Origin: Takakia lepidozioides
Taxonomy: Eukaryota > Plantae > Bryophyta
Length of the DNA stretch: 64,000 nt
NCBI GenBank assembly: GCA_030704615.1
Contig: CM060731.1
Location: forward strand, 78,244,001-78,308,000
Direction: 5' to 3'
Part shown: positions 1-64,000 of the stretch, one piece after another
Layout of the letters: every line of letters starts with the position of its first letter
Position numbering within the stretch: position 1 is the stretch's first letter
The notes under the pieces: model-generated
Seen by the model: the letters and a program-made list of their open reading frames with translations, nothing else
Database searches by the model: none
What the model was told of the DNA's origin: nothing
Made by a program: the position numbers and the translations under genes

Positions 1-1377
1 CTTTGCTAAAAATCTATGGAATTTTTAGAGTGTGAGTGTGCCATGAAAGATCCACAATCCTGTTTCTAGAACCTGTGCTGGTCTATATTAGAGACAAATC
101 TGTGGATGTACTCCTTGTATGGCTGGGGGAAATGAGGACGTAATTGAAGGGCAGGTCTCTTCTCTTAGCCTGTGCACACAAGGGGACAGGATTTATGTTT
201 CCCAAGGAACTCAGACTGATTTGAGTGGAGAACAGTTGGACGAGTTGATTGCATACTGGGAGTCAGGCATTAGCAGTAGACAACAGACTGCTGTAGTTGG
301 CATTGAGGGCCTCAATACAGTCAGAACTCTATTGGAGCCAGCAGTTCTGCAGCTGTAGGTGAAATACCAAAGTGGGTGAAAGCTAGGCTTGGGACACAGC
401 CAAAGACAGCCCCGGGGACCAAGGTGTTCAGCCACAAGGCCGTGGTGTACTGGAGCAGAGGAGCAGGAGCTACACAAGTTTGTGCAATCAGACATGGTTG
501 CAGCCGGATACGCTCTGCACAGGGCAACCACGAGCGGGGGTTCATCAGCAATGACATGTTTGTTGTGCGTGAAGGAGATGCAGTCATTCGCAATGAGGAC
601 ACCCGCAACCGTCTCAAAGCTTTCGAGTTGAGAGACTATCAGACCCTACCTTTGTTTTCTTTAGTGTTCAGTGAGCGGGAGATAGCAGAGTGTTGCTTTG
701 TCTCTACCTGGCAGAAAGAGGAGGAGGGTTGGTTAGAGCGAGCTACTGTAGCTTGGGACAAGGTTAGTGGCAGGTTTCTGGACATAGATATATCTCCTAC
801 ACCTTACCATCAAGCAGAGCGAGGCACTTTGAGAGAAGTCTGGAAGTTGATAGCATAGATCAGGATTAGATCTTGCTTGGGCGGGCTTCTATTCTTCCCC
901 TCCATCTCTGTACTATTTTCATTACCTTGTACTTGTAGTTGCCAAAGCCTCTCTTGGTGGAGGCCAGTCAGTCCGGGGTTTTGGGCTGGGATATTCTGCA
1001 GGATCAGCGTTGCTGCTGGATTTTGGTGTGGGGGTGTTGATGTTTTGATTTCTTGTGTTTGGATCCCCCCCAACACCTGCATGCTTGACTGTGCGCCATG
1101 TTGGTTTTGTGTGGGCGCTTGCTTTCATAGGGATTAGGCCGGATTTGATCACCGGTCAATCCTAGAGTATGCTGTCGGTGGTGAGGCTGGAGTGATGACC
1201 AGCAAGACCACCAGTGTTTCTTCTATGGTGAGGCTGGGTTGATGACCAGCCAACCATATGAGTTCTTGCGGTGGATGCAGGTGCAGGTGCCCTGAGCCAT
1301 TGGGATATGACCCTTAGACTGCAACAGGTGCCCACCCGTGTCACTATTAGATTAGTACTAGAGCCTTATAGTGTCAC

Positions 1378-4254
1378 GTGGAGGAGGTGCACATTGTGAG
1401 TGTCATTACGGAGTTACCCAAGGGTTTTGAGGGGAGTACGGCTACAAGGAGTGACAGTGAGAGTGGGTTCATAAGACGAGGTATTCGGTTCAGACCACCT
1501 TCACCGCCACCCTCAACTACTGTAGAGTCAGACACAGACTCGGAGGCTTCATCAACAGGTGTGCACTTTCATTCGCCATTGTTGTGGGACGACATGGAGG
1601 AGATGTATGGAGCTACCAAGGGGCCTCGTAGGTACTCTGGAGCTGTGGGCACAATTGAGTTGGATGACTTTATCCAGGAGTTCGACAGCTGGTGTGATTT
1701 GCAGCAGATGCGCAATCCACAGCTATTCACCCCATTCATGGCGTGGAAGGGACTGTTCCAGCATTTGGAAGGCCCGCCTATGGACGATTACCACGAGTTC
1801 AGGCGAGGACATGAAGCAGAGATTGAGGAGTGGAGGATGTATTGGTCACCTGACTACGTCTCCATTACTCGAGGCACGACGCGACCAGTAGCTGCATCAG
1901 TACCAATAGCTCCCACTGCCAGCACTAGTAGTGGAGCAAGTAGTGCTGGTACTTCTGCAGGTGGTACCAGTTCAAAAGGTGCTACTACTCCTCCTGCCAC
2001 GACTACAACATATGTGCCTAGATTCAACCCGGTGGTGGAGTTCTTCCAAGAGTTGCGGAGGAACTACCAAGGTGTACGGACAGAGAAGCTGCGAAGTTTG
2101 CAAGACTTCCAGCGCAAACCCAGTGAGAGCCTGCGAGAGGCGTACACTCGTATGAGGCGCTTGATAAGTGTGACCCAAGGGGTTACTGAAGCTCAGACAA
2201 TCCAGTTTTGGTATGGAATTCTGAACAAGGAGCTCAAGAGAAGGGTGCGAGATGCAACCCTGTTACAAGCAGCCCAACCCACCTTAGCAGATGTGTTTCT
2301 GCTGGCTGAGCGGATTGAGCTCAACATGGTGGAGGAGCGAGTTGTTACAATTGGATTTGGCAAGGACATGCCTGTACGGGGCACAGCTGTCAGCCCACAG
2401 GCACAAGGGACTGCCCAACAGCGTGGTCAGGGGGGCAAGGTTGCCCAGCCCAAGTTCCATGGAGCTTACAGGGGACCTCACGTGCAGAGGCTCGTGGCAT
2501 CTTTTGCAGGCCAACAGCAACCAGGGGTGATATGTTGGACATGTGGAGGACCCCATGTCAAGAGAGATTGCCCAGAGGGTGGCAGAAGGCCGGCACAAGC
2601 ACAGCCTGCACAGTTGCAGTGTGGGCATTGTGGCAAGTATGGGCATGGAGATGTCCAGTGTTATGACTTGCATCCTGAGTTGCGCCCAGGCCAGTTCCAG
2701 TTCCAAGGGAACAATGGTGGCCGGGGGCGAGGTGGACCAGCCCAGAGAGGACGAGGTGGTCGGGCACGAGGTGCAGGCCAAGGGCAACCTCAACATGCCC
2801 AAGGACGCGGAGGTCAGGGTGTTGATCAAGGCATGGCCAACCGGCTTCAGCAGCTAGAGCAGAGGCTCGCTGCCATGGCTATAGCTCAGGCGGTACCGGC
2901 TCCCAGGCGGGACGGTCCACCTCCTGCTCCTGAGGGAGGAGATATGGGAGGCATGGGATTTATGTGCGGAGCAGCACTACCACTAGAGCAGGTGGAGTCT
3001 GCTGCAGCCGTGACTCGAGGAGCAGCACGAGTTCCTGAGCCACGAGGTGCAGAGGTGGAATTGGATCCACAGCGTGGGGAGGCAAGCCGTCAGGCAAGGC
3101 TTCCTCAGTCATTCACATTGGCGGAGACTGTGTCGACGCCATCCATGGCACCTAGTTCTCGCCCGACTGTTACCGAGGCGGAGGTTACTATGCCATTGGG
3201 GAGAGCTACACGTGCAGCATTGACTCCTGCTGCCAAGGCTAGTGCGGCCGGTGTGTTATTGGGGGCAGCCACCTCTGTGTGTCAGGCCCCACTGTTCTCG
3301 GCAACAATGATTGTGATGCCGGGGGTGAGACCAGCTGCAGTGTTCAGACTAGCAGCAACACTCTGTGAGAGTGGGGAGGTCACTTCATCTTCTGCGGAGT
3401 TAGTAGAAGGTGTAGTGGCAGAGGGATCCTCGGATTTGAGGGTCAAGACTGCCACGGCTGCGCCATGGCAAGTTGCAGCTGCCAGATTAACGGAGCTGCC
3501 AGCTAGGCCAGCCATTGAGCGCGCCATGGTGACACCTGGAGTTGTCTTGTTAGACAACCAGGGAGGCATTTTCACTTTGAGTGGACCGGCAGGCAAGAAG
3601 TACCGGCCACTGCGGGTCTTGTTGGACTCAGGAGCTCAGCCACTGATGTTGGGCAGAGCTGCTATTGCAGGTTTGGGCCTCATGGAGGCGGATATGGAGC
3701 CTTGTCCTTTCCAGATACAGACATCTCTGGGAGGATCAGAGCAGGCTCGCGGCATGACACGGCATCAGTTGGCTATTAGACTACAGCCGGATCATCCTGT
3801 AGATGGCTCAGTGATGCGAGCCAATGCCATTGTGACAGACGCGGTCTCTTACGATGTCCTCGTTGGTGGGGCAGTGTTATACCCCATGGGCTTCACCCTG
3901 GATTTCTGGGAGGAGTCAGCATCCTACAGGCCTGGATGGCAGTCAGGGGATGGTCGCCGTGCACAACTCCCTGTGACATTCATTGGGGGTATTGCAGCTG
4001 CCCAGCGGGGCAAGATGCCAACACTAGCCGCCTTCACAGCTGCCGTTAGTTGGCCTGGAGAGTTGCTGGAAGGTAATGCCCATGCAGAGGATGTGCCACC
4101 TCCAGCAGAGCAGGATGACATGCATGGTACGGCGGAGTTGCCTGCCATGGTTGCTCACACTCCGTTGTGGGGTATGAGCAAGGATTTGCAGCAAGCTGCT
4201 GATGGACGGGTGCAACAAGCTTTGTACCGTCAGGAGAGGAGGAGAGTGCGGTGA
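1378..4254 (+). CDS. Gag (two zinc knuckles) + aspartic protease; true start uncertain (first in-frame ATG at 1594)
   Basis: 958-aa ORF; gag-like QRKPSESLREAYTRM, knuckles CWTCGGPHVKRDC and CGHCGKYGHGDVQC, protease LLDSGAQ and YDVLVGGAVL. Confidence 0.9.
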   Translation: MEEVHIVSVITELPKGFEGSTATRSDSESGFIRRGIRFRPPSPPPSTTVESDTDSEASSTGVHFHSPLLWDDMEEMYGATKGPRRYSGAVGTIELDDFIQEFDSWCDLQQMRNPQLFTPFMAWKGLFQHLEGPPMDDYHEFRRGHEAEIEEWRMYWSPDYVSITRGTTRPVAASVPIAPTASTSSGASSAGTSAGGTSSKGATTPPATTTTYVPRFNPVVEFFQELRRNYQGVRTEKLRSLQDFQRKPSESLREAYTRMRRLISVTQGVTEAQTIQFWYGILNKELKRRVRDATLLQAAQPTLADVFLLAERIELNMVEERVVTIGFGKDMPVRGTAVSPQAQGTAQQRGQGGKVAQPKFHGAYRGPHVQRLVASFAGQQQPGVICWTCGGPHVKRDCPEGGRRPAQAQPAQLQCGHCGKYGHGDVQCYDLHPELRPGQFQFQGNNGGRGRGGPAQRGRGGRARGAGQGQPQHAQGRGGQGVDQGMANRLQQLEQRLAAMAIAQAVPAPRRDGPPPAPEGGDMGGMGFMCGAALPLEQVESAAAVTRGAARVPEPRGAEVELDPQRGEASRQARLPQSFTLAETVSTPSMAPSSRPTVTEAEVTMPLGRATRAALTPAAKASAAGVLLGAATSVCQAPLFSATMIVMPGVRPAAVFRLAATLCESGEVTSSSAELVEGVVAEGSSDLRVKTATAAPWQVAAARLTELPARPAIERAMVTPGVVLLDNQGGIFTLSGPAGKKYRPLRVLLDSGAQPLMLGRAAIAGLGLMEADMEPCPFQIQTSLGGSEQARGMTRHQLAIRLQPDHPVDGSVMRANAIVTDAVSYDVLVGGAVLYPMGFTLDFWEESASYRPGWQSGDGRRAQLPVTFIGGIAAAQRGKMPTLAAFTAAVSWPGELLEGNAHAEDVPPPAEQDDMHGTAELPAMVAHTPLWGMSKDLQQAADGRVQQALYRQERRRVR

Positions 4255-5369
4255 TTGCACCAGGGCCACCTCAGTTGTCGTCATTGGACACCACACCTCT
4301 TGTGTGGCAGCGGCCGGATGAAGGCATTTGCCTTCTGGACTTGTTTGGCGGGATCAGCATCGGATTGGCTGCTGTGCTACAGGCAGGTGTGCGGGTAAGG
4401 CGTTACCTGTATGTGGAGAGGGATGAGACTGCACGACGCGTCTCACTGCGCCATGTGGCTCAGTTGGTACAGCAGTACCCTGAGTTGTTGCCTGTGTCTG
4501 CAGTTCGTGGATACCAACAAGCCTTGCCAGCAGACATTTCATTGTTGGGGGCGCAAGATTTGGAGCAGGTTGGCTCCATTGATCTGATAGTGGCAGGTTG
4601 GCCCTGCCAAGGGCATTCATCAGCCGGGCATGGCAATGGATTGCGAGACTCGAGGACGGGTCTGTTTTGGGAGATGGTGTAGATTTTGCGCTGCTTGCAG
4701 CTTCATCAAGCTGTATCTCCAGCATACATCTTGGAGAATGTACCACTGATGGGTGATTCTCGGGCCAGGGTGATGGCCAGTGTGCATCAAGTCCGGTCGT
4801 GGCTTGGGTCAGCAGTGTTGCTGGATGCAGCTGCAGTGGGGTCACGGGCTCATCGTCCACGACTATGGTGGACTAACTTGATGCCACCCGCACTGCTCAA
4901 GCGTGCATTTGATGGGGTGCAGCGGCCAGCACACCTCACCGTGGATGGTATTTTGGACACAGGAAGGCAGTCTCAACGTGTGAGACACGATGACCGTTCG
5001 CCTTTGGCAGTGGTCAATAGGGTGGGTCAACCACGAGCAGCATTACCTACACTGCTCAGCTTCCCAGGATCCCATGCTTTTCGGGATGGTGGACCTGGCC
5101 TCCTGTGGGATGCCCAGTTGCAGCAGTTAGTGGAGCCTAATGCCGACGAGCGAGAGCGGGCTATGGGGTTTTCCACTGGGACCACGGCGGTGCCTTCTCT
5201 TTCTGAGGCATCACGTCGTCAGGTGTTGGGGCAAGCAATGGATCTCAATTGCTTGACCTGGATTGTCAGCTTGGCTATGGCTGAGCAACGTAGAGTGCGG
5301 AGTGCACTTCCCTTGACGGTCTCTCTGCCTACCGAGACGGTACAGGCAGCGAGGGGGGCGAGCCGGTGA
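4251..5369 (+). pseudogene. C5 cytosine DNA methyltransferase domain inside retrotransposon pol; in-frame TAG at 4680-4682
   Basis: Motif I LLDLFGGIS, motif IV AGWPCQGHS (catalytic PC, 4602-4610), motif VI YILENV, motif VIII AHRPRLWWTN, motif X RRQVLGQAMD, in canonical order across ORFs 4251..4682 and 4686..5369 (same frame). Confidence 0.9.
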
Positions 5370-5730
5370 GGACCACGAGGTGTAGACATCCATGGCACAT
5401 GTGGGAGGTGCTCGAGGTTCAAGGGAGTTGGCAGCCAAGGCAGCTGTGATGGATGAGGTTGGGGATTCTTCTCGGGTTGAGGAGGTTCTCAATGATGAGA
5501 TGATGGGGCAGGATGAGGCCTTGTCATTGACTGAGCAGGAAGGGGGTACTGCTCAAGAGGTTGCAGCATAGCAACCACGGGACGCGTCCTCTACCTCTAA
5601 GCCCACTGGACTTAAGGTTGCAGTTACGGAGGACAATTGGGAGCCTGTCATTGGACCCATTGTCACCGGAGGAGAGAGACGACGTATACGGCGGTTCCTG
5701 AGGGCTTACAGGAATTGCTTTGCCTTCAGT

Positions 5731-7054
5731 TTGAAGGACTTGGGAGCACTGAAGGGTCAAGAGATCCGTATTGAGTTGGCCACTGACACGCCAATCTTTC
5801 GGAGACCCTATAGATACAGTGACATGGAGAGGTCTTTGATTCAGATGAGGACTCAAGATCTCTGGGAGGCAGGTTTGGTGGAGCTCTCTGGTGGAGAGTA
5901 TGCTTCAGCCACAGTGATGCCAACTAAGAAGGATGTCTATGGCAATTGGACGGAGAGACGTATGTGCGGTGATTACCGGCCTGTAAATCGTCAGACCAAG
6001 TCCGATAGGTATGCCATGCCAACACCAGAGGAGATCTTTGATGCCATTGGGCATTCCAAGGTCTTTAGCACGTTGGATTTACGATCCGGATATCACCAGT
6101 TGCCGATCAAGGAGGCGGATAAGCAAAAGACGGCATTCTGGGGGATCAATGAGCACGGGAAGGATTGCCTATACCAGTGGCGGTTCTTACCATTTGGGCT
6201 TAAAAACGCTCCCGCTGAGTTTCAAAGAGTCATGGACAGGATTCTAGCAGGGGTGGAGTTTGCTCGGTGCTACATAGATGACATCATCATCTTTAGTGCT
6301 ACGGTGGAGGAGCATGAGAGACACCTTCAGGGGGTATTTGAGCGCTTGAGGGCGCACGGATTGAAGTTACATCCGGGAAAGTGCAAGTTTTTCCACAACC
6401 AGATTGAGTATCTGGGTCACATGATATATCCTGGAGGATTGGGGGTACAGCAGACTAAGGTAGAGTCCATTGCACAAGTTCCACGCCCCACGGATGTGAG
6501 CCGAGTTCGAGCTTTCATGGGGTTAGCAAACTATTACAGACGGTTTGTTAAGGGATTTAGTGCCATTGCAAAGGCTCTAACCAAGCTGACCAAGGTGGAC
6601 CAGGAGTGGCAGTGGGAAGATGAGCAAGAACAAGCTTTTCAAGAGCTCAAGGCGAGGTTGACCTCGGCGCCCATCTTGAGACGACCTATCAGGGGGTCCT
6701 TTTCAGCTGCATACAGATTGGAGCATGCTGGGGCTTGGAGCGGTGCTCACACAGGTGGATGATGAGGGAAGAGAGTTCGTAGTGGCTTATGCTAGCCGCT
6801 CGAACAATGCTGCAGAGTCTAAGTATAGCTCATATGAGGGAGAATGCTTAGCTGCAGTGTGGGCCGTGGCACACTTCAGGTGCTATCTATATGGCAATCT
6901 CTTCACCCTTGTCACGGATCACCAACCACTCAAGTGGTTGATGGAGTCAGACAAGCTTACGGGGAAGCTTGCACGGTGGGCACTCATCCTTCAAGAGTAT
7001 GACTTCAGGTGGTGCATCGACCGGGTTTGGTCAATCGCAATGCAGATGGGTTGA
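5731..7054 (+). pseudogene. Gypsy reverse transcriptase + RNase H (frameshift near 6695)
   Basis: [31 protein letters not shown]; then LGAVLTQ, YASRS, YEGECLA, VTDHQPL. Confidence 0.95.
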
Positions 7055-7133
7055 GTCGCAATCCATGCACGAGCCAGCAGGATGACACTGGAGCTCGGTG
7101 GCATGGTGAGACGGACGAGGAGATGGTGCCCGG

Positions 7134-8561
7134 ATGGCATGCATCTGCATTTCTGTGTATCTGGCAGCGGAAGGCCAGGTTGGACCTGCAACAGGGATGA
7201 CTGTAGATCAAGTGTCTGAGGACCCTGAGGCCAGCAATGAGCAAGGTGGCGCCAAAGATATACATGAGGATTCAGTTGTGTTGGACTACCTCCGCACTGG
7301 AGACACGACAGCCACTGTGACTGCCAAGGAGAGGGATCGGATCCTACAACGAGCCAAGAGGTTCAAGTGGGAGGGGACACACTTGCTCCGAGTGTGGGAG
7401 GATGGTCGAGTGAGGATTGTGCCTCACCCAACACAGCGGGCACGGTTAGTGCGGCATGCCCATGAGGAGTTGGGGCATTTTGGGGTGCGACGCACTCATA
7501 GTCTACTACAGGGGCAGTACTGGTGGCGTGGTATGCACACAGAGGTGCAACAATTTGTGGCTAGGTGCATGGTGTGTGACAGGGTGCGTGCTTCATTCAA
7601 CGCCCCTACTCCACAATTGCACCCTCTTCCGATCATGGGATTGGGCTACAGGTGGAGTCTTGACTTCGCAGGGCCGTTGCCACTGACCATGCGCCACAAC
7701 AAGTACGTGTTGGTGATGGTGGAGCACTTCTCCAAGTGGATTGAATTGGTTCCATTGCCTGATAAGGCTAGTGAGGGAGCTGCGTATGCATTCCTGGATT
7801 GTGTGCTTAGCCGATTCGATGCTCCAGCTGAGGTACTCACGGACCAAGGGAGAGAGTTCTTGGGGGAGTTTCAGGCTTTGTGTGACAAGGCCTTGATAGA
7901 CCACCGCACCACTTCTCGGGATCATCCTGAGGCCGATGGCTTGGCAGAGAGAGTTGTTCAGACAGTAAAGAGGGGTTTGCGCAAGTATGGCTTGCAGAAG
8001 GGACACCTAGGAGATTGGGACCTTCAGTTACCCTGGTTAGCCATGGGCTACAGGTTCAGCAAGCAAGCATCACTTTCCTTCTCACCATACTTTCTTCTCT
8101 TTGGCCGAGAGCCGGATTTGCCTACATCCATTCGCAGAAAAGCTGCTACAGTTCTTAACCTTGACGATCCGGACGTGTGGGCACGTGCATGTGAGCAGCG
8201 TGCAGAGATGTTCAAGAGAGTCATGCCCATGGCTTTCGAGAACCTTGCCATTGCACAACACCGTGATACGTTGAGGTATGCTACCATACGTGGTGGGGGC
8301 TATCGTCCTGGGGTTCGGAGATTCAACCCTGGTGACTATGTCTATCTGCAGCAGACTGCTCCTACAACCCTGGATGTGACTGCAGGACGTGTTATTTTGA
8401 GGGTTCGAGAGGTCTTGCCCTCAGGCGTCTTGGTCTTGGAGGGTCGGGATGGCATAACTTGGAAGGACCATGTGCGTAATTGTGCGCCATGTCACCTTCC
8501 GAATGTCGATGGCAGGATTGACCCAAACCTGGCAGTGGTATCTGCAGGTTTGAGGTGCATG
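7134..8561 (+). CDS. Gypsy integrase (HHCC + DDE), truncated at the start of a PHD finger
   Basis: HEELGHFG...CMVC, WSLDFAGP, LTDQGREF, DGLAERVV, SPYFLLFG; ends LRCM at the junction with a foreign fragment. Confidence 0.92.
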
Positions 8562-8990
8562 TTTTTGTGTTGATTTTGGTTGTCTCAATGCCATGACCAA
8601 AAAGGATGTTTATCCCTTACCACGTACTCATGAGACCTTGGACCAACTCAATGGTGCCACCATCTTTTCATCGTGGATCTAGCTGCTGGATTCTGGCAGG
8701 TTCCTTTGACAGAAGCCTCCAAACACAAGACGACCTTCACTGTAAGTATGGAATATTGTTTCAATTCTAAACTGTGCCATTTGGCCTTTGCAACGCCACC
8801 GGGCCACGACGTTTCAACAATTAATGGATGTGGTTCTTGGCAACCTCAAGTGGGAATGTGCCTTGGTTTATGTCGATGACATTAATGTTTACTCTTCTAG
8901 TTTTTATTCTCACCTGCTGGATCTTCAAAGGGTTTTCTGTAGGCTCAGAGCAGCGGGACTGAAAATTAAGGCAAAGAAATGTGATATTTG
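8562..8990 (+). pseudogene. Fragment of a different gypsy RT replacing the middle of the PHD finger
   Basis: KKDVYPLPR..LDQLNGATIFS, DLAAGFWQV, YVDDINVYS, LRAAGLKIKAKKC; clearly different from the RT at 5731. Confidence 0.85.
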
Positions 8991-8996
8991 CATGGA

Positions 8997-9050
8997 CCTC
9001 TTGAGATGGTTCCGGATGGGGATTGGTTATGTCCACATTGCATTGGATAG
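8997..9050 (+). pseudogene. C-terminal half of a PHD finger ending pol
   Basis: Hand translation PLEMVPDGDWLCPHCIG* matches the PHD C-terminal consensus PPL..vP.G.W.Cp.C; not in the ORF track. Confidence 0.8.
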
Positions 9051-9310
9051 TGGGAGTGAATACAACCATGGAAGGCTAACAAGAAACGCAAGGCCCAGCT
9101 ACTAGGAGACCTTGAACACACGAGATCCTGGCTCAAGCTCACAGATTGCAAGACGGTGACTAACGATGGGGCTACTCTTGTACCCGGCCTCTTGGTTGAT
9201 AGAGTTTGAGCACGGTAGGGACAGTGATAGAGGACTTAGTACGGCTGTGGCTATTACATCTTGTAGCTATCTGGAGGTAGAGGGACCTATCCACCAGCTA
9301 GGGGGGCGAT

Positions 9311-9745
9311 TGTGGCAGACTACTTTATTGTGCATATATGTGTGGTGTGGTTTGGACAGCGATGTAGTTGTGTAGCGATATGTATGCGCACGACAGCTGT
9401 CAAGTTAAATAAGCACAGTGTGAAAACAGCTAGAATAAAACTAGTTATTTGTATTTAACACTTGGATTTAGGTCAAGTGTTAAATCAGGTGTCAAGTTTA
9501 GTTTGACACCTGGTCCGTCTTATCTTCACGAGAGCGGCAGTCGCGCAGCTCATCTCTCTCGAGTTGAGCCTGCGCGACCGAGCTCCTGCATTGTTTAGAT
9601 CTGAGTGTGCTTATGTAGGGGTATAGGTTGTTGTGGGGTGGAGTCCCCATAGCTTGGGGTGCCCCTGGCTCGACTATTATATTAAAGAGTGATGTTGATG
9701 GATTTCATATTTTGTGTGAACAGTGTGTTTTGAGTTTTCTTATCA
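9311..9745 (+). repeat. Probable 3' LTR of the DNMT-gypsy (TG...CA, ~435 bp) after a polypurine tract; its first 86 bp recur at 9747-9832
   Basis: AGGGGGGCGAT|TGTGGCAGAC at 9300-9320; ends CTTATCA at 9745; exact repeat of 9311-9396 at 9747-9832. Confidence 0.6.
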
Positions 9746-9831
9746 TTGTGGCAGACTACTTTATTGTGCATATATGTGTGGTGTGGTTTGGACAGCGATG
9801 TAGTTGTGTAGCGATATGTATGCGCACGACA

Positions 9832-10966
9832 GTAGTGATTGGGGTGCACGGTTGGTTCAAGGTTATCTTCCTAGTCAAAGAGGGTTCCAGGGAACCCTTG
9901 CTCAAGGTGATGCCAAAAGCGGCATCATGAGCGGTCGCAAGCAATGTTGTTGCAGTAAGGCGATTCGATCCTCGGGGAGGATCGTTCCTTGGCCTTGAAG
10001 TAGGCCAAGAAGAGTGCGCTGGGAGGAGCTGGAGAGGCTCCACCCTTGGCCGGGACTTGGAGGAAGTCGGCCGACCTAGCTAGTGGAGAGTAGAGTCAAG
10101 TGTGGGGTTTGGTTCTTTGCCATGGGACGCCATGGTACGGAAACAAACTCCTTGATGTGGGACGCCACAACTTGGATGTTCGTTTCTACAAAATGGACTA
10201 GTCGATGAGGACATCGACTCCCTGTTGGTAGGGGTGTGTGTCGCGGCCCTTTGCCTTGAGGGCAGGGGGTCGGGACACATGAGGGGCTGCCCCAGTGGTG
10301 GGGGCAGCGGCAACGATAGGTATGGGGGGCTGGAGCACCCTTGACTGCCCAAGGCACTCAAGGAGGCGGAGGCGCTCACTAGGTGGAGCCCCGCACACCG
10401 GGTTGCGGTGGGGGTGGCTCCACAAGGGGTGGTGGTAGCTTAGCGGGACTTAGTGGGGGTGGCATAGGACTCACCATGGGGGCGGAGACCTCGTGGTGGG
10501 AGTCTTGGGGAGTCTTGGGACTCATCACGGTCCATAGGGGCCGTGGTGAGTGGGCCAAGACTCGCCACGACTCATCACCGGGAGTCGAGGGTTTTCGTGG
10601 TGGTTCGCCATAAAATGGCATGGCTGGTTGTGAAACCCCCGCGGACAGCTACAGAAGTATATATAAGGGGAGTAGTGACCCCGAGAACGGTGCAAGCCCA
10701 TTGGTGACCAAAAACTAGTGAGTAAGTGAGCGAGCCGGAAAGCGACCAAAGAGTGGGGAGCTGTTCCGGACTGCCATCTACCAAAGGGAATTCCACTAGG
10801 CCCAAATAGGTGGAGGGTTTAGTGGGAGAGCGAAGGGGGACCGTTATGTCCCGGTGAGCAGCCGAAGCTCCAAGTTGGCCCGGCGGCCAGGTTGGGAGTC
10901 AGGCGCGCGCATCAAAGCGAGTAACTATGACTTGAAGGGGAGCTTACCGACGTGAGGTGCGTGACA
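9832..10966 (+). mobile_element. 3' UTR + PPT + 3' LTR (10239-10966) of the chromovirus family also at 30.2-36.2 kb and 58.3-60.7 kb
   Basis: LTR TGTCGCGG...GCGTGACA; PPT GGTAGGGGTGTG; near-identical to the reverse complement of 30164-31300; TATA-like TATATAAG at ~10660. Confidence 0.92.
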
Positions 10967-11530
10967 GAGATGATTCTGAAGACAAAAATGTAGGATATGA
11001 GTGATGTTGATATGTTCTAAAGTGCAATTGTAAAGATATGCAAATGACTAAAGTGTATGACTGAAACTGTTTCACCGTAATACAGGATAACAGAAACCTA
11101 TCTCTTATGGAAGAGAAAACACACACTAGAGAACAAACCTAGCAGCAAAAGCAAGACTAGACAGACAGTCTAAACAATATAACTGTAAGGTACAACAACA
11201 CAAAAGAGAAAGTGGTACAAAACACACTTATATGCAGAACACTAGCAAATCTTTATAAGCCCCAGACTAGTTTCGCTCAAAACCTGAGCTCTTCAGTGGG
11301 AAGAAAGAAATGGAGTGAAGTACAATGAGCCTCACGCCAGCTTATATACTGTCGAAGGATTTTAATATACTGTCGACAGTTGCTTTGAGATGTTGCAATC
11401 TCTTAAAATCCTTCTTGTATTGTATGAAAGAATTGTCCAGTAACTTTTGAGCAGCCTCCACAAAGGTAGGAGTGTGATCCCGTTTGTTGAAAAACATGCC
11501 CACTCGTGGTCTCGAAGAAGAACACTCCCG
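10967..11530 (-). mobile_element. Inverted PLE segment: ORF1 N-terminal fragment fused to a pLTR (TATA + hammerhead), cut by the chromovirus LTR
   Basis: Minus strand reads RPRVGMFFNKRDHTPTFVEAAQKLLDNSFIQYKKDFKRLQHLKAT (homologous to ORF1 at 38964), then GTATATAAGC, the hammerhead and pLTR-like motifs. Confidence 0.85.
11261..11300 (-). ncRNA. Minimal type I hammerhead ribozyme
   Basis: CCCA-CTGAAGA-GCTCA ggttt TGAGC-GAA-ACTAGT-C^TGGG on the minus strand. Confidence 0.9.
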
Positions 11531-11533
11531 AAT

Positions 11534-13088
11534 TGTGTACGGCTTCCTGCTTTAGAAAGTATCATTGTAGACGGTCACGACATTGTAAAGGCTCGCGTCA
11601 AGGATGTGGTTCGCTCTGCCTTCAAGTCCTCTATTCGAGGTCATCTCAAGACCGCAATGCATGCTCTGACTACAGATGACTCCATCGTCATCAATCCCGC
11701 GGACAAAAATCTTGGGTTGGTGATCATGCGTAAGGATTGGTATATGGATGAGGCACACCGCCAACTCCACGATGGACATGTTTATGAATCTGTGGCAGAG
11801 ATTCCATGGGACAATCTCATTTATGATTTGGATGCAGTGCTCACTTCTGCTTTTATGCGGGGATTAATCGACAAGCAGGAAAATGATTTTTTGGCTTTCA
11901 AGCCCCAAGGGGGCTACCGACCCTGCATGTTCTATCTTGTGCCCAAAATGCACAAACCTGTGGTGGTTGGACCAATTTGTTCGTACAATGGGTACCTTTT
12001 TTAGCACGCATCCAAGTGGTTATATTACCATTTGTTTCCTATTTTGCTTCAGGAACGTAATCATTTGATAGATTCAATTTCTGTGTTGAAAAATTTGTCG
12101 AGTAGACAACTTCCTCGAGATGTGCTTCTATTCACCTTTGATGTGGAGTCATTGTACCCTAGCATTCCTACTGGGGATGGACTTGACGATTGAAGGACAT
12201 GATTACCGGCAAGCTCAAGTCACCCCGGTTTGAATGAGACTCGTCATGAGTCTTTTTCACATGGTCTTGGAGAACAACTATCTTCAATTTGGCTCGAGCT
12301 ATTGGCATCAAATCCAAGGCACTGCAGTGGGTAGCAATTTTGCTGTTGTGTATGCTTGTCTCTTTCTTTGCAGCTTAGAAAGAGAGTTGGCTTGCGCAGC
12401 AAGAGGTATATGATCTTTGTACTACAAGAGATACATCGATGACGGATTTGGAATCTGGGAAGGATCTCGGGCAAGTTTGGAGACTTGGCTCGATCGATAC
12501 AACTTTCTCAGTCCCACAATTCGCATTCAAAGGGTGATCTCTGACTCTACTGTTGACATTCTTGATATTCAATTCTTCAAGGGAGCTGATTTTGTCAATA
12601 GTGGGATTCTATCTTCGAGATGTCATCAGAAGGCACTCAACAGATATCAGTACTTGCCATGGACGTCCTGTCATCCGCGGCACCAAAAATGAGCATTCAT
12701 CATTGGTGAGCTACGCCAATACACTTCAAGAGAAAGCACATGTGCAGGTTTTTCAGAGATCAGACGACTGTTCTATGAATGACTGCGTGCTCGAGGCTAT
12801 CCAAAGTCTTTTATCTTAGAGTGTTTTAGTCTATGTGACTACGGACAACGTGCTACACTGTTAGCTTCAGAATCCACTCGTAAGTTGACGGGCAAGCGGG
12901 CCCCCTTGGTTCTGAAACTTGAGCATTTGCGTTACACTCAAGCTCTAAGCTTTGAGGGAGTCCTAAACCCTAAACTTCATGTGGGTTTTTTGAAAGTTCC
13001 GCAGTTAGCGTCCTTTGACAGACCTATTGTTTGTTGGAAAAAAACGAGGAATTTACGTTCATACTTAGTTCGTGCTAAGTTACAATAG
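11534..13088 (+). pseudogene. Penelope-like RT, no GIY-YIG endonuclease (PLE-B copy 1; 5'-truncated, disrupted)
   Basis: PADKNLGLV, YLVPKMHK, FDVESLY, QGTAVGS, YKRYIDD, LDIQF, SCHP; ends LRSYLVRAKLQ* with no endonuclease. Confidence 0.92.
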
Positions 13089-13568
13089 AGTCAATTATAT
13101 TAAAGGAGATATTCTTGGCTTACAGGCATAAGTTGGAAAAAGACCTTATTTTTTTTTATAAAAGAGAGATTCTTGGCTTACGCGCTTAAGTTGGAAAAAG
13201 AACTTTTTCTTTTCTAGAAAAAGACCTTTTCTCGGCTAAAAGATAATTTTAGTTGTCTTTTTATCTTATGCACTTTTTGAGACATCACTTATTCGACAAT
13301 ATATGGTTTGCATTTGAAACTTGGGTTTTTAAGTCAACATTGCAGACATGGAGCAGTGAGGATGATGACTTGTCTCTTCACTACATCTCAATTTATGGCT
13401 GCATACTGATTGACTGTAATGGTGCCGCAGCCTGCTAAGAGGACAGCATATTCAAGCCTGGGAGCAGACCGAGTCTTCTCTCCTGTGGAGAGGGAGCTTG
13501 TTTCTGACATTGTGAGTTTCTGGCCCTGATCTGAAAGTTCTATGTGCATGTGACAAAAATATATCAAC

Positions 13569-13712
13569 AAAAAAAGCATATGAGAAGACTCCTAGGAATA
13601 GGACACCACCCAGGAACCGGGGAGAAGAGTATGCCACACCCGTCAGTAGCAAGATTCGACCCCAGAATTGTCTCGGTCGCACTTACTGCACTTAGCCAAC
13701 TGAGCTACCGAC
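13569..13712 (-). mobile_element. tRNA-derived SINE-like / Pol III unit (copy 1)
   Basis: A box TAGCTCAGTTGG, B-box-like GGGTCGAATCT, T7 end on the minus strand. Confidence 0.65.
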
Positions 13713-14318
13713 TGTTGGTTTTTAATTTCCGAATGGGAAATCACTGCAGAGAAGCCAACACAAGGAATCTGATACTCAGAGTGCCTGCACATCTTCCAAT
13801 GACATGAAAAACTCTGGTCTACAACTCCTAGTAGAAGTCTATCTTAACGCTATTTGGTTCACTTGACTCACCGCCAAGTGTAGCCAAAACAAAACTTCAA
13901 GAATATTCACACCTAATCTCGATTCTCAATGGCACCTGATGCACTACAACACACAACCACGCCTTGGTGTTGAACCAATTGACCTGCCGACTCCCCTGGA
14001 AACAAAATTATTCTGGAATATCTTGCAAACATGTCACACCATCGTATCATGCAGTGTAACACAAAGCTGATGAACTCATTGATTGGTTCATGAAAACATA
14101 CTTGTCATTAATTTGTGTCCCTTTTTCACAGGTTCTTGAAGTTGGTCCATGGTTGAATACAGAAGCAGTCTAACTTAGTAGTATACTTCTATAGCGTGGA
14201 AAGGTGTGACAACAACAAGAGAATATGGAAATGTCACCAAACACAAAAAAATAGAGCCAGTATCCCAATGAATCTCACCTTCTCAATACTCCATGAGCCA
14301 TCACAAAATTTGTCCCCG

Positions 14319-16628
14319 TCACTCCTTGATAAAACGTAAGAAATCACATATTACGCGGTCAAACAAATCCTCCGCTTCTACCTGTCCAATATAGCCAATT
14401 AAACGATTATCTTGGCATTCAGATTGGAGTTCAGCTGGCTTCTTTGCAGGATAGGCAACTACCAAGCTGATGCAACCATCTTTGCATGCGGCAAGCACCC
14501 TCGTTTTAGACTCGGAACTATTCTTGTACATCTGTTCCGGATCTGTAGTTGCCACTGCTCTAGCCCACTGCACCTCAGATCGCAGCTTCAGTTGACAGAA
14601 GACAGGAATCTTCAAATTCCCAAGTCTCACAACAAAAAGAACATCAGCTCCAGATCTGTCGTAAAAAATGAGGCATGGCGGACGAGATTTCTCTTCAGCA
14701 TCAAGAAATTTACTTACGGTGTGGATCCTATATGACTCCCTCCACACTCCTTCACCTTCACCGGTAATCGTTGGCTTGTCCCTTGCGAATTTTGGAGGCA
14801 GGGTTGCATCCTTGAAACAACACATATCGGCCAACAATTTTGTGCCGTCAAACAGCTTGGCCACATGAACTGTGAAAAGTTTCTCCCATGCCCTACCCAT
14901 TGCACTGGGATCATCCTTGCAATCAACCATGTAGTCTTTAAGTGATTTCTCAAATGAATGGTTGATCGTCAAGTAGTTCATGATGCTATGATGGACTGTC
15001 GGTTCGACTATAGAGAAAGTGAATTGGGAACCTATTGAATGGTGTAGCTGTCCAAGGCCACACTCGAGCAAAGTCATATCTCCGTCCGTTGAAACGGTAT
15101 GTTCTCCCCTCCCTGCATAGGCAAAGGAGGTTCCTATTCTTTGCACCAAGGAAGCACCATTGAATGATTCTTCTTTCAGGACAAATGTGCCTTTTGCTCC
15201 ACACAGAGCGCTCACAGCATAATAAATGGAAGTGCTGTCATTGGTGTTGCTTGTGATCTCCTTGAAATAGTTGTCTACTACCGTTATATCCCATCTTCCT
15301 CCAGCCTTCCTCAGAAGGCGCTCGACACAACTTACCAAACACCTTCGACGGCCTCTAAATTTTTCCAGCAGATACTGGGCATTGTCCTCCATATGATCAT
15401 CCTCTAGCTTCAGGTACTCGCTGCAGAATTTCGGAACCTGACGCACATCTGTCCATGAAGAAAATGGAGCAGAAGAAAATTGAACCGGGCCACCACCCCC
15501 TTCTTTTGCAATCAGCGAACCTATGTCCGCTTCCAGCTTCAAAAAGCTGACACCTGTACCAGCAACAAATACTTTCTGCTTTGGCAACGCCGTAGATGGC
15601 CCCACTAGGGCTTTGATCAACGGAGAAAAAATGGACCTTAGCTCTTTCGTCTCAGGGGATTCATAGTCATTTACATTTTTCCTTCCCAACACCTGCGCTT
15701 CATCCAGAACTACAGTGAAAGTGCCAACCTCCCCCTCTAAATCCGTCCACAGTTTTTTTATCCTAGCATTTAGCCCCTCTGAATCTTCCAGGGAAGTAAC
15801 CACGTCAAAAAGTTCCCGAGTAAGCACATCATATAGATCGTTACGATCTGCACCAAGGAAAGCACGGAATTGCACCTGGAGCATGAGCCATTGCAGAGGA
15901 CTCAAATCAGGAATTTCTTGGTGACAAAATTCCAAGATTAACAACCTTGAAAGAATGGCACACCTCATACGTTTCATCACATTCCTGTGATTCATTGCCT
16001 TATCGACCTCTATCTCATGAGAACTCACAGAGGCGACATCATCTGACCCACCGTTTCCTTTGGTTTTAGCTGTCCAAAAAAACCCCCACTTCTCTGCAAG
16101 CAGCTCGTAAAGAAACCGAGTTTTCCCACTCCCACTCACTCCAACAACTGGCACAACACCAGTCGAGCCATCATTCGCTCGTTCCCACAAATCACCAACA
16201 TCTTCAGTCCAACGAGCAGTTAATTTATCCAGTTAAATGCTTGGATAACCACGGTGGTCGAGTGGCACACCGTTCTGTATAGACAAATTGCACCCCATCT
16301 TTTTGAACGTGTCCAAAAACTCAGAAAATTTCAATTTCCATTTTTGCATAACCACCTTCACTGATTCTGTAAGCAAAACCCACACACTTTCCGTCACTCC
16401 TGACAGATCCATGTATCTGAAGAAAAATAAGAGCATCCTATCTAGCAAATAGTTGAACAATACAAAAGATACACCAACAAAGCCTATGACCAAAGAAAAT
16501 GCAAAGAGAAGGGGAACATGGAAGGGAAGGCCAAGTAACACAGTAGCTCTACCTGAAAACCCGTTTCCAGAGGTTTTCAATCTCTTCGCAGATCTCTCTC
16601 CCCCTGCAAATATGTCAGATTTTGTCAA
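14319..16628 (-). pseudogene. Crinkler (CR)-type P-loop NTPase + PD-(D/E)xK REase-fold protein; in-frame TAA at 16233-16235; 5' exon structure uncertain
   Basis: Walker A GVSGSGKT, WGFFW, GSDD, PLQWLMLQ, Walker B VVLDEAQ, VAGTG, RGRRR; C-terminal GRAWE...GADVLFVV...PVFCQLK; ORFs 16233..16628 and 14319..16190 share a frame; possible GT donor at 16552. Confidence 0.75.
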
Positions 16629-16706
16629 ATTTCAAACGATTTGCATTCATCCAAACTCTTACCATGGAATTACTGATGAAACTGTTGTTGTATGGCAGCA
16701 TCCTGT

Positions 16707-16724
16707 AACCCTAAACCCTAAACC
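16707..16724 (+). repeat. Short telomeric repeat, C-rich on +
   Basis: AACCCTAAACCCTAAACC. Confidence 0.8.
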
Positions 16725-17415
16725 GAGGACAAACTAAATTATCTGAGCACACACCGATCTCTATCAGTCATGGAATATTCAGAAGTTTTCAATCTCTTCC
16801 CAAATCCTAAACCACGGCTGGGAGATGTCAGTCCCAGATGTGGGCAGGTTTAAAGTGTTCTGCGTTCTTGTCTTCTTTTCTCTGTTTTTTCGTTCAATTT
16901 TTTTCTTCGAATACCGCTGCTGATGCTGGGATCTTTTCTTGATACTTTTGATAGCTAGGGTTTTTTTATTTCACGCTACAAGTATCAGTAATTCTTAACA
17001 TTCAAAAGTCCACAAACGATCACTATCACTTCTATTAGCAACCCCCTTGTGAGAAGGAAGCGACAAGAGAAGGGCAGAGATAACTAAGAAAGAGGAGGTC
17101 TCTAAGAAAAAGGAGAACATTGATGGGATTGTAGGAGGAAACTCGCTCTGACATGTGCCAATAGAGCAGGATTAGACTGGATATTTCAAGCAGAGTGAAT
17201 CACATGGTCTTAATTTGGGCCTCCAATTCTTTTGGAGCAATCAGAGATTGATCAACAAGTAGCATATTGGTGTGAGGTAGATATAGAGTCATTTCAATCG
17301 CATAATGTCCTTCTTTAATTTTTTAACCATCTCATAAAACTCAGCACACAACATCACTTCAAACAGGGTTTAAGTCTCAGATCTTGTGAGAAGAAAAGAT
17401 GTCCTAACCTGGTCA

Positions 17416-17429
17416 GGTTTAGGGTTTAG
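17416..17429 (+). repeat. Short telomeric repeat, G-rich on +, at a segment junction
   Basis: GGTTTAGGGTTTAG directly before the segment shared with 27483 onward. Confidence 0.7.
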
Positions 17430-20400
17430 AGTTTGTCGTCACCGGATCATTTGCTCCTTTTGAAGAGGAAATGATAATATTAGGTATGACTTCAGAATCC
17501 TTGGTTGATTATGATCTCAAATGCCAATGAGCAGCTTGTCTTCTAACGCATTCCTTCGTCAGGTGCAAGAACCTTCTGTGACAGTGTTCACCCATTAGCT
17601 AGGGTGTCAGATAGTGTGTCATGGAGAGAGTCTGGTGAATGTCGATGGGTTGCGCCCGTTTGTTTTTATGTCTGCAATTCTGGTGATGGGCAGGCACATT
17701 TGAATTCTTGCAAGACAATTGGGCAGTTGATTGTTGAAACCGCTGCAGTTGCTGATTTGTTCAATGCATAGCTTGGAGTCAAGTGTTTGCAATTTTTTTG
17801 GTTTCTTGGCTGCGTTGTGCACTCAGGGTTTCAACAGCTTCTCCCAATCCCGTGTGTGATCCTGTGTACGGTTGATACACGCAGTTTATTCATTCGATAG
17901 ATCCATGTTAACAAGTAATATATGAGGAGGGTCCTTTGAAAGACACGGTTGTTTGTTATTTATATGGCTCTACAGCAGATTACTTAAGTTTTTCCTTATC
18001 TGGTTATCTGTAGTTACTCCTGATGAATGAGTGAGTTCTCTTTGTTTCCTTTCCCTGCAATATCCTGCAGGTAGGCATCACCCAGGGTAATTCTCTAGAA
18101 TGTATTTTCTAGAACGATGCTAATCAGGCTGCTCATAGAGCTGTCGAGCAGTCTGATAAGAGCCAGCGTATGGCAGCGTCCAATTTATATTCCTAGTCAT
18201 TTTGTTGGTTGATAGATTGATGCGGGCAGCGCCTCCTACCCTCAGAGAATGGCTGAAGAAAAAGTTGCCGGATCATGTTCTATGGTTTTGAGTTGCCATT
18301 TTGTTGAGCTTGCTGCATTGCACTGCTTCTTGGAAATGTCTGGCCGTGAACCTTTGTGGGCACTTTTCGTGCAAGGTCAGAGGGCAAGCCCTTCTGAATC
18401 TCTTGAAGCGCAGTGGTCGGTCAGATTGCGGCAGATGATGGCAGGTTTAAAGTGTTGTGTGGCCTGAAACCCTAACTCTAAACCGTCATTTTGGTAGTTC
18501 ACTTGTGAGTGATTGCCGTCCTCGCATCCACTTCTATTTTTATTGTGAGGGAGAGGGAGTCTTCCTTTGTGTCTCTGGAGCTCTCTTGGATTTTTTGCAT
18601 CCATAACCATAACCGCAACAGTTTTGGACGGGCTCAATGGCATCCCAAGAGTATGTACAGGGTTAGGGTTTCAAATCTTCATCTGATTTTTGTTACGTCT
18701 CTTGCTTCTTGGTTGAACGGTGTTGTGTCTGTCTTCGCAGGCTACTTTCTTTGTGGGATTGTTGGTTATGGAAACCATGGTTGATGGTTTAGGGTGTCAG
18801 ATAGTGCGTCAAGGAGGGAGTCTGGTGAGTGTAAGTTTGTAGGGTTTGCTACCAATGTGTGAAGAATGAGTTTCTGTTCTCTCTTCAGTACTTTGATGCA
18901 TGTGACCTGCGAATCAGTAGTGTTGTTCAAACCTTTACGATTTCTTGAGTACCATCTTCAGAAGATAGAAAGCTCTAGCCGAAATTGTGCGCATGTTTTG
19001 AGCTGTTAATTGGTCGATGACAGAATGTGGTTGTTGGTGACTTATGTGAGTTAACCAAAACCGCCTTGGCTGCAGAACCTTCTGTGACAGAGTTCACCCA
19101 TTAGCTAGGGTGTCAGATAGTGCGTCATGGAGAGAGTCTGGTGAATGTCGATGGGTTGCCTAGGGCAGTCTGAGCCCGTTTGTTTTTATGTCTGCAATTC
19201 TGATGATGGGCAGGCACATTTGAATTCTCGCAAGACAATTGGGCAGTTGATTGTTGAACCTGCTGCAGTTGCTGATTTGTGATTCGTTCAATGCGTAGCT
19301 TGGAGTCAAGTGTTTGCAATTTTTTTGGTTTCTTGGCTGCGTTGTGCACTCAGGGTTTCAACAGCTTCTCCCAATCCCGTGTGTGATCCTGTGTACGGTT
19401 GATACATGCAGTTTATTCATTCGATAGATCCATGTTAACAAGTAAAATATGAGGGGGGTCCTTTGAAAGACACGGTTGTTTGTTAGGACAGGGTATTTCA
19501 AACTGAATCTAGTATCTTGAGATATTTGCATATTTTTAGCATTACAAGCAGCTTCTTGGTAGCGTCAGTACTTTGATGCATGTGACCTGCGAATCAGTAG
19601 TGTTGTTCAAACCTTTACGATTTCTTGAGTACCATCTTCAGAGGATAGAAAGCTCTAGCCGAAATTGTGCGCATGTTTTGAGCCGTTAATTGGTCGATGA
19701 CAGAATGTGGTTGTTGGTGACTTACGTAGCCTTGTGGACATTGACCCCGCGCCCAGTTTGAGCGGGAACAAAAGGGATAGAACCTACCTCTGTCAGGGGC
19801 TGACGTTGGTAGTAAGACTTACCTTGATATATAGAATTAATCCGGGTTTTCCAGATATCCTCTAGAAATCCCTTCACACAAGCATCAATCTGCTGTGTGT
19901 GGCCTCAGCAGGGCCTGGGCTTTCGGCTCAGCCTCGAGACTTTCAAAGTTGGTAAACAGGGGTACAGGCACAATTCCCTTGATAGATTTGAAGAGAGCGT
20001 CTCTTTGGTGAGAGAACCCTGGACAGTGTATCAAAAAATGAATACTGTCTTCAGATTGCCCACACAACGGGCAATTGCACTCTCTCTTTCCTCTCTGCTT
20101 CTGTTTGCTGTTCAAAGGTAGGCTTCCTGCCCTGAGTTTAAATTTCAGTCTAGTGCCGAGAGTGGGTAGACCCTTGAGGTCATCCAAGATGTCCTCCCCC
20201 ATGTCACTGACTGGAAACAGGTTCAGGGAAGTTTTCTGCCTATTCATTTTTATCAGACAATCTCATGGCAAAAGACATGGCTTTGGACACTACAGCCTCT
20301 AAGTCAGATTTATCCAGCAGGGTCAAAACTTGCGGCTCCAGGTCCAGGTCCTTGAGAATCTCTTCTACTCTCTTCTGCCAGGACTTAGCCTGTTTGACAG

Positions 20401-21361
20401 GGCGGTCCTGTTTCCAAGATATAGAGTCGATTAACTTAGGATATCTGGTGTTGGGCATATGTTGCAGCTGACCCCACCATCTGACCTTGAATTCATCTCG
20501 TCGGGAGCTTAAGGACGGAATGCCAAAGATTCAAGATAGAACAACAATAGAACAATAGTGGAAAGAAAAGGGACAATTCTTCGTGATTAGTTTGTTTCTT
20601 AGCTATGACTAGTGTTAGGGTAGTGACGTGCGGTTAACGATTTCCCTTTGAAGGTGGGGTTACTTTATTTTCATACTTGCCCTCTAGACACCCGATGACA
20701 ATGCAAATCAATATGGGGATTTGTTTAATCAAGAGGGAGTTCTGCTGCTTGGGAGCGATTCCTTGGACCCAGGAGACTATACCTTTAAGCAGGTTGATGC
20801 TCCTTCAACAACAGACACAAGTAAAGGCAGTGGTAAACCCTTCTCCCTGTCATCGGGGTTTTGTCATCGGGATAATTTAGGTTTTCCTGTGGCGGTCTGA
20901 GTTTCTTAGGGCTCTGCGGCCTGAGTTTGCTGATAGTGAGGTTTAAGTACTTAGGGTTTGTTGTCACCAGATCGTTTCAAGGTTATTGAAAGCTTTGCAA
21001 ACTTTGTGAGGCAGGCAGAAGCTCCACTTGCCTTCACTCCATAAATTTTTGCAAGGCTTTCGTAGCAAGGGTTGTAGGGTATGTCTTCTTGTACTTACTG
21101 GAGCTGTTTGTCCCGTAGGTTATGTTTACTCCCGCAGACTTATGTGAGTTAACCAAAACCGCCTTGGCTGCAAAACCTTCTGTGGCAGTGTTCACCCATT
21201 AGCTAGGGTGTCAGATAGTGCGTCATGGAGAGAGTCTGGTGAATGTCGATGGGTTGCCTAGGGCAGTCTGAGCCCGTTTGTTTTTATGTCTGCAATTCTG
21301 ATGATGGGCAGGCACATTTGAATTCTTGATGGGCAGTTGATTGTTGAACCCGCTGCAGTTG
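17424..21361. repeat. Patchwork of 100-1250 bp segments, repeated in different order here and at 27405-30163
   Basis: Approximate matches: 17569-17960 with 19074-19484, 21172-21361 and 28050-28415; 18316-18700 with 27665-28049; 18886-19045 with 19566-19723; 19725-20965 with 28919-30163. Confidence 0.85.
19725..20535 (-). mobile_element. 3' fragment of a non-LTR retrotransposon ORF2 (copy 1)
   Basis: RWWGQL, KSWQKRV, KLRAGSLPL, C-terminal knuckle CPLCGQSEDSIHFLIHC. Confidence 0.8.
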
Positions 21362-21861
21362 NNNNNNNNNNNNNNNNNNNNNNNNNNNNNNNNNNNNNNN
21401 NNNNNNNNNNNNNNNNNNNNNNNNNNNNNNNNNNNNNNNNNNNNNNNNNNNNNNNNNNNNNNNNNNNNNNNNNNNNNNNNNNNNNNNNNNNNNNNNNNNN
21501 NNNNNNNNNNNNNNNNNNNNNNNNNNNNNNNNNNNNNNNNNNNNNNNNNNNNNNNNNNNNNNNNNNNNNNNNNNNNNNNNNNNNNNNNNNNNNNNNNNNN
21601 NNNNNNNNNNNNNNNNNNNNNNNNNNNNNNNNNNNNNNNNNNNNNNNNNNNNNNNNNNNNNNNNNNNNNNNNNNNNNNNNNNNNNNNNNNNNNNNNNNNN
21701 NNNNNNNNNNNNNNNNNNNNNNNNNNNNNNNNNNNNNNNNNNNNNNNNNNNNNNNNNNNNNNNNNNNNNNNNNNNNNNNNNNNNNNNNNNNNNNNNNNNN
21801 NNNNNNNNNNNNNNNNNNNNNNNNNNNNNNNNNNNNNNNNNNNNNNNNNNNNNNNNNNNNN
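21362..21861. other. Assembly gap (500 N)
   Basis: N run. Confidence 1.
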
Positions 21862-23185
21862 CCCCGAGACGAAAGAGCTAAGGTCCATTTTTTCTCCGTT
21901 GATCAAAGCCCTAGTGGGGCCATCTATGGCATTGCCAAAGCAGAAAGTATTTGTTGCTGGTACATGTGTCAGCTTTTTGAAGCTGGAAGCGGACATAGGT
22001 TCGCTGATTGCAAAAGAAGGGGGTGGTGGCCCGGTTCAATTTTCTTCATGGACAAATGTGCGTCAGGTTCTGAAATTCTGCAGCGAGTACCTGAAGCTAG
22101 AGGATGATCATATGGAGGACAATGCCCAGTATCTGCTGGAAAAGTTCAGAGGCCGTCGAAGGTGTTTGGTAAGTTGTGTCGAGCGCCTTCTGAGGAAGGC
22201 TGGAGGAAGATGGGATATAACGGTAGTAGACAACTATTTCAAGGAGATCACAAGCAACACCAATGACAGCACTTCCATTTATTATGCTGTGAGCGCTCTG
22301 TGTGGAGCAAAAGGAACATTTGTCCTGAAAGAAGAATCATTCAATGGTGCTTCCTTGGTGCAAAGAATAGGAACCTCCTTTGCCTATGCAGGGAGGGGAG
22401 AACATACCATTTCAACGGACGGAGATATGACTTTGCTCGAGTGTGGCCTTGGACAGCTACACCATTCAACAGGTTCCCAATTCACTTTCTCTATAGTCGA
22501 ACCGACAGTCCATCATAGCATCATGAACTATTTGACGATCAACCATTCATTTGAGAAATCACTTAAAGACTACATGGTTGATTGCAAGGATGATCCCAGT
22601 GCAATGGGTAGGGCATGGGAGAAACTTTTCACAGTTCATGTGGCCAAGCTGTTTGACGGCACAAAATTGTTGGCCGATATGTGCTGTTTCAAGGATGCAA
22701 CCCTGCCTCCAAAATTCGCAAGGGACAAGCCAACGATTACCGGTGAAGGTGAAGGAGTGTGGAGGGAGTCATATAGGATCCACACCGTAAGTAAATTTCT
22801 TGATGCTGAAGAGAAATCTCGTCCGCCATGCCTCATTTTTGACGACAGATCTGGAGTTGATGTTCTTTTTGTTGTGAGACTTGGGAATTTGAAGATTCCT
22901 ATCTTCTGTCAACTGAAGCTGCGATCTGAGGTGCAGTGGGCTAGAGCAGTGGCAACTACAGATCCGGAACAGATGTACAAGAATAGTTCCGAGTCCAAAA
23001 CGAGGGCGCTTGCCGCATGCAAAGATGGTTGTATCAGCTTGGTAGTTGCCTATCCTGCAAAGAAGCCAGCTAAACTCCAATCTGAATGCCAAGATAATCG
23101 TTTAATTGGCTATATTGGACAGGTAGAAGCGGAGGATTTGTTTGACCGCGTGTTATGTGATTTCTTACGTTCTATCAAGGAGTGA
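21862..23185 (+). CDS. CR-type NTPase+REase gene, copy 2 (5' part lost in the gap)
   Basis: Near-identical to the 14319-16190 product from PETKELRSIF to the C-terminus; open across the visible part. Confidence 0.8.
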
Positions 23186-23836
23186 CGGGGACAAATTTTG
23201 TGATGGCTCATGGAGTATTGAGAAGGTGAGATTCATTGGGATACTGGCTCTATTTTTTTGTGTTTGGTGACATTTCTATATTCTCTTGATGCTGTCACAC
23301 CTTTCCACGCTATAGAAATATACTACTAAGTTAGACTGCTTCTGTATTCAACCATGGACCAACTTCAAGAACCTGTGAAAAAGGGACACAAATTAATGAC
23401 AAGTATGTTTTCATGAACCAATCAATGAGTTCATCAGCTTTGTGTTACACTGCATGACACGATGGTGTGACAAGTTTGCAGGATATTCCAGAATAATTTT
23501 GTTTCCAGGGGAGTCGGCAGGTCAATTGGTTCAACACCAAGGCGTGGTTGTGTGTTGTAGTGCACTGGGCATCGGGTGCCATTGAGAATCGAGATTAGGT
23601 GTGAATATTCTTGAAGTTTTGTTTTGGCTACACTTGGCGGTGAGTCAAGTGAACCAAAGAGCGTTAAGATAGACTTCTACTAGGAATTGTAGACCAGAGT
23701 TTTTCATGTCATTGGAAGACGTGCAGGCACTCTGAGTATCAGATTCCTTGTGTGTGTTGACGTTGGCTTCTCTACAGTGATTTCCGTGATCACTTTTGAT
23801 TTTTGTGATTTACCATTCGGAAATTAAAAACCAACA

Positions 23837-23980
23837 GTCGGTAGCTCAGTTGGCTAAGTGCACTAAGTGCGACCGAGACGATTCTGGGGTCGAATCTTGC
23901 TACTGACGGGTGTGGCATACTCTTCTCCCCGGTTCCTAGGTGGTGTCCCGTTCCTACGAGTCTTCTCATATGCTTTTTTT
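23837..23980 (+). mobile_element. tRNA-derived SINE-like / Pol III unit (copy 2)
   Basis: A box 23842-23853, B-box-like 23887-23897, GTCGGTAG/CTACTGAC stem, T7 at 23974-23980. Confidence 0.65.
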
Positions 23981-24445
23981 GTTGATATATTTCTGTCACA
24001 TGCACATAGAACTTTCAGATCAGGGCCAGAAACTCACAATGTCAGAAACAAACTCCCTCTCCATAGGAGAGAAGACTCGGTCTGCTCCCAGGCTTGAATA
24101 TGCTGTCCTCTTAGCAGGCTGCAGCACCACTACAGTCAATCAGTTTGCAGCCATAAACTGAGATGTAGTGAAGGTCGTCATCCTCACTGCTCCATGTCTG
24201 TAACGCTCCATGTCTGTAAGTTTCAAATGCAAACCTTATAATAAGTGATGTCTCAAAAAGTGCATAAGATAAAAAGACAACTAAAAGTATCTTTTAGCCG
24301 AGAAAAGGTCTTTTTCTAGAAAAGAAAAAGTTCTTTTTCCAACTTAAGCCTATAAGCCAAGAATATCTCTTTTCTAAAAAAGAAAAAGGTCTTTTTTCCA
24401 ACTTATGCCGGTAAGCCAAGAATATCTCTTTTAATATAATTGACT

Positions 24446-27340
24446 CTATTGTAACTTAGCACGAACTAAATAGGAACGTAAATTCCTCGTTTTTTTCCAA
24501 CAAACCATAGGTTTGTCATAAGATGCTAGCTGCGGAACTTTCAAAAGATGCTCATGCAGTTTAGGGTTTAGGACTCCCCCAAGGTTTAGAGCTTTGAGTA
24601 TATCGAGAATGCTCAAGTTTCAAAACCAAGGGGGCCCGCTTACCCATCAACTTACGAGTGGATTCTGAAGCTAACAGTGTAGCACATTGTGCGTAGTCAC
24701 ATAGACTAAAACACTCTAAGATAAAAGACTTTGGATAGCCTCGAGCACGCAGTCGTTCATAGAACAGTCGTCTGATCTCTGAAAAACCTGCACATGTGCT
24801 TTCTCTCAAAGTGTATCGGCGTAGCTCACCAATGATGAATGCTCGTTTTTGGTGTCACGGATGACAAGACGTCCATGGCAAGTACTGATATCTGTTGAGT
24901 GCCTTCTGATGACATCTCGAAGATAAAATCCCACTATTGACAAAATCAGCTCCCTTGAAGAATTGAATATCAAGAATGTCAACAGTAGAGTCAGATATCA
25001 CCCTTTGAATGCGAATTGTGGGATTGAGAGAGTTGTATCGATCGAGCCAAGTCTCCAAACTTGCCCGAGATCCTTCCCAGATTCCAAATCCGTCATCGAT
25101 GTATCTCTTGTAGTACAAATGCCATATACCTCTTGTTGCGCAAGCCAACTCTCTTTCTAAGCTCCAAAGAAAGAGATAAGCATACACAACAGCAAAATTG
25201 CTACCCATTGCAGTGCGTCGGATTTGATGCCAATAGCTCGAGCCAAATTGAAGATAGTTGTTCTCCAAGACCATGTGAGAAAGACTCATGACGAGTCCTA
25301 CCTCTTGCTGCGCAAACCAACTCTTTTTTTAAGCTGCAAAGAAAGAGACAAGCATACACAACAGTAAAATTGCTACCCATTGCAGTGCCTCGGATTTGAT
25401 GGCAATAGCTCGAGCCAAATTGAAGATAGCTATTCTCCAAGACCATGTGAGAAAGACTCATGACGAGTCCTTCAAACCGGGGTGACTTGAGCTTGCCGGT
25501 AATCATGTCCTTCAATCGTCGAAGCCCGTCCCCAGTAGGAATGCTAGGGTACAATGACTCCACATCAAAGGTGAATAGAAACACATCTCGAGGAAGTTGT
25601 CTACTCGACAGATCTTTCAACAAAGAAATTGAATCTATCAAATGATTACGTTCTTGAAGCAAAATATGAAACAAATGGTAATGTAACCACTTGGATGCGT
25701 GCTCAAAAAGGTACCCATTGTACGAACAAATTGGTCTCCCAACCACCACAGGTTTGTGCATTTTGGGCACAAGATAGAACATGCAGGGTTGGTAACCCCC
25801 TCGGGGCTTGAAAGCCAAAAAATCCTTTTCCTGCTTGTCGATTAATCCCTGCATAAAAGCAGAAATGAGCACTGCATCCAAATCATACTTGAGATTGTCC
25901 CATGGAATCTCTGCCACAGATACATAAACCTGTCCATCGTGGAGTTGGCGGTGTGCCTCATCCATGTACCAATCCTTACGCATGATCACCAACCCACGAT
26001 TTTTGTCCGCGGGGTTGATGACGATGGAGTCATCTGTAGTCACTAGCACGCATTGCAGTCTTGAGATGACCTCGAATAGAGGACTTGAAGGCAGAGCGAA
26101 CCACATCCTTGAAGCGAGCCTTTACAATGTCGCGACCGTCTGCAATGATACTTTCTAAAGCAGGAAGCCGTACACACTGATCCCAAGAAGGGTTAGGGAC
26201 TCTAAATGGAGGAATGGGTCTATCTCTAGCATCACGGGAGTGATGTCGAAGACGTAAAGATCGAGCAAAAGCCTCATAAGCATCAAGAATAGAAGTAGTA
26301 GATGGAGGAGTAGGATGTTTAATGAAGCTCAAACCTAAGCCTAAAAGCTTCTTTTCAAAACAAGAGAGTGGTCGATTGGCCATGTTGTGGATGGCCACAT
26401 TGGTTAACCTATTCTCTACCTGAGAGACTCTCTTGCCAGAGAAAAGAAAAAGCTTATAGGCCTCTACATCCTTCAACGGCCACCAAAACAGCTTGCGGGC
26501 TCTTTTCGATTTGATCCTACCCAAGTTACCTTCTTTTTGGGCTTCTGTTGTGGGCTTTGCCCCGACTTTTGTTTGCCAAAACCATGAGGGGTCTGAGAAT
26601 GCAGGGCGGATTTGCTCGGAGAAGAGAAACGCGATGCAGCGGAACGGATGCGAGCAATCCCACTCCGCTGCTGTCCATTTCCCTGTTGCTTGAAAGAACT
26701 TGCTTTGGAATTTGGTGAAGTGTCTCTTGTAGGTTGAGCCTTAGGAGGTTGACAGCAATTGAGCGGCCATGTTGTCGTTGCTTCTGACGGTTAGGAGAAG
26801 GAGAACGCGGTCGTTGTTTAGGGGAGAGAGAAGAGTTATTCCCTTTGGAGGAAAATTGCTTCTGCACCTCTTTCCTAACAAGCTCGGCAATGGAAGGCTC
26901 GCACGGAAGAACATCAGCATCTGCCATGGCGGCATCCTTAGCGCGATTCTTTTCACGCAAAGCCGTTTCCCTCACAGTGGTTGCCAAGTTGTGGTTAGCA
27001 CAAAAATAAGAGATTCCAGCAAACCAAGACTTGGTGGCTTCAGTGCATACAAACTCAAGCTCCTCGAAAATCCAAATAGAGTCCTCATCTTTGTCAAGAC
27101 AAGAAGAGACGTCCACATGGGATCTGATCTCCTGGAGTCGAGCAATGAAAAGATCAAATGATTTGCTCAAAGTGGTTTCTGCTTCTGCCAACACCTCCAC
27201 ATGAGCCTTGATGAAGGCTTTTTGTAAAGTGTTATGGAAAGCAAGAGTGGCTGATTGAATGCTTGCATCAAGGGAAGGTCGAACGGCCAAAGAGGAGAAG
27301 AAATTCACAAGCTTAGGAGAAGAAATTCTACAAGCATGAG
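24446..27340 (-). mobile_element. PLE-B copy 2: ORF1 (5'-truncated) + endonuclease-less RT, disrupted; 172-bp internal tandem duplication 25127-25298/25299-25470
   Basis: ORF 26526..27308 is homologous to 38964..39920; ORFs 26030..26524, 25201..26106, 24855..25289 and 24561..24809 tile the RT. Confidence 0.92.
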
Positions 27341-27404
27341 GTTTTTCAGAGATCAGACGACTGTTCTATGAACGACTGCGTGCTCGAGGCTATCCAAAGT
27401 TTTT
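27341..27404 (+). repeat. Short inverted PLE RT fragment at the 5' truncation point of PLE-B copy 2
   Basis: GTTTTTCAGAGATCAGACGACTG...TATCCAAAGT matches 12748-12808. Confidence 0.85.
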
Positions 27405-28899
27405 ACAGCACCTGATCCTTGTGGTGGTATGAGTTTCTTAGGGTTCTGCGGCCTGAGTTTACTGATAGTGAGGTTCAAGTACTTAGAGTTTGTCGTCACC
27501 AGATCATTTGCTCCTTTTGAAGAGGAAATGATAATATTAGTTATGACTTCAGAATCCTTGGTTGATTATGATCTCAAATGCCCATGAGCAGCATATTATT
27601 TGTATGTGGAATTCTGGTTGCCGACACACTCGTTTTGGAGTAAGGGTTTTCACAAGGATTATATGCATTGCACTGCTTCTTGGAAATGTCTGCCCGTGAA
27701 CCTTTGTGGGCACTTTTCGTGCGAGGTCAGAGGGCAAGCCCTTCTGAATCTCTTGAAGCGCAGTGGTCGGTCAGATTGCGGCAGATGATGGCAGGTTTAA
27801 AGTGTTGTGTGGCCTGAAACCCTAACTCTAAACCGTCATTTTGGTAGTTCACTTGTGAGTGATTGCCGTCCTCCATCCACTTCTATTTTTATTGTGAGGG
27901 AGAGGGAGCCTTCCTTTGTGTCTCTGGAGCTCTCTTGGATTTTTTGCATCCATAACCATATCCGTAACAGTTTTGGACGGGCTCAATGGCATCCCGAGAG
28001 TATGTACAGAGTTCGGGTTTCAAATCTTCATCTGATTTTTGTTACGTCTCTGAATGTCGATGGGTTGAATGTCGATGGGTTGCCTAGGGCAGTCTGAGCC
28101 CGTTTGTTTTTATGTCTGCAATTCTGATTGTGGGCAGGCACATTTGAATTCTTGCAAGACAATTGGGCAGTTGATTGTTGAACCCGCTGCAGTTGCTGAT
28201 TTGTTCAATGATTCGTTCAATGCGTAGTTTGGAGTCAAATGTTTGCAATTTTTTCGGTTTCTTGGCTGCGTTGTGCACTCAGGGTTTCAACAGCTTCTCC
28301 CAATCCCATGTGTGATCCTGTGTTCGGTTGATACACGCAGTTTATTCATTCGATAGATCCATGTTAACAAGTAAAATATGAGGAGGGTCCTTTGAAAGAC
28401 ACGGTTGTTTGTTATTGATGTGTGGAATTGTGGTTGTGCACTACATGATAGATGCAACTCAACAACATGGGTTGGCTGTTGTGGGGATACTTCTCAAAGA
28501 TTTTGTAGCACCTACAGCATGTAGTAGGGTTTTGCTTTTCTTCCTGCTTTTGTTGCTTTTCTTTGTTTTTCTGTCTTGAGTTCAAGTAGTTTAAGCAGTC
28601 AATGAACACAAGGTCAGGTGCTTAAGGTTTGCAAATAATTTATTTATTCTGTAGGATGGAATCTGCTCAGATTCAAGATTGGATTGGATTGTAAGGAATC
28701 TCTGCATTTCAGTATGGTCTGTGATTGACCCTCATGCTTTTCTATACCTTCTCTCTTGCTTTTGTTGCTTTTCTTTGTTTTTCTGTCTTGAGTTCGAGTA
28801 GTGCAAGCAGTCAATGAACAGAAGGTCAAGTGCTTAGGGTTTGCAAATAATTTATTTATTCCATAGGATGGAATCTGCTCAGATTCAAGATAGATTGTA

Positions 28900-29735
28900 C
28901 TCATAGGACGTTGTTTGCCGTAGCCTTGTGGACATTGACCCCGCGCCCAGTTTGAGCGGGAACAAAAGGGATAGAACCTACCTCTGTTAGGGGCTGACGT
29001 TGGTAGTAAGACTTACCTTGATATATAGAATTAATCCGGGTTTTCCATATATCCTCTAGAAATCCCTTCACACAAGCTTCAATTTGCTGTAAGTGATTTG
29101 CCCAAAAACTAGGCCTCAGCAGGGCCTGGGCTTTCGGATCAGCCTCGAGACTTTCAAAGTTGGTAAACAAGGGTACAAGCACAATTCCCTTGATAGATTT
29201 GAAGATTGGTGAGAGAACCCTGGACAGTGTATCTGAAAATGAATATTGTCTTCAGATTGCCCACACAACGGGCAATTGCACTCTCCCTTTCCTCTCTGCT
29301 TCTGTTTGTTGTTCAAAGGTAGGCTTCTTGCCCTGAGTTTAAATTTCAGTCTAGTGCCGAGAGTGGGTAGACCCTTGAGGTCATCCAAGATGTCCACCCC
29401 CATGTCACTAACTGGAAACAGGTTCAGGGAAGTTTTCTGCCTAACTTCATTTTCATCAGACAATCTCATGGCAAAAGACATGGCTTTGGACACTACAGCC
29501 TCTAAGTCAGATTTATCCAGCAGGGTCAAGACTTGCGGCTCTAGGTCTAGGTCCTTGAGAATCTCTTCTACTCTTTTCTGCCAAGACTTAGCTTGTTTGA
29601 CAGGGCGGTCCTGTTTCCAAGATATAGAGTCGATTAACTTAGTATATCTGGTGTTGGGCATATCTTGCAGCTGACCCCACCATCTGACCTTGAATTCATC
29701 TCGTCGGGAGCTTAAGGACGGAATGCCAAAGATTC
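28900..29735 (-). mobile_element. 3' fragment of a non-LTR retrotransposon ORF2 (copy 2)
   Basis: Same as copy 1; CPLCGQSEDNIHFQIHC, FLEDIWKTR. Confidence 0.8.
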
Positions 29736-31796
29736 AAGATAAAACAACAATAGAACAATAGTGGAAAGAAAAGGGACAATTCTTCATGATTAGTTTGTTT
29801 CTTAGCTATGACTAGTGTTAGGGTAGTGACGTGCAGTTAACGATCTCCCTTTGAAGGTGGGGTTACTTTATTTTCATACTTGCCCTCTAGACACCCGATG
29901 ACAATGCAAATCAATATGGGGATTTGTTTGATCAAGAGGGAGTTCTGCTGCTTGGGAGCGATTCCTTGGACCCAGGAGACTATACCTTTAAGCAGGTTGA
30001 TGCTCCTTCAGCAACAGACACAAGTAAAGGCAGTGGTAAACCCTTCTCCGTGTCATCGGGGTTTTGTCATCGGGATAATTTAGGTTTCCTGTGGCGGTCT
30101 GAGTTTCTTAAGGCTCTGCGGCCTGAATTTGCTGATAGTGAGGTTTAAGTACTTAGGGTTTGTTGTCGCGCACCTCACTTCGGTAAGTTCCCCCCTCAAG
30201 TCATAGTTACTCGCTTGATGCGCGCGCCTAACTCCCAACCTGGCCGCCGGGCCAACTTGGAGCTTCGGCTGCTCACCGGGGCATAACGGTCCCCCCTATG
30301 ATCTCCCAAAGAACCCTTCACCCCTTCGGAACCAGCGGAATTCCCTTTGGTAGTTGGTAGTCCGGAACAGCTCCCCACTCTTTGGTCGCTTTTCGGCTCG
30401 CTCGTTTACTCACTAGTTTTTGGTCACCAACGGGCTTGCACCGTTCTCGGGGTTACTACTCCCTATATATACTTCTGTAGCTGTCCGCGGGGGTTTCACA
30501 AACAACCATGCCATTTTATGGCGAACCACCACAAACACCCTCGACTCCCGGTGACGAGTCGCGGTGAGTTTTGGCCAACCCACCACGGCCCCTATGGACC
30601 GTGATGAGTCCCAAGACTCCCCACGACTCCCACCACGAGGTCTCCGCCCCAGGGTGAGTCCTATGCCACCCCCACTAAGTCCGGCTAAGCTACCACCACC
30701 CCTTGTGGAGCCACCCCCACCGCAACCCGGTGTGCGGGGCTCCACCTAGTGAGCGCCTCCGCCTCTTTGAGTGCCTTGGGCACTCAAGGGTGCTTCAGCC
30801 CCTCATACCTATCGCTGCCACTGCCCCCACCACAGGGGCAGCCCCTCTTGTGTCCCGACCCTCCTGCCCTCAAGGCAAAGGCCCGCGACACACACCCCTA
30901 CCAACAGGGAGTCGATGTCCTCATCGGCTTGTCCATTTTGTGGAAACGAACATCCAAGTTGTGGCATCCCACATCAAGGAGTTTGTTTCCGTACCATGGC
31001 GTCCCATGGCAAAGAACCAAACCCCACACTTGACTCTACTCTCCACTAGCTAGTTCGGCCGACTTCCTCCAAGTCCCGGCCAAGGGTGGAGCCTCTCAAG
31101 CTCCTCCCAGTGCACTCTTCTTGGCCTACTTCCAGGCCAAGGAACGATCCTCCCCGAGGATCGAATCGCCTTACTGCAACAACATTGCTTGCGACCGCTC
31201 ATGATGCCGCTTTTGGCATCACCTTGAGCAAGGGTTCACCTCGAACCCTCTTTGACTAGGAAGATAACCTTGAACCAACCGCGCGCCCCAATCACTACAA
31301 TTGGGTCCGCCTTGGAATGCTGGCCTGAGGTACGGGAACACGCCGAAGCCGCACTACGACTTCGTCCCGAGGCTACACGATTATAGTACGTGAACGGAAG
31401 CAGGTAGCTTCCGTGTTAGCCCGCACTACAAGGCAACCCCCTCGGTAGCGCAGTTATAGTACGCGCACGCGCCAGGTGCGCACTAGCACGTGAACTCCTA
31501 AAGAAGGCGCAAGTTTCATTGCCCCTTGGATGGGAGTCACCCGATTTCGGCACTGCGCAAACACACGATTAACCCAATTTACCTCTCCCACTTTTGTAAG
31601 CTAGCATGCATCCTACACACTAGCCAACCACACCATGCATCACCATTCCAAACAAAATAGGACGCACAACATTTGGAATCCATTTCTTTTATAACAAATT
31701 TTTGTACAATACAAGTTTTTGCAATCAGATTCCTAAGCTAGCTAAGCCAGGCTAAGCATGCATTTCCTCCCCCACGCTCCAAGGTTGATGTCCCCA

Positions 31797-34700
31797 TCAA
31801 CGCTTCTTCCGCTTTTGAGGTCGCCCTTCGAAAACTGCAACCGCCTCGGATGCGTTTCCCATTTCTGAGGCATGCACCCAAGATGCCTCCACATGATGAT
31901 AGCCCTTCCATTTGACGAGATACTCCATTTCTCGGTTCTTGAACCTCCTCGACTTAAGTACTGCCTCTACCTCGTACTCAGGTTTATTTTCATGATCCAA
32001 CAGCACAGGTGGCGGACGCAACACTTGATGCCGATTCGGACGCGCTTCATCTTTGAAGTAAGGCTTCAAAAGGGAGACGTGGAATACTGGATGCACCTTG
32101 CTGTTTGCCGGCAGCTCCAATTCATACACATCCTCATTCATCACCTTCCGGATGCGAAAGGGTCCCGCATACGGAGGTACGAACTTTGGACTCACTTCCG
32201 GAGATAGTCGGAAATTCTTGATGTTCAACCAGACCTCCGTGCCTGCCTCAAACTTCACTTCCCTCCGCTTCCGATTCACCTGCCTTTCATACCGTTTCCT
32301 AGCTTTGGCAATGTTGTACTTTGCGAGCTTCAACAAATGCTCGCATTCTTCCAGTACCACCGCTACTGCCGGTTCCTCAACGTCCTGGGCGGCCCAACTT
32401 GTCGGCACCAGAGGTGCTTTTCCATAGACCAATACGAAAGGGGAAACTCCCGTTGCGGAGTGTTCTGTGTTATTATAACAGAACTATGCCTCGTCTAAGT
32501 GTTCCACCCAGTCTGTTTGGTCTGCCGACACGTAATTCCGCAAGATCTGCTTCACTACGGAATTCATTCTTTCCGTTTGGCCGTCGGTCATAGGTCGGAA
32601 GGCGATGCTCATCTTCAGCCTCGTCCCCATCTTCTTCCAAAGTGCCCTCCAAAATTTACTCGTAAACTTTGGATCGCGGTCCGAGACAATATCCTTCGGG
32701 ACTCCATGATGCTTTAAGACGTGGGCGAAGTAAAGTCAACCTGTTTCCTGCGCTGTAGCCGTCTCCTTGGTGGGGATGAAATGGCCCATTTTACTGAACC
32801 TATCCACCACCACCATGATTGCATCGAATCCTTTTGACAGCGGCATAGCAGTCATGAAATCCATCGAGACGCTTTCCCAAGTCCCCTCTGGAATCGGCAA
32901 GGGTTGTAACAGCCCCGCTTGCTTTTTGTACTCGCTCCGGTTTTGTTGGCATGTGGTGCATGTCTTGACATACTCCTCTGCCTCCTCCCTCAGTTTGGGC
33001 CAGAAATACTCTTTCTTCAAGAGTGCCGTAGTGCGCTTGGCTCCGCCGTGGCCCGCAAGCGGGCTATTATGGCATTCTCTCAAGAGGCTATCTCTGATCC
33101 CTCCCTTCGGCACGTAGAGACGCTTTTGCTTATACCGGAGCAGTCCATTTTGCAAGTGGAACTACGATTTAATCCCCATCCTCAAGTCCTGCATCACGGA
33201 CTTTGCTAGCTCATCCTTCCGGCAAGCCTTCCGGATCTTCCTTTGGAGCGTCGTCTCACCTCTGTACACCAACAGGAGCTACTGCTTTCTACTTAAAGCA
33301 TCGGCCACCACGTTGTCCCGTCCCGGTTTATACTGGCTATCCACGTCGAACACCGCCAAAGTATCTTGCCACCTAAGTTGTTTTGGGGGCAGCTTGGGCT
33401 GCGTGGCAAAATACTTCACCGTGACATTGTCCGTGAACACCTTCACTGGGTTGGAACCAACATAGTGGCGCCAAAGCTCAAGACAGTGCACCACCGCCTT
33501 CATCTCTTTCCCGTGCGTCGGCCACCGACGCTCCACTTCATTCAGTTTCTTACTTTCGTAAGCCACTGGACGTCCATCTTGCATCAATACACCCCCAATC
33601 GCGAAGTCTAACGCATCTGTATGAATCTCGAACGGACGATCGAACTCCGGGATTTTCAAGACTGGAGCTTCCGCCATCCGCTGCTTCAATTCAGCAAAAG
33701 CTTGGCCACAAAAGGTGTTCCATGCCCAGACTTTGGATTTACACAGCCACTCGAATTTGATGATAGCCGGAGCGCAGATCGATCCGGCTGAAATACTTCG
33801 CTCCTGCCAACCGATCGAAAAGGTCGTCGATCCTTGGCAAAGGGTACCAGTTTTTGATAATCACCTTATTCAAAGCCCTGTAATCAACACACATCCACAG
33901 CGTCCCATCCTTCTTGTCTGCGAATAGCACCGGGGCTCCGTAAGGTGACTTACTCGGCCGGATGTACCCCTTTGACATTAGATCTTTGAGCTGAGTCTTC
34001 AGCTCGACCAACTCTCTGTGGCTCAACCGGTAGGGTGCCTTGGCAGGCGGTTCCAATCCCGGTATCACCTCAATCTTGTGGTCAACTCCTCTTCGCGGTG
34101 GTAAGCCGCTTGGTAAATCCTCTGGCATTACATCCTGGTATTTCTCCAAAATCCCCATGATCCAATCTGGGCTCGGCTCCCCATCGCCTTCTCCCTTCAC
34201 TTCTCTAATGAAGAGCAAAAATTGGGGCTCGTGTGCCTCCTCCACGGCCCATTCCATTGCTGATAGAAGGTTTATTCGCCCTCCCACGGGTTTAGGCGTT
34301 TCCGACACTCGTAAGACCTCGCCACCATTCCCACATGGCAGCGTGACTACTCTCTTGCGGCCATCTATGACCGCTCCGGATTTGCTCATAAATGACATCC
34401 CCAAAATGAGATCCACTCCATCGATCTCGCAGATGGTGAAGTTCTCATGTCCCTCCCAACTCCCCAGTTGAAGAGGAACATCAAACGCCAACCTTGTCGC
34501 CAATTGCGGTTCTTCTTTGGCAGAACGCACCTCAATAGAGGCCCCCACATCACTTGTCGAGAGTCCCAGCTTTTGTGCCGTTGCCGGTGTCATGAAGGAG
34601 TGCGACGCTCCTATGTCCACCAACAACGACACGTTAGTTCCGGATATTATCCCATCCATGAACAATAACTGACTCCCTTTACGTAAGGCGCCAGTTTCCT

Positions 34701-35883
34701 GATACAACTCACAAGAAAATTTGCCTACCTTGCAAGTCCTGGCGACCACCGCTTCCACCGCTTCCACCAAGCGACTGATGGTATCTTTCGACAGCTCTGT
34801 GGTCACCCGAGTCATGTTCAATTGCCGGGGCTTCTTGGCCATATGCCCGGGCTCCCCGCAATTGAAACACACTCCATCAAAGGTCGCCTTCTGTCCGCCA
34901 TAGGCAGCTCCACCTGCTTTTCCTTTCGAAGTACCGGGTGCCGCCTTGACTTGTGAAGGCCCTCCCTTCGATTTCCACGTGCCATTGTCGCCGCGTGGCC
35001 TATCCCACTTCTTTTCCGGTCGGAAGGAGTCACCTTCCCGCCGGGTCTTCTTGTGGTTCAGCTCCGTACGGCCTTGTCTTTCACCCTTAGGGACATCCGA
35101 GAAACATTCAGCCCTCTCAATTGCCTCGTTCAAAGTCTTAGGTGGCTTCTCCTCCAACTTCCGCCTGGCCCATGGGCCAGTCCTGCCACAAAGTTGAAGA
35201 CCATTTTTGGTTTTGCCATGTCCGCGACTTCGAGCAACAGCACATTGAAAGCCTGACATATCCCCGAATGTCATCTGTTTTCTTCAAATTCCTCATCTTG
35301 TCCTGGGCGAGCCAGGACGCGTTGAGGGGCACAAACTGCCCTTCATCAATTCCTTGAACCCACTCCAGTTCAAGGTTTCCGGGCTTGGACCTCGGTCGTG
35401 AAGGCGTTTCTGCCACCATTGTTGAGCATAGCCCCTCAATAGGTGGGAGCCACTTCCACCCGATCCTCGTCACTTAACTTGGCCGCCCGGAAGTACTGCT
35501 CTAGCTCCAAGAGCCAGATGTTGAGTGCCTTCCGATTTCGGACGCCCTCGAAGGTGCCGGGTTCCTTAGGCTTCACCTTAAACTTTGCCTTAGTGGAAGT
35601 AGCATTAGCCGCCTTCAACACGTCTTTCAACGTCCCGCCAAATTGCGCCAACAACCCTTTCCAAAAGGCTGCCGGCATGGGAGGCATCTGTTGGTCGGTC
35701 GGAGCTCTCAGGGATTCCTCAGGCTCCGACTCCTCAAATCCCTCCCGCTCTTGAGCGGCTCATTTTCGAAAACATGCATCGCTTCTCAAACGGCCGCCTC
35801 GGTGACACGTCGCCCCCATCGGGCTCACCGGGATCATCATCTTTTGGGCCGTTCCGCTTTCGCTTTGGCTTGCCCGACCCCAT
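31797..35883 (-). pseudogene. gag-PR-RT(part)-RH-INT-chromodomain
   Basis: [35 protein letters not shown] then a jump past YxDD near 33735; HTDA, HNSPLAGH..CTTC, SMDF, GPF, HPVFHVSLLK, YEVEAVL..YLVKWKGY..ASW. Confidence 0.93.
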
Positions 35884-35924
35884 GATGAGGCCAATCCCAA
35901 GGACGATTGCGTACTGAACTCTAT

Positions 35925-35936
35925 GCTCTGATACCA
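35925..35936 (-). promoter_or_regulatory. Primer binding site (tRNA-iMet)
   Basis: TGGTATCAGAGC, 2 nt after the LTR end ...GCGCGACA. Confidence 0.95.
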
Positions 35937-36254
35937 AGTGTCGCGCACCTCACTTCGGTAAGTTCCCCCCTCAAGTCATAGTTACTCGCTTGATGCGCGC
36001 GCCTAACTCCCAACCTGGCCGCCGGGCCAACTTGGAGCTTCGACTGCTCACCGGGGCATAACGGTCCCCCCTACGATCTCCCAAAGAACCCTTCACCCCT
36101 TCGGAACCAGCGGAATTCCCTTTGGTAGTTGGCAGTCCGGAACAGCTCCCCACTCTTTGATCGCTTTCCGGCTCGCTCTGTCGAAGCACCCTTGAGTGCC
36201 CAAGGCACTCAAGGAGGCGGAGGCGCGCACTAGGTGGAGCCCTTTCAAATCCTC

Positions 36255-37585
36255 TATTCTATTCTAGTTTCCTGTCTCTTAGGATCTCTCCTTTCAGGTT
36301 TGATTCACATGATCTGGAATTTTTCCAGGGGTGCATAACTGGCCCCCCTAAAACTTGTTTGCCCGGATCGTGTTTATCTTGCACCCGGTGCATCCGCGTT
36401 GTACTGCTGCACTTGTTTTGACGCTTTATGCGAACCCTAAACTTTCTTATAGTGTTAGCTGCAACACATCTTTAATCGCCTTCACGTAATGGAGGCAGAT
36501 GTTGATCTTCATTCTTTTGACCAAGCTGCTCATTCATGTGATGAGGCAACAATACGAAGACCGAGCCGTGTTTTGTCTTGGAGGTCGGAAGGTGGGGATC
36601 GTGGTTGGACACGTTCAGGACAACACAGCTGCAGGCTTTAGCAAGACAATGGTTGCGCGATGGTCTGCGTGTGCAAAGCTCTTACGAGTTGTGCGTTCCT
36701 TTCGAAGTGTTTCAGCCCTTACGACTTTGCACAACATGCTCTAACTTCAGCATAATTGGTTGTTGCATAGTCATAAACTCACGGAGTTAGTTGTATTTGA
36801 GAGATATGCAATTGACTATTTGGATGATTTTTATTCTTGGATCTAGTTCTCTCTTGTCGAGAACTTGTTTTCATCCACTGGATGACTTTCTCCCACCGAG
36901 ACTTTTTGGACTATTCTCCGTACGAGACATCTGTTGGATGGTTTTTCTCCTCACGAGACATCCACTGGAAGATTGTCCACACGAGGCAGTTCACTCCTAG
37001 TAGTATATAAGCGGGGGGTGGGGTTTGTATCTCATTCCTTTTCTTTCCCACTGAGGAGCTCACGCGCTGAGCGAAACTAGTCTGGGGTCTATAAAGATTT
37101 GGCTTCACTACTTTGCATGATCTTGCCTCGTGGTCTCACCCTTTGAAGTTGTCGAGTTTTAGATGCGTTTGTATCCCCTGCTTTAGATCATTGCATTGTT
37201 ATGTGCTCTGTGTCTATACGGCATGCCATAAACTCCCTTTCGAGTAGTGCATGTGAGATCTGCATCTAAGTTGTTCCTAGTGTGTCCATTCTCTTGCAAA
37301 ACAGAGATAGGGTTCTTATTCTCCTGTGCATCCAGTGAAATAGTTCTCATACGTACATCTTGCATAGGTTTGCAGTTGCATTTCAGGACACCTCGCATAC
37401 TTCTATTCTAGTTTCCTGTCTCTCAGGATCTCTCTTTTCAGGTTTGATTCACAGGATCTGAAATTTTTCCAGGGGTGCATAACTGGCCCCCCTAAAATTT
37501 GTTTGCCCGGATCGTGTTTATCTTGCACCCGGTGCATCCGCGTTGTACAGCTGCACTTATTTTGACGCTTTATGCGAACCCTAAA
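36255..37585 (+). mobile_element. Non-autonomous PLE-related unit (~1.15 kb period), partial tandem ending in CCCTAAA
   Basis: Near-identical to 42903-44714; shares TATA, hammerhead and 3' motifs with the PLE-A pLTR; no RT. Confidence 0.85.
37047..37086 (+). ncRNA. Minimal type I hammerhead ribozyme
   Basis: CCCA-CTGAGGA-GCTCA cgcgc TGAGC-GAA-ACTAGT-C^TGGG. Confidence 0.88.
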
Positions 37586-37606
37586 CCCTAAACCCTAAAC
37601 CCTAAA
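37577..37606 (+). repeat. Telomeric run (CCCTAAA)4
   Basis: Direct reading. Confidence 0.95.
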
Positions 37607-37695
37607 ACTTGTTTGCCCGGATCGTGTTTATCTTGCACCCGGTGCATCCGCGTTGTACTTCTACACTTGTTTTGACGCTTTATGTGAACCCTAAA
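37600..37695 (+). mobile_element. ~95-bp extreme 3' end of the non-autonomous unit, between two telomeric runs
   Basis: Matches ~37490-37585. Confidence 0.85.
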
Positions 37696-37710
37696 CCCTA
37701 AACCCTAAAA
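37687..37710 (+). repeat. Telomeric run (CCCTAAA)3 capping 5'-truncated PLE-A
   Basis: Joined directly to TTACACTTTGAGGG, which equals 41646 onward. Confidence 0.95.
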
Positions 37711-38330
37711 TTACACTTTGAGGGAGAGCACACGGGCAGGTTTTTCTGAGATCAGGCAACTGTTCTATGAGCGACTGCGTGCTCGAGGCTATCCAAAGTC
37801 TTTTATCTTGGAGTGTTTTGTGCTTTGTGACTATGCACAACGTGCTACACTGTTGACTTCAGAGTCCACTCGTAAGTTGACGGGCAAGCGGCCCCCCTTG
37901 GTTTTGAAACTTGAGCATTCGCGTTATACTCAAGCTCTAAGCTTTGAGGGAGTCCTAAACCCTAAACTTCATGAGGGCTTTTTGAAAGTTCCGCAGTTAG
38001 CGTCCTTTGACAGACCTATGGTATGTTGGAAGAGGGCACGGAACTTGCGTTCCTATCTAGTTCGTGCTATGTTACAAATCTAGAGGCTAGTTGTATTTGA
38101 GACATGCAGTTAGCTTCTAGTTTGGATGATTATCCATTTTGGAGAGAACATTAGGATGTTTTTCATCTAGATTTTCATGCGTTGGATATTTCTCCCCTAC
38201 CGAGAAAACTTTGGATGTTTTTCATCTAAGTTTTCATGTGTTGGACGATCTCTCCAGCCAAGACAATTTTGGATGTTTTCCATCCATTAGGTATTTTCTC
38301 TCCCCCCCCAGACAAGTTCACTTTCCGCAG

Positions 38331-38337
38331 TATATAA
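38331..38337 (+). promoter_or_regulatory. pLTR TATA box (also 37004, 42264, 43659, and ~11343-11349 on minus)
   Basis: GTATATAAGC conserved ~45-50 nt upstream of the hammerhead in all three pLTR types. Confidence 0.75.
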
Positions 38338-38379
38338 GCGGGGTGAGGGGTGCACATTGTATCTCTTTTCCTTCTCTTT

Positions 38380-38419
38380 CCCACTGATGAGCTCACGCGC
38401 TGAGCGAAACTAGTTTGGG
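38380..38419 (+). ncRNA. Minimal type I hammerhead ribozyme
   Basis: CCCA-CTGATGA-GCTCA cgcgc TGAGC-GAA-ACTAGT-T^TGGG. Confidence 0.9.
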
Positions 38420-38963
38420 GATTATAGAGATTTGCTTTGCTGCATCTTGTGTTCTTGTCTCTTTGTCTCATTGGCGGCGTTGTTGTTGTTTGTTGAGTTT
38501 TAGATTTGATCTTCTGCATAGTTCATTGCATTCATTTGCTTTGTGTCTATTGTAGTGCATGTTTTAAACTCCTTTTCGAGTGTTACATGTTAGATCTCCT
38601 TCTAAGACTGCTCTTTAGAGTGTCTATTCTCTTTCTCAGAGATAGGTTACTATTCTCCTGTCCTTACAGTGAATTAGTTTCATCACACACACTTGCCTCT
38701 TGCATATACTTGCATTTGCACTTTAGAACGTTGCAACATCACTCCCACTCTGTTCTATTCTAGTTTTGTGTCTCAGGATCGATTCTTTTAGTTTTGATTC
38801 ACAGGCTAGATATTTCTACAAGCTTTCTAAGGTGTCCATAACTGGCCCCCCTAAAACTTGTTTGCACTTTGCTACTAATGCACCCGGTGCATTCGCGGTT
38901 CGTACTCTGTTGCACTGCTACATGTATTTGTTTCCACTCTTTTGTAGACCCTAAACATTTGTT

Positions 38964-39920
38964 ATGATGTTAGCTGCAACTTCTGAACCTTCTTCTTCCA
39001 AGCGTCCTAGGATAGAGATGAATAGTGATGGTGCTCCTGCAGAAGATCGACCGTCTTATTCGCCTCCAAGGGATTTATCTCCTACTCCAAGGCCGCAAGT
39101 TGGGATCTTTTTCAACCAGAATGATCATTCTCCAGACTTTGTGGATGCTATTCGCAAGTTGTTGGACAACTCTCTGGCGCAGTACAAGAAGGATTTCAAG
39201 AGACTTCAACGTCTCAAGGCAACTTCCGACAAACTCAAATCTCAAAAAGCTGCCGGTGAAATTCCTCATGCTTGTAGAGTTGCTTGTCCGAAGTTGGTCA
39301 TCTCTTCTGCCTCTGTCCAGACGTCTTTGGATGCTACTGTCCTAGCAGCCACTGTTGCTTACCATTCAGCTTTGCAAACAGCTTTTATTCAAGCTCATTC
39401 TGATCTGGTACAAGAAGCTGAAGCTGTTTTGAGCAAATCCTCTGATGTTTTCATTGCTCGACTCAGGGAGATCAACGTGCATGTGGATGTATCTTCTTGC
39501 ACAGACCAGATTCAGGATTCTTCTTGGCTCTTTGATGAGCTTGACTTTGTGTGCACTCAAGCCACTACAGCCTGGTATGCCGGAATTTCTTGCTTTCGCG
39601 CCAACCACAACCTCGGTACTGCAGTGAGGGATAAGGCGTTACATGAAAGGAACCAAGCTAGAGATCAGGCCATGGCAGATGCTGATGTTCTTCCTACTGA
39701 GCCTACCATTGCCGAGCTAGTAAGGAAAGAGGTGCAGAAACAACTTTCCCACTCACGAAAGAAAACTTCTCTCTCTCCTACTCGCCCTAAGCAACATCAA
39801 CGAGCGCGTTCTTCCTCTCCTAACCACAAGAGGCGACAACAGCGTGGCCGCTCTCACCTGCTCGACGAGTCTCCAAGACTCAACCTACCAGCCGAGGCAC
39901 TTCAGCAAAAGCCAAGGTAA
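38964..39920 (+). CDS. PLE-A ORF1 (helical/coiled-coil-like, basic S/R-rich tail); true C-terminus probably continues in the -1 frame to ~40161
   Basis: 318-aa ORF starting 7 nt after the pLTR CCCTAAAC; homologous to PLE-B ORF1. Confidence 0.85.
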   Translation: MMLAATSEPSSSKRPRIEMNSDGAPAEDRPSYSPPRDLSPTPRPQVGIFFNQNDHSPDFVDAIRKLLDNSLAQYKKDFKRLQRLKATSDKLKSQKAAGEIPHACRVACPKLVISSASVQTSLDATVLAATVAYHSALQTAFIQAHSDLVQEAEAVLSKSSDVFIARLREINVHVDVSSCTDQIQDSSWLFDELDFVCTQATTAWYAGISCFRANHNLGTAVRDKALHERNQARDQAMADADVLPTEPTIAELVRKEVQKQLSHSRKKTSLSPTRPKQHQRARSSSPNHKRRQQRGRSHLLDESPRLNLPAEALQQKPR

Positions 39921-39951
39921 CTTTCTCCAAGGCAAACTCTTCAAAGCAGCA

Positions 39952-39998
39952 GGGAAATGGCCAACAGCGGAATGGGACTGCTCGCACCCGTTTCGCTG
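39952..39998 (+). promoter_or_regulatory. Probable -1 programmed ribosomal frameshift signal
   Basis: G GGA AAT heptamer, 6-nt spacer, 12-bp hairpin CAGCGGAATGGG/CCCGTTTCGCTG; conserved in PLE-B (26677-26683, minus). Confidence 0.75.
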
Positions 39999-42018
39999 CA
40001 TCGCGTTCATCTTCTCCGAGCAAATCCGCCCTACGTTCTCAGACCCGTTCTGGTTCTGGACAACAAAAGTCGGGGCAAAACCAACAACAGAAGCTCGAGA
40101 AGAAGGTCACATGGGCAGATCCAAGCCGAAGAGAGCTCGCAAGCTCTTCTGGTGGCCGTTGAGGGATGTAGAAGGCTATAAGCTTTATCTTTTTTCTTGC
40201 AAGAGAGTCTCTCAGGCAGAGAACAGGTTAACCAACGTGGCCATCCACAACATGGCCAATCGTCCACTCTCTTGTTTTGAAAAGAAGCTTTTAGGCCTAG
40301 GTTTGAGTTTTATTCCTCATCCCACTCCTCCTTCTCCCTCTTCTATTCTTGATGCTTATGACTCTTTGGCTCGATCTTTACGTCTTCGATATCACTTCAG
40401 GGATGCTAGAGATAGACCCATTCCTCCTTTCAGAGTTCCTCAACCTTCTTGGGATCAGTGTGTGCGACTTCCTGCTTTGGAAAGCATTATCATCGAGGGT
40501 CGCAACATTGTAGAGACTCGGTTAAGGGAGGTGGCTCGCTCTGCCTACAGGTCTTCTATTCGAGGTCACCTCAAGTCTGCGATACGCTGTCTGAGCAGAG
40601 ATGAGTCCATCGTCATCAAGCCAGCAGACAAAAATCTTGGGTTGGTGATCATGCGGAAGGACTGGTATGTGGATGAGGCACACCGCCAACTCCACGATGG
40701 ACAAGTTTACGAATCCGTGGCAGAGATCCCATTTGACAATCTCACATATGGTTTGGATGCATTGCTCGCTTCCGCTCTCTTGTTTGGATTGATTGACAGG
40801 CAGACAAGGGACTTTTTGGCGTTCAAGCCCCAAGGGGGCTACCGACCCTGCATGTTTTATCTCGTGCCCAAAATGCACAAGCCTGTGGTGGTTGGGAGGC
40901 CGATTTGTTCATACAACGGATATGTTTTTGAGCACGCATCCAAGTGGTTGCATCACCATCTGTTTCCCATTCTGCTCGAGGAAGATAACCATTTGATAGA
41001 TTCTATTTCTTTGTTGAAAGATCTGTCGGATAGGCAACTTCCTGGCGACGTGCTTTTATTCACCTTTGATGTGGAGTCATTGTATCCTAGCATTCCTACT
41101 GGGGACGGGCTTCGACGATTGAAGGAGATGATTGCCGGCAAGTTCAAGTCACCTCGGTTTGAAAGATTCGTCCTGAGTCTTTCTCGCATGGTGTTGGAGA
41201 ATAACTATCTTCAATTTGGCTCGAGCTATTGGCATCAGATCCGAGGCACGGCAATGGGTAGCAACTTTGCTGTTGTTTATGCTTGTCTCTTTCTTTGCAG
41301 CTTAGAAAGAGAGTTGGCTGGTGCTGGAGGAGGCATGTGGCCTCTATACTACAAGAGATACATCGATGATGGATTTGGAATTTGGGCAGGATCTCGGGCA
41401 AGTTTGGAGGCTTGGCTCGATGGATACAACTCTCTTAGTCCCACAATTCGGATTCAAAGGGTAATCTCTGAGTCTACGGTTGACATTCTTGATATTCAGT
41501 TCTTCAAGGGAGTTGATTTTGTCAACCGTGGGATTTTATCTTCGAGATGTCATCAAAAGGCACTCAACAGATACCAGTATTTGCCATGGACCTCGTGTCA
41601 TCCACGACACCAAAAACGAGCATTCATCATCGGCGAATTACGACGTTACACTTTGAGGGAGAGCACACGGGCAGGTTTTTCTGAGATCAGGCAACTGTTC
41701 TATGAGCGACTGCGTGCTCGAGGCTATCCAAAGTCTTTTATCTTGGAGTGTTTTGTGCTTTGTGACTATGCACAACGTGCTACACTGTTGACTTCAGAGT
41801 CCACTCGTAAGTTGACGGGCAAGCGGCCCCCCTTGGTTTTGAAACTTGAGCATTCGCGTTATACTCAAGCTCTAAGCTTTGAGGGAGTCCTAAACCCTAA
41901 ACTTCATGAGGGCTTTTGAAAGTTCCGCAGTTAGCGTCCTTTTGACAGACCTATGGTATGTTGGAAGAGGGCACGGAACTTGCGTTCCTATCTAGTTCGT
42001 GCTATGTTACAAATCTAG
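39952..42018 (+). CDS. PLE-A ORF2 reverse transcriptase without endonuclease; compensating 1-bp indels at ~41915 and ~41941 are probably sequence errors
   Basis: LLGLGLSF, KPADKNLG, PKMHK, GRPI, FDVESLY, QIRGTAMGS, YKRYIDD, SCHP; the duplicate at 37718-38083 reads through to RSYLVRAMLQI*. Confidence 0.93.
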
Positions 42019-42312
42019 AGGCTAGTTGTATTTGAGACATGCAGTTAGCTTCTAGTTTGGATGATTATCCATTTTGGAGAGAACATTAGGATGTTTTTCA
42101 TCTAGATTTTCATGCGTTGGATATTTCTCCCCTACCGAGAAAACTTTGGATGTTTTCATCTAAGTTTTCATGTGTTGGACGATCTCTCCAGCCAAGACAA
42201 TTTTGGATGTTTTCCATCCATTAGGTATTTTCTCCCCCCCCCAGACAAGTTCACTTTCCGCAGTATATAAGCGGGGTGAGGGGTGCACATTGTATCTCTT
42301 TTCCTTCTCTTT

Positions 42313-42352
42313 CCCACTGATGAGCTCACGCGCTGAGCGAAACTAGTTTGGG
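42313..42352 (+). ncRNA. Minimal type I hammerhead ribozyme
   Basis: Same as 38380-38419. Confidence 0.9.
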
Positions 42353-42878
42353 ATTATAGAGATTGCTTTGCTGCATCTTGTGTTCTTGTCTCTTTGTCTC
42401 ATTGGCGGCGTTGTTGTTGTTGTTGAGTTTTAGATTTGATCTTCTGCATAGTTCATTGCATTCATTTGCTTTGTGTCTATTGTAGTGCATGTTTTAAACT
42501 CCTTTTCGAGTGTTACATGTTAGATCTCCTTCTAAGACTGCTCTTTAGAGTGTCTATTCTCTTTCTCAGAGATAGGTTACTATTCTCCTGTCCTTACAGT
42601 GAATTAGTTTCATCACACACACTTGCCTCTTGCATATACTTGCATTTGCACTTTAGAACGTTGCAACATCACTCCCACTCTGTTCTATTCTAGTTTTGTG
42701 TCTCAGGATCGATTCTTTTAGTTTTGATTCACAGGCTAGATATTTCTACAAGCTTTCTAAGGTGTCCATAACTGGCCCCCCTAAAAACTTGTTTGCACTT
42801 TGCTACTAATGCACCCGGTGCATTCGCGGTTCGTACTCTGTTGCACTGCTACATGTATTTGTTTCCACTCTTTTGTTG

Positions 42879-42903
42879 ACCCTAAACCCTAAACCCTAAA
42901 CCC
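42879..42903 (+). repeat. Telomeric run between the PLE-A 3' end and a 5'-truncated non-autonomous unit
   Basis: ACCCTAAACCCTAAACCCTAAACCC. Confidence 0.95.
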
Positions 42904-44714
42904 ATACTTCTATTCTAGTTTCCTGTCTCTCAGGATCTCTCCTTTCAGGTTTGATTCACAGGATCTGAAATTTTTCCAGGGGTGCATAACTGGCCCCCCT
43001 AAAACTTGTTTGCCCTGATCGTGTTTGTCTTGCACCCGGTGCATCCGCGTTGTACTGCTGCACTTGTTTTGACGCTTTATGCGAACCCTAAACTTTCTTA
43101 TAGTGTTAGCTGCAACACATCTTTAATCGCCTTCACGTAATGGAGGCAGATGTTGATCTTCATTCTTTTGACCAAGCTGCTCACTCATGTGATGAGGCAA
43201 CAATACGAAGACCGAGCCGTGTTTCGTCTTGGAGGTCGGAAGGTGGGGATCGTGGTTGGACACGTTCAGGACAACACAGCTGCAGGCTTTAGCAAGACGA
43301 TGGTTGCGCGATGGTCTGCGTGTGCAAAGCTCTTACGAGTTGTGCGTTCCTTTCGAAGTGGTTTCAGCCCTTACGACTTTGCACAACATGCTCTAACTTC
43401 AGCATAATTGGTTGTTGCATAGTCATAAACTCACGGAGTTAGTTGTATTTGAGAGATATGCAATTGACTATTTGGATGATTTTTATTCTTTGGATCTAGT
43501 TCTCTCTTGTCGAGAACTTGTTTTCATCCACTGGATGACTTTCTCCCACCGAGACTTTTTGGACTATTCTCTCCGTACGAGACGTCTGTTGGATGGTTTT
43601 TCTCCTCACGAGACATCCACTGGAAGATTGTCCACACGAGGCAGTTCACTCCTAGTAGTATATAAGCGGGGGGTGGGGTTTGTATCTCATTCCTTTTCTT
43701 TCCCACTGATGAGCTCACGCGCTGAGCGAAACTAGTCTGGGGTCTATAAAGATTTGGCTTCACTACTTTGCATGATCTTGCCTCGTGGTCTCACCCTTTG
43801 AAGTTGTCGAGTTTTAGATGCGTTTGTATCCCCTGCTTTAGATCATTGCATTGTTATGTGCTCTGTGTCTATACGGCATGCCATAAACTCCCTTTCGAGT
43901 AGTGCATGTGAGATCTGCATCTAAGTTGTTCCTAGTGTGTCCATTCTCTTGCAAAACAGAGATAGGGTTCTTATTCTCCTGTGCATCCAGTGAAATAGTT
44001 CTCATACGTACATCTTGCATAGGTTTGCAGTTGCATTTCAGGACACCTCGCATACTTCTATTCTAGTTTCCTGTCTCTCAGGATCTCTTCTTTCAGGTTT
44101 GATTCACAGGATCTGAAATTTTTCCAGGGGTGCATAACTGGCCCCCCTAAAACTTGTTTGCCCGGATCGTGTTTGTCTTGCACCCGGTGCATCCGCGTTG
44201 TACTGCTGCACTTGTTTTGACGCTTTATGCGAACCCTAAACTTTCTTATAGTGTTAGCTGCAACACATCTTTAATCGCCTTCACGTAATGGAGGCAGATG
44301 TTGATCTTCATTCTTTTGACCAAGCTGCTCATTCATGTGATGAGGCAACAATACGAAGACCGAGCCGTGTTTCGTCTTGGAGGTCGGAAGGTGGGGATCG
44401 TGGTTGGACACGTTCAGGACAACACAGCTGCAGGCTTTAGCAAGACGATGGTTGCGCGATGGTCTGCGTGTGCAAAGCTCTTACGAGTTGTGCGTTCCTT
44501 TCGAAGTGGTTTCAGCCCTTACGACTTTGCACAACATGCTCTAACTTCAGCATAATTGGTTGTTGCATAGTCATAAACTCACGGAGTTAGTTGTATTTGA
44601 GAGATATGCAATTGACTATTTGGATGATTTTTATTCTTTGGATCTAGTTCTCTCTTGTCGAGAACTTGTTTTCATCCACTGGATGACTTTCTCCCACCGA
44701 GACTTTTTGGACTA
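42903..44714 (+). mobile_element. Non-autonomous PLE-related unit, ~1.6 tandem copies (period 1148 bp), abutting unique DNA
   Basis: CATACTTCTATTCTAG at 42903 and 44051; homology stops at GGACTA 44714. Confidence 0.88.
43702..43741 (+). ncRNA. Minimal type I hammerhead ribozyme
   Basis: CCCA-CTGATGA-GCTCA cgcgc TGAGC-GAA-ACTAGT-C^TGGG. Confidence 0.92.
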
Positions 44715-46789
44715 GAACATCTTGTGAGCAGTCGCTCCCAGGTTTCCTTTCTGGAAAAAAAAGAAAGAAAAAAAGAACATCACATATTCTTTAAAACCAT
44801 TAAATTATATATTAATGGAAATAACTATCCAGGTATTCATACCCTCTGGGTATATTTTGGCATATATATCCATACCCGGGGGTTATATAGAAATCTGAAA
44901 AGTTAATTTACCCATACCCGGAGGGTAAATAAGTTTTTGAGATTTCAATTTATCCATACCCGGAGGGTAAATGATTTGACAAAAATAATTTACTTATACC
45001 CTAAGGATATATTGAAATCAATATACCCAAACAACACTGCTATGGCAGCCATGGCGGGAGGAGACCAGACATCTAGGACTCGCAAACCGAGACTGGAAAG
45101 ATGCCCACAGAAGGTGATGCGTATTGTTCAGGAAGTGTGATATGTGGGCCTACTCTCTTTGCTCTATTTTATATACGAGAGAAAGGCCACCGCTTGATGG
45201 CTTGTGACATTGGTACGGATGTGTGGACTGAAGTTGCTGTACAAATGCCTGATTTTGGAGCTTGTTCTGGAATGTTGTAGACTCATATCGCCACATGTGT
45301 ACACTCATGTACAAGGGAGGTCATGATCAGTGTTGGACTGGTATCGTATTTTGAACACACCAGACTGGTGCTGGTATATAGGCCTCCGGCCAATTGTGAT
45401 ACCATGGAGGGACTGGTATTGGCAAAAATCTAAGATTTTGATACCATGGTGGTATCAATAATACATGATTAGTGTGGTGTTTTACGGGTATCAATAGCAA
45501 GAGTTTTTAGAAATCAATACCAGGGTAATATCAATCCTGGTCTGGTATAAAAAAAACTCCCACTTCTCATATAAATGTGTACAAGCATGCATCTCATTGA
45601 TATTATTCCTCAACATATCCAGCTTCACATATTTCATCTTCTGGCCTGATTTTTATTTTGCTTATTGAAAGCTGCATCCATATCGTGCATAGTGCATACT
45701 GCGCCGTCGATATTGATACCTAGGTTTTCCTGACAAAAATGGACCTGGTATCAAGTACCAGATTTTCAACCACCTACCAGACTGGTAGGGTATCGTCCAC
45801 AGTACTAGGAAGCACATACCAGGCCAATACGGGTATATGCTAGGTAGTGGCCTGAGGTGACACCAGACTTGGTCTGTACTTCATACCAGTATACATACCA
45901 ATATTGATACCAGTTTCTTATCGGTATACCAGTCCAAAACTGGTCATGATATGTGACAATTACATTTTGAGGAGTTATTTTCGTTTGTTGCCAAGTTGGG
46001 ATTCTTTGAGCGTTGGGATAAGTGCGCGAAGTGAGGAGGGTTTGGGTAAGCGGTGGGAGGGGGTCCATTTCTTTGGATTTGGACCAACAGCAAATTCTAA
46101 TCCTCCCAATCCTTTCCAAAACTCCCCCATACACCAGTTAACTTAGTCCTTTTACCCTGTTTATGTACTGTCTCAAGGCGGTGGCCCCTCCTAGTCTATA
46201 AGGGGGCACCACCTCATCCTACTTCTGCAAAGCTCTATTATTGACGGACAGACTGTCTATCTTTACACATCTGTCTTGGCAGAGGTGCGACGGAGTCCAC
46301 CTATATCCTATACTGGGACAGACGGAGGGTTGAGCCAGCAATGAATAAACTCTCTGGAAGCTAGAACTGATGGGTATGATCTCTTGGTCGCAACTGACTC
46401 TTTGTGAGACAGATGGGAGAGAACGTTTACTCGGCAGGATTGTGGTGAGTCAAAGAGAAAACATGTATATATCATATCATGGGTCAGTCTTGCAACAGCA
46501 TGATTCCACTTGATAGAGCAGTTGATGGGGGTTTGTCAATCACTGATACAATGAAAAACACACGGAGAAAGGAACAGAAGAAAGAAGAACACCTAGTTTA
46601 TGTACACTGGGAAGAATAACTGGGGATGCTGATTGCTTATAAGTGAATGCAATCTGAAGCCCATCGTATCGGGAGCTGCTCCATCCGCTTTTGTGAGATT
46701 CTTACGGCTGATCTGGGGGAGCTGCAGCACCCTTATATAGATGGTGGACATGATCAGTTGGCTCTTTTCTTTATGGTGACCCGCGCTGG

Positions 46790-48000
46790 CTATTCATCTT
46801 CACTGTCGTCGAGGATCTGCAAGTAGACTTTACCGGAGCCATCCTGGGTGGAACACTCTAGATAGTCCAGACTGCATGAAATCTGCTTGACTGGGTTGAG
46901 ATTTCCAACGGACCTTATAGGATTGGCAGCACTGGAAATCCCGGATGCCTTGGTGTGATCAAGATCATGCCCCAGAGACCCCCTTCTGCAGGACAATGAA
47001 TTGGTGCGCATGATGCAGTTGCGTCCCTCAGAATCAGGACCCTCCTCCTCTGGCGACTCCTGTCCAGATTCTTCATTCTGTCTCTCATTATTGAAGACCT
47101 TGTTAATTCTCTTCGGATGGCAACGTCGGTGCCGATCAGAGCTGGATGTTTTTCCCCTTTCGACTAGACTAGCATGACTTGCAGTTTTCTCTTTGCCTGT
47201 GGACTTGGAAAACACTCGCACCAAAAAATGGGGGTAGGCAATCAGAGTGAAGTACACCAGGTCTCCTGTCTGCAGCTTATAATCCAAGGAAAACTCTCTC
47301 CAACCTCGACGTTTTAGGTAAGGTCGAGCTGTCCGTGATTCTGGAAAAGCCCAGCCCAAATGCACCTTCCATAACCGCCCATTTGGGCTCTCAAGTATGA
47401 AGTGTGGACATTTTCTCAGGTTTATGTTCATGTTGGAGTACGTTCTCATGAACTCTCTCGGCAGATACTGTCATGAACAAAGACCTCTATCAGATCAGAG
47501 TCTAATCCCAAATTCTTATAATGTGAAATTTCTGCGCGTGATTGATTGAGGACTCAAGACTTAGTAGGGTAGTCGGCCACTCTAGACATACAAGTCACGA
47601 ATGTAATATACCCCCAAGTACACACATATCTAAAACTGGTAGACTCCAAAACACTCATCCTCAGTTGTCTTAACTTTGCAAGCTCTAGCCATGTACTTAT
47701 GCCTCTTTTCAAGACATGCGTACAGCATCTACACTTCAAACAACTGCAAACTGGGCATCTCCACACAAAAGCAAGCGTGAAAGCACACAAATTCTAAAGG
47801 TGCTCATACTGGTGCAGCTTTGACTCGTTAAGATATCAAGTAAATCTTACCAAGACCTCCCGACCTTTCACAGCGGTCGACTGGCGTACGATCTTCAGGA
47901 AGGAGGGCTGAACTTCGGTCGCGCAAGACGTTGCCGAGCGATGTACTCCTGGTGGAAATTCTGGAAATTCATGACGAGAGGTTTCAGGGACCTTCTTCAT
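46790..48000 (-). CDS. B3-domain (REM-like) protein; exons 48000-47851 and 47467-46790, ~275 aa
   Basis: Spliced reading PSFLKIV...EVL|YLPREF...LESPNGRLWKV...GWREFSLDYKLQTGDLVYF; phase-0 GT-AG intron. Confidence 0.85.
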
Positions 48001-49536
48001 CGTGCCCTTCTTTATGATCTCCGAATCTTTCTAGAGAGCTCAGTAGACAAGACGGCCGACCACTAAGAGCCGCTTTTCCGCTACTGGCCCTTTTCGTAAG
48101 TGGGCCCTATCTGTCTGGAGATATTTTAAGCAGGGGTACAGATGTTGATTTCCAAATATTCAACCAGAACGCATACAGTAGCTGGGCAGGAAAGAAAGAA
48201 TTGCCAGGATTGGCTCGGTAAGCAGCTTCATATGCTAAAGATCCCCTTAACATCTGAGGAATACTGGGATAGAGCACGGCGCGGTGGATAGGTAGTTGAG
48301 TTCTACCGTGCTGAATATACGTAACAGCAACTGCGATTGAGTAGTTAACAGCTGCGGAAGTATATCTGTGAAGGAGAAACAGGCGGCTGCGGTACTTGAA
48401 GATCGTAGTAACGGCTTGCTGGAGGCTGATGTACTATCTACCATTGTCAGTGTTGCAACGATGATGTGTGGTAAGCAGACCTCGGCAATGATGACCCTGG
48501 AAGCCGTTCGGATTCGTGAGCTCTATGTTGATGGGAGGTGCGCTACACTGATGGTCAGTCAGGTGGTGAATGTAAACATTTGGATATAATAATGGATAAG
48601 CGTCATTCTGAAATCTGAGATGAACTTACCAGCCCAGACCCAGTGCAGTCTGAAGAGATTAGACTTGAGTCCCCTATACTATGTACCATGTGAGAAAGGT
48701 GCTTGTCTGAATTGAGGAAGCGTAGAGAAGTATATGCAAGTGTTAAGCTCCCCAGACTTGCAGGTAATCTGTTCATGTAACTTGCTCCGCCATGGACACT
48801 TGGCCACAGTATCCAAAAGCCTCAGTAAGATCCAGTGGGCATGACTTCCACATATACTAGATTCTGGCACACCTCTTGAGCTAATGCCGTTCTTTGTGTA
48901 TGTCCAAGCAACCCTAAACATGTTCCAATTCCATCATAGTGCAAGAAACCGGGAGACTTGTATGGCTTCTTCTTTCCCTTTCCTTGTTGGGTTGCCATGA
49001 GCCATGTGCTTGGTGGTGTTTACTTTGAAAGAGATTAATATTTCGAAAGTTGTGGTGAATATGCAACCTGCATATTGATGTGATGAAGTTGGTTGTCCCT
49101 TTATGTGCTCATAACTCTTGAAAGCCTCCTAACCAGTACCAAACATTAGTATACTGGCATCATTGCACTCTATGAAACTACATCTCGTTTAGTCATTCTG
49201 TCCAACACTTCTTTCACACTTCCACTATGTCTTATTAGCTATTCACCAAGGAGCTTTGAACCAAGGAGATCCTATATGTAGTACCATTGCCATCTCTACT
49301 GAAGGAAGGAAATCTACATAAACTCTGGGAAGTTGCAGATTCAGGCTGCTGCTGCAGCAATTCCATCATGGGGTTTAGAGGTTTGGACCCTTCTTCCCTC
49401 TTTGCCTTCTTGGCTTGTACTCCAATGGCTTGAGTGCATGACTAGTTGTTGAACCCTGTGGCAGAGGCAAGAGAAGATTTATGTTATTCACTTTGCTGAA
49501 AATTCTTGGCTTTGTGGTTTGTTCTCGGAATTGCAG

Positions 49537-49602
49537 GGAGGCATATCTAACAGGGAAACGATTGTGCTGAAAATTATGTTCAAGCCTACATCAACTGTCG
49601 CT
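49537..49602 (+). pseudogene. Isolated chorismate synthase exon relic
   Basis: TTGCAG acceptor, then GGISNRETIVLKIMFKPTSTVA, resembling the GGISNGE...FKPTST signature; no other exons seen. Confidence 0.65.
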
Positions 49603-52278
49603 GGACATTCTCAGACTTGTGTACTGAAGCTCCATACTGATCATAGAAAACCAACCTCATCTAACCTTTCGTCGTGTTCAATAAGCTGACCTAATGCACA
49701 GTGGCTTGATGTAGTTTCCTTTCAGATACAAGCACACACATGGGCTAAGAGGAAAACCAACTTCATTGTCATGGCTCCACTCAATTTTTCATGCTCCTCT
49801 CATGCAGAGAAAATAGAAAATAACAACAGAAGTGAAGAACCATTTGTGGGATTTAGCCTTTGTAGTTGTTTGAGAGAAGGAAATTTTTCTCTAGACATTA
49901 CCTACTTTAGGGTCACAGTCACACCCGTCAGTGGTTGTCATCGCACTTTTGTCAAAAGGGTTTCAATCTCTTACCCTGATCAACTGCTGTTCTAGTGCTC
50001 ATTCCTCAGGAGACATAACCGACCTAAACGCGATGGTGGCCACGCGGGCTGCGGAGCGAAATTGCAGATGTCCTCACTGTGTAAAACCAATGCCCATCGC
50101 CCATCGAAGACCTACCCTTGTTCGACTTTGAGACGGGGTTACATGTTGAAGTCCAGTCTAAATGCCCACTAGTCCATTGAGCTGTATATATGCAAGGTGC
50201 ATGCATTGGATGCCGCGCATAAAATGTGGGAGTTGGCCAAAGCTTCAAGATTTCCCTTTTCCAAAGCTTCAGTTGAAGTGACACAACAAGAAGCAATGTG
50301 CTAGAGCTCATGTGGTCAGTGAGGAAGGCTTTCTTCCAAGATTGTTCTAATTGTGACTCACTTCTGGCTACAATTGCCAAGTGAGCGTCTCACCCCTAGA
50401 CTAAAGCCGGGAGCTTGGAGTTGCATGATGGAAAAGCTTGCGTTTGAAGATCGACGATGGAGACCCTAGTTTATAGTGCCTCTACAAGTGTATGGAGGGC
50501 AGAACGCATGTCTTCAAGCGGGCAACCACCACCAGATTAAAAAAATGGCTCTAAGCATTTGATCTGTGATCGCCAAAGTCTTGTTCTTTCTCCATAGAAG
50601 AAACTCCCCGACCTCCCCACACCCAACTGATTGCAATTTCTTGTAGGGTACTGAACGGAGCAAATGCAGCCATGGCAGGTTGCATCCATTGCGTCTGTCA
50701 AGGATATTATGTGATAAGCTTGTGAGATCCTGTATCGAGTACGCCTCTATGGCTCTATGTCCAACTTTGCATACTCGTAAAATGGCTTTGTGAGAGGTCT
50801 TTCATAACTCGTCAATTGGACGTATTCCTCTCAAGCAATGTCGAGCATATTCCTCATGTAGTTGCCATGCTGAGGTTCTCAGGTTCCAGAGGGTCACGAG
50901 TCTGCCCTGTCTCCCCTACAGCTCGACTGGACCACAGCTGTGATTCAACATCACGATTTCTGGCAATGCATAACTCTGGATCCGCATAGGAACATTCTTG
51001 TCAATTTTTCAACAATCTGGCTGATGTAGGTCTGTACCGCTTCTTCAAGCAGATAGAACAACTGGAGTCTAGACTTTCACGAATCTGGGTTCTGATTGGT
51101 AGAGGTGACAATTTGAGACATGGAAGCTGAAGATGCATCAAAATGGATTCATAACTCGAAGTGTTTCACAATGTTGACAGAAGTGCTACCGCTTAGTTAC
51201 TGTCATTAAGTAGGGAGAATGATGTCCAATCCTCACTCTCGTGTTGTCCCTGAGGAGAAAACATAAGCGGTGACTTGCTAAAGGATCAATCGACTCTCCA
51301 ACATCCCACTCCCTTTATCAACTGGCTAAAACTCAAGATCTCTGCTCACAACTCTTCGTTCCTTCCTCTTTCCACAAACGTGCCCAGATTGAAACTTGCG
51401 GATGAATCCTCGAAGTACTCCATGGATTTTCACTGGGACTCGAACAAAGAACGTGATGCCTGGGCTTGCACAACTGCTGGATTCCAGATTTCTTGGTAAT
51501 GGGACTTTGTTGAGCGGTGGGCACTGGGCACTGTAGCTGGGCTGTTTCGTGTGACCTACGTCTTAGAGAAGATGAATGTCGTATATTTTCTACGAATGTT
51601 TGTGGGGCCGCTAGATGAATCCTGACTGTGGAACAGCATAGGGCGGTGATGGCGGGAAATGTGGATGTGGGCAGCGCTGCCGTTCTCCAGAGCCTTCAAT
51701 TTCGATCCGTCCTCCCGCTCGGGGATCACCATAGCCGGTAGTGGTGGGTATCTTCGTAATTGGTTTTGTTGCTGAAGATGTGTAAGGTAGCCTTCGTTGT
51801 GCTTTGGCTCCATATTGTGTCAGCCGCGGCACGGCCAAGTGGGTCTTCTGCGCTTTGAGGTGTGTAAGTTCTTTCTCATCGCTGTGTGCAGGATATAGGA
51901 TGTTTATGTATGAAGTGGGATCCCTGTGATCTCTCTTAGTCTTTTGTCTTTCGTTGCGGCTACAACCACCCTCGTCCCTTGTGAAAAGGACGGTAGGCAG
52001 TCTTCCCTGTGGCGGTTGTCCCTCTTCATTGTTCGTGATAATTGCAAGCCATTTTCCAATTCGTTTCTGTTCCATCTTTGGGATCGTGTAACTTGCAAGG
52101 TTTAAAGTCTTCTTGGTTTTTGTCGTTACTCTTCCCTGATATTGCTATACGCAAATCCACAGGGGTTTTTATTGTGTCTCGGGTATTTTTGAATTCGTGG
52201 ACAAAGGGAGGAACTGCAAAGGAGAAGCAGCCAACCCTGGTTATTACAAGGAGCAGGGATCACTTGAAAGCTTAGGCC

Positions 52279-55200
52279 ATGGCATCAATGCTGACGTCAA
52301 ATGCCATTTTGGCACTCAGTGGTGGCGACGTCGATTTGAGGCCAGTGCTTCAGGTCAGTGGTTTCACTTTCTCTGACTGTGGTATGAATTCTAGGGATGT
52401 GGATAGTCGTGTGTGTTGTCTGTTACTCGACTCCCATGATGAAGATACCATTTTAGTTTGCCAGACGTTTATGATTTGTCTGTGGTGGTTATAAGCTGTG
52501 CGAAATTTTGAAATCGCCACTGTCGCACGAACGAATTGGATGCAATAAGAGATTAACACAAGTATTGGGAAATCTGGGCTGCTACTTGCAAAAAAGATTG
52601 TTTAGCAGACAGTATGGCATGGTGCAGGTGATGGACGTCCGTCAAATAGGGAATGCACAGACTACCCAGGAGCGTTATCGCCTTGTGCTTTCAGATGGTT
52701 TGCATTTACAGCAGGCTATGCTGGCCACACAGCTAAATGAGCATGTGAAGTCTGGCAAAGTGATGAAGGGCTCAATTGTGCAACTTCTTGAATATATCTG
52801 CAACACTGTGCAGAATAGAAAGTGAGTCTCTTGTGATCTTCTTAACTTTCCTGCTTTTGGAGGAGGACTGGAGCACAGCAAAGTAGGGAATTGATTGTTT
52901 TTAGCTTTTGGCATCTGCGTCTTTTTCTGTTGGTGTTCTTTTAGAGATGGTTTTATCATATATTTGCAGACCCGGTGCTCATTGGGGAAGCAGGAAAAAA
53001 CTGGAGGGATGCTGTTTGTTGTAGGTCATTCAGCCGTTTTCTTTGTCCTTTTTGGAAAACCACAATCTGATGCCACCCTGTCTCTTCTGGATAAGAGCAA
53101 GCTTCAAATCTGGAGCTTTACCATGAACTACTAGTACAAGAGCACATCATTCCAGAAATCTTTGTCAGCTTATGTAACTGGGTGGAAGACATGCTTCAGT
53201 GCTTGTGGCACTGTTTTCTGTTGGGCTTTAGTATGTGCGCACAAATTCCATTATGCTCATGCTCAAGGTGTCGGCTGAAGAGTGTGGTCTTGTTGCAATA
53301 GGGTTTTTCATATCAGACCTCATGTATGTCTGAAGCTTTTATGGGCAGGAATCGTTGAGTTATTTGTGTGTGTTTGCAGAATCATCATCATCTTAAATAT
53401 GGAGGTAGTAGCTTCTCAGGCAGAAATCGTAGGAGATCCCAAGCCCTTGATAGCAGGTGCAGAGCAACAAGCAGCAGGTCCAGGTCCTGGTCCTGGCAGT
53501 GTGCAACATCAACAGCAGCCTCCTGCAGTCTCTGCACAACCCCAGCCTCAGCAAGCATTTGGCACTAATGTGCAGAATGGCAGATTAGGGGGGTTAGGAC
53601 AACCAATGAATGGGAGTTATACTGAAGGGCGGGGGGCAGGGAACAGTGTGCCTCAGCCTTCAGCAGGGGCCTATAATGCATACTCTTCTGCAGGTTCTGG
53701 GAACAAGATTATCGAGCCTGGGGGGTTTCAGAGGTCTTCCACTTTGGGTGGATATCAAGCAGGGAATGGGGGGCTTAATCACCAAGTCCAACCGCAGAAC
53801 CCCTATGGAAAGCCCATTGTTGCGTCACCTTACCAGCCTGCCCCTATGTATTCAAACAGGGGACCAATTGCTAAGAATGAAGCTCCGGCAAGAATTGTGC
53901 CCATTGCGGCCTTAAACCCATATCAGGGTCGGTGGACAATCAAAGCGCGAGTGACTGCTAAAAGTGATATTCGTCGTTTCCATAATGCAAAGGGCGATGG
54001 CAAGGTGTGCTCTTTTGACCTTCTGGATGGCGATGGTGGAGAGATTCGAGTCACGTGCTTCAACACTGTGGTGGATCAATTCTTTGACAGAATAGAGGTC
54101 GGCAGGGTTTATCTGGTTACCAAAGGTTCTCTCAAGGCAGCACAGAAAAAATTCAACCATCTGAAGAATGAGTGGGAAATATTCTTGGAATCTTCGTCAA
54201 CTGTGGAACCTTGCATGGAGGAGGATGGATCAATTCCCCAGCAACACTATGACTTCAAGCCTATAAGTGATATTGAGAATATGGAGAATGATGCGATCCT
54301 AGATATTGTTGGTATAGTTGTGGCAACAAACCCATCAAATACAATTATGCGCAAGAATGGCCTTGAGACACAAAAGAGAACTCTTCAGTTGAGGGATAGG
54401 TCTGGTCGTAGTGTGGAAATTACTATGTGGGGGGCTTTCTGTGGCAAAGAAGGGCAGGTACTGCAAGATCTCTGTGATTCTGGTCAATACCCTGTCCTGG
54501 TTGTGAAGGCAGGGCGGGTCAGTGACTTCAGTGGCAGGTCAGTTGGAACAATCTCTTCAACACAGCTGCTTATCAACCCTGACATCCCAGCAGCACATCA
54601 AGTACGGGATTGGTTCGATCGGGAGGGGAAGAACTCAGAGTCTCAGTCAATTTCCAGGGAAGGTGGTGCTGGTGGCCGTGTGGAGGTTCGCAAGACAGTC
54701 TCTGCAATCAAGGATGAAGGACTCGGACGAAATGATAAACCCGACTGGATAGCAGTTAGAGCTACTGTCTTTTTTGTAAAGACGGAAAGCTTTTGCTACA
54801 CCGCATGCCCCCTTCTCCTCGGCGATAAGCAGTGCAACAAGAAAGTGACCAACAATGGAGATGGTACGTGGCGGTGTGATCGATGTGATCGTTCTGTACC
54901 TGAATGTGACTACAGGTCAGTGCGTCTTTTCTGAAGATTGCACCTGTTTTCGTACATACATGCTAATTCTGCAACAGAAAGGGGTAGGGAAGACTATGGG
55001 CACACGACTGGTGAGGACACTTAAAATGCAAAAGTACTAAGAGCAGTGGTAGGTTGGAAAAGGGATGTAGAGGCTAGAATAGCATCTAGTTGAGCTTGCT
55101 CATGATCGATGCCTGGTGAACATGAGAGTTTTAAAGGAGTTCTTCTTCTGGCATTGCAAGGAGTGGATTTCTATCAGTAACTTTTCAAACACTGTCGGAG

Positions 55201-56153
55201 TGCTGCGGGTGGATGGTCTCTGGCATTTTTTCCTAACTTTCATAATTTATTGAAGTATTGAGTGGACAGATGTTGAAACTGGAAACTGCACGATCAGCGA
55301 AAGGCCTATCTAATTATTCAGTCAGCACTAAAAGTATACAATGTCTGTAGTAAATTTGTGTCTCTACATACCCTTGTTAATGCCAGAACTCCCTGCAACT
55401 TTTAGGATATTATCAGGGTACTAAGGAGTATGTCAGGAACTCCTGAGTCATACTGAGATTTATGTTTTGAAATGGATCAAACTTTTAGGCGGTGCCTTTT
55501 TATGTCAGTGCCAGTACATTGCTGATGTGTCACATGTTTTCCAAATGAATCAGTGTTTTGCAGGATGGATCTCACCAGATACTGATGTTACTTTTTTGTG
55601 TCGAAAACCTTCTGACAGGTATCTGCTGAATCTTCAAGTGCAAGATCATACAGGTCTGACATGGATCACAGCCTTTCAAGAGGCAGGGAAGGACATCATA
55701 GGATATCCAGCCAAGGAGCTTTACATGTGGAATCAAGATCAAAGCCTTAAGTTTGATGAGACTATCCAGAGACTGCTGTTTACTCAGCACATTTTCAAGT
55801 TGAAGGTGAAGGAAGAGATGTACAACGATGAACAACGGATAAAATCAACAGTGGTCAAGTCAGATGCTATTGACTGGGTTGCGGAGAGTAAGCTTATGAT
55901 AGATTGGATAGGGAAACTAGCCAGAGGGGAAGCTGCCCATGGGCCAAGTGTAGCAACCATTAGTGGAAGTGGGGTGGGTGGAACTTACGCATCTGCCACA
56001 CCTGGTTTTGGTGGGCCCTCCTATGGCGTGACTACAACTGCAGGCACAGGGCCAAGCTTGGGAGGAGGAGGTGGATATGGAGGGGTTGGTGGCGGTGGCT
56101 ATGCTGAAGCTTTTAACGGAAATGGAAACACGTATGGGGGAGGAGGGGGATGA
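52279..56153 (+). CDS. RPA1: Replication protein A 70 kDa subunit; exons 52279-52353, 52628-52821, 53380-54915, 55619-56153
   Basis: PVLQV, RYRLVLSDG, QAMLATQLN, PIAALNPYQGRWTIKARVT, YTACP..CNKKV..WRCDRC, YRYLL, EEMYNDEQR; all introns GT-AG and in phase. Confidence 0.96.
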
Positions 56154-56490
56154 GTTGGTGGTGGCACCAGTGGCCAGTGCTTCAAGTGTGGCAAGGAAGG
56201 TCACTTCGCAAGAGATTGTACAAATGATGCTGGTGGAGCTCGTGGCGGAGCAAGCTATGGGGGAGCTGGGGGCTTTGGTGGTGGCGGCTCTGGTTCTAGT
56301 TCAACTAACAATTGTTTCAAATGTGGGCAAGGAGGGCACTTTGCTAGAGATTGTCCTAATCAAGGAGGTAGTGGGGGAGCAGGATATGGTGGGAGAAGCT
56401 CTGGGGGAGGGGGTTATGGAGGTACAGGAGGATTTTGGGGGAGGGGGTGGTTTTGGTGGAAGGAGTGGGGGCTACGGTGGGGGCTATTGA
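56154..56490 (+). pseudogene. Gly-rich tail with two CCHC zinc knuckles, in frame behind the RPA1 TGA
   Basis: GG*VGGGTSGQCFKCGKEGHFARDC...CFKCGQGGHFARDC; +1 frameshift near 56435 before GGYGGGY*. Confidence 0.85.
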
Positions 56491-57834
56491 GAGCTTTTGC
56501 ACGGTACTGAAACAGGGGACACTATGACTTGAAATCTGCAGTGGTCCTGTTTGAGGTCCGCCATATTGATTGTCTTATAATTGCACAAAGAGCTGGTAGG
56601 CAACCATGGTTGCAAATGAAAGGCCAGCCTACACTGAAGAGCTTCAAATCATCCTCCAGATATGCCAGTTTAACATCTATCTTACATTTTTTGGCTATAG
56701 AGAGGGCTAAGCCAATGCAGGATAGGGAGAGATGTCTCTAATGAGCAGACCTGGCTGGGCTGGCATCTGCTGTATGTACACTTCGTAGTGCACTGGAGGC
56801 TAGCTTGTAACATAGATATTTCTTAGGGGGGCAGTTTTCAAAGCCTCCCTGTCATGAGCTTTCTTGTAGTCAAATCGAAGAAAACTGTGGACCAACTGTA
56901 CACCACACATCAATATAGCTCTGGTAGTTCTCCACTTCAAAGCGCTCAAGCACTCCTATGTCAACCTTCACTCTAGTGCTGTGAATCACGTAGCTGTCAC
57001 ATGCCTTAAACAGATTGTCCGATTGACCTTGAATTGACCAGTATAGCGCTCTAAGTTCTCTGTCTTTCAAGGAGGCGCTTCCAGGTTCCATCTTCACCCA
57101 GCCTTTCCTCCACAATGTCAAGTTGATCGCGAATGCTTTAAAAAAAATCCGCGATGCCTTTCATGCAGGCTGCGTTCAGATGACAACAGGGACACAAACC
57201 TTTAGTGACAATAAACAGCTTGAGCAATCGGTAAGTGTGCATGAATGGCCTGCATCACATTTCTAAGAACATGTAGTGCATAATTGGTGCATGGTGCAGC
57301 GAATGACCATTTTATGCACACAGGTGGACTGATTAAAGGATGTCACACACACTAGACGAAACTGACTCCAAAAACTCCAATGTAATTAGAGTTGTTGAAC
57401 TGCTAGGGCATCACGAACGAGACTCATGTCTGAAGAATTCATTACATCAATAGAATCTCATTTGGAAAATTTATCAGGTTACCAGAAAAATTTCTGAGTG
57501 CGGCCACAAAGAATTTTTCGTAAACCTCGCCAGAAGCCTTGAGCCGGTCAGATACTATCCGCATCTGGTTAGCCTGGCGTGTGCGACGTGCAGTATTGAA
57601 AAGTGCCCCAGTAACAATCGGAACCCTAGAAAGCTTCCGAGCCCAAGAATCACGTTAGCTGCGATGACAAAACCACCATTAGTTTCATGAGATATCCAAC
57701 GTGATCAGTTGAGAACCCAGCTTTGGTCAAAACGCTGGCCTTATACATACGTGGAACCTGTCTAAAGAGTACAAAGAAAATTAAAGATACATCACGGATA
57801 ATAGTTGCAATCGAAGTCAAACACAATGATTATG

Positions 57835-58026
57835 TGTTAAAGGGTTTGTAGATTAGTAAGTCAAGTAGTAAGTAACCTTTCATATCTCGTAGACTAGAGA
57901 CACTTCGCAAGAGATGTAAAGGTATGTTCAGAGACTGTAATACAACGCTTCTATTCTGTCTCAGCTCTCTCTCTCTCACTTGTATGTTTACTCATATATA
58001 GAATGTAGATATTAACATGGTATCAG
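57835..58026 (+). mobile_element. Short LTR (183 bp) + PBS; TRIM/copia-like remnant
   Basis: TGTTAA...TTAACA followed immediately by TGGTATCAG. Confidence 0.5.
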
Positions 58027-58303
58027 GCCTCTATAGATAATATAGAACGATCCGATGGGATGGGACTCTTTGTTTCAAATTGACCTTAACATTCTATGAG
58101 TTTTGAGCTTTCTCAAGTAGCTTGAAGGTAGCACCAAGCTCTCCTGTCCCCAACCAAACCAAAAAGTCTCACCGACAAAATCAAATGTATAATGTCTTCA
58201 GAAAACATAGGGTCCTGAAATTCTATAGGAAGAGTAAATCCTAATCAGTGCCACAATGGCATCCTCCTCGTCTGATCAAAGAACCATAAACTAGATGGTT
58301 CTA

Positions 58304-60689
58304 TGTCGCGGCCCTTTGCCTTGAGGGCAGGGGGGTCGGGACATAAGAGGGGTTGCCCCTGTGGTGGGGGCAGTGGCAACAATAGATGCGGGGGCTGAAG
58401 CACCCTTGATTGCCCAAGGCACTCAAGGAGGCGGAGGCACTCACTAGGTGGAGCCCTGCACACCGGGTTGCGGTGGAGGTGGCTCCACGAGGGGTGGTGG
58501 TAGCTTAGTGGGTCTTAGTGGGGGTGGCATAGGACTCACCATGGGGCGGAGACCTTGTGGTGGGAGTCGTGGGGAGTCTTGGGACTCATCACGGGCCAAT
58601 GGGGCCGTGGTGGGTGGGCCAAGACTCACCTCGACTCATCACCGGGAGTCGAGGGTCTTCGTGGTGGTTCACCATAAAATGGCAAGGTTGTTTGTGAAAC
58701 CCCCGCGGACAGTCACAGAAGTATATATAGGGAGTAGTAACCCCGAGAACGGTGCAAGCCCGTTGGTGACCAAAAACTAGTGAGTAAGCGAGCGAGCCGG
58801 AAAGCGACCAAGGAGTGGGGAGCTATTCCGGACTGCCATCTACCAAAGGGAATTTCCATTAGGCCTAAATTGGTGGAGGGTCTTTTGGAAGAGTAAAGGG
58901 GGACCGTTATGTCCCAGTGAGCAGCCGAAGCTCCGAGTTGGCCCGGCGGCCAGGATGGGAGTTAGGCGCGCGCATCAAAGCGAGTAACTATGACTTGAAG
59001 GAGAGCTTACCACCGAAGTGAGGTGCGCGACACTTGATATCAGAGCTTAGAGTTCCGTACGCGATCGTCCTTGGGATCGGCCTCATCATGGGGTCAGGCA
59101 AGCCAAAGCGAAAGCGGAACGGCCCGAAAGATGATAATCCTGGTGAGCCTGATGGGGGCGACGTGTCACCGAAGCGGCCATTTGAGGAAGCGATGCATGC
59201 TTTTGAAAGCGAGGCCGCTCAAGAACGGGAGGTATCTGAGGAGTCGGAGCCCGAATTCCTGAGAGCTCCGACAAACCAACAGATGTCTCACATGCCATCA
59301 GCTTTTTGGGAAGGGTTGTTGGCGCAGTTTGGCGGGACGTTGAAAGACGTGTTGAAGGCGGCTAATGTCACTTCCACTAAGACAAAGTTTAAGGTGAAGC
59401 CTAAGGAACCCGGCAACTTCGAGGGCGTCCGAAATCGGAAAGCACTCAGCACCTGGCTCTTGGAGCTAGAGCAGTACTTCCGGGCGGCCAAGTTGAGTGA
59501 TGAGGATCGGGTGGAAGTGGCTCCCACCTATTTGAGGAGCAATGCTCAACAATGGTGGCAGAAACGCCTTCATGACCGAGGTCCAACCCCGGAAACTTTG
59601 AACTGTAGTGGGTTCAAGGAATTTATGAAGAGACAGTTTGTGCCCCTCAACGCGTCCTGGCTCGTCCCGGGACAAGATGAGGAATTTGAAGCAAACGGAT
59701 GACATTCGGGGATATGTTCAGGCTTTCAATGTGTTGTTGCTCGAAGTCGCGGACATGGCAGAACCAGAAATGGTCTTCAACTTTGTGGCGGGACTGGCCC
59801 CATGGGCAAGGCGGAAGTTGGAGGAGAAGTCACCCAAGACTTTGAACGAGGCAATTGAGAGGGCTGAATGTTTCTTATATGTCCCTAAGGGCGAAAGACA
59901 AGGCCGTACGGAGCTGAACCACAAGAAGGCCCGACGGGGGGGGGGTGACTCCTTCCGACCGGAAAATAAGTGGGATAAGCCACGCGGCGACAATGGCACG
60001 TGGAAATCGAAGGGAGGGCCTTCATATGTCAAGGCAGCACCCAGTGCTCCGAAAGGAAAAGCAGGTGCGGCGGCTTATGGCGGACAGAAGGCGACCTTCG
60101 ATGGAGTGTGCTTCAATTGCGGGGAGCCCGGGCACATGGCCAAGAAGTGCACGAAACCCCGACAATTGAACATGACTCAGGCGGCCACGGAGCTGTCCGA
60201 AGATTCAATCAGCCGCTTGGTGGAGGCGGTGGTCGTCAAGATTTGCAAGGTAGGCAACTACTCTTGTGAGTTGTATCAGGAAACTGACGCCTTGCGTAAA
60301 GGAAGTCAGTTAATGTTCGTGGATGGGATAATTTCCGGAACTAACGTGTCGTTGTTGGTGGACACAGGAGCGTCGCACTCCTTCATGACACCGGCAACAG
60401 CACGAAAGCTGGGGCTCCTGACAAGTGACATGGGGGCCTCTATTGAGGTGCGTTCTGCTAAAGGAGAACCACAATTGGCAACGAGGTTGGTGTTCGATGT
60501 TTCTCTTCCACTGGGGAATTGGGAGGGACGTGAGAACTTCACCATTTGCGAGATCGATGGAGTGGATCTCATTTTGGGGATGACATTTTTGAGCAAATCT
60601 GGAGCGGTCATAGATGGCCGCAAGAAAGTAGTCACGCTGCTGTGTGGGAATGGTGACGAAGTTTTACGAGTTTCGGAAACGTCCAACCC
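58304..60689 (+). mobile_element. Chromovirus 5' part: LTR 58304-59032, PBS 59035-59046, gag-PR from 59088 (frameshift ~59665); 3'-truncated
   Basis: TGTCGCGG...[44 protein letters not shown]. Confidence 0.94.
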
Positions 60690-61407
60690 TGGGGGGTGCA
60701 CTTTTTATAAAATGTGCATATCACGTGCGTTCACCGACTAATAAAAACCCCCCCTGTATAAGGGTCCTTGGATAAGTGATACCCTCTCTGTACATATTTT
60801 TTGAGGATTATAAAACCCTCTCCTGTACATATACAAAAATTTACAATTTTTAAAAAGTACCCCCTTCTATATGTATATTCTCATTTTCAATCATTAAAAA
60901 ATACCCTCAAATATGTATATGTATGTTTTTACATTATATCAAGTTTCTTCATTTAGAAACATAATAAAATCCAATAAATTAATTAAAAATATATCTATTT
61001 TCCCTTGATAAGATTGTCAAAGACTTTCCGCTCAATACTTAGGCTTTCACTTCACGGAGCAACTTACATCTGTACCAGCCTTGAGTTTTATTGACAGAGC
61101 AACACATACTCTTAGTGCTCTTTATCATTAAAGTATACAGAATCTATTGGCATGGTTCTGTTCACCAGTAATAGATAAGAGTATACATTGTACCATTTGG
61201 TGGTTAATCCAGAGATAACATTATACATCTGAAACCCCGGACTCTTGGAGATAAGATGTCTTGAACAATACATTCTGATTCATAACTGAAACCATGGTAC
61301 TATTTAGTATTTAATCAACATGGTAGGTAGCTTAAAAACTACTCTATAAGCTGGCTCAGCTTATTAGTATTATGGAAGATATGTGGTGTTGGAGGGAAAC
61401 ACAATTA

Positions 61408-61763
61408 CAATAGAGTTATCCGTAAAGGGTCCCAAACTCGGCATGAGAACCCTGAGTTTGGCCAAAACTCAGTATGAAACTCGAAACTCAGGATCAAGCG
61501 TTACGACTAGAAAAAAACACAAGACCAAACTGCTAGGACTAGGAAAATGGGGGTGGCAGGAGTTTGGTGCCGAGTTTTGTTAGTCGTCGAGGCGGAGGCG
61601 ATCAGAGCACACGAGCTCGCGCCATAGCAGCGGTTGCCCTCATCCCCAGTTTATGATTTGGTGCCCTCTTTTATGACTTCGTAACTCAAACTCAGGATGA
61701 AACCCGTAACTCGGGTCCAAACAGGGTACCAAACTCAGGCTCACTTTACGGATAACTCTATTG
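61408..61763. mobile_element. MITE-like element
   Basis: 20-bp perfect inverted repeats CAATAGAGTTATCCGTAAAG; internal AAACTC(A/G) repeats; no TSD found. Confidence 0.6.
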
Positions 61764-61874
61764 GGCATTGGGAATTGCAGAGTTCAACATGGAATTTTAG
61801 GGCCAATTCTGATAAGAGGGAAGAACAGGGTGAAATGTATCCCTTGGTGATTTTCCTTCCCTAGATAATTTGGC

Positions 61875-62790
61875 ACTCTCAGAATGACACAAAGTACAAC
61901 AATTCAGCTTTTGACAATGTCACCATGGACCTCTTCCCCCTTTACCAGGTTTGCCCCACACTCCCTTTGCATCCTCTACGCACCCGCATTTGGCAGACCT
62001 GTCCACCAGGGCACTATTCAGAATGACATAAGATACAATTCCAGCTTTTGACAATGTCACTGTGGACCTCTTCCCCCTTTTCCAGGTCTGCCCCACACTC
62101 CCTTTGCATCCTCTATGCACCCGCATTTGGCATACATGTCCACCGAGGCACTGTTCAGATGACATAAGGTACAATTCCAGCTTTTGACAATGTCACCATG
62201 GACCTCTTCCCCCTTTTCCAGGTCTGCCCCCCACTCCCTTGGCATCCTCTACGCACTCGCATTTGACAAACCTATCCACCAGGGCACTCTTCAGAATGAC
62301 ATAAGGTACAATTCCAGCTTTTGATAATGTCACCATGGACCTCAGCTTCCCCCTTTTCCAAGTCTGCCCCACACTCCCTTTGCATCCTCTACGCACCCGC
62401 ATTTGGCAGACCTGTCCACCTGGGCAATATTCAGATGACATAAGGTACAATTCCAGCTTTTGACAATGTCACCATGGCTCTTCCCCCTTTTCCAGGTCTG
62501 CCCAACACTCCTTTTGCATCCTCTACGCACCCGCATTTGGCAGACCTGTCCACCAGGGAACTGCTCAGATGACATAAGGTACAATTCCAGCTTTTGACAA
62601 TGTCACCGTGGACCTTTTCCCCCTTTTCCAGGTTTGCCCCGCACTCCCTTTGCATCCTCTATGCACCCGCATTTGGCAGACCTGTCCACCAGGGGGCACT
62701 ATTCATAATGACATAAGGTACATTAATTTCAGCTTTTGACAATGTCACCATGCACCTCTTCCCCCTTTTCCAGGTCTGCCCAACAGTATT
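61875..62790 (-). repeat. Minisatellite of ~7 units of 134-142 bp derived from a PLS-type PPR motif
   Basis: CAGCTTTTGA(C/T)AATGT recurs at 61905, 62042, 62178, 62315, 62454, 62588, 62730; encodes EVHGDIVK/AGIV..NSALVD.YAKCGC.EDA across frameshifts. Confidence 0.9.
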
Positions 62791-62949
62791 CCATTTGCAT
62801 GGACTCTATGCACCAACTTTTTGAATCTTGAGCCAAAGCTCAGCCCCTAATCACCCTCACTGCACTAGACTTAATTCAAACTCAAGGGGGGGAACCCGAC
62901 CTTTGCTCCATCACTATGCTCCATGACACAGCCCCTTAGCTGCCCATCA

Positions 62950-63320
62950 CTCCCTTTGCATCTTACACATACCCACATTTGACATACATGTCCGTCAGGG
63001 CAGCTTTCATAATGACATCTGATACAATCACTATAGCTTTGACGATGCCACCGTGGACCTCGTCTCCAATCTCCAGGGCTGCCAAGCTTGTACATGTGCT
63101 CAGAGGCCTCCCTCCGCTGCCCTTGTAGCGCTTATAGCATGCCACCATCACGCTCTATGACACCACATTCCGTTCAGCCATACTGCCCAACACCCCCTTT
63201 AATGCATCCTTCATGCACCCGCATTTGGCATACATGTCCACCACAGTACTGGTCAGATTGACATCTGATACAATCCCAGCTTTGATGATGCCACCATGGA
63301 TCTCTTTCATTTTCCAGGGC
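62950..63320 (-). pseudogene. PLS-class PPR gene relic
   Basis: EIHGGIIKAGIVSDVNLTSTVVDMYAKCGCMKDA..MAERNVVS*, CTSLAALEIGDEVHG..LTDMYVKCG. Confidence 0.85.
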
Positions 63321-64000
63321 TGCCAGGATCGCACACGCATTGCAAACACAAACGAAAGTGACTGGCCTGGGCTAGAAGAATACCAAATCATGGTACTAAC
63401 AGGAGGCAAGAGCCCGCATTTCCAGGATGGACAAACTTCTTCCCATCGTACCTTAAGAAAATGCCACACCTTGCAACTACAGTTGTCCCACCATCGTGAA
63501 GGATCTTTCAAAAACTTTTGCCTAGTCCGTGCTGCAAATTCAGGGGCGCCAAGTTTGATGAGAGGGAAAAACAAGCTGAAATAGCTCAAAGAAGAAGGTG
63601 CCCTCACCACATTGTCCTTGACCTTGTGTCGTGACCCATGGAGGATTTGACCTCCCATCAACCCCAAAAGGATCTCTTCTGTGTGCTGTTGATGGCTGTA
63701 GTCAGGTAGTGTCAGATTGGTCTTTGAGAACCACCACGGTGCAGCTGAGCAGGCAGAGATTGAAACACAGCCTGCTAAGACCAAGCTGACCCTCCCAAGA
63801 ACCTTGTAAACATTAGGAAGAATACCATGCCCTTCGGTCGACCACCCACCCACGAACACGGGAGAGGAGGGGAGAGGAAAGGAAAGGAGAGGAGGGAAAA
63901 GAGAGAGCAAAAAAATTGATACCGCGATTTGATCCCGCCCTGCATCGCAGCCTACACGATGTCATTACCACTAGATTACCCCTTAAAATTCAACAACCCC

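Follow-up and report, generated by a model that had tools for sequence, protein, structure and literature searches.

Among described systems, the closest to the locus reported here are Penelope-like elements (PLEs) without an endonuclease (EN-minus; Athena/Coprina type, with relatives in Selaginella and conifers). According to the portion of PMC8557442 drawn on here, these have a TERT-like reverse transcriptase (RT) without GIY-YIG and two ORFs, features that are shared by an element of our locus, PLE-A, along with a hammerhead and a (CCCTAAA)n end; inverted pieces at 5′ ends are a known PLE trait according to the same portion. The Terminons of bdelloid rotifers likewise combine an EN-minus RT with extra ORFs, and host genes are described as captured between neighbouring elements (PMC6431247, in part). 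In the NRPS case of Adineta vaga, a PLE copied one gene of a large host family, introns retained, which establishes, as far as the cited part of that study goes, that PLEs are able to move intron-bearing host genes (PMC3846280). CR (Crinkler) proteins, including trypanosome RHS and teleost AACRNL, combine a P-loop NTPase with an REase-type motif. Land plants are known to have CR-type genes, and such genes also occur near mobile DNA, in helitron-rich regions (PMC5289972); RHS genes contain a retroelement hot spot (PMC7563717) and AACRNL is flanked by hAT/mariner (PMC12957317).

We describe here, in a seed-free land plant, a broken telomere-type retroelement that lacks its own 3′ end and lies fused tail-to-tail with a gene for a Crinkler-like ATPase that carries a predicted nuclease domain. 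The window, a stretch of 64,000 nucleotides from Takakia lepidozioides, holds two inverted copies of this arrangement (94.3% identity over 3,468 columns), each running from the RT of an element that we call PLE-B through a spacer into a convergent CR gene. This layout had been proposed by a sequence-only reading, which suggested that the cargo may make breaks for the element or act as a toxin; the structure of PLE-B RT and antisense CR gene is real, and the stronger reading is unsupported. Our literature search found no report of a PLE-Crinkler association, and the Penelope element as CR partner is a pairing without a match in the literature searched. The features are as follows.

10972..11356, minus strand: inverted PLE pseudo-LTR piece from TATA box to hammerhead (core 11271-11296), left side cut by an LTR; aligns to PLE-A 42256-42710
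11371..11520, minus strand: inverted PLE ORF1 piece, 110/150 identical to PLE-A 39082-39231
11534..13088, plus strand: copy 1 PLE-B RT, EN-minus, 5′-truncated and disabled; 86% to PLE-A, four private stops among compared codons
13089..13303, plus strand: 3′ repeat belonging to PLE-B in copy 1 (58-bp tandem), which stops at the TATA box, the fusion point
13304..14318, minus strand: 3′ flank and UTR of the CR gene, including a tRNA-like SINE (~13593-13719); RNA-type contigs over 13433-14310
14319..16366, minus strand: copy 1 coding exon for the CR-like NTPase and predicted REase, in-frame stop at 16233-16235
16367..16806, minus strand: copy 1 CR upstream part, with an intron (16367-16552), a small exon (16553-16603) and an upstream intron with two CCCTAAA (16709-16722 on the plus strand); broken off at 16806
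16835..21361, plus strand: patchwork of repeated pieces upstream of the copy 2 CR gene, likely shuffled CR-family 5′ DNA and a LINE-like fragment
21862..23185, plus strand: copy 2 CR-like gene, open across its visible part, its 5′ part behind the N gap
23186..24445, plus strand: copy 2, 3′ flank of the CR gene and PLE-B 3′ repeat (minus strand), with their fusion point near 24236
24446..27340, minus strand: copy 2 PLE-B, nearly full-length and disabled, with separate frames for ORF1 and RT and a 172-bp duplication (25127-25471)
27339..27404, plus strand: inverted RT piece of 66 bp at the copy 2 5′ end, 98.5% to copy 2 and 97% to copy 1
37711..42903, plus strand: PLE-A, sister element of PLE-B and reference for it, with upstream pseudo-LTR, two ORFs, hammerhead and (CCCTAAA)3 end

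The assignment of the RT to EN-minus PLEs is borne out. The RT ORF ends just past the thumb, no GIY-YIG endonuclease follows, and the PLE-A RT model (pLDDT 90.6) has a telomerase-type fold, its top seven Foldseek matches all being telomerases. Homologues occur in Selaginella, Cryptomeria, Ginkgo and Closterium, and PF01541 (GIY-YIG) was found in one of 53 (402-1280 aa). The offset between the ORF1 and RT frames is identical in PLE-A and copy 2. The 3′ repeat of PLE-A carries a hammerhead core (42317-42342) and reverse-complement telomeric repeats, (CCCTAAA)3, at 42880-42900; the Rfam hammerhead match is by itself weak (E 0.91), and hammerhead folding energies do not go beyond those of shuffles. 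A search of viral contigs gave no RT relatives, and context from other species consists of two distant metagenome loci (26% identity). Within the window, PLE-A and its relatives adjoin ordinary host genes.

Nucleotide likeness between PLE-B and PLE-A fades at 13086-13088, the RT stop, as had been noted, but the 1.2-kb spacer common to both copies is composite: about 210 bp are PLE-B 3′ repeat cut at the TATA box, with a 58-bp tandem found in PLE-A too, and the rest is the 3′ flank of the CR gene. In the 10972-11356 inverted piece, as in PLE-A, the hammerhead comes after this TATA box. Copies 1 and 2 have neither the hammerhead nor the telomeric end that PLE-A retains, the far side of copy 2 being hidden by the gap; a profile made from the window's own hammerheads gave five strong sites, none of them downstream of either RT, with the 500 N bases out of view. 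Nor does a hammerhead follow the cargo in the visible sequence, as in a Terminon-type closure, and the CCCTAAA pair at 16709-16722 is internal. This pair was considered as the element's 3′ end and rejected: a contig from a public run (X5) passes through it to 16806, so the unit does not end at ~16.7k as first proposed, and the PLE 3′-end profile gives only E 0.14. The CR unit showed no convincing TIRs or TSDs in 13050-17450, the interval searched, its own 5′ end lying outside the view. At least one PLE-B-like copy does have a normal hammerhead end, in an X5 contig that runs through 13205-13294 and then into a hammerhead piece (joint 11335-13294). The SINE region has very high depth and loose contig ends, its A/B-box-like motifs being read from sequence. 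RNA-type contigs (X6, X7) are blank over 13167-13386, which is uninformative on junction transcription, and X8 contributed no contigs.

The linkage is found outside this one assembly too. A contig bridging the junction (13227-13332) is present in X3 and X1, two runs from one sample, and in a contig from X5, which belongs to another study, the junction is preceded by a third left flank that joins at 13274, 26 bp ahead of it; the 5′ ends of copies 1 and 2 also differ. The public runs with the junction differ in letters from the window. The junction contig reaches depths of 262 and 137, while pieces that are likely single-copy lie at about 44-60 and 33; this suggests about 4-6 copies, although contig depth is no true copy number and the contigs are possibly consensus paths. 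It is very improbable that copy 2 or the junction is an assembly artefact: copy 2 does abut a 500-N gap (21362-21861) that cuts its CR gene inside a repeat patchwork, but the two copies are unlike at 150/4,093 sites, and the junction, the 172-bp joint and the copy 1 left joint (X5 contig 11418-12184) each recur in public runs.

Divergence between the two copies is stepped, at 5.5% to the left and 1.8% to the right of ~13600. Methylation-driven mutation was rejected as the cause, since the step persists without CG/CHG transitions (p 1.6e-6). The RT has a dN/dS of 0.74 copy against copy and of 0.20-0.21 against PLE-A. Strongly conserved columns are affected in 1/49 for changes common to both RT copies and in 8/46 for changes between them (Fisher p 0.014). 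The RT disablements are, as claimed from the outset, private: the TAG at 12002-12004 occurs only in copy 1 and the 172-bp duplication only in copy 2. Because no stop or frameshift is common to both, conserved columns rarely changed before the split and dN/dS against PLE-A is low, both RTs look to have been intact when the copies separated and to have decayed neutrally afterwards. In the CR part, for which the sequence-only reading had proposed the same calculation, dN/dS between copies is 0.37 while the RT is neutral (p 0.022); judged from these rates and the step, the history of the CR part differs from that of the RT.

We consider the best explanation, with a probability of roughly 0.45, to be a one-time fusion of an EN-minus PLE with a CR gene that was copied several times by its own RT while this was functional, with CR as passenger. 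Fusion at the TATA box of the 3′ repeat took away the hammerhead and telomeric end. Transcription of the source copy would then have read on through CR in antisense, and introns would therefore have been kept; the RT may have copied this read-through RNA into breaks, giving 5′-truncated copies with inverted PLE pieces. Such copies, having no 3′ repeat, would be unable to rebuild a promoter and would thus be dead ends. After copying, the RTs decayed neutrally; the CR halves may have been held near a large expressed CR family by gene conversion or selection, and some copies may have been duplicated again as DNA. The differing 5′ ends of copies 1 and 2, each next to an inverted PLE piece, fit retrotransposition. 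Compared with copy 1, four X3 contigs show 28 differing sites and copy 2 shows 60, as expected for copies radiating from one source. Retrotransposition nevertheless requires an extra process for the step from 5.5% to 1.8%, and the search for a 3′ end of the unit gave none: copy 1 stops in a local 49-bp inversion (X5 joint 16806-16883) and copy 2 in the gap. The inversion fits repair of DNA better than primed reverse transcription. The Adineta vaga case is an imperfect precedent as well, its elements being EN-plus and its gene lying between both pseudo-LTRs.

A close rival, which we regard as possible though somewhat less probable, is that one DNA rearrangement struck a young PLE-B next to a CR gene, with breaks in ORF1 and at the TATA box that were then rejoined. 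The CR family would since have been duplicated at the DNA level, by segmental, repair-driven or CR-driven means, the dead piece hitch-hiking along. What the inverted fragment to the left of copy 1 lacks is approximately the piece held by copy 2 (the fragment comprises ORF1 to A39231 and the TATA box onward, copy 2 about A39264 to the TATA box), which points to DNA rearrangement at the locus. The ORF1 piece directly abuts the pseudo-LTR piece with TCGACA microhomology at the joint, and such joints, the 49-bp inversion and the contrast in dN/dS between RT and CR all speak for this rival. So does the 172-bp joint, found in X3 at depth 179: a frameshifting duplication at several-copy depth means that dead copies were probably also multiplied as DNA. 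The family of the CR gene is old in land plants and numbers roughly 20-35 near-identical copies in this genome, most of them apparently unlinked to PLE-B; in a quick version of the tree the gene falls in an old Selaginella-Ceratodon clade. CR contigs in X3 have 4-6x the depth of the junction contig, and the flanks of other CR copies diverge at 13431 and 13593; these points, too, favour duplication. However, every duplication must begin before the RT acquired one common lesion, and the near-ancestral X3 contigs, three unlike left ends and inverted 5′ pieces are simpler under retrotransposition. The patchwork is tied to the CR gene by contig only through the 49-bp piece at 16835-16883. Its assembly by telomere priming was rejected, telomere-like motifs lying at 3/27 and 3/23 breakpoints, which is no enrichment over the background of 0.097.

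The identification of the cargo as a Crinkler NTPase with an REase holds for the first domain. The N-terminal part is a Crinkler-related STAND/AAA+-type P-loop NTPase, with Walker A K37 in 62/63 and Walker B DE in 76/77 rows of the homologue alignment and a model that matches 2qen (Z 15.2, rmsd 4.8, 305 aligned). The C-terminal REase fold is predicted, from a motif (E450 in 71/83, D530 in 78/83, Q547 in 80/83 and K549 in 76/83) on a predicted helix-three-strand core; this domain had no match in Pfam, PADLOC or PDB sequences, the ATPase occupies the match lists of structure searches with the whole CR model, and an Atlas search for the REase turned up leads of several kinds, one of them an RHSP cluster at 0.84. 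PF20147 (Crinkler header) is present in 9/38 scanned homologues and a SAM domain in 2/38, the named plant ones (Ceratodon, Selaginella) having neither, and a first or N-terminal header exon was not found in the window. The splice joint 16366-16553 is present in X6 and X7, with loose ends at 16604/16606; the spliced CR transcripts derive from other loci, with exons and flanks absent from the window.

It is unlikely that a working Terminon-like composite with intact RT and complete CR exists elsewhere in the genome, its nuclease cutting for non-telomeric insertion or poisoning cells that lose CR. Near-ancestral X3 contigs with like depth over RT and junction (262-355) would suit such an element and may be young copies or consensus paths. 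Catalytic-type residues are retained in both CR copies, TnsC-type transposon ATPases are among the proteins that the NTPase resembles, and the host-gene neighbours of PLE-A and its relatives would fit as well. Against this, neither RT is followed by a hammerhead or complete 3′ repeat, both visible RTs are dead, the CR gene of copy 1 is broken and most CR copies appear to stand apart from PLE-B. Terminon accessory ORFs are, as far as is known, co-oriented with the RT, unlike the antisense cargo here. Moreover, any double-strand break can serve EN-minus PLEs for priming, with no need of their own nuclease, as stated in the cited part of PMC3846280. We similarly doubt that a plant EN-minus Penelope lineage exchanged its hammerhead-telomere end for a complete Crinkler gene, spreads off-telomere by its nuclease and is one engine of the CR family.

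If the fusion copied by its own RT is correct, an EN-minus Penelope element can carry several kb of a host gene with introns on the downstream side of its RT even when its own 3′ repeat is missing, which would provide a route for amplifying land-plant Crinkler-like genes and a plant parallel to gene capture in rotifers. Under DNA duplication, the locus would be an ordinary fossil in a repeat-rich region, and an armed element would be the first retroelement equipped with a Crinkler nuclease and would give the transposon-to-toxin model a living link. Either way, the window contains an EN-minus family in good preservation, which retains hammerheads and telomeric ends and neighbours host genes, as well as a CR family that is expressed and was recently amplified, and both families are useful for tests of nuclease-free PLE insertion. 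Compared with known EN-minus PLEs, the PLE-B copies have an antisense gene in place of the hammerhead and telomeric end that they lost. Terminons end in a hammerhead and telomeric repeat, and their cargo, as listed in the cited part of PMC6431247, includes no NTPase+REase gene; the cargo here is antisense and downstream of the RT, and no intact unit was seen. The Adineta vaga element differs in being EN-plus and acting in trans on a gene framed by pseudo-LTRs and a target-site duplication, as described in part in PMC3846280; none of these features was found here. Finally, unlike described CR/Crinkler proteins, the gene has no header exon in the window, its Ceratodon and Selaginella relatives are without PF20147, and its partner is a Penelope element.

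In this seed-free land plant, both copies of PLE-B, an endonuclease-less Penelope element, share one layout, in which a disabled reverse transcriptase (RT) is followed by a 1.2-kb interval and a convergent open reading frame, the Crinkler-like CR gene. Read in inverted orientation the copies align at 94.3% identity (12238-15657 against 25297-21862), which bears out the arrangement described in the sequence-only reading. The RT lesions are private to each copy, as had also been described: a TAG at 12002-12004 is confined to copy 1 and a 172-bp duplication to copy 2.

Main features of the window
1372-8573 (+): LTR retrotransposon with gag, protease, RT and integrase in Ty3/gypsy order
11534-13088 (+): PLE-B RT, copy 1
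14319-16366 (-): CR gene, copy 1
21862-27340: copy 2, with the CR gene (+), its 5′ part hidden by an N gap (21362-21861), and PLE-B (-)
30164-36178 (-) and 58304-60741 (+): chromodomain-bearing LTR retrotransposon family
37711-42903 (+): PLE-A, complete sister element with upstream pseudo-LTR, two ORFs, hammerhead core (42317-42342) and terminal (CCCTAAA)3
61872-62785: 136-bp tandem repeat, 6.5 copies, adjoining a PPR-like reading frame (63155-63961)

The junction of PLE-B with CR (~13303) is bridged by a contig, 13227-13332, in public runs X3 and X1 (one sample); the joint of the 172-bp duplication is also present in contigs of X3, and the left joint of copy 1 was recovered in contigs of X5, from a second study. 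Since the sequences of these runs depart from that of the window in many places, mis-assembly, against which the sequence-only reading had cautioned, is unlikely; the structure is real and the chimera is probably multi-copy. By contig depth, which gives no true copy number, likely single-copy pieces lie at about 33 (X1) and 44-60 (X3), the junction at 137 (X1) and 262 (X3), or about 4-6 copies, the 172-bp joint at 179 (X3), or about 3-4, and CR contigs at 1,182-1,646 (X3), or about 20-35 near-identical copies of a family that appears to have been recently amplified. Among the loose ends listed, other PLE-B-like copies depart from the window at 13101 and 13139, other CR copies diverge at 13431 and 13593, and in one X5 contig the junction has a third left flank, which meets the window's sequence at 13274. 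Against copy 1, four X3 contigs show 28 differences where copy 2 shows 60; they are either recent copies close to the ancestral sequence or consensus paths drawn from decayed copies.

The interval had been described as a single ~1.2-kb spacer; it is indeed present in both copies but is composite. The ~210 bp next to the RT stop belong to the 3′ repeat of PLE-B itself and include a 58-bp tandem resembling that of PLE-A; the remaining ~1 kb is CR 3′ flank, in which RNA-type contigs reach down to 13433. The PLE-B repeat breaks off at a TATA box; in PLE-A, as in the inverted piece 10972-11356, this box is followed by a hammerhead. A profile built from the hammerheads of the window finds five strong sites in the visible sequence, none of them downstream of the RT in copy 1 or copy 2. 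PLE-B-like copies with a normal end do occur, since one X5 contig (depth 2.5) runs from 13294 into the hammerhead piece. In both copies the CR 3′ flank also holds a tRNA-like SINE (13593-13719, -), with a summed X3 depth of about 20,000 and loose ends on either side.

The two parts of the unit carry different histories. Copies 1 and 2 differ at 113/2,062 sites left of ~13611 and 37/2,031 to the right, a step (support interval 13419-13756) found in 0 of 300 permutations. RT dN/dS is 0.74 between copies (no different from neutral, p 0.28) and 0.20-0.21 against PLE-A, amino-acid changes common to both copies fall on 1 of 49 strongly conserved RT columns and between-copy changes on 8 of 46 (p 0.014), and the comparison revealed no stop or frameshift common to both; on these grounds the copies probably separated with the RT still intact, and it died later. 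For the CR genes dN/dS is 0.37 (p 0.022), and synonymous divergence (10/295 sites) is not clearly different from that of the RT, so selection alone could explain the lower coding divergence; the 3′ flank (17/724 sites, p 0.007) requires constraint or conversion. We favour, at a probability of roughly 0.45, a single fusion of PLE-B to a CR gene, after which the fused unit would have been copied by read-through from an intact source with CR as a passenger.

The ends of the unit bear on a close rival. In PLE-A coordinates copy 1 begins at 40459 and copy 2 near 39264; both starts adjoin an inverted PLE piece, which is a PLE trait (PMC8557442). Seen after the fact, the part missing from the inverted piece on the left of copy 1 is almost exactly the one held by copy 2, a complementarity that counts against a clean retro-origin. 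Duplication at the DNA level, with a PLE fossil carried along, is only somewhat less probable than the favoured reading; later duplication of this kind is probable under any reading. The right end of copy 1, formerly placed at ~16.7k, lies at 16806 with a 49-bp local inversion; the CCCTAAA pair (16709-16722) lies inside the unit and is ruled out as an element end. Within the window and run contigs no 3′ end common to both copies was found. Copy 2 lies between two patchworks (16835-21361 and 27405-30163, +) made up of one set of shuffled pieces; both are rich in TAGGGT on a single strand, at 2.4 and 1.8 per kb versus 0.1-0.3, and they include a LINE-like C-terminal cysteine motif (29116-29733).

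The 637-aa CR ORF (predicted structure, pLDDT 91.3) matches 2qen in its N-terminal part (Z 15.2, rmsd 4.8, 305 aligned), followed by NLR, Cdc6 and TnsC folds, and is there a STAND/AAA+-type NTPase. This upholds one half of the proposed NTPase + REase cargo; the REase is predicted from conserved residues. In the C-terminal part E450, D530, Q547 and K549, kept in 71-80 of 83 rows, form what we take to be a putative PD-(D/E)xK-type site. The best named match is from Ceratodon (58-59%), and at E 0.001 the family comprises 1,655 representatives. A domain scan of 38 homologues, picked mainly by length among the 150 matches listed together with the best protein matches, found a Crinkler header in nine and an RT domain in none. 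We regard CR as an old plant family because a quick tree (27 rows) groups the window protein with Ceratodon and Selaginella proteins at support 100. A splice joint, 16366-16553, has depths of 145 and 334 in two runs that are presumably RNA and is in register with the Ceratodon protein; the upstream exons of those runs were searched for in the window and are absent. Copy 1 CR also has a stop at 16233-16235. The family (14319-16806) appears to be spliced to no fewer than two different upstream exons and might move independently. A working nuclease-armed PLE-CR element, whose cargo would supply breaks as first proposed, is without direct support and improbable; on present evidence PLE-B/CR is a decayed chimera.

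PLE-B and PLE-A are 86% identical. Telomerases are the top seven structural matches of the predicted PLE-A RT (pLDDT 90.6), whose named homologues come from Selaginella, Cryptomeria, Ginkgo and Closterium; GIY-YIG occurs in 1/53 homologues. PLE-A and non-autonomous relatives form a head-to-tail array (36252-44714, +) with hammerheads and (CCCTAAA)n ends; it is flanked by an LTR element on one side and on the other by ordinary host genes (B3 and RPA70, the latter with best named matches in Diphasiastrum and Sphagnum), and is therefore apparently away from any present telomere. Related LTRs of the chromodomain family lie at 9832-10966, 30164-31298 and 58304-59032. The PPR-like frame, labelled from sequence appearance, has no Pfam match. 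Between its protease and RT, the element at 1372-8573 holds a C5 cytosine methyltransferase fragment (4203-4679; PF00145, E 5.7e-9); methyltransferase-bearing retrotransposons are reported in streptophytes, there named Copia and DIRS (PMC12344493).

In line with the sequence-only reading, a literature search found no description of a PLE-Crinkler link in the article text that it covered; a fungal genome paper names each of the two terms once. Host-gene capture by PLEs (PMC3846280, PMC6431247) and CR genes riding other mobile DNA (PMC5289972, PMC7563717, PMC12957317) are both in print, so what is new in the association of a PLE with a Crinkler gene is the pairing, each side being of a known kind.

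What the first reader, a model, noticed from the sequence alone, without database searches (positions are those of the whole stretch)
42903..44714. Non-coding ~1.15 kb hammerhead-bearing mini-element that seems to parasitise the telomeric PLE
Seen: the unit is a diverged pLTR (from TAGTTGTATTTGAGA through TATA, hammerhead, CCCTAAAC and GTTAGCTGCAAC, which are the first ORF1 codons in PLE-A) plus ~330 bp of unrelated sequence replacing both ORFs. It occurs in seamless head-to-tail tandems and in three separate layers. It is well diverged from the PLE-A pLTR except at these motifs, so it is a family of its own. Inference: a retrozyme-like, telomere-targeted non-autonomous element, possibly copied from a ~1148-nt circular RNA by PLE RT.
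Basis: partly seen in the sequence, partly recalled or inferred. Interest (0 to 1): 0.8.

Follow-up and report, generated by a model that had tools for sequence, protein, structure and literature searches.

The report
ORF-less ribozyme passenger of telomeric retroelement
A 1,148-bp protein-free repeat in a plant genome keeps the promoter box, self-cutting hammerhead RNA and telomere-pairing motif of the endonuclease-less Penelope-like retroelement beside it. It has lost both genes, so it is most likely that element's hitch-hiker, copied onto chromosome ends by a borrowed reverse transcriptase.

Summary
The unit is 1,148 bp and lies head to tail. It occurs in three layers, and each of the two intact 3' ends stops at ACCCTAAAC joined to (CCCTAAA)3-4.

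Apart from a 323-nt insert, the unit is a 72%-identical relative of the neighbouring element's (PLE-A's) pseudo-LTR. A 40-nt hammerhead block is identical between the two.

The hammerhead is real. Seven sequences from four lineages give 95.6% pairing and 7 of 13 compensatory pairs. Helix III is a palindrome, the dimer type. A TATA box lies 47-53 nt upstream in every lineage.

The unit has no credible ORF. A DNA run of the same organism suggests it is far more abundant than PLE-A's genes, with a 3'-to-5' decline in depth.

Best reading: a non-autonomous derivative of a Coprina-like, endonuclease-less Penelope-like element, primed on telomeric overhangs through CCCUAAAC.

The circular-RNA, retrozyme-like part is untested. 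PLE-A and its relatives form more-than-unit tandems too, so tandems alone do not show a circle. Folding of the unit is not unusually compact. Probable RNA contigs cover only part of the unit.

All the parts are known: Selaginella telomeric PLEs with hammerheads, animal PLE-derived retrozymes and Chlamys non-autonomous elements. I did not find this combination described for plants. This scan had already noted similar repeats on other pieces of this genome.

The parts
36259..37587 (+). Mini-element layer 1: 1.16 units. The 5' end is at the TTCTATTCTAG block and the 3' end at ACCCTAAAC.
   Evidence: 98.5% identical to 42903-44232. Sequence read.
37051..37082 (+). Hammerhead of layer 1 (CUGAGGA; G at the free core position 7).
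   Evidence: Pattern search. Row mini_L1 in the covariation alignment.
37580..37606 (+). Telomere repeats (CCCTAAA)3-4 between layers 1 and 2.
37600..37696 (+). Mini-element layer 2: a 97-nt tail running from the internal CCCCTAAAAC motif to ACCCTAAAC.
   Evidence: 95-96% identical to the unit's 3' module. A 110-bp TRF repeat covers it.
37689..37711 (+). Telomere repeats (CCCTAAA)3 between layer 2 and PLE-A.
37712..42880 (+). PLE-A, the candidate helper: a 1.31-unit insertion. It comprises an ORF2 tail plus pLTR, ORF1 (38964-39920), ORF2 (39844-42018, with a compensated frameshift pair near 41913-41940) and the 3' pLTR ending at ACCCTAAAC.
   Evidence: ORF2 homologues are PLE-type RTs.
42872..42902 (+). 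Telomere repeats (CCCTAAA)4 between PLE-A and mini layer 3.
42903..44714 (+). Mini-element layer 3: 1.58 units head to tail. The right end is cut inside the pLTR repeats, not at a telomere repeat.
43085..43093 (+). ACCCTAAAC, the inferred telomere-pairing and RT-start motif (second copy at 44233-44241).
   Evidence: It is the 3' junction position of layers 1 and 2 and of PLE-A. Relatives carry the same motif upstream of ORF1.
43104..43116 (+). Remnant of the first ORF1 codons (TGTTAGCTGCAAC), with the start codon lost.
   Evidence: Alignment to PLE-A.
43117..43439 (+). 323-nt insert that replaces ORF1 and ORF2. Its longest ORF is 85 aa (43150-43407).
   Evidence: No significant match to PLE-A genes. 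No Pfam family above cut-off. No homologue by word search. The ORF is frameshifted in the layer-1 copy.
43440..43656 (+). Upstream part of the pLTR. It starts with TAGTTGTATTTGAGA and holds four or five degenerate repeats of about 28 nt (TGGA..TCTCC..CGAGAC).
   Evidence: PLE-A has 58-nt repeats at the same place.
43657..43671 (+). TATA block. TATATAA (43659-43665) lies 47 nt before CUGAUGA.
   Evidence: Identical in PLE-A. A TATA box sits at -47 to -53 in all eight copies from four lineages.
43693..43752 (+). Type I hammerhead: helix I, CUGAUGA, helix II GCUCA/UGAGC, GAAA and the palindromic helix III ACUAGU. Predicted cleavage is after C43737.
43738..44232 (+). 495-nt leader between the cleavage site and ACCCTAAAC. 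Conserved blocks include TTCTATTCTAGTTT (44056-44069) and the palindrome TGCACCCGGTGCA (44179-44191).
   Evidence: Folding z-score -0.9.

Best explanation
The 1,148-bp unit is a non-autonomous, protein-free derivative of an endonuclease-less (Coprina/Athena-type) Penelope-like element.

It keeps all the non-coding parts of such an element:
- the upstream repeats of the pseudo-LTR;
- a TATA box 47 nt ahead of a dimer-type type I hammerhead;
- a 495-nt leader;
- the ACCCTAAAC motif;
- the first codons of ORF1.

The 3-kb ORF1-ORF2 region is replaced by 323 nt of non-coding sequence.

Inferred mechanism: its RNA is copied in trans by the reverse transcriptase of an autonomous relative (PLE-A or a closer one not in this window). 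That enzyme starts on a telomeric G-rich 3' overhang paired to CCCUAAAC. Telomerase then adds a few repeats before the next element lands, which builds the layers.

Insertions longer than one unit arise in the same way as for PLE-A. That way is unresolved: uncleaved multimeric RNA, template jumps, or a ligated circle.

Shown here: the anatomy, the junctions, the conservation and covariation of the ribozyme, the lack of coding capacity, and the amplification.

Inferred only: mobilisation in trans, priming on the overhang, and ribozyme cleavage in vivo.
For: - Period of 1,148 bp and three layers.
- The two intact mini 3' ends and PLE-A's stop at the same ACCCTAAAC joined to (CCCTAAA)3-4.
- 72% identity to PLE-A's pLTR over its whole length, with an identical 40-nt hammerhead block. 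By my own arithmetic the chance of such a run is about 0.72^40 per position.
- Hammerhead covariation: 95.6% of cells paired, 7 of 13 pairs compensatory, 0 of 500 shuffles as high. Helix III changes from ACUAGU to AUGCAU in one relative and stays a palindrome.
- A TATA box lies 47-53 nt upstream of the ribozyme in four lineages that share no other pLTR sequence.
- Relatives show the same order: ORF2, TATA, hammerhead, leader, CCCTAAAC, ORF1.
- No coding capacity. The longest ATG ORF is 85 aa, frameshifted in one of three copies, with no Pfam family above cut-off and no homologue.
- PLE-A ORF2 is a PLE-type RT. Its best hits are 46-51% identical, in Selaginella, Cryptomeria and unnamed assemblies. 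It has no endonuclease domain; one distant hit carries GIY-YIG.
- In DNA run X4, summed contig depth is 18.9 on PLE-A's genes. On the mini unit it is 339-2,016. It falls from the ACCCTAAAC end (1,213-2,016) through the leader (972) and pLTR (about 630) to the insert (339), as 5'-truncated copies would give.
Against: - No RNA or enzymatic evidence exists for mobilisation in trans.
- PLE-A's pLTR is only 72% identical, so the true helper may be another element not seen here.
- Summed contig depth is a poor measure of copy number, as the tool itself warns.
- Layer 3 ends at 44714 inside the pLTR, joined to non-telomeric DNA without microhomology. One of the three 3' junctions therefore does not fit telomere priming as it stands.
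- The 5' ends of layers 1 and 3 lie only about 6 nt apart (positions 44056 and 44050 of the unit). Random truncation does not explain this.
- The locus is now internal to a piece of at least 22.8 Mb, next to a Ty3/gypsy element.
Confidence: 0.75

Rival explanations
1. Retrozyme-like circle. Tandem copies are transcribed and two hammerheads release a 1,148-nt RNA. A host RNA ligase circularises it. The PLE reverse transcriptase then copies the circle by rolling circle onto the telomere, giving seamless insertions longer than one unit.
For: - The priming motif lies 495 nt downstream of the cleavage site and upstream of the rest of the unit. A cleaved linear monomer primed there would therefore yield only the leader. 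A circle explains insertions of 1.16, at least 1.58 and 1.31 units most simply.
- The helix III palindrome is kept by compensatory change. This fits cleavage of multimers and protection of monomers, as described for dimeric hammerheads (PMC4209133).
- Animal PLE-derived retrozymes do form circular RNAs (PMC7229834).
Against: - There is no RNA evidence. The probable RNA runs X7 and X8 hold contigs only for 43220-43726 and 43379-43547, and nothing downstream of the cleavage site.
- Both local mini arrays have a single hammerhead.
- Folding is not unusually stable, with z of -0.9 and -1.9. Known retrozyme circles are highly self-paired.
- For an endonuclease-bearing PLE, unprocessed RNA was the main substrate in vitro, and no reads ended at the hammerhead site (PMC11167929).
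- Tandems are general in this clade.
Confidence: 0.2
2. Dead deletion derivative spread by DNA-level events only. A single internally deleted PLE copy was multiplied by unequal crossing-over, segmental duplication or break repair in repeat-rich DNA, and was never mobilised as RNA.
For: - The locus is internal and rearranged. A broken gypsy element abuts layer 1, with an inverted 60-nt duplicate.
- Layer 3's right end is not telomeric.
- The 5' ends of layers 1 and 3 nearly coincide.
- Another deletion derivative in the window is an ORF1 fragment fused to TATA and hammerhead at 11360-11512. This shows that such deletions are common.
Against: - Layers 1 and 2 each end at ACCCTAAAC plus their own short telomere tract, and PLE-A separates them from layer 3.
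- Between-layer divergence (1.5%) exceeds within-layer divergence (0.45%).
- Depth in the DNA run declines from the 3' end to the 5' end and is far above that of PLE-A's genes.
- Earlier notes of this scan report similar protein-free repeats on other pieces. I have not checked those notes.
Confidence: 0.08
3. Fragment of an autonomous element. The unit is the UTR and pLTR part of a still-coding PLE family, and the 'insert' is the worn-down tail of that family's RT gene. It would then be a decayed full element rather than a distinct non-coding family.
For: - Two short matches to PLE-A's ORF2 tail lie exactly 99 nt apart in both sequences and in the same frame: 43276 with 41665, and 43375 with 41764 (16 of 18 nt).
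- The right 160 nt of the insert against the last 300 nt of ORF2 beat all but 1 of 300 shuffles.
- Run X7 holds a contig that matches 43220-43726 and then diverges to the left.
Against: - BLASTP E-values are 0.06-0.46, and hhalign probability against a profile of seven ORF2 tails is 0.3%.
- The 60 nt between the two anchors are 17% identical, and at least one of 2,879 other offsets reaches a slightly higher overall identity (0.375 against 0.369).
- The left half of the insert shows nothing.
- No ORF-bearing copy with this pLTR is in the window.
Confidence: 0.15

Closest known systems
Endonuclease-deficient, telomere-associated Penelope-like elements (Coprina and Athena; Gladyshev and Arkhipova 2007, as summarised in PMC8557442 and PMC6431247). 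Hammerheads in the pLTRs of the Selaginella members are reported in PMC4209133.
   Same: - The RT-bearing neighbour PLE-A is of this kind.
- Reverse-complement telomere repeat at the 3' junction.
- Short telomere tracts between stacked, 5'-truncated copies.
- Pseudo-LTR formed by partial tandems.
- Hammerhead in the pLTR.
   Different: - The unit has no RT or any other gene.
- The telomere motif lies 495 nt downstream of the hammerhead. In rotifer Terminons it lies immediately next to it (PMC6431247).
- Helix III is a 6-nt palindrome (dimer type). PMC4209133 describes canonical helices for Selaginella.
Animal non-LTR retrozymes (PMC7229834; preprint 10.64898/2026.07.22.740005)
   Same: - Protein-free.
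- Type I hammerhead.
- Head-to-tail copies.
- Sequence kinship with the pLTR of co-resident PLEs.
- Presumed use of a PLE RT.
   Different: - Those are 170-400 nt, highly self-paired, in long arrays dispersed in intergenic DNA, and shown to be circular RNAs.
- This unit is 1,148 nt and not unusually structured. It joins telomere repeats and occurs in a plant. No circle has been shown.
Plant LTR retrozymes (PMC4918200)
   Same: A plant, non-autonomous, hammerhead-bearing retroelement of about 1 kb with a promoter in the repeat.
   Different: - Those have type III hammerheads in true LTRs, a tRNA-Met primer-binding site, a polypurine tract and Ty3/gypsy helpers.
- Here the hammerhead is type I.
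- The only PBS match nearby (35925-35936) belongs to the neighbouring gypsy element.
- The presumed helper is a PLE.
Non-autonomous Chlamys elements such as MRC1 of Chlamydomonas (PMC8557442)
   Same: [quoted passage not shown]
   Different: Chlamys is an endonuclease-bearing clade with genome-wide insertion. Most members lack canonical hammerheads, and there is no telomere priming.
HeT-A of Drosophila telomeres (PMC5537684). The comparison rests on my own knowledge.
   Same: A telomere-specific retroelement that lacks its own RT and relies on a partner.
   Different: HeT-A is a non-LTR (jockey-clade) element that encodes Gag, uses poly(A) ends, has no ribozyme, and replaces telomerase instead of alternating with it.

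Membership tests
Type I hammerhead ribozyme | Conserved catalytic core (C3 U4 G5 A6 N7 G8 A9, G12 A13 A14, A15.1-U16.1, non-G at position 17). | tested here: met
   CUGAUGA, GAAA and GUC^ are all present at 43706-43737. The only core change among copies is at the free position 7, which is U, G or A.
Type I hammerhead ribozyme | Helices I, II and III supported by covariation. | tested here: met
   Seven sequences from four lineages: 95.6% of cells paired, 7 of 13 pairs with changes on both sides, 0 of 500 shuffles as high. Slid controls reach 21-44% pairing.
Type I hammerhead ribozyme | Reaches the curated Rfam score. | tested here: not met
   No match at gathering score. HH9 gives 17-22 bits against a cut-off of 52, and only for PLE-A's copies. 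PMC4209133 treats short-helix-III PLE hammerheads as atypical 'minimal' variants; that such variants generally fall below Rfam cut-offs is my own expectation, not something I tested.
Type I hammerhead ribozyme | Self-cleavage. | not testable with these tools
   Needs in vitro transcription of monomer and dimer constructs.
Endonuclease-deficient telomere-associated PLE (Coprina/Athena type), as a non-autonomous derivative | Reverse-complement telomere repeat at the 3' end, joined to telomere repeats. | tested here: met
   Layers 1 and 2 and PLE-A all end at ACCCTAAAC plus (CCCTAAA)3-4. Layer 3's 3' end is lost.
Endonuclease-deficient telomere-associated PLE (Coprina/Athena type), as a non-autonomous derivative | Pseudo-LTR or partial head-to-tail tandem with a hammerhead. 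| tested here: met
   Insertions of 1.16 and 1.58 units. The pLTR is homologous to PLE-A's over its full length.
Endonuclease-deficient telomere-associated PLE (Coprina/Athena type), as a non-autonomous derivative | PLE-type RT without GIY-YIG endonuclease (a feature of the helper, not of the unit). | tested here: met
   PLE-A ORF2 hits Selaginella, Cryptomeria and Closterium proteins at E 1e-120 to 1e-186. It carries the KPADKNLG (DKG-type) and YIDD motifs and has no endonuclease. The local Pfam copy gave no hit. The unit itself encodes nothing.
Endonuclease-deficient telomere-associated PLE (Coprina/Athena type), as a non-autonomous derivative | Mobilised in trans by a PLE RT. | not testable with these tools
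   Inferred from shared cis elements and shared junction type only.
Animal-type non-LTR retrozyme | Short (170-400 nt), highly self-paired tandem unit. | tested here: not met
   The unit is 1,148 nt. Folding z-scores are -0.9 (leader) and -1.9 (the rest).
Animal-type non-LTR retrozyme | Accumulates as circular RNA. | tested here: inconclusive
   Only assembled contigs of two runs guessed to be RNA were available. They cover 43220-43726 and 43379-43547. Contigs cannot show ends or circles.
Plant LTR retrozyme | Type III hammerheads in LTRs, tRNA-Met PBS and polypurine tract. | tested here: not met
   The hammerhead is type I, with helix I open. There is no PBS match in the unit; the one at 35925-35936 belongs to the gypsy element. 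I did not search for a polypurine tract.

The most novel reading that the evidence does not exclude
The unit is a plant, PLE-derived retrozyme. A 1.15-kb RNA would be released by dimeric hammerhead cleavage, ligated into a circle, and copied by rolling-circle reverse transcription onto chromosome ends. It would then be the missing link between Penelope-like elements and plant retrozymes, which the 2017 review (PMC5680766) proposed on general grounds. It would also be a second, RNA-circle-templated way of lengthening a plant telomere.
Probability: 0.2. Interest if true: 0.8.

Novelty: new variant of a known kind. Interest (0 to 1): 0.5.

Why it matters
- It shows what a telomere-attaching Penelope-like element needs in cis. 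A natural deletion has removed both genes and kept the promoter, the ribozyme, the leader, the telomere motif and the pLTR repeats.
- It places a PLE-derived, hammerhead-bearing, non-coding element in a land plant. This bears on the proposal that retrozymes descend from PLEs.
- The geometry gives a clean test bed for how PLE templates longer than one unit arise: circle, multimer or template jump. The geometry is TATA 47 nt before the ribozyme and the priming motif 495 nt after the cut.
- The stack records alternating telomerase and retroelement additions at a former chromosome end.

Tried and rejected
- Rfam at gathering score found nothing.
- A metagenome scan with the hammerhead block found nothing.
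- Exact-protein look-ups of the 85-aa ORF and of ORF1 found nothing.
- tRNA search found nothing in 36000-45000.
- A by-sequence look-up in the scan's notes was blank, which means nothing.
- Two scripts meant to give a z-score for circular folding of the whole unit timed out. I obtained only the energies, -340.7 kcal/mol circular and -345.6 linear, and used strand folding on two parts instead.
- I first read the ends of the X7 contigs, both 11 nt before the cleavage site (42337 and 43726), as RNA ends. They are exactly where the first 31-mer shared by PLE-A and the mini begins (the shared block starts at 43697). They are therefore de Bruijn graph breaks, not molecule ends.
- I tested whether the insert is a decayed ORF2 tail. 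Two colinear anchors exist, but BLASTP, hhalign and an offset scan do not make it significant.
- The loose ends of the X7 and X8 contigs do not occur in the window.
- An snRNA-type USE upstream of the TATA box is convincing only in relative L005 (GTCCCACATAC, 33 nt before the TATA). It is weak in the mini and absent in PLE-A.
- I did not use the large representative protein search. The word search, Pfam and the frameshift already leave the 85-aa ORF without support.
Full report
WHAT IS THERE

Self-comparison of the window shows a repeat with a period of 1,148 bp: 42903-43566 matches 44051-44714 at 99.5%. It occurs three times:
- 36257-37586: 1.16 units, 98.5% identical to the reference.
- 37600-37696: a 97-nt tail.
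- 42903-44714: 1.58 units.

It consists of:
- a partial upstream copy (37712-38083, the tail of ORF2);
- a 5' pseudo-LTR (38087-38963);
- ORF1 (38964-39920);
- ORF2 (39844 to about 42018);
- a 3' pseudo-LTR that ends at 42880.

Layers 1 and 2 and PLE-A each end at ACCCTAAAC followed by three or four CCCTAAA repeats. The + strand carries the C-rich telomere strand. The stack therefore reads as successive additions to a chromosome end that lay to the left, oldest on the right.

RELATION TO PLE-A

The unit aligns with PLE-A's pseudo-LTR over the whole length of the latter at 72% identity (588/817). Exact blocks are:
- the pLTR start (43440-43454);
- a TATA block (43657-43671);
- a 40-nt hammerhead block (43697-43736);
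- several leader blocks;
- ACCCTAAAC (44233-44241);
- the first ORF1 codons (44252-44261, start codon lost).

The homology stops at codon 6 of ORF1 on one side. On the other side it resumes 4 nt after PLE-A's ORF2 stop codon. In between, 323 nt (43117-43439) replace about 3 kb of coding sequence.

That insert shows no significant similarity to PLE-A's genes by BLASTN, BLASTX, BLASTP or profile comparison. There is a hint only. Two short matches to the ORF2 tail lie exactly 99 nt apart in both sequences and in the same frame. The stretch between them is unlike, and the whole is not significant.

The longest ATG ORF of the unit is 85 aa. It has no Pfam family above cut-off and no homologue by the word search. 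A 1-nt deletion breaks it in the layer-1 copy. The unit is non-coding.

THE RIBOZYME

The motif at 43693-43752 has the full hammerhead core. Helix I is open, so it is type I. Helix II is 5 bp. Helix III is the 6-nt palindrome ACUAGU. The pattern occurs five times in the window against 0.02 expected. A third pLTR family at 11265-11304 on the minus strand also carries it.

Rfam does not call the motif at its curated score, so I tested it by comparison. PLE-A's ORF2 has relatives at 46-51% identity. I fetched contigs for three of them. They share no alignable pLTR sequence with this genome except the ribozyme and the telomere motif.

Over seven sequences from four lineages, 95.6% of cells pair and 7 of 13 pairs show changes on both sides. 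None of 500 shuffles reaches this. In one relative, helix III is AUGCAU instead of ACUAGU. It is still a palindrome, which fits a ribozyme that acts as a dimer. PMC4209133 describes this for animal PLE hammerheads. It describes canonical helices for Selaginella.

PROMOTER

A TATA box lies 47-53 nt upstream of CUGANGA in all eight copies from the four lineages. Transcription would then begin some 15 nt ahead of the ribozyme. Cleavage would remove a short capped leader and leave a 5'-OH RNA. This is inference.

AMPLIFICATION AND RNA

Runs of the same (coded) organism hold the unit. All four runs I laid are kept as assembled contigs, so ends and levels cannot be read.

In DNA run X4, the summed contig depth is 18.9 over PLE-A's genes and 339-2,016 over the unit. 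It declines from the ACCCTAAAC end (1,213-2,016) through the leader (972) and pLTR (about 630) to the insert (339). This is the pattern that 5'-truncated copies primed at ACCCTAAAC would give. The tool warns that such depths are not copy numbers.

Two runs guessed to be RNA hold contigs for 43220-43726 and 43379-43547, and also for PLE-A from 40784 to 42337. Neither holds anything downstream of either hammerhead. Both contigs stop 11 nt before the cleavage site. That is exactly where the 31-mers shared by the two families begin, so the stop is an assembly break and not an RNA end. The lack of any downstream contig remains unexplained.

One RNA-type contig diverges from the unit left of 43220. 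A much deeper one shares only 43379-43408. Parts of the insert therefore occur in other contexts.

HOW IT MOST LIKELY WORKS

The unit keeps every non-coding part of a telomere-attaching, endonuclease-less PLE and nothing else. Its two intact 3' ends join telomere repeats at the same nucleotide as PLE-A's. I therefore read it as a non-autonomous derivative. Its RNA would be copied by the RT of an autonomous relative, starting on a telomeric G-overhang paired to CCCUAAAC.

The motif lies 495 nt downstream of the cleavage site and upstream of the insert and pLTR. A cleaved linear monomer primed there would therefore yield only the leader. Such short tails exist; layer 2 is one. Copies of a full unit or more need one of three things: uncleaved multimeric RNA, a jump from the 5' end to a 3' end, or a ligated circle.

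The data here cannot choose among these. PLE-A itself is a 1.31-unit insertion that crosses two hammerhead sites. All three fetched relatives assemble as cyclic, unit-length contigs whose terminal overlap (15-115 nt) matches or lies close to the assembler's word size. Tandems are thus the habit of the clade. For an endonuclease-bearing PLE, internal RT initiation just inside the ORF and use of unprocessed RNA have been shown in vitro (PMC11167929). I give the circle about 0.2.

WHAT DOES NOT FIT

- Layer 3 ends at 44714 inside the pLTR repeats, against non-telomeric DNA and without microhomology.
- The 5' ends of layers 1 and 3 lie about 6 nt apart (unit positions 44056 and 44050), at the start of a conserved block. 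That is unlikely for random truncation (roughly 1 in 80).
- Layer 1 abuts a rearranged Ty3/gypsy chromovirus, not telomere repeats.
- The locus is now internal to a piece of at least 22.8 Mb.

COMPARISON WITH WHAT IS KNOWN

- Endonuclease-less PLEs at telomeres, including in Selaginella, and their hammerheads are known (PMC4209133, PMC8557442, PMC6431247).
- Tandem hammerhead repeats in Selaginella were mentioned as putative retrozymes, and a PLE origin of retrozymes was proposed (PMC5680766).
- Animal non-LTR retrozymes are regarded as non-autonomous PLE derivatives (PMC7229834; preprint 10.64898/2026.07.22.740005).
- Non-autonomous Chlamys elements with pLTRs exist in Chlamydomonas (PMC8557442).
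- In three literature searches I did not find a protein-free, telomere-primed, hammerhead-bearing derivative of an endonuclease-less PLE described in a plant.

It is therefore a new variant of a known kind. This scan had already noted similar protein-free repeats of about 1.17 kb on other pieces of the same genome. I did not check those notes.

LIMITS

- I could not search the rest of the genome.
[quoted passage not shown] 2017) are not held. I know them only through later papers and my own knowledge.

Noticed in passing
window 10965-11512, minus strand: A third pLTR family. An ORF1 fragment (about codons 43-97) is fused directly to TATA and hammerhead (CUGAAGA, loop GGUUU) across a repeated GACAGTATAT. 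This is another internal-deletion derivative. Its leader is cut at 10965 by the TG terminus of a gypsy LTR.
   Followed up: partly
window 12961, 24560 (minus strand), 37953, 41888: Every ORF2 copy contains TCCTAAACCCTAAAC, which codes for LNPKL. Relatives in other plants keep LNPKL or LNPTL at that place. The RT gene therefore carries a conserved telomere-like stretch.
   Followed up: partly
L001-L005 (relatives of PLE-A ORF2 in Logan and ENA assemblies): All are unit-length contigs whose two ends overlap by 15-115 nt, matching or close to the assembler's word size. The three contigs that encode the same protein are circular permutations of one another. These elements exist as tandems or circles in those samples. 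Whether the runs are RNA or DNA is unknown.
   Followed up: partly
window 43659-43665, 38331-38337, 11342-11348 (minus strand); L002, L004, L005: A TATA box sits 47-53 nt before the hammerhead in four lineages that have no other pLTR similarity. A plant snRNA-type USE-like motif (GTCCCACATAC) lies 33 nt before the TATA in L005. Weaker look-alikes occur in L002 and in the mini.
   Followed up: partly
window 44050-44056 (unit position); 36259 and 42903: The 5' ends of two separate mini layers lie about 6 nt apart, at the start of the conserved block TTCTATTCTAGTTT. This may be a preferred RT stop, an RNA end or a recombination hot spot.
   Followed up: no
window 43878-44064: Run X6 holds a 223-nt contig that returns to its own start after 193 nt. 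This points to a 193-bp tandem sub-repeat of the leader elsewhere in the organism. Its joint lies in the same TTCTATTCT block.
   Followed up: no
window 43379-43408: A 434-nt contig of run X8 (guessed to be RNA), with depth 557, shares only these 30 nt with the unit and then diverges. An abundant unrelated sequence therefore carries this piece of the insert.
   Followed up: partly
window 41913-41940: PLE-A's full ORF2 copy has a 1-nt loss and a 1-nt gain 25 nt apart, relative to the upstream partial copy and to contigs of runs X4 and X7. This is either a compensated frameshift that changes about 8 residues or a homopolymer error of the assembly.
   Followed up: partly
window 30164-36250: A Ty3/gypsy chromovirus lies on the minus strand. 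It has protease, RT-RNase H, integrase and chromodomain, with a tRNA-Met PBS at 35925-35936. It is rearranged: only 240 nt of LTR are paired, and a 60-nt inverted duplicate lies at 30737-30796 and 36183-36242. It abuts mini layer 1.
   Followed up: partly
window 42380-42886 and 43738-44050: In run X7 (guessed to be RNA), contigs cover the parts upstream of both hammerheads (PLE-A and mini) and nothing downstream of either. This could reflect cleavage or termination in vivo, the library type, or chance.
   Followed up: no
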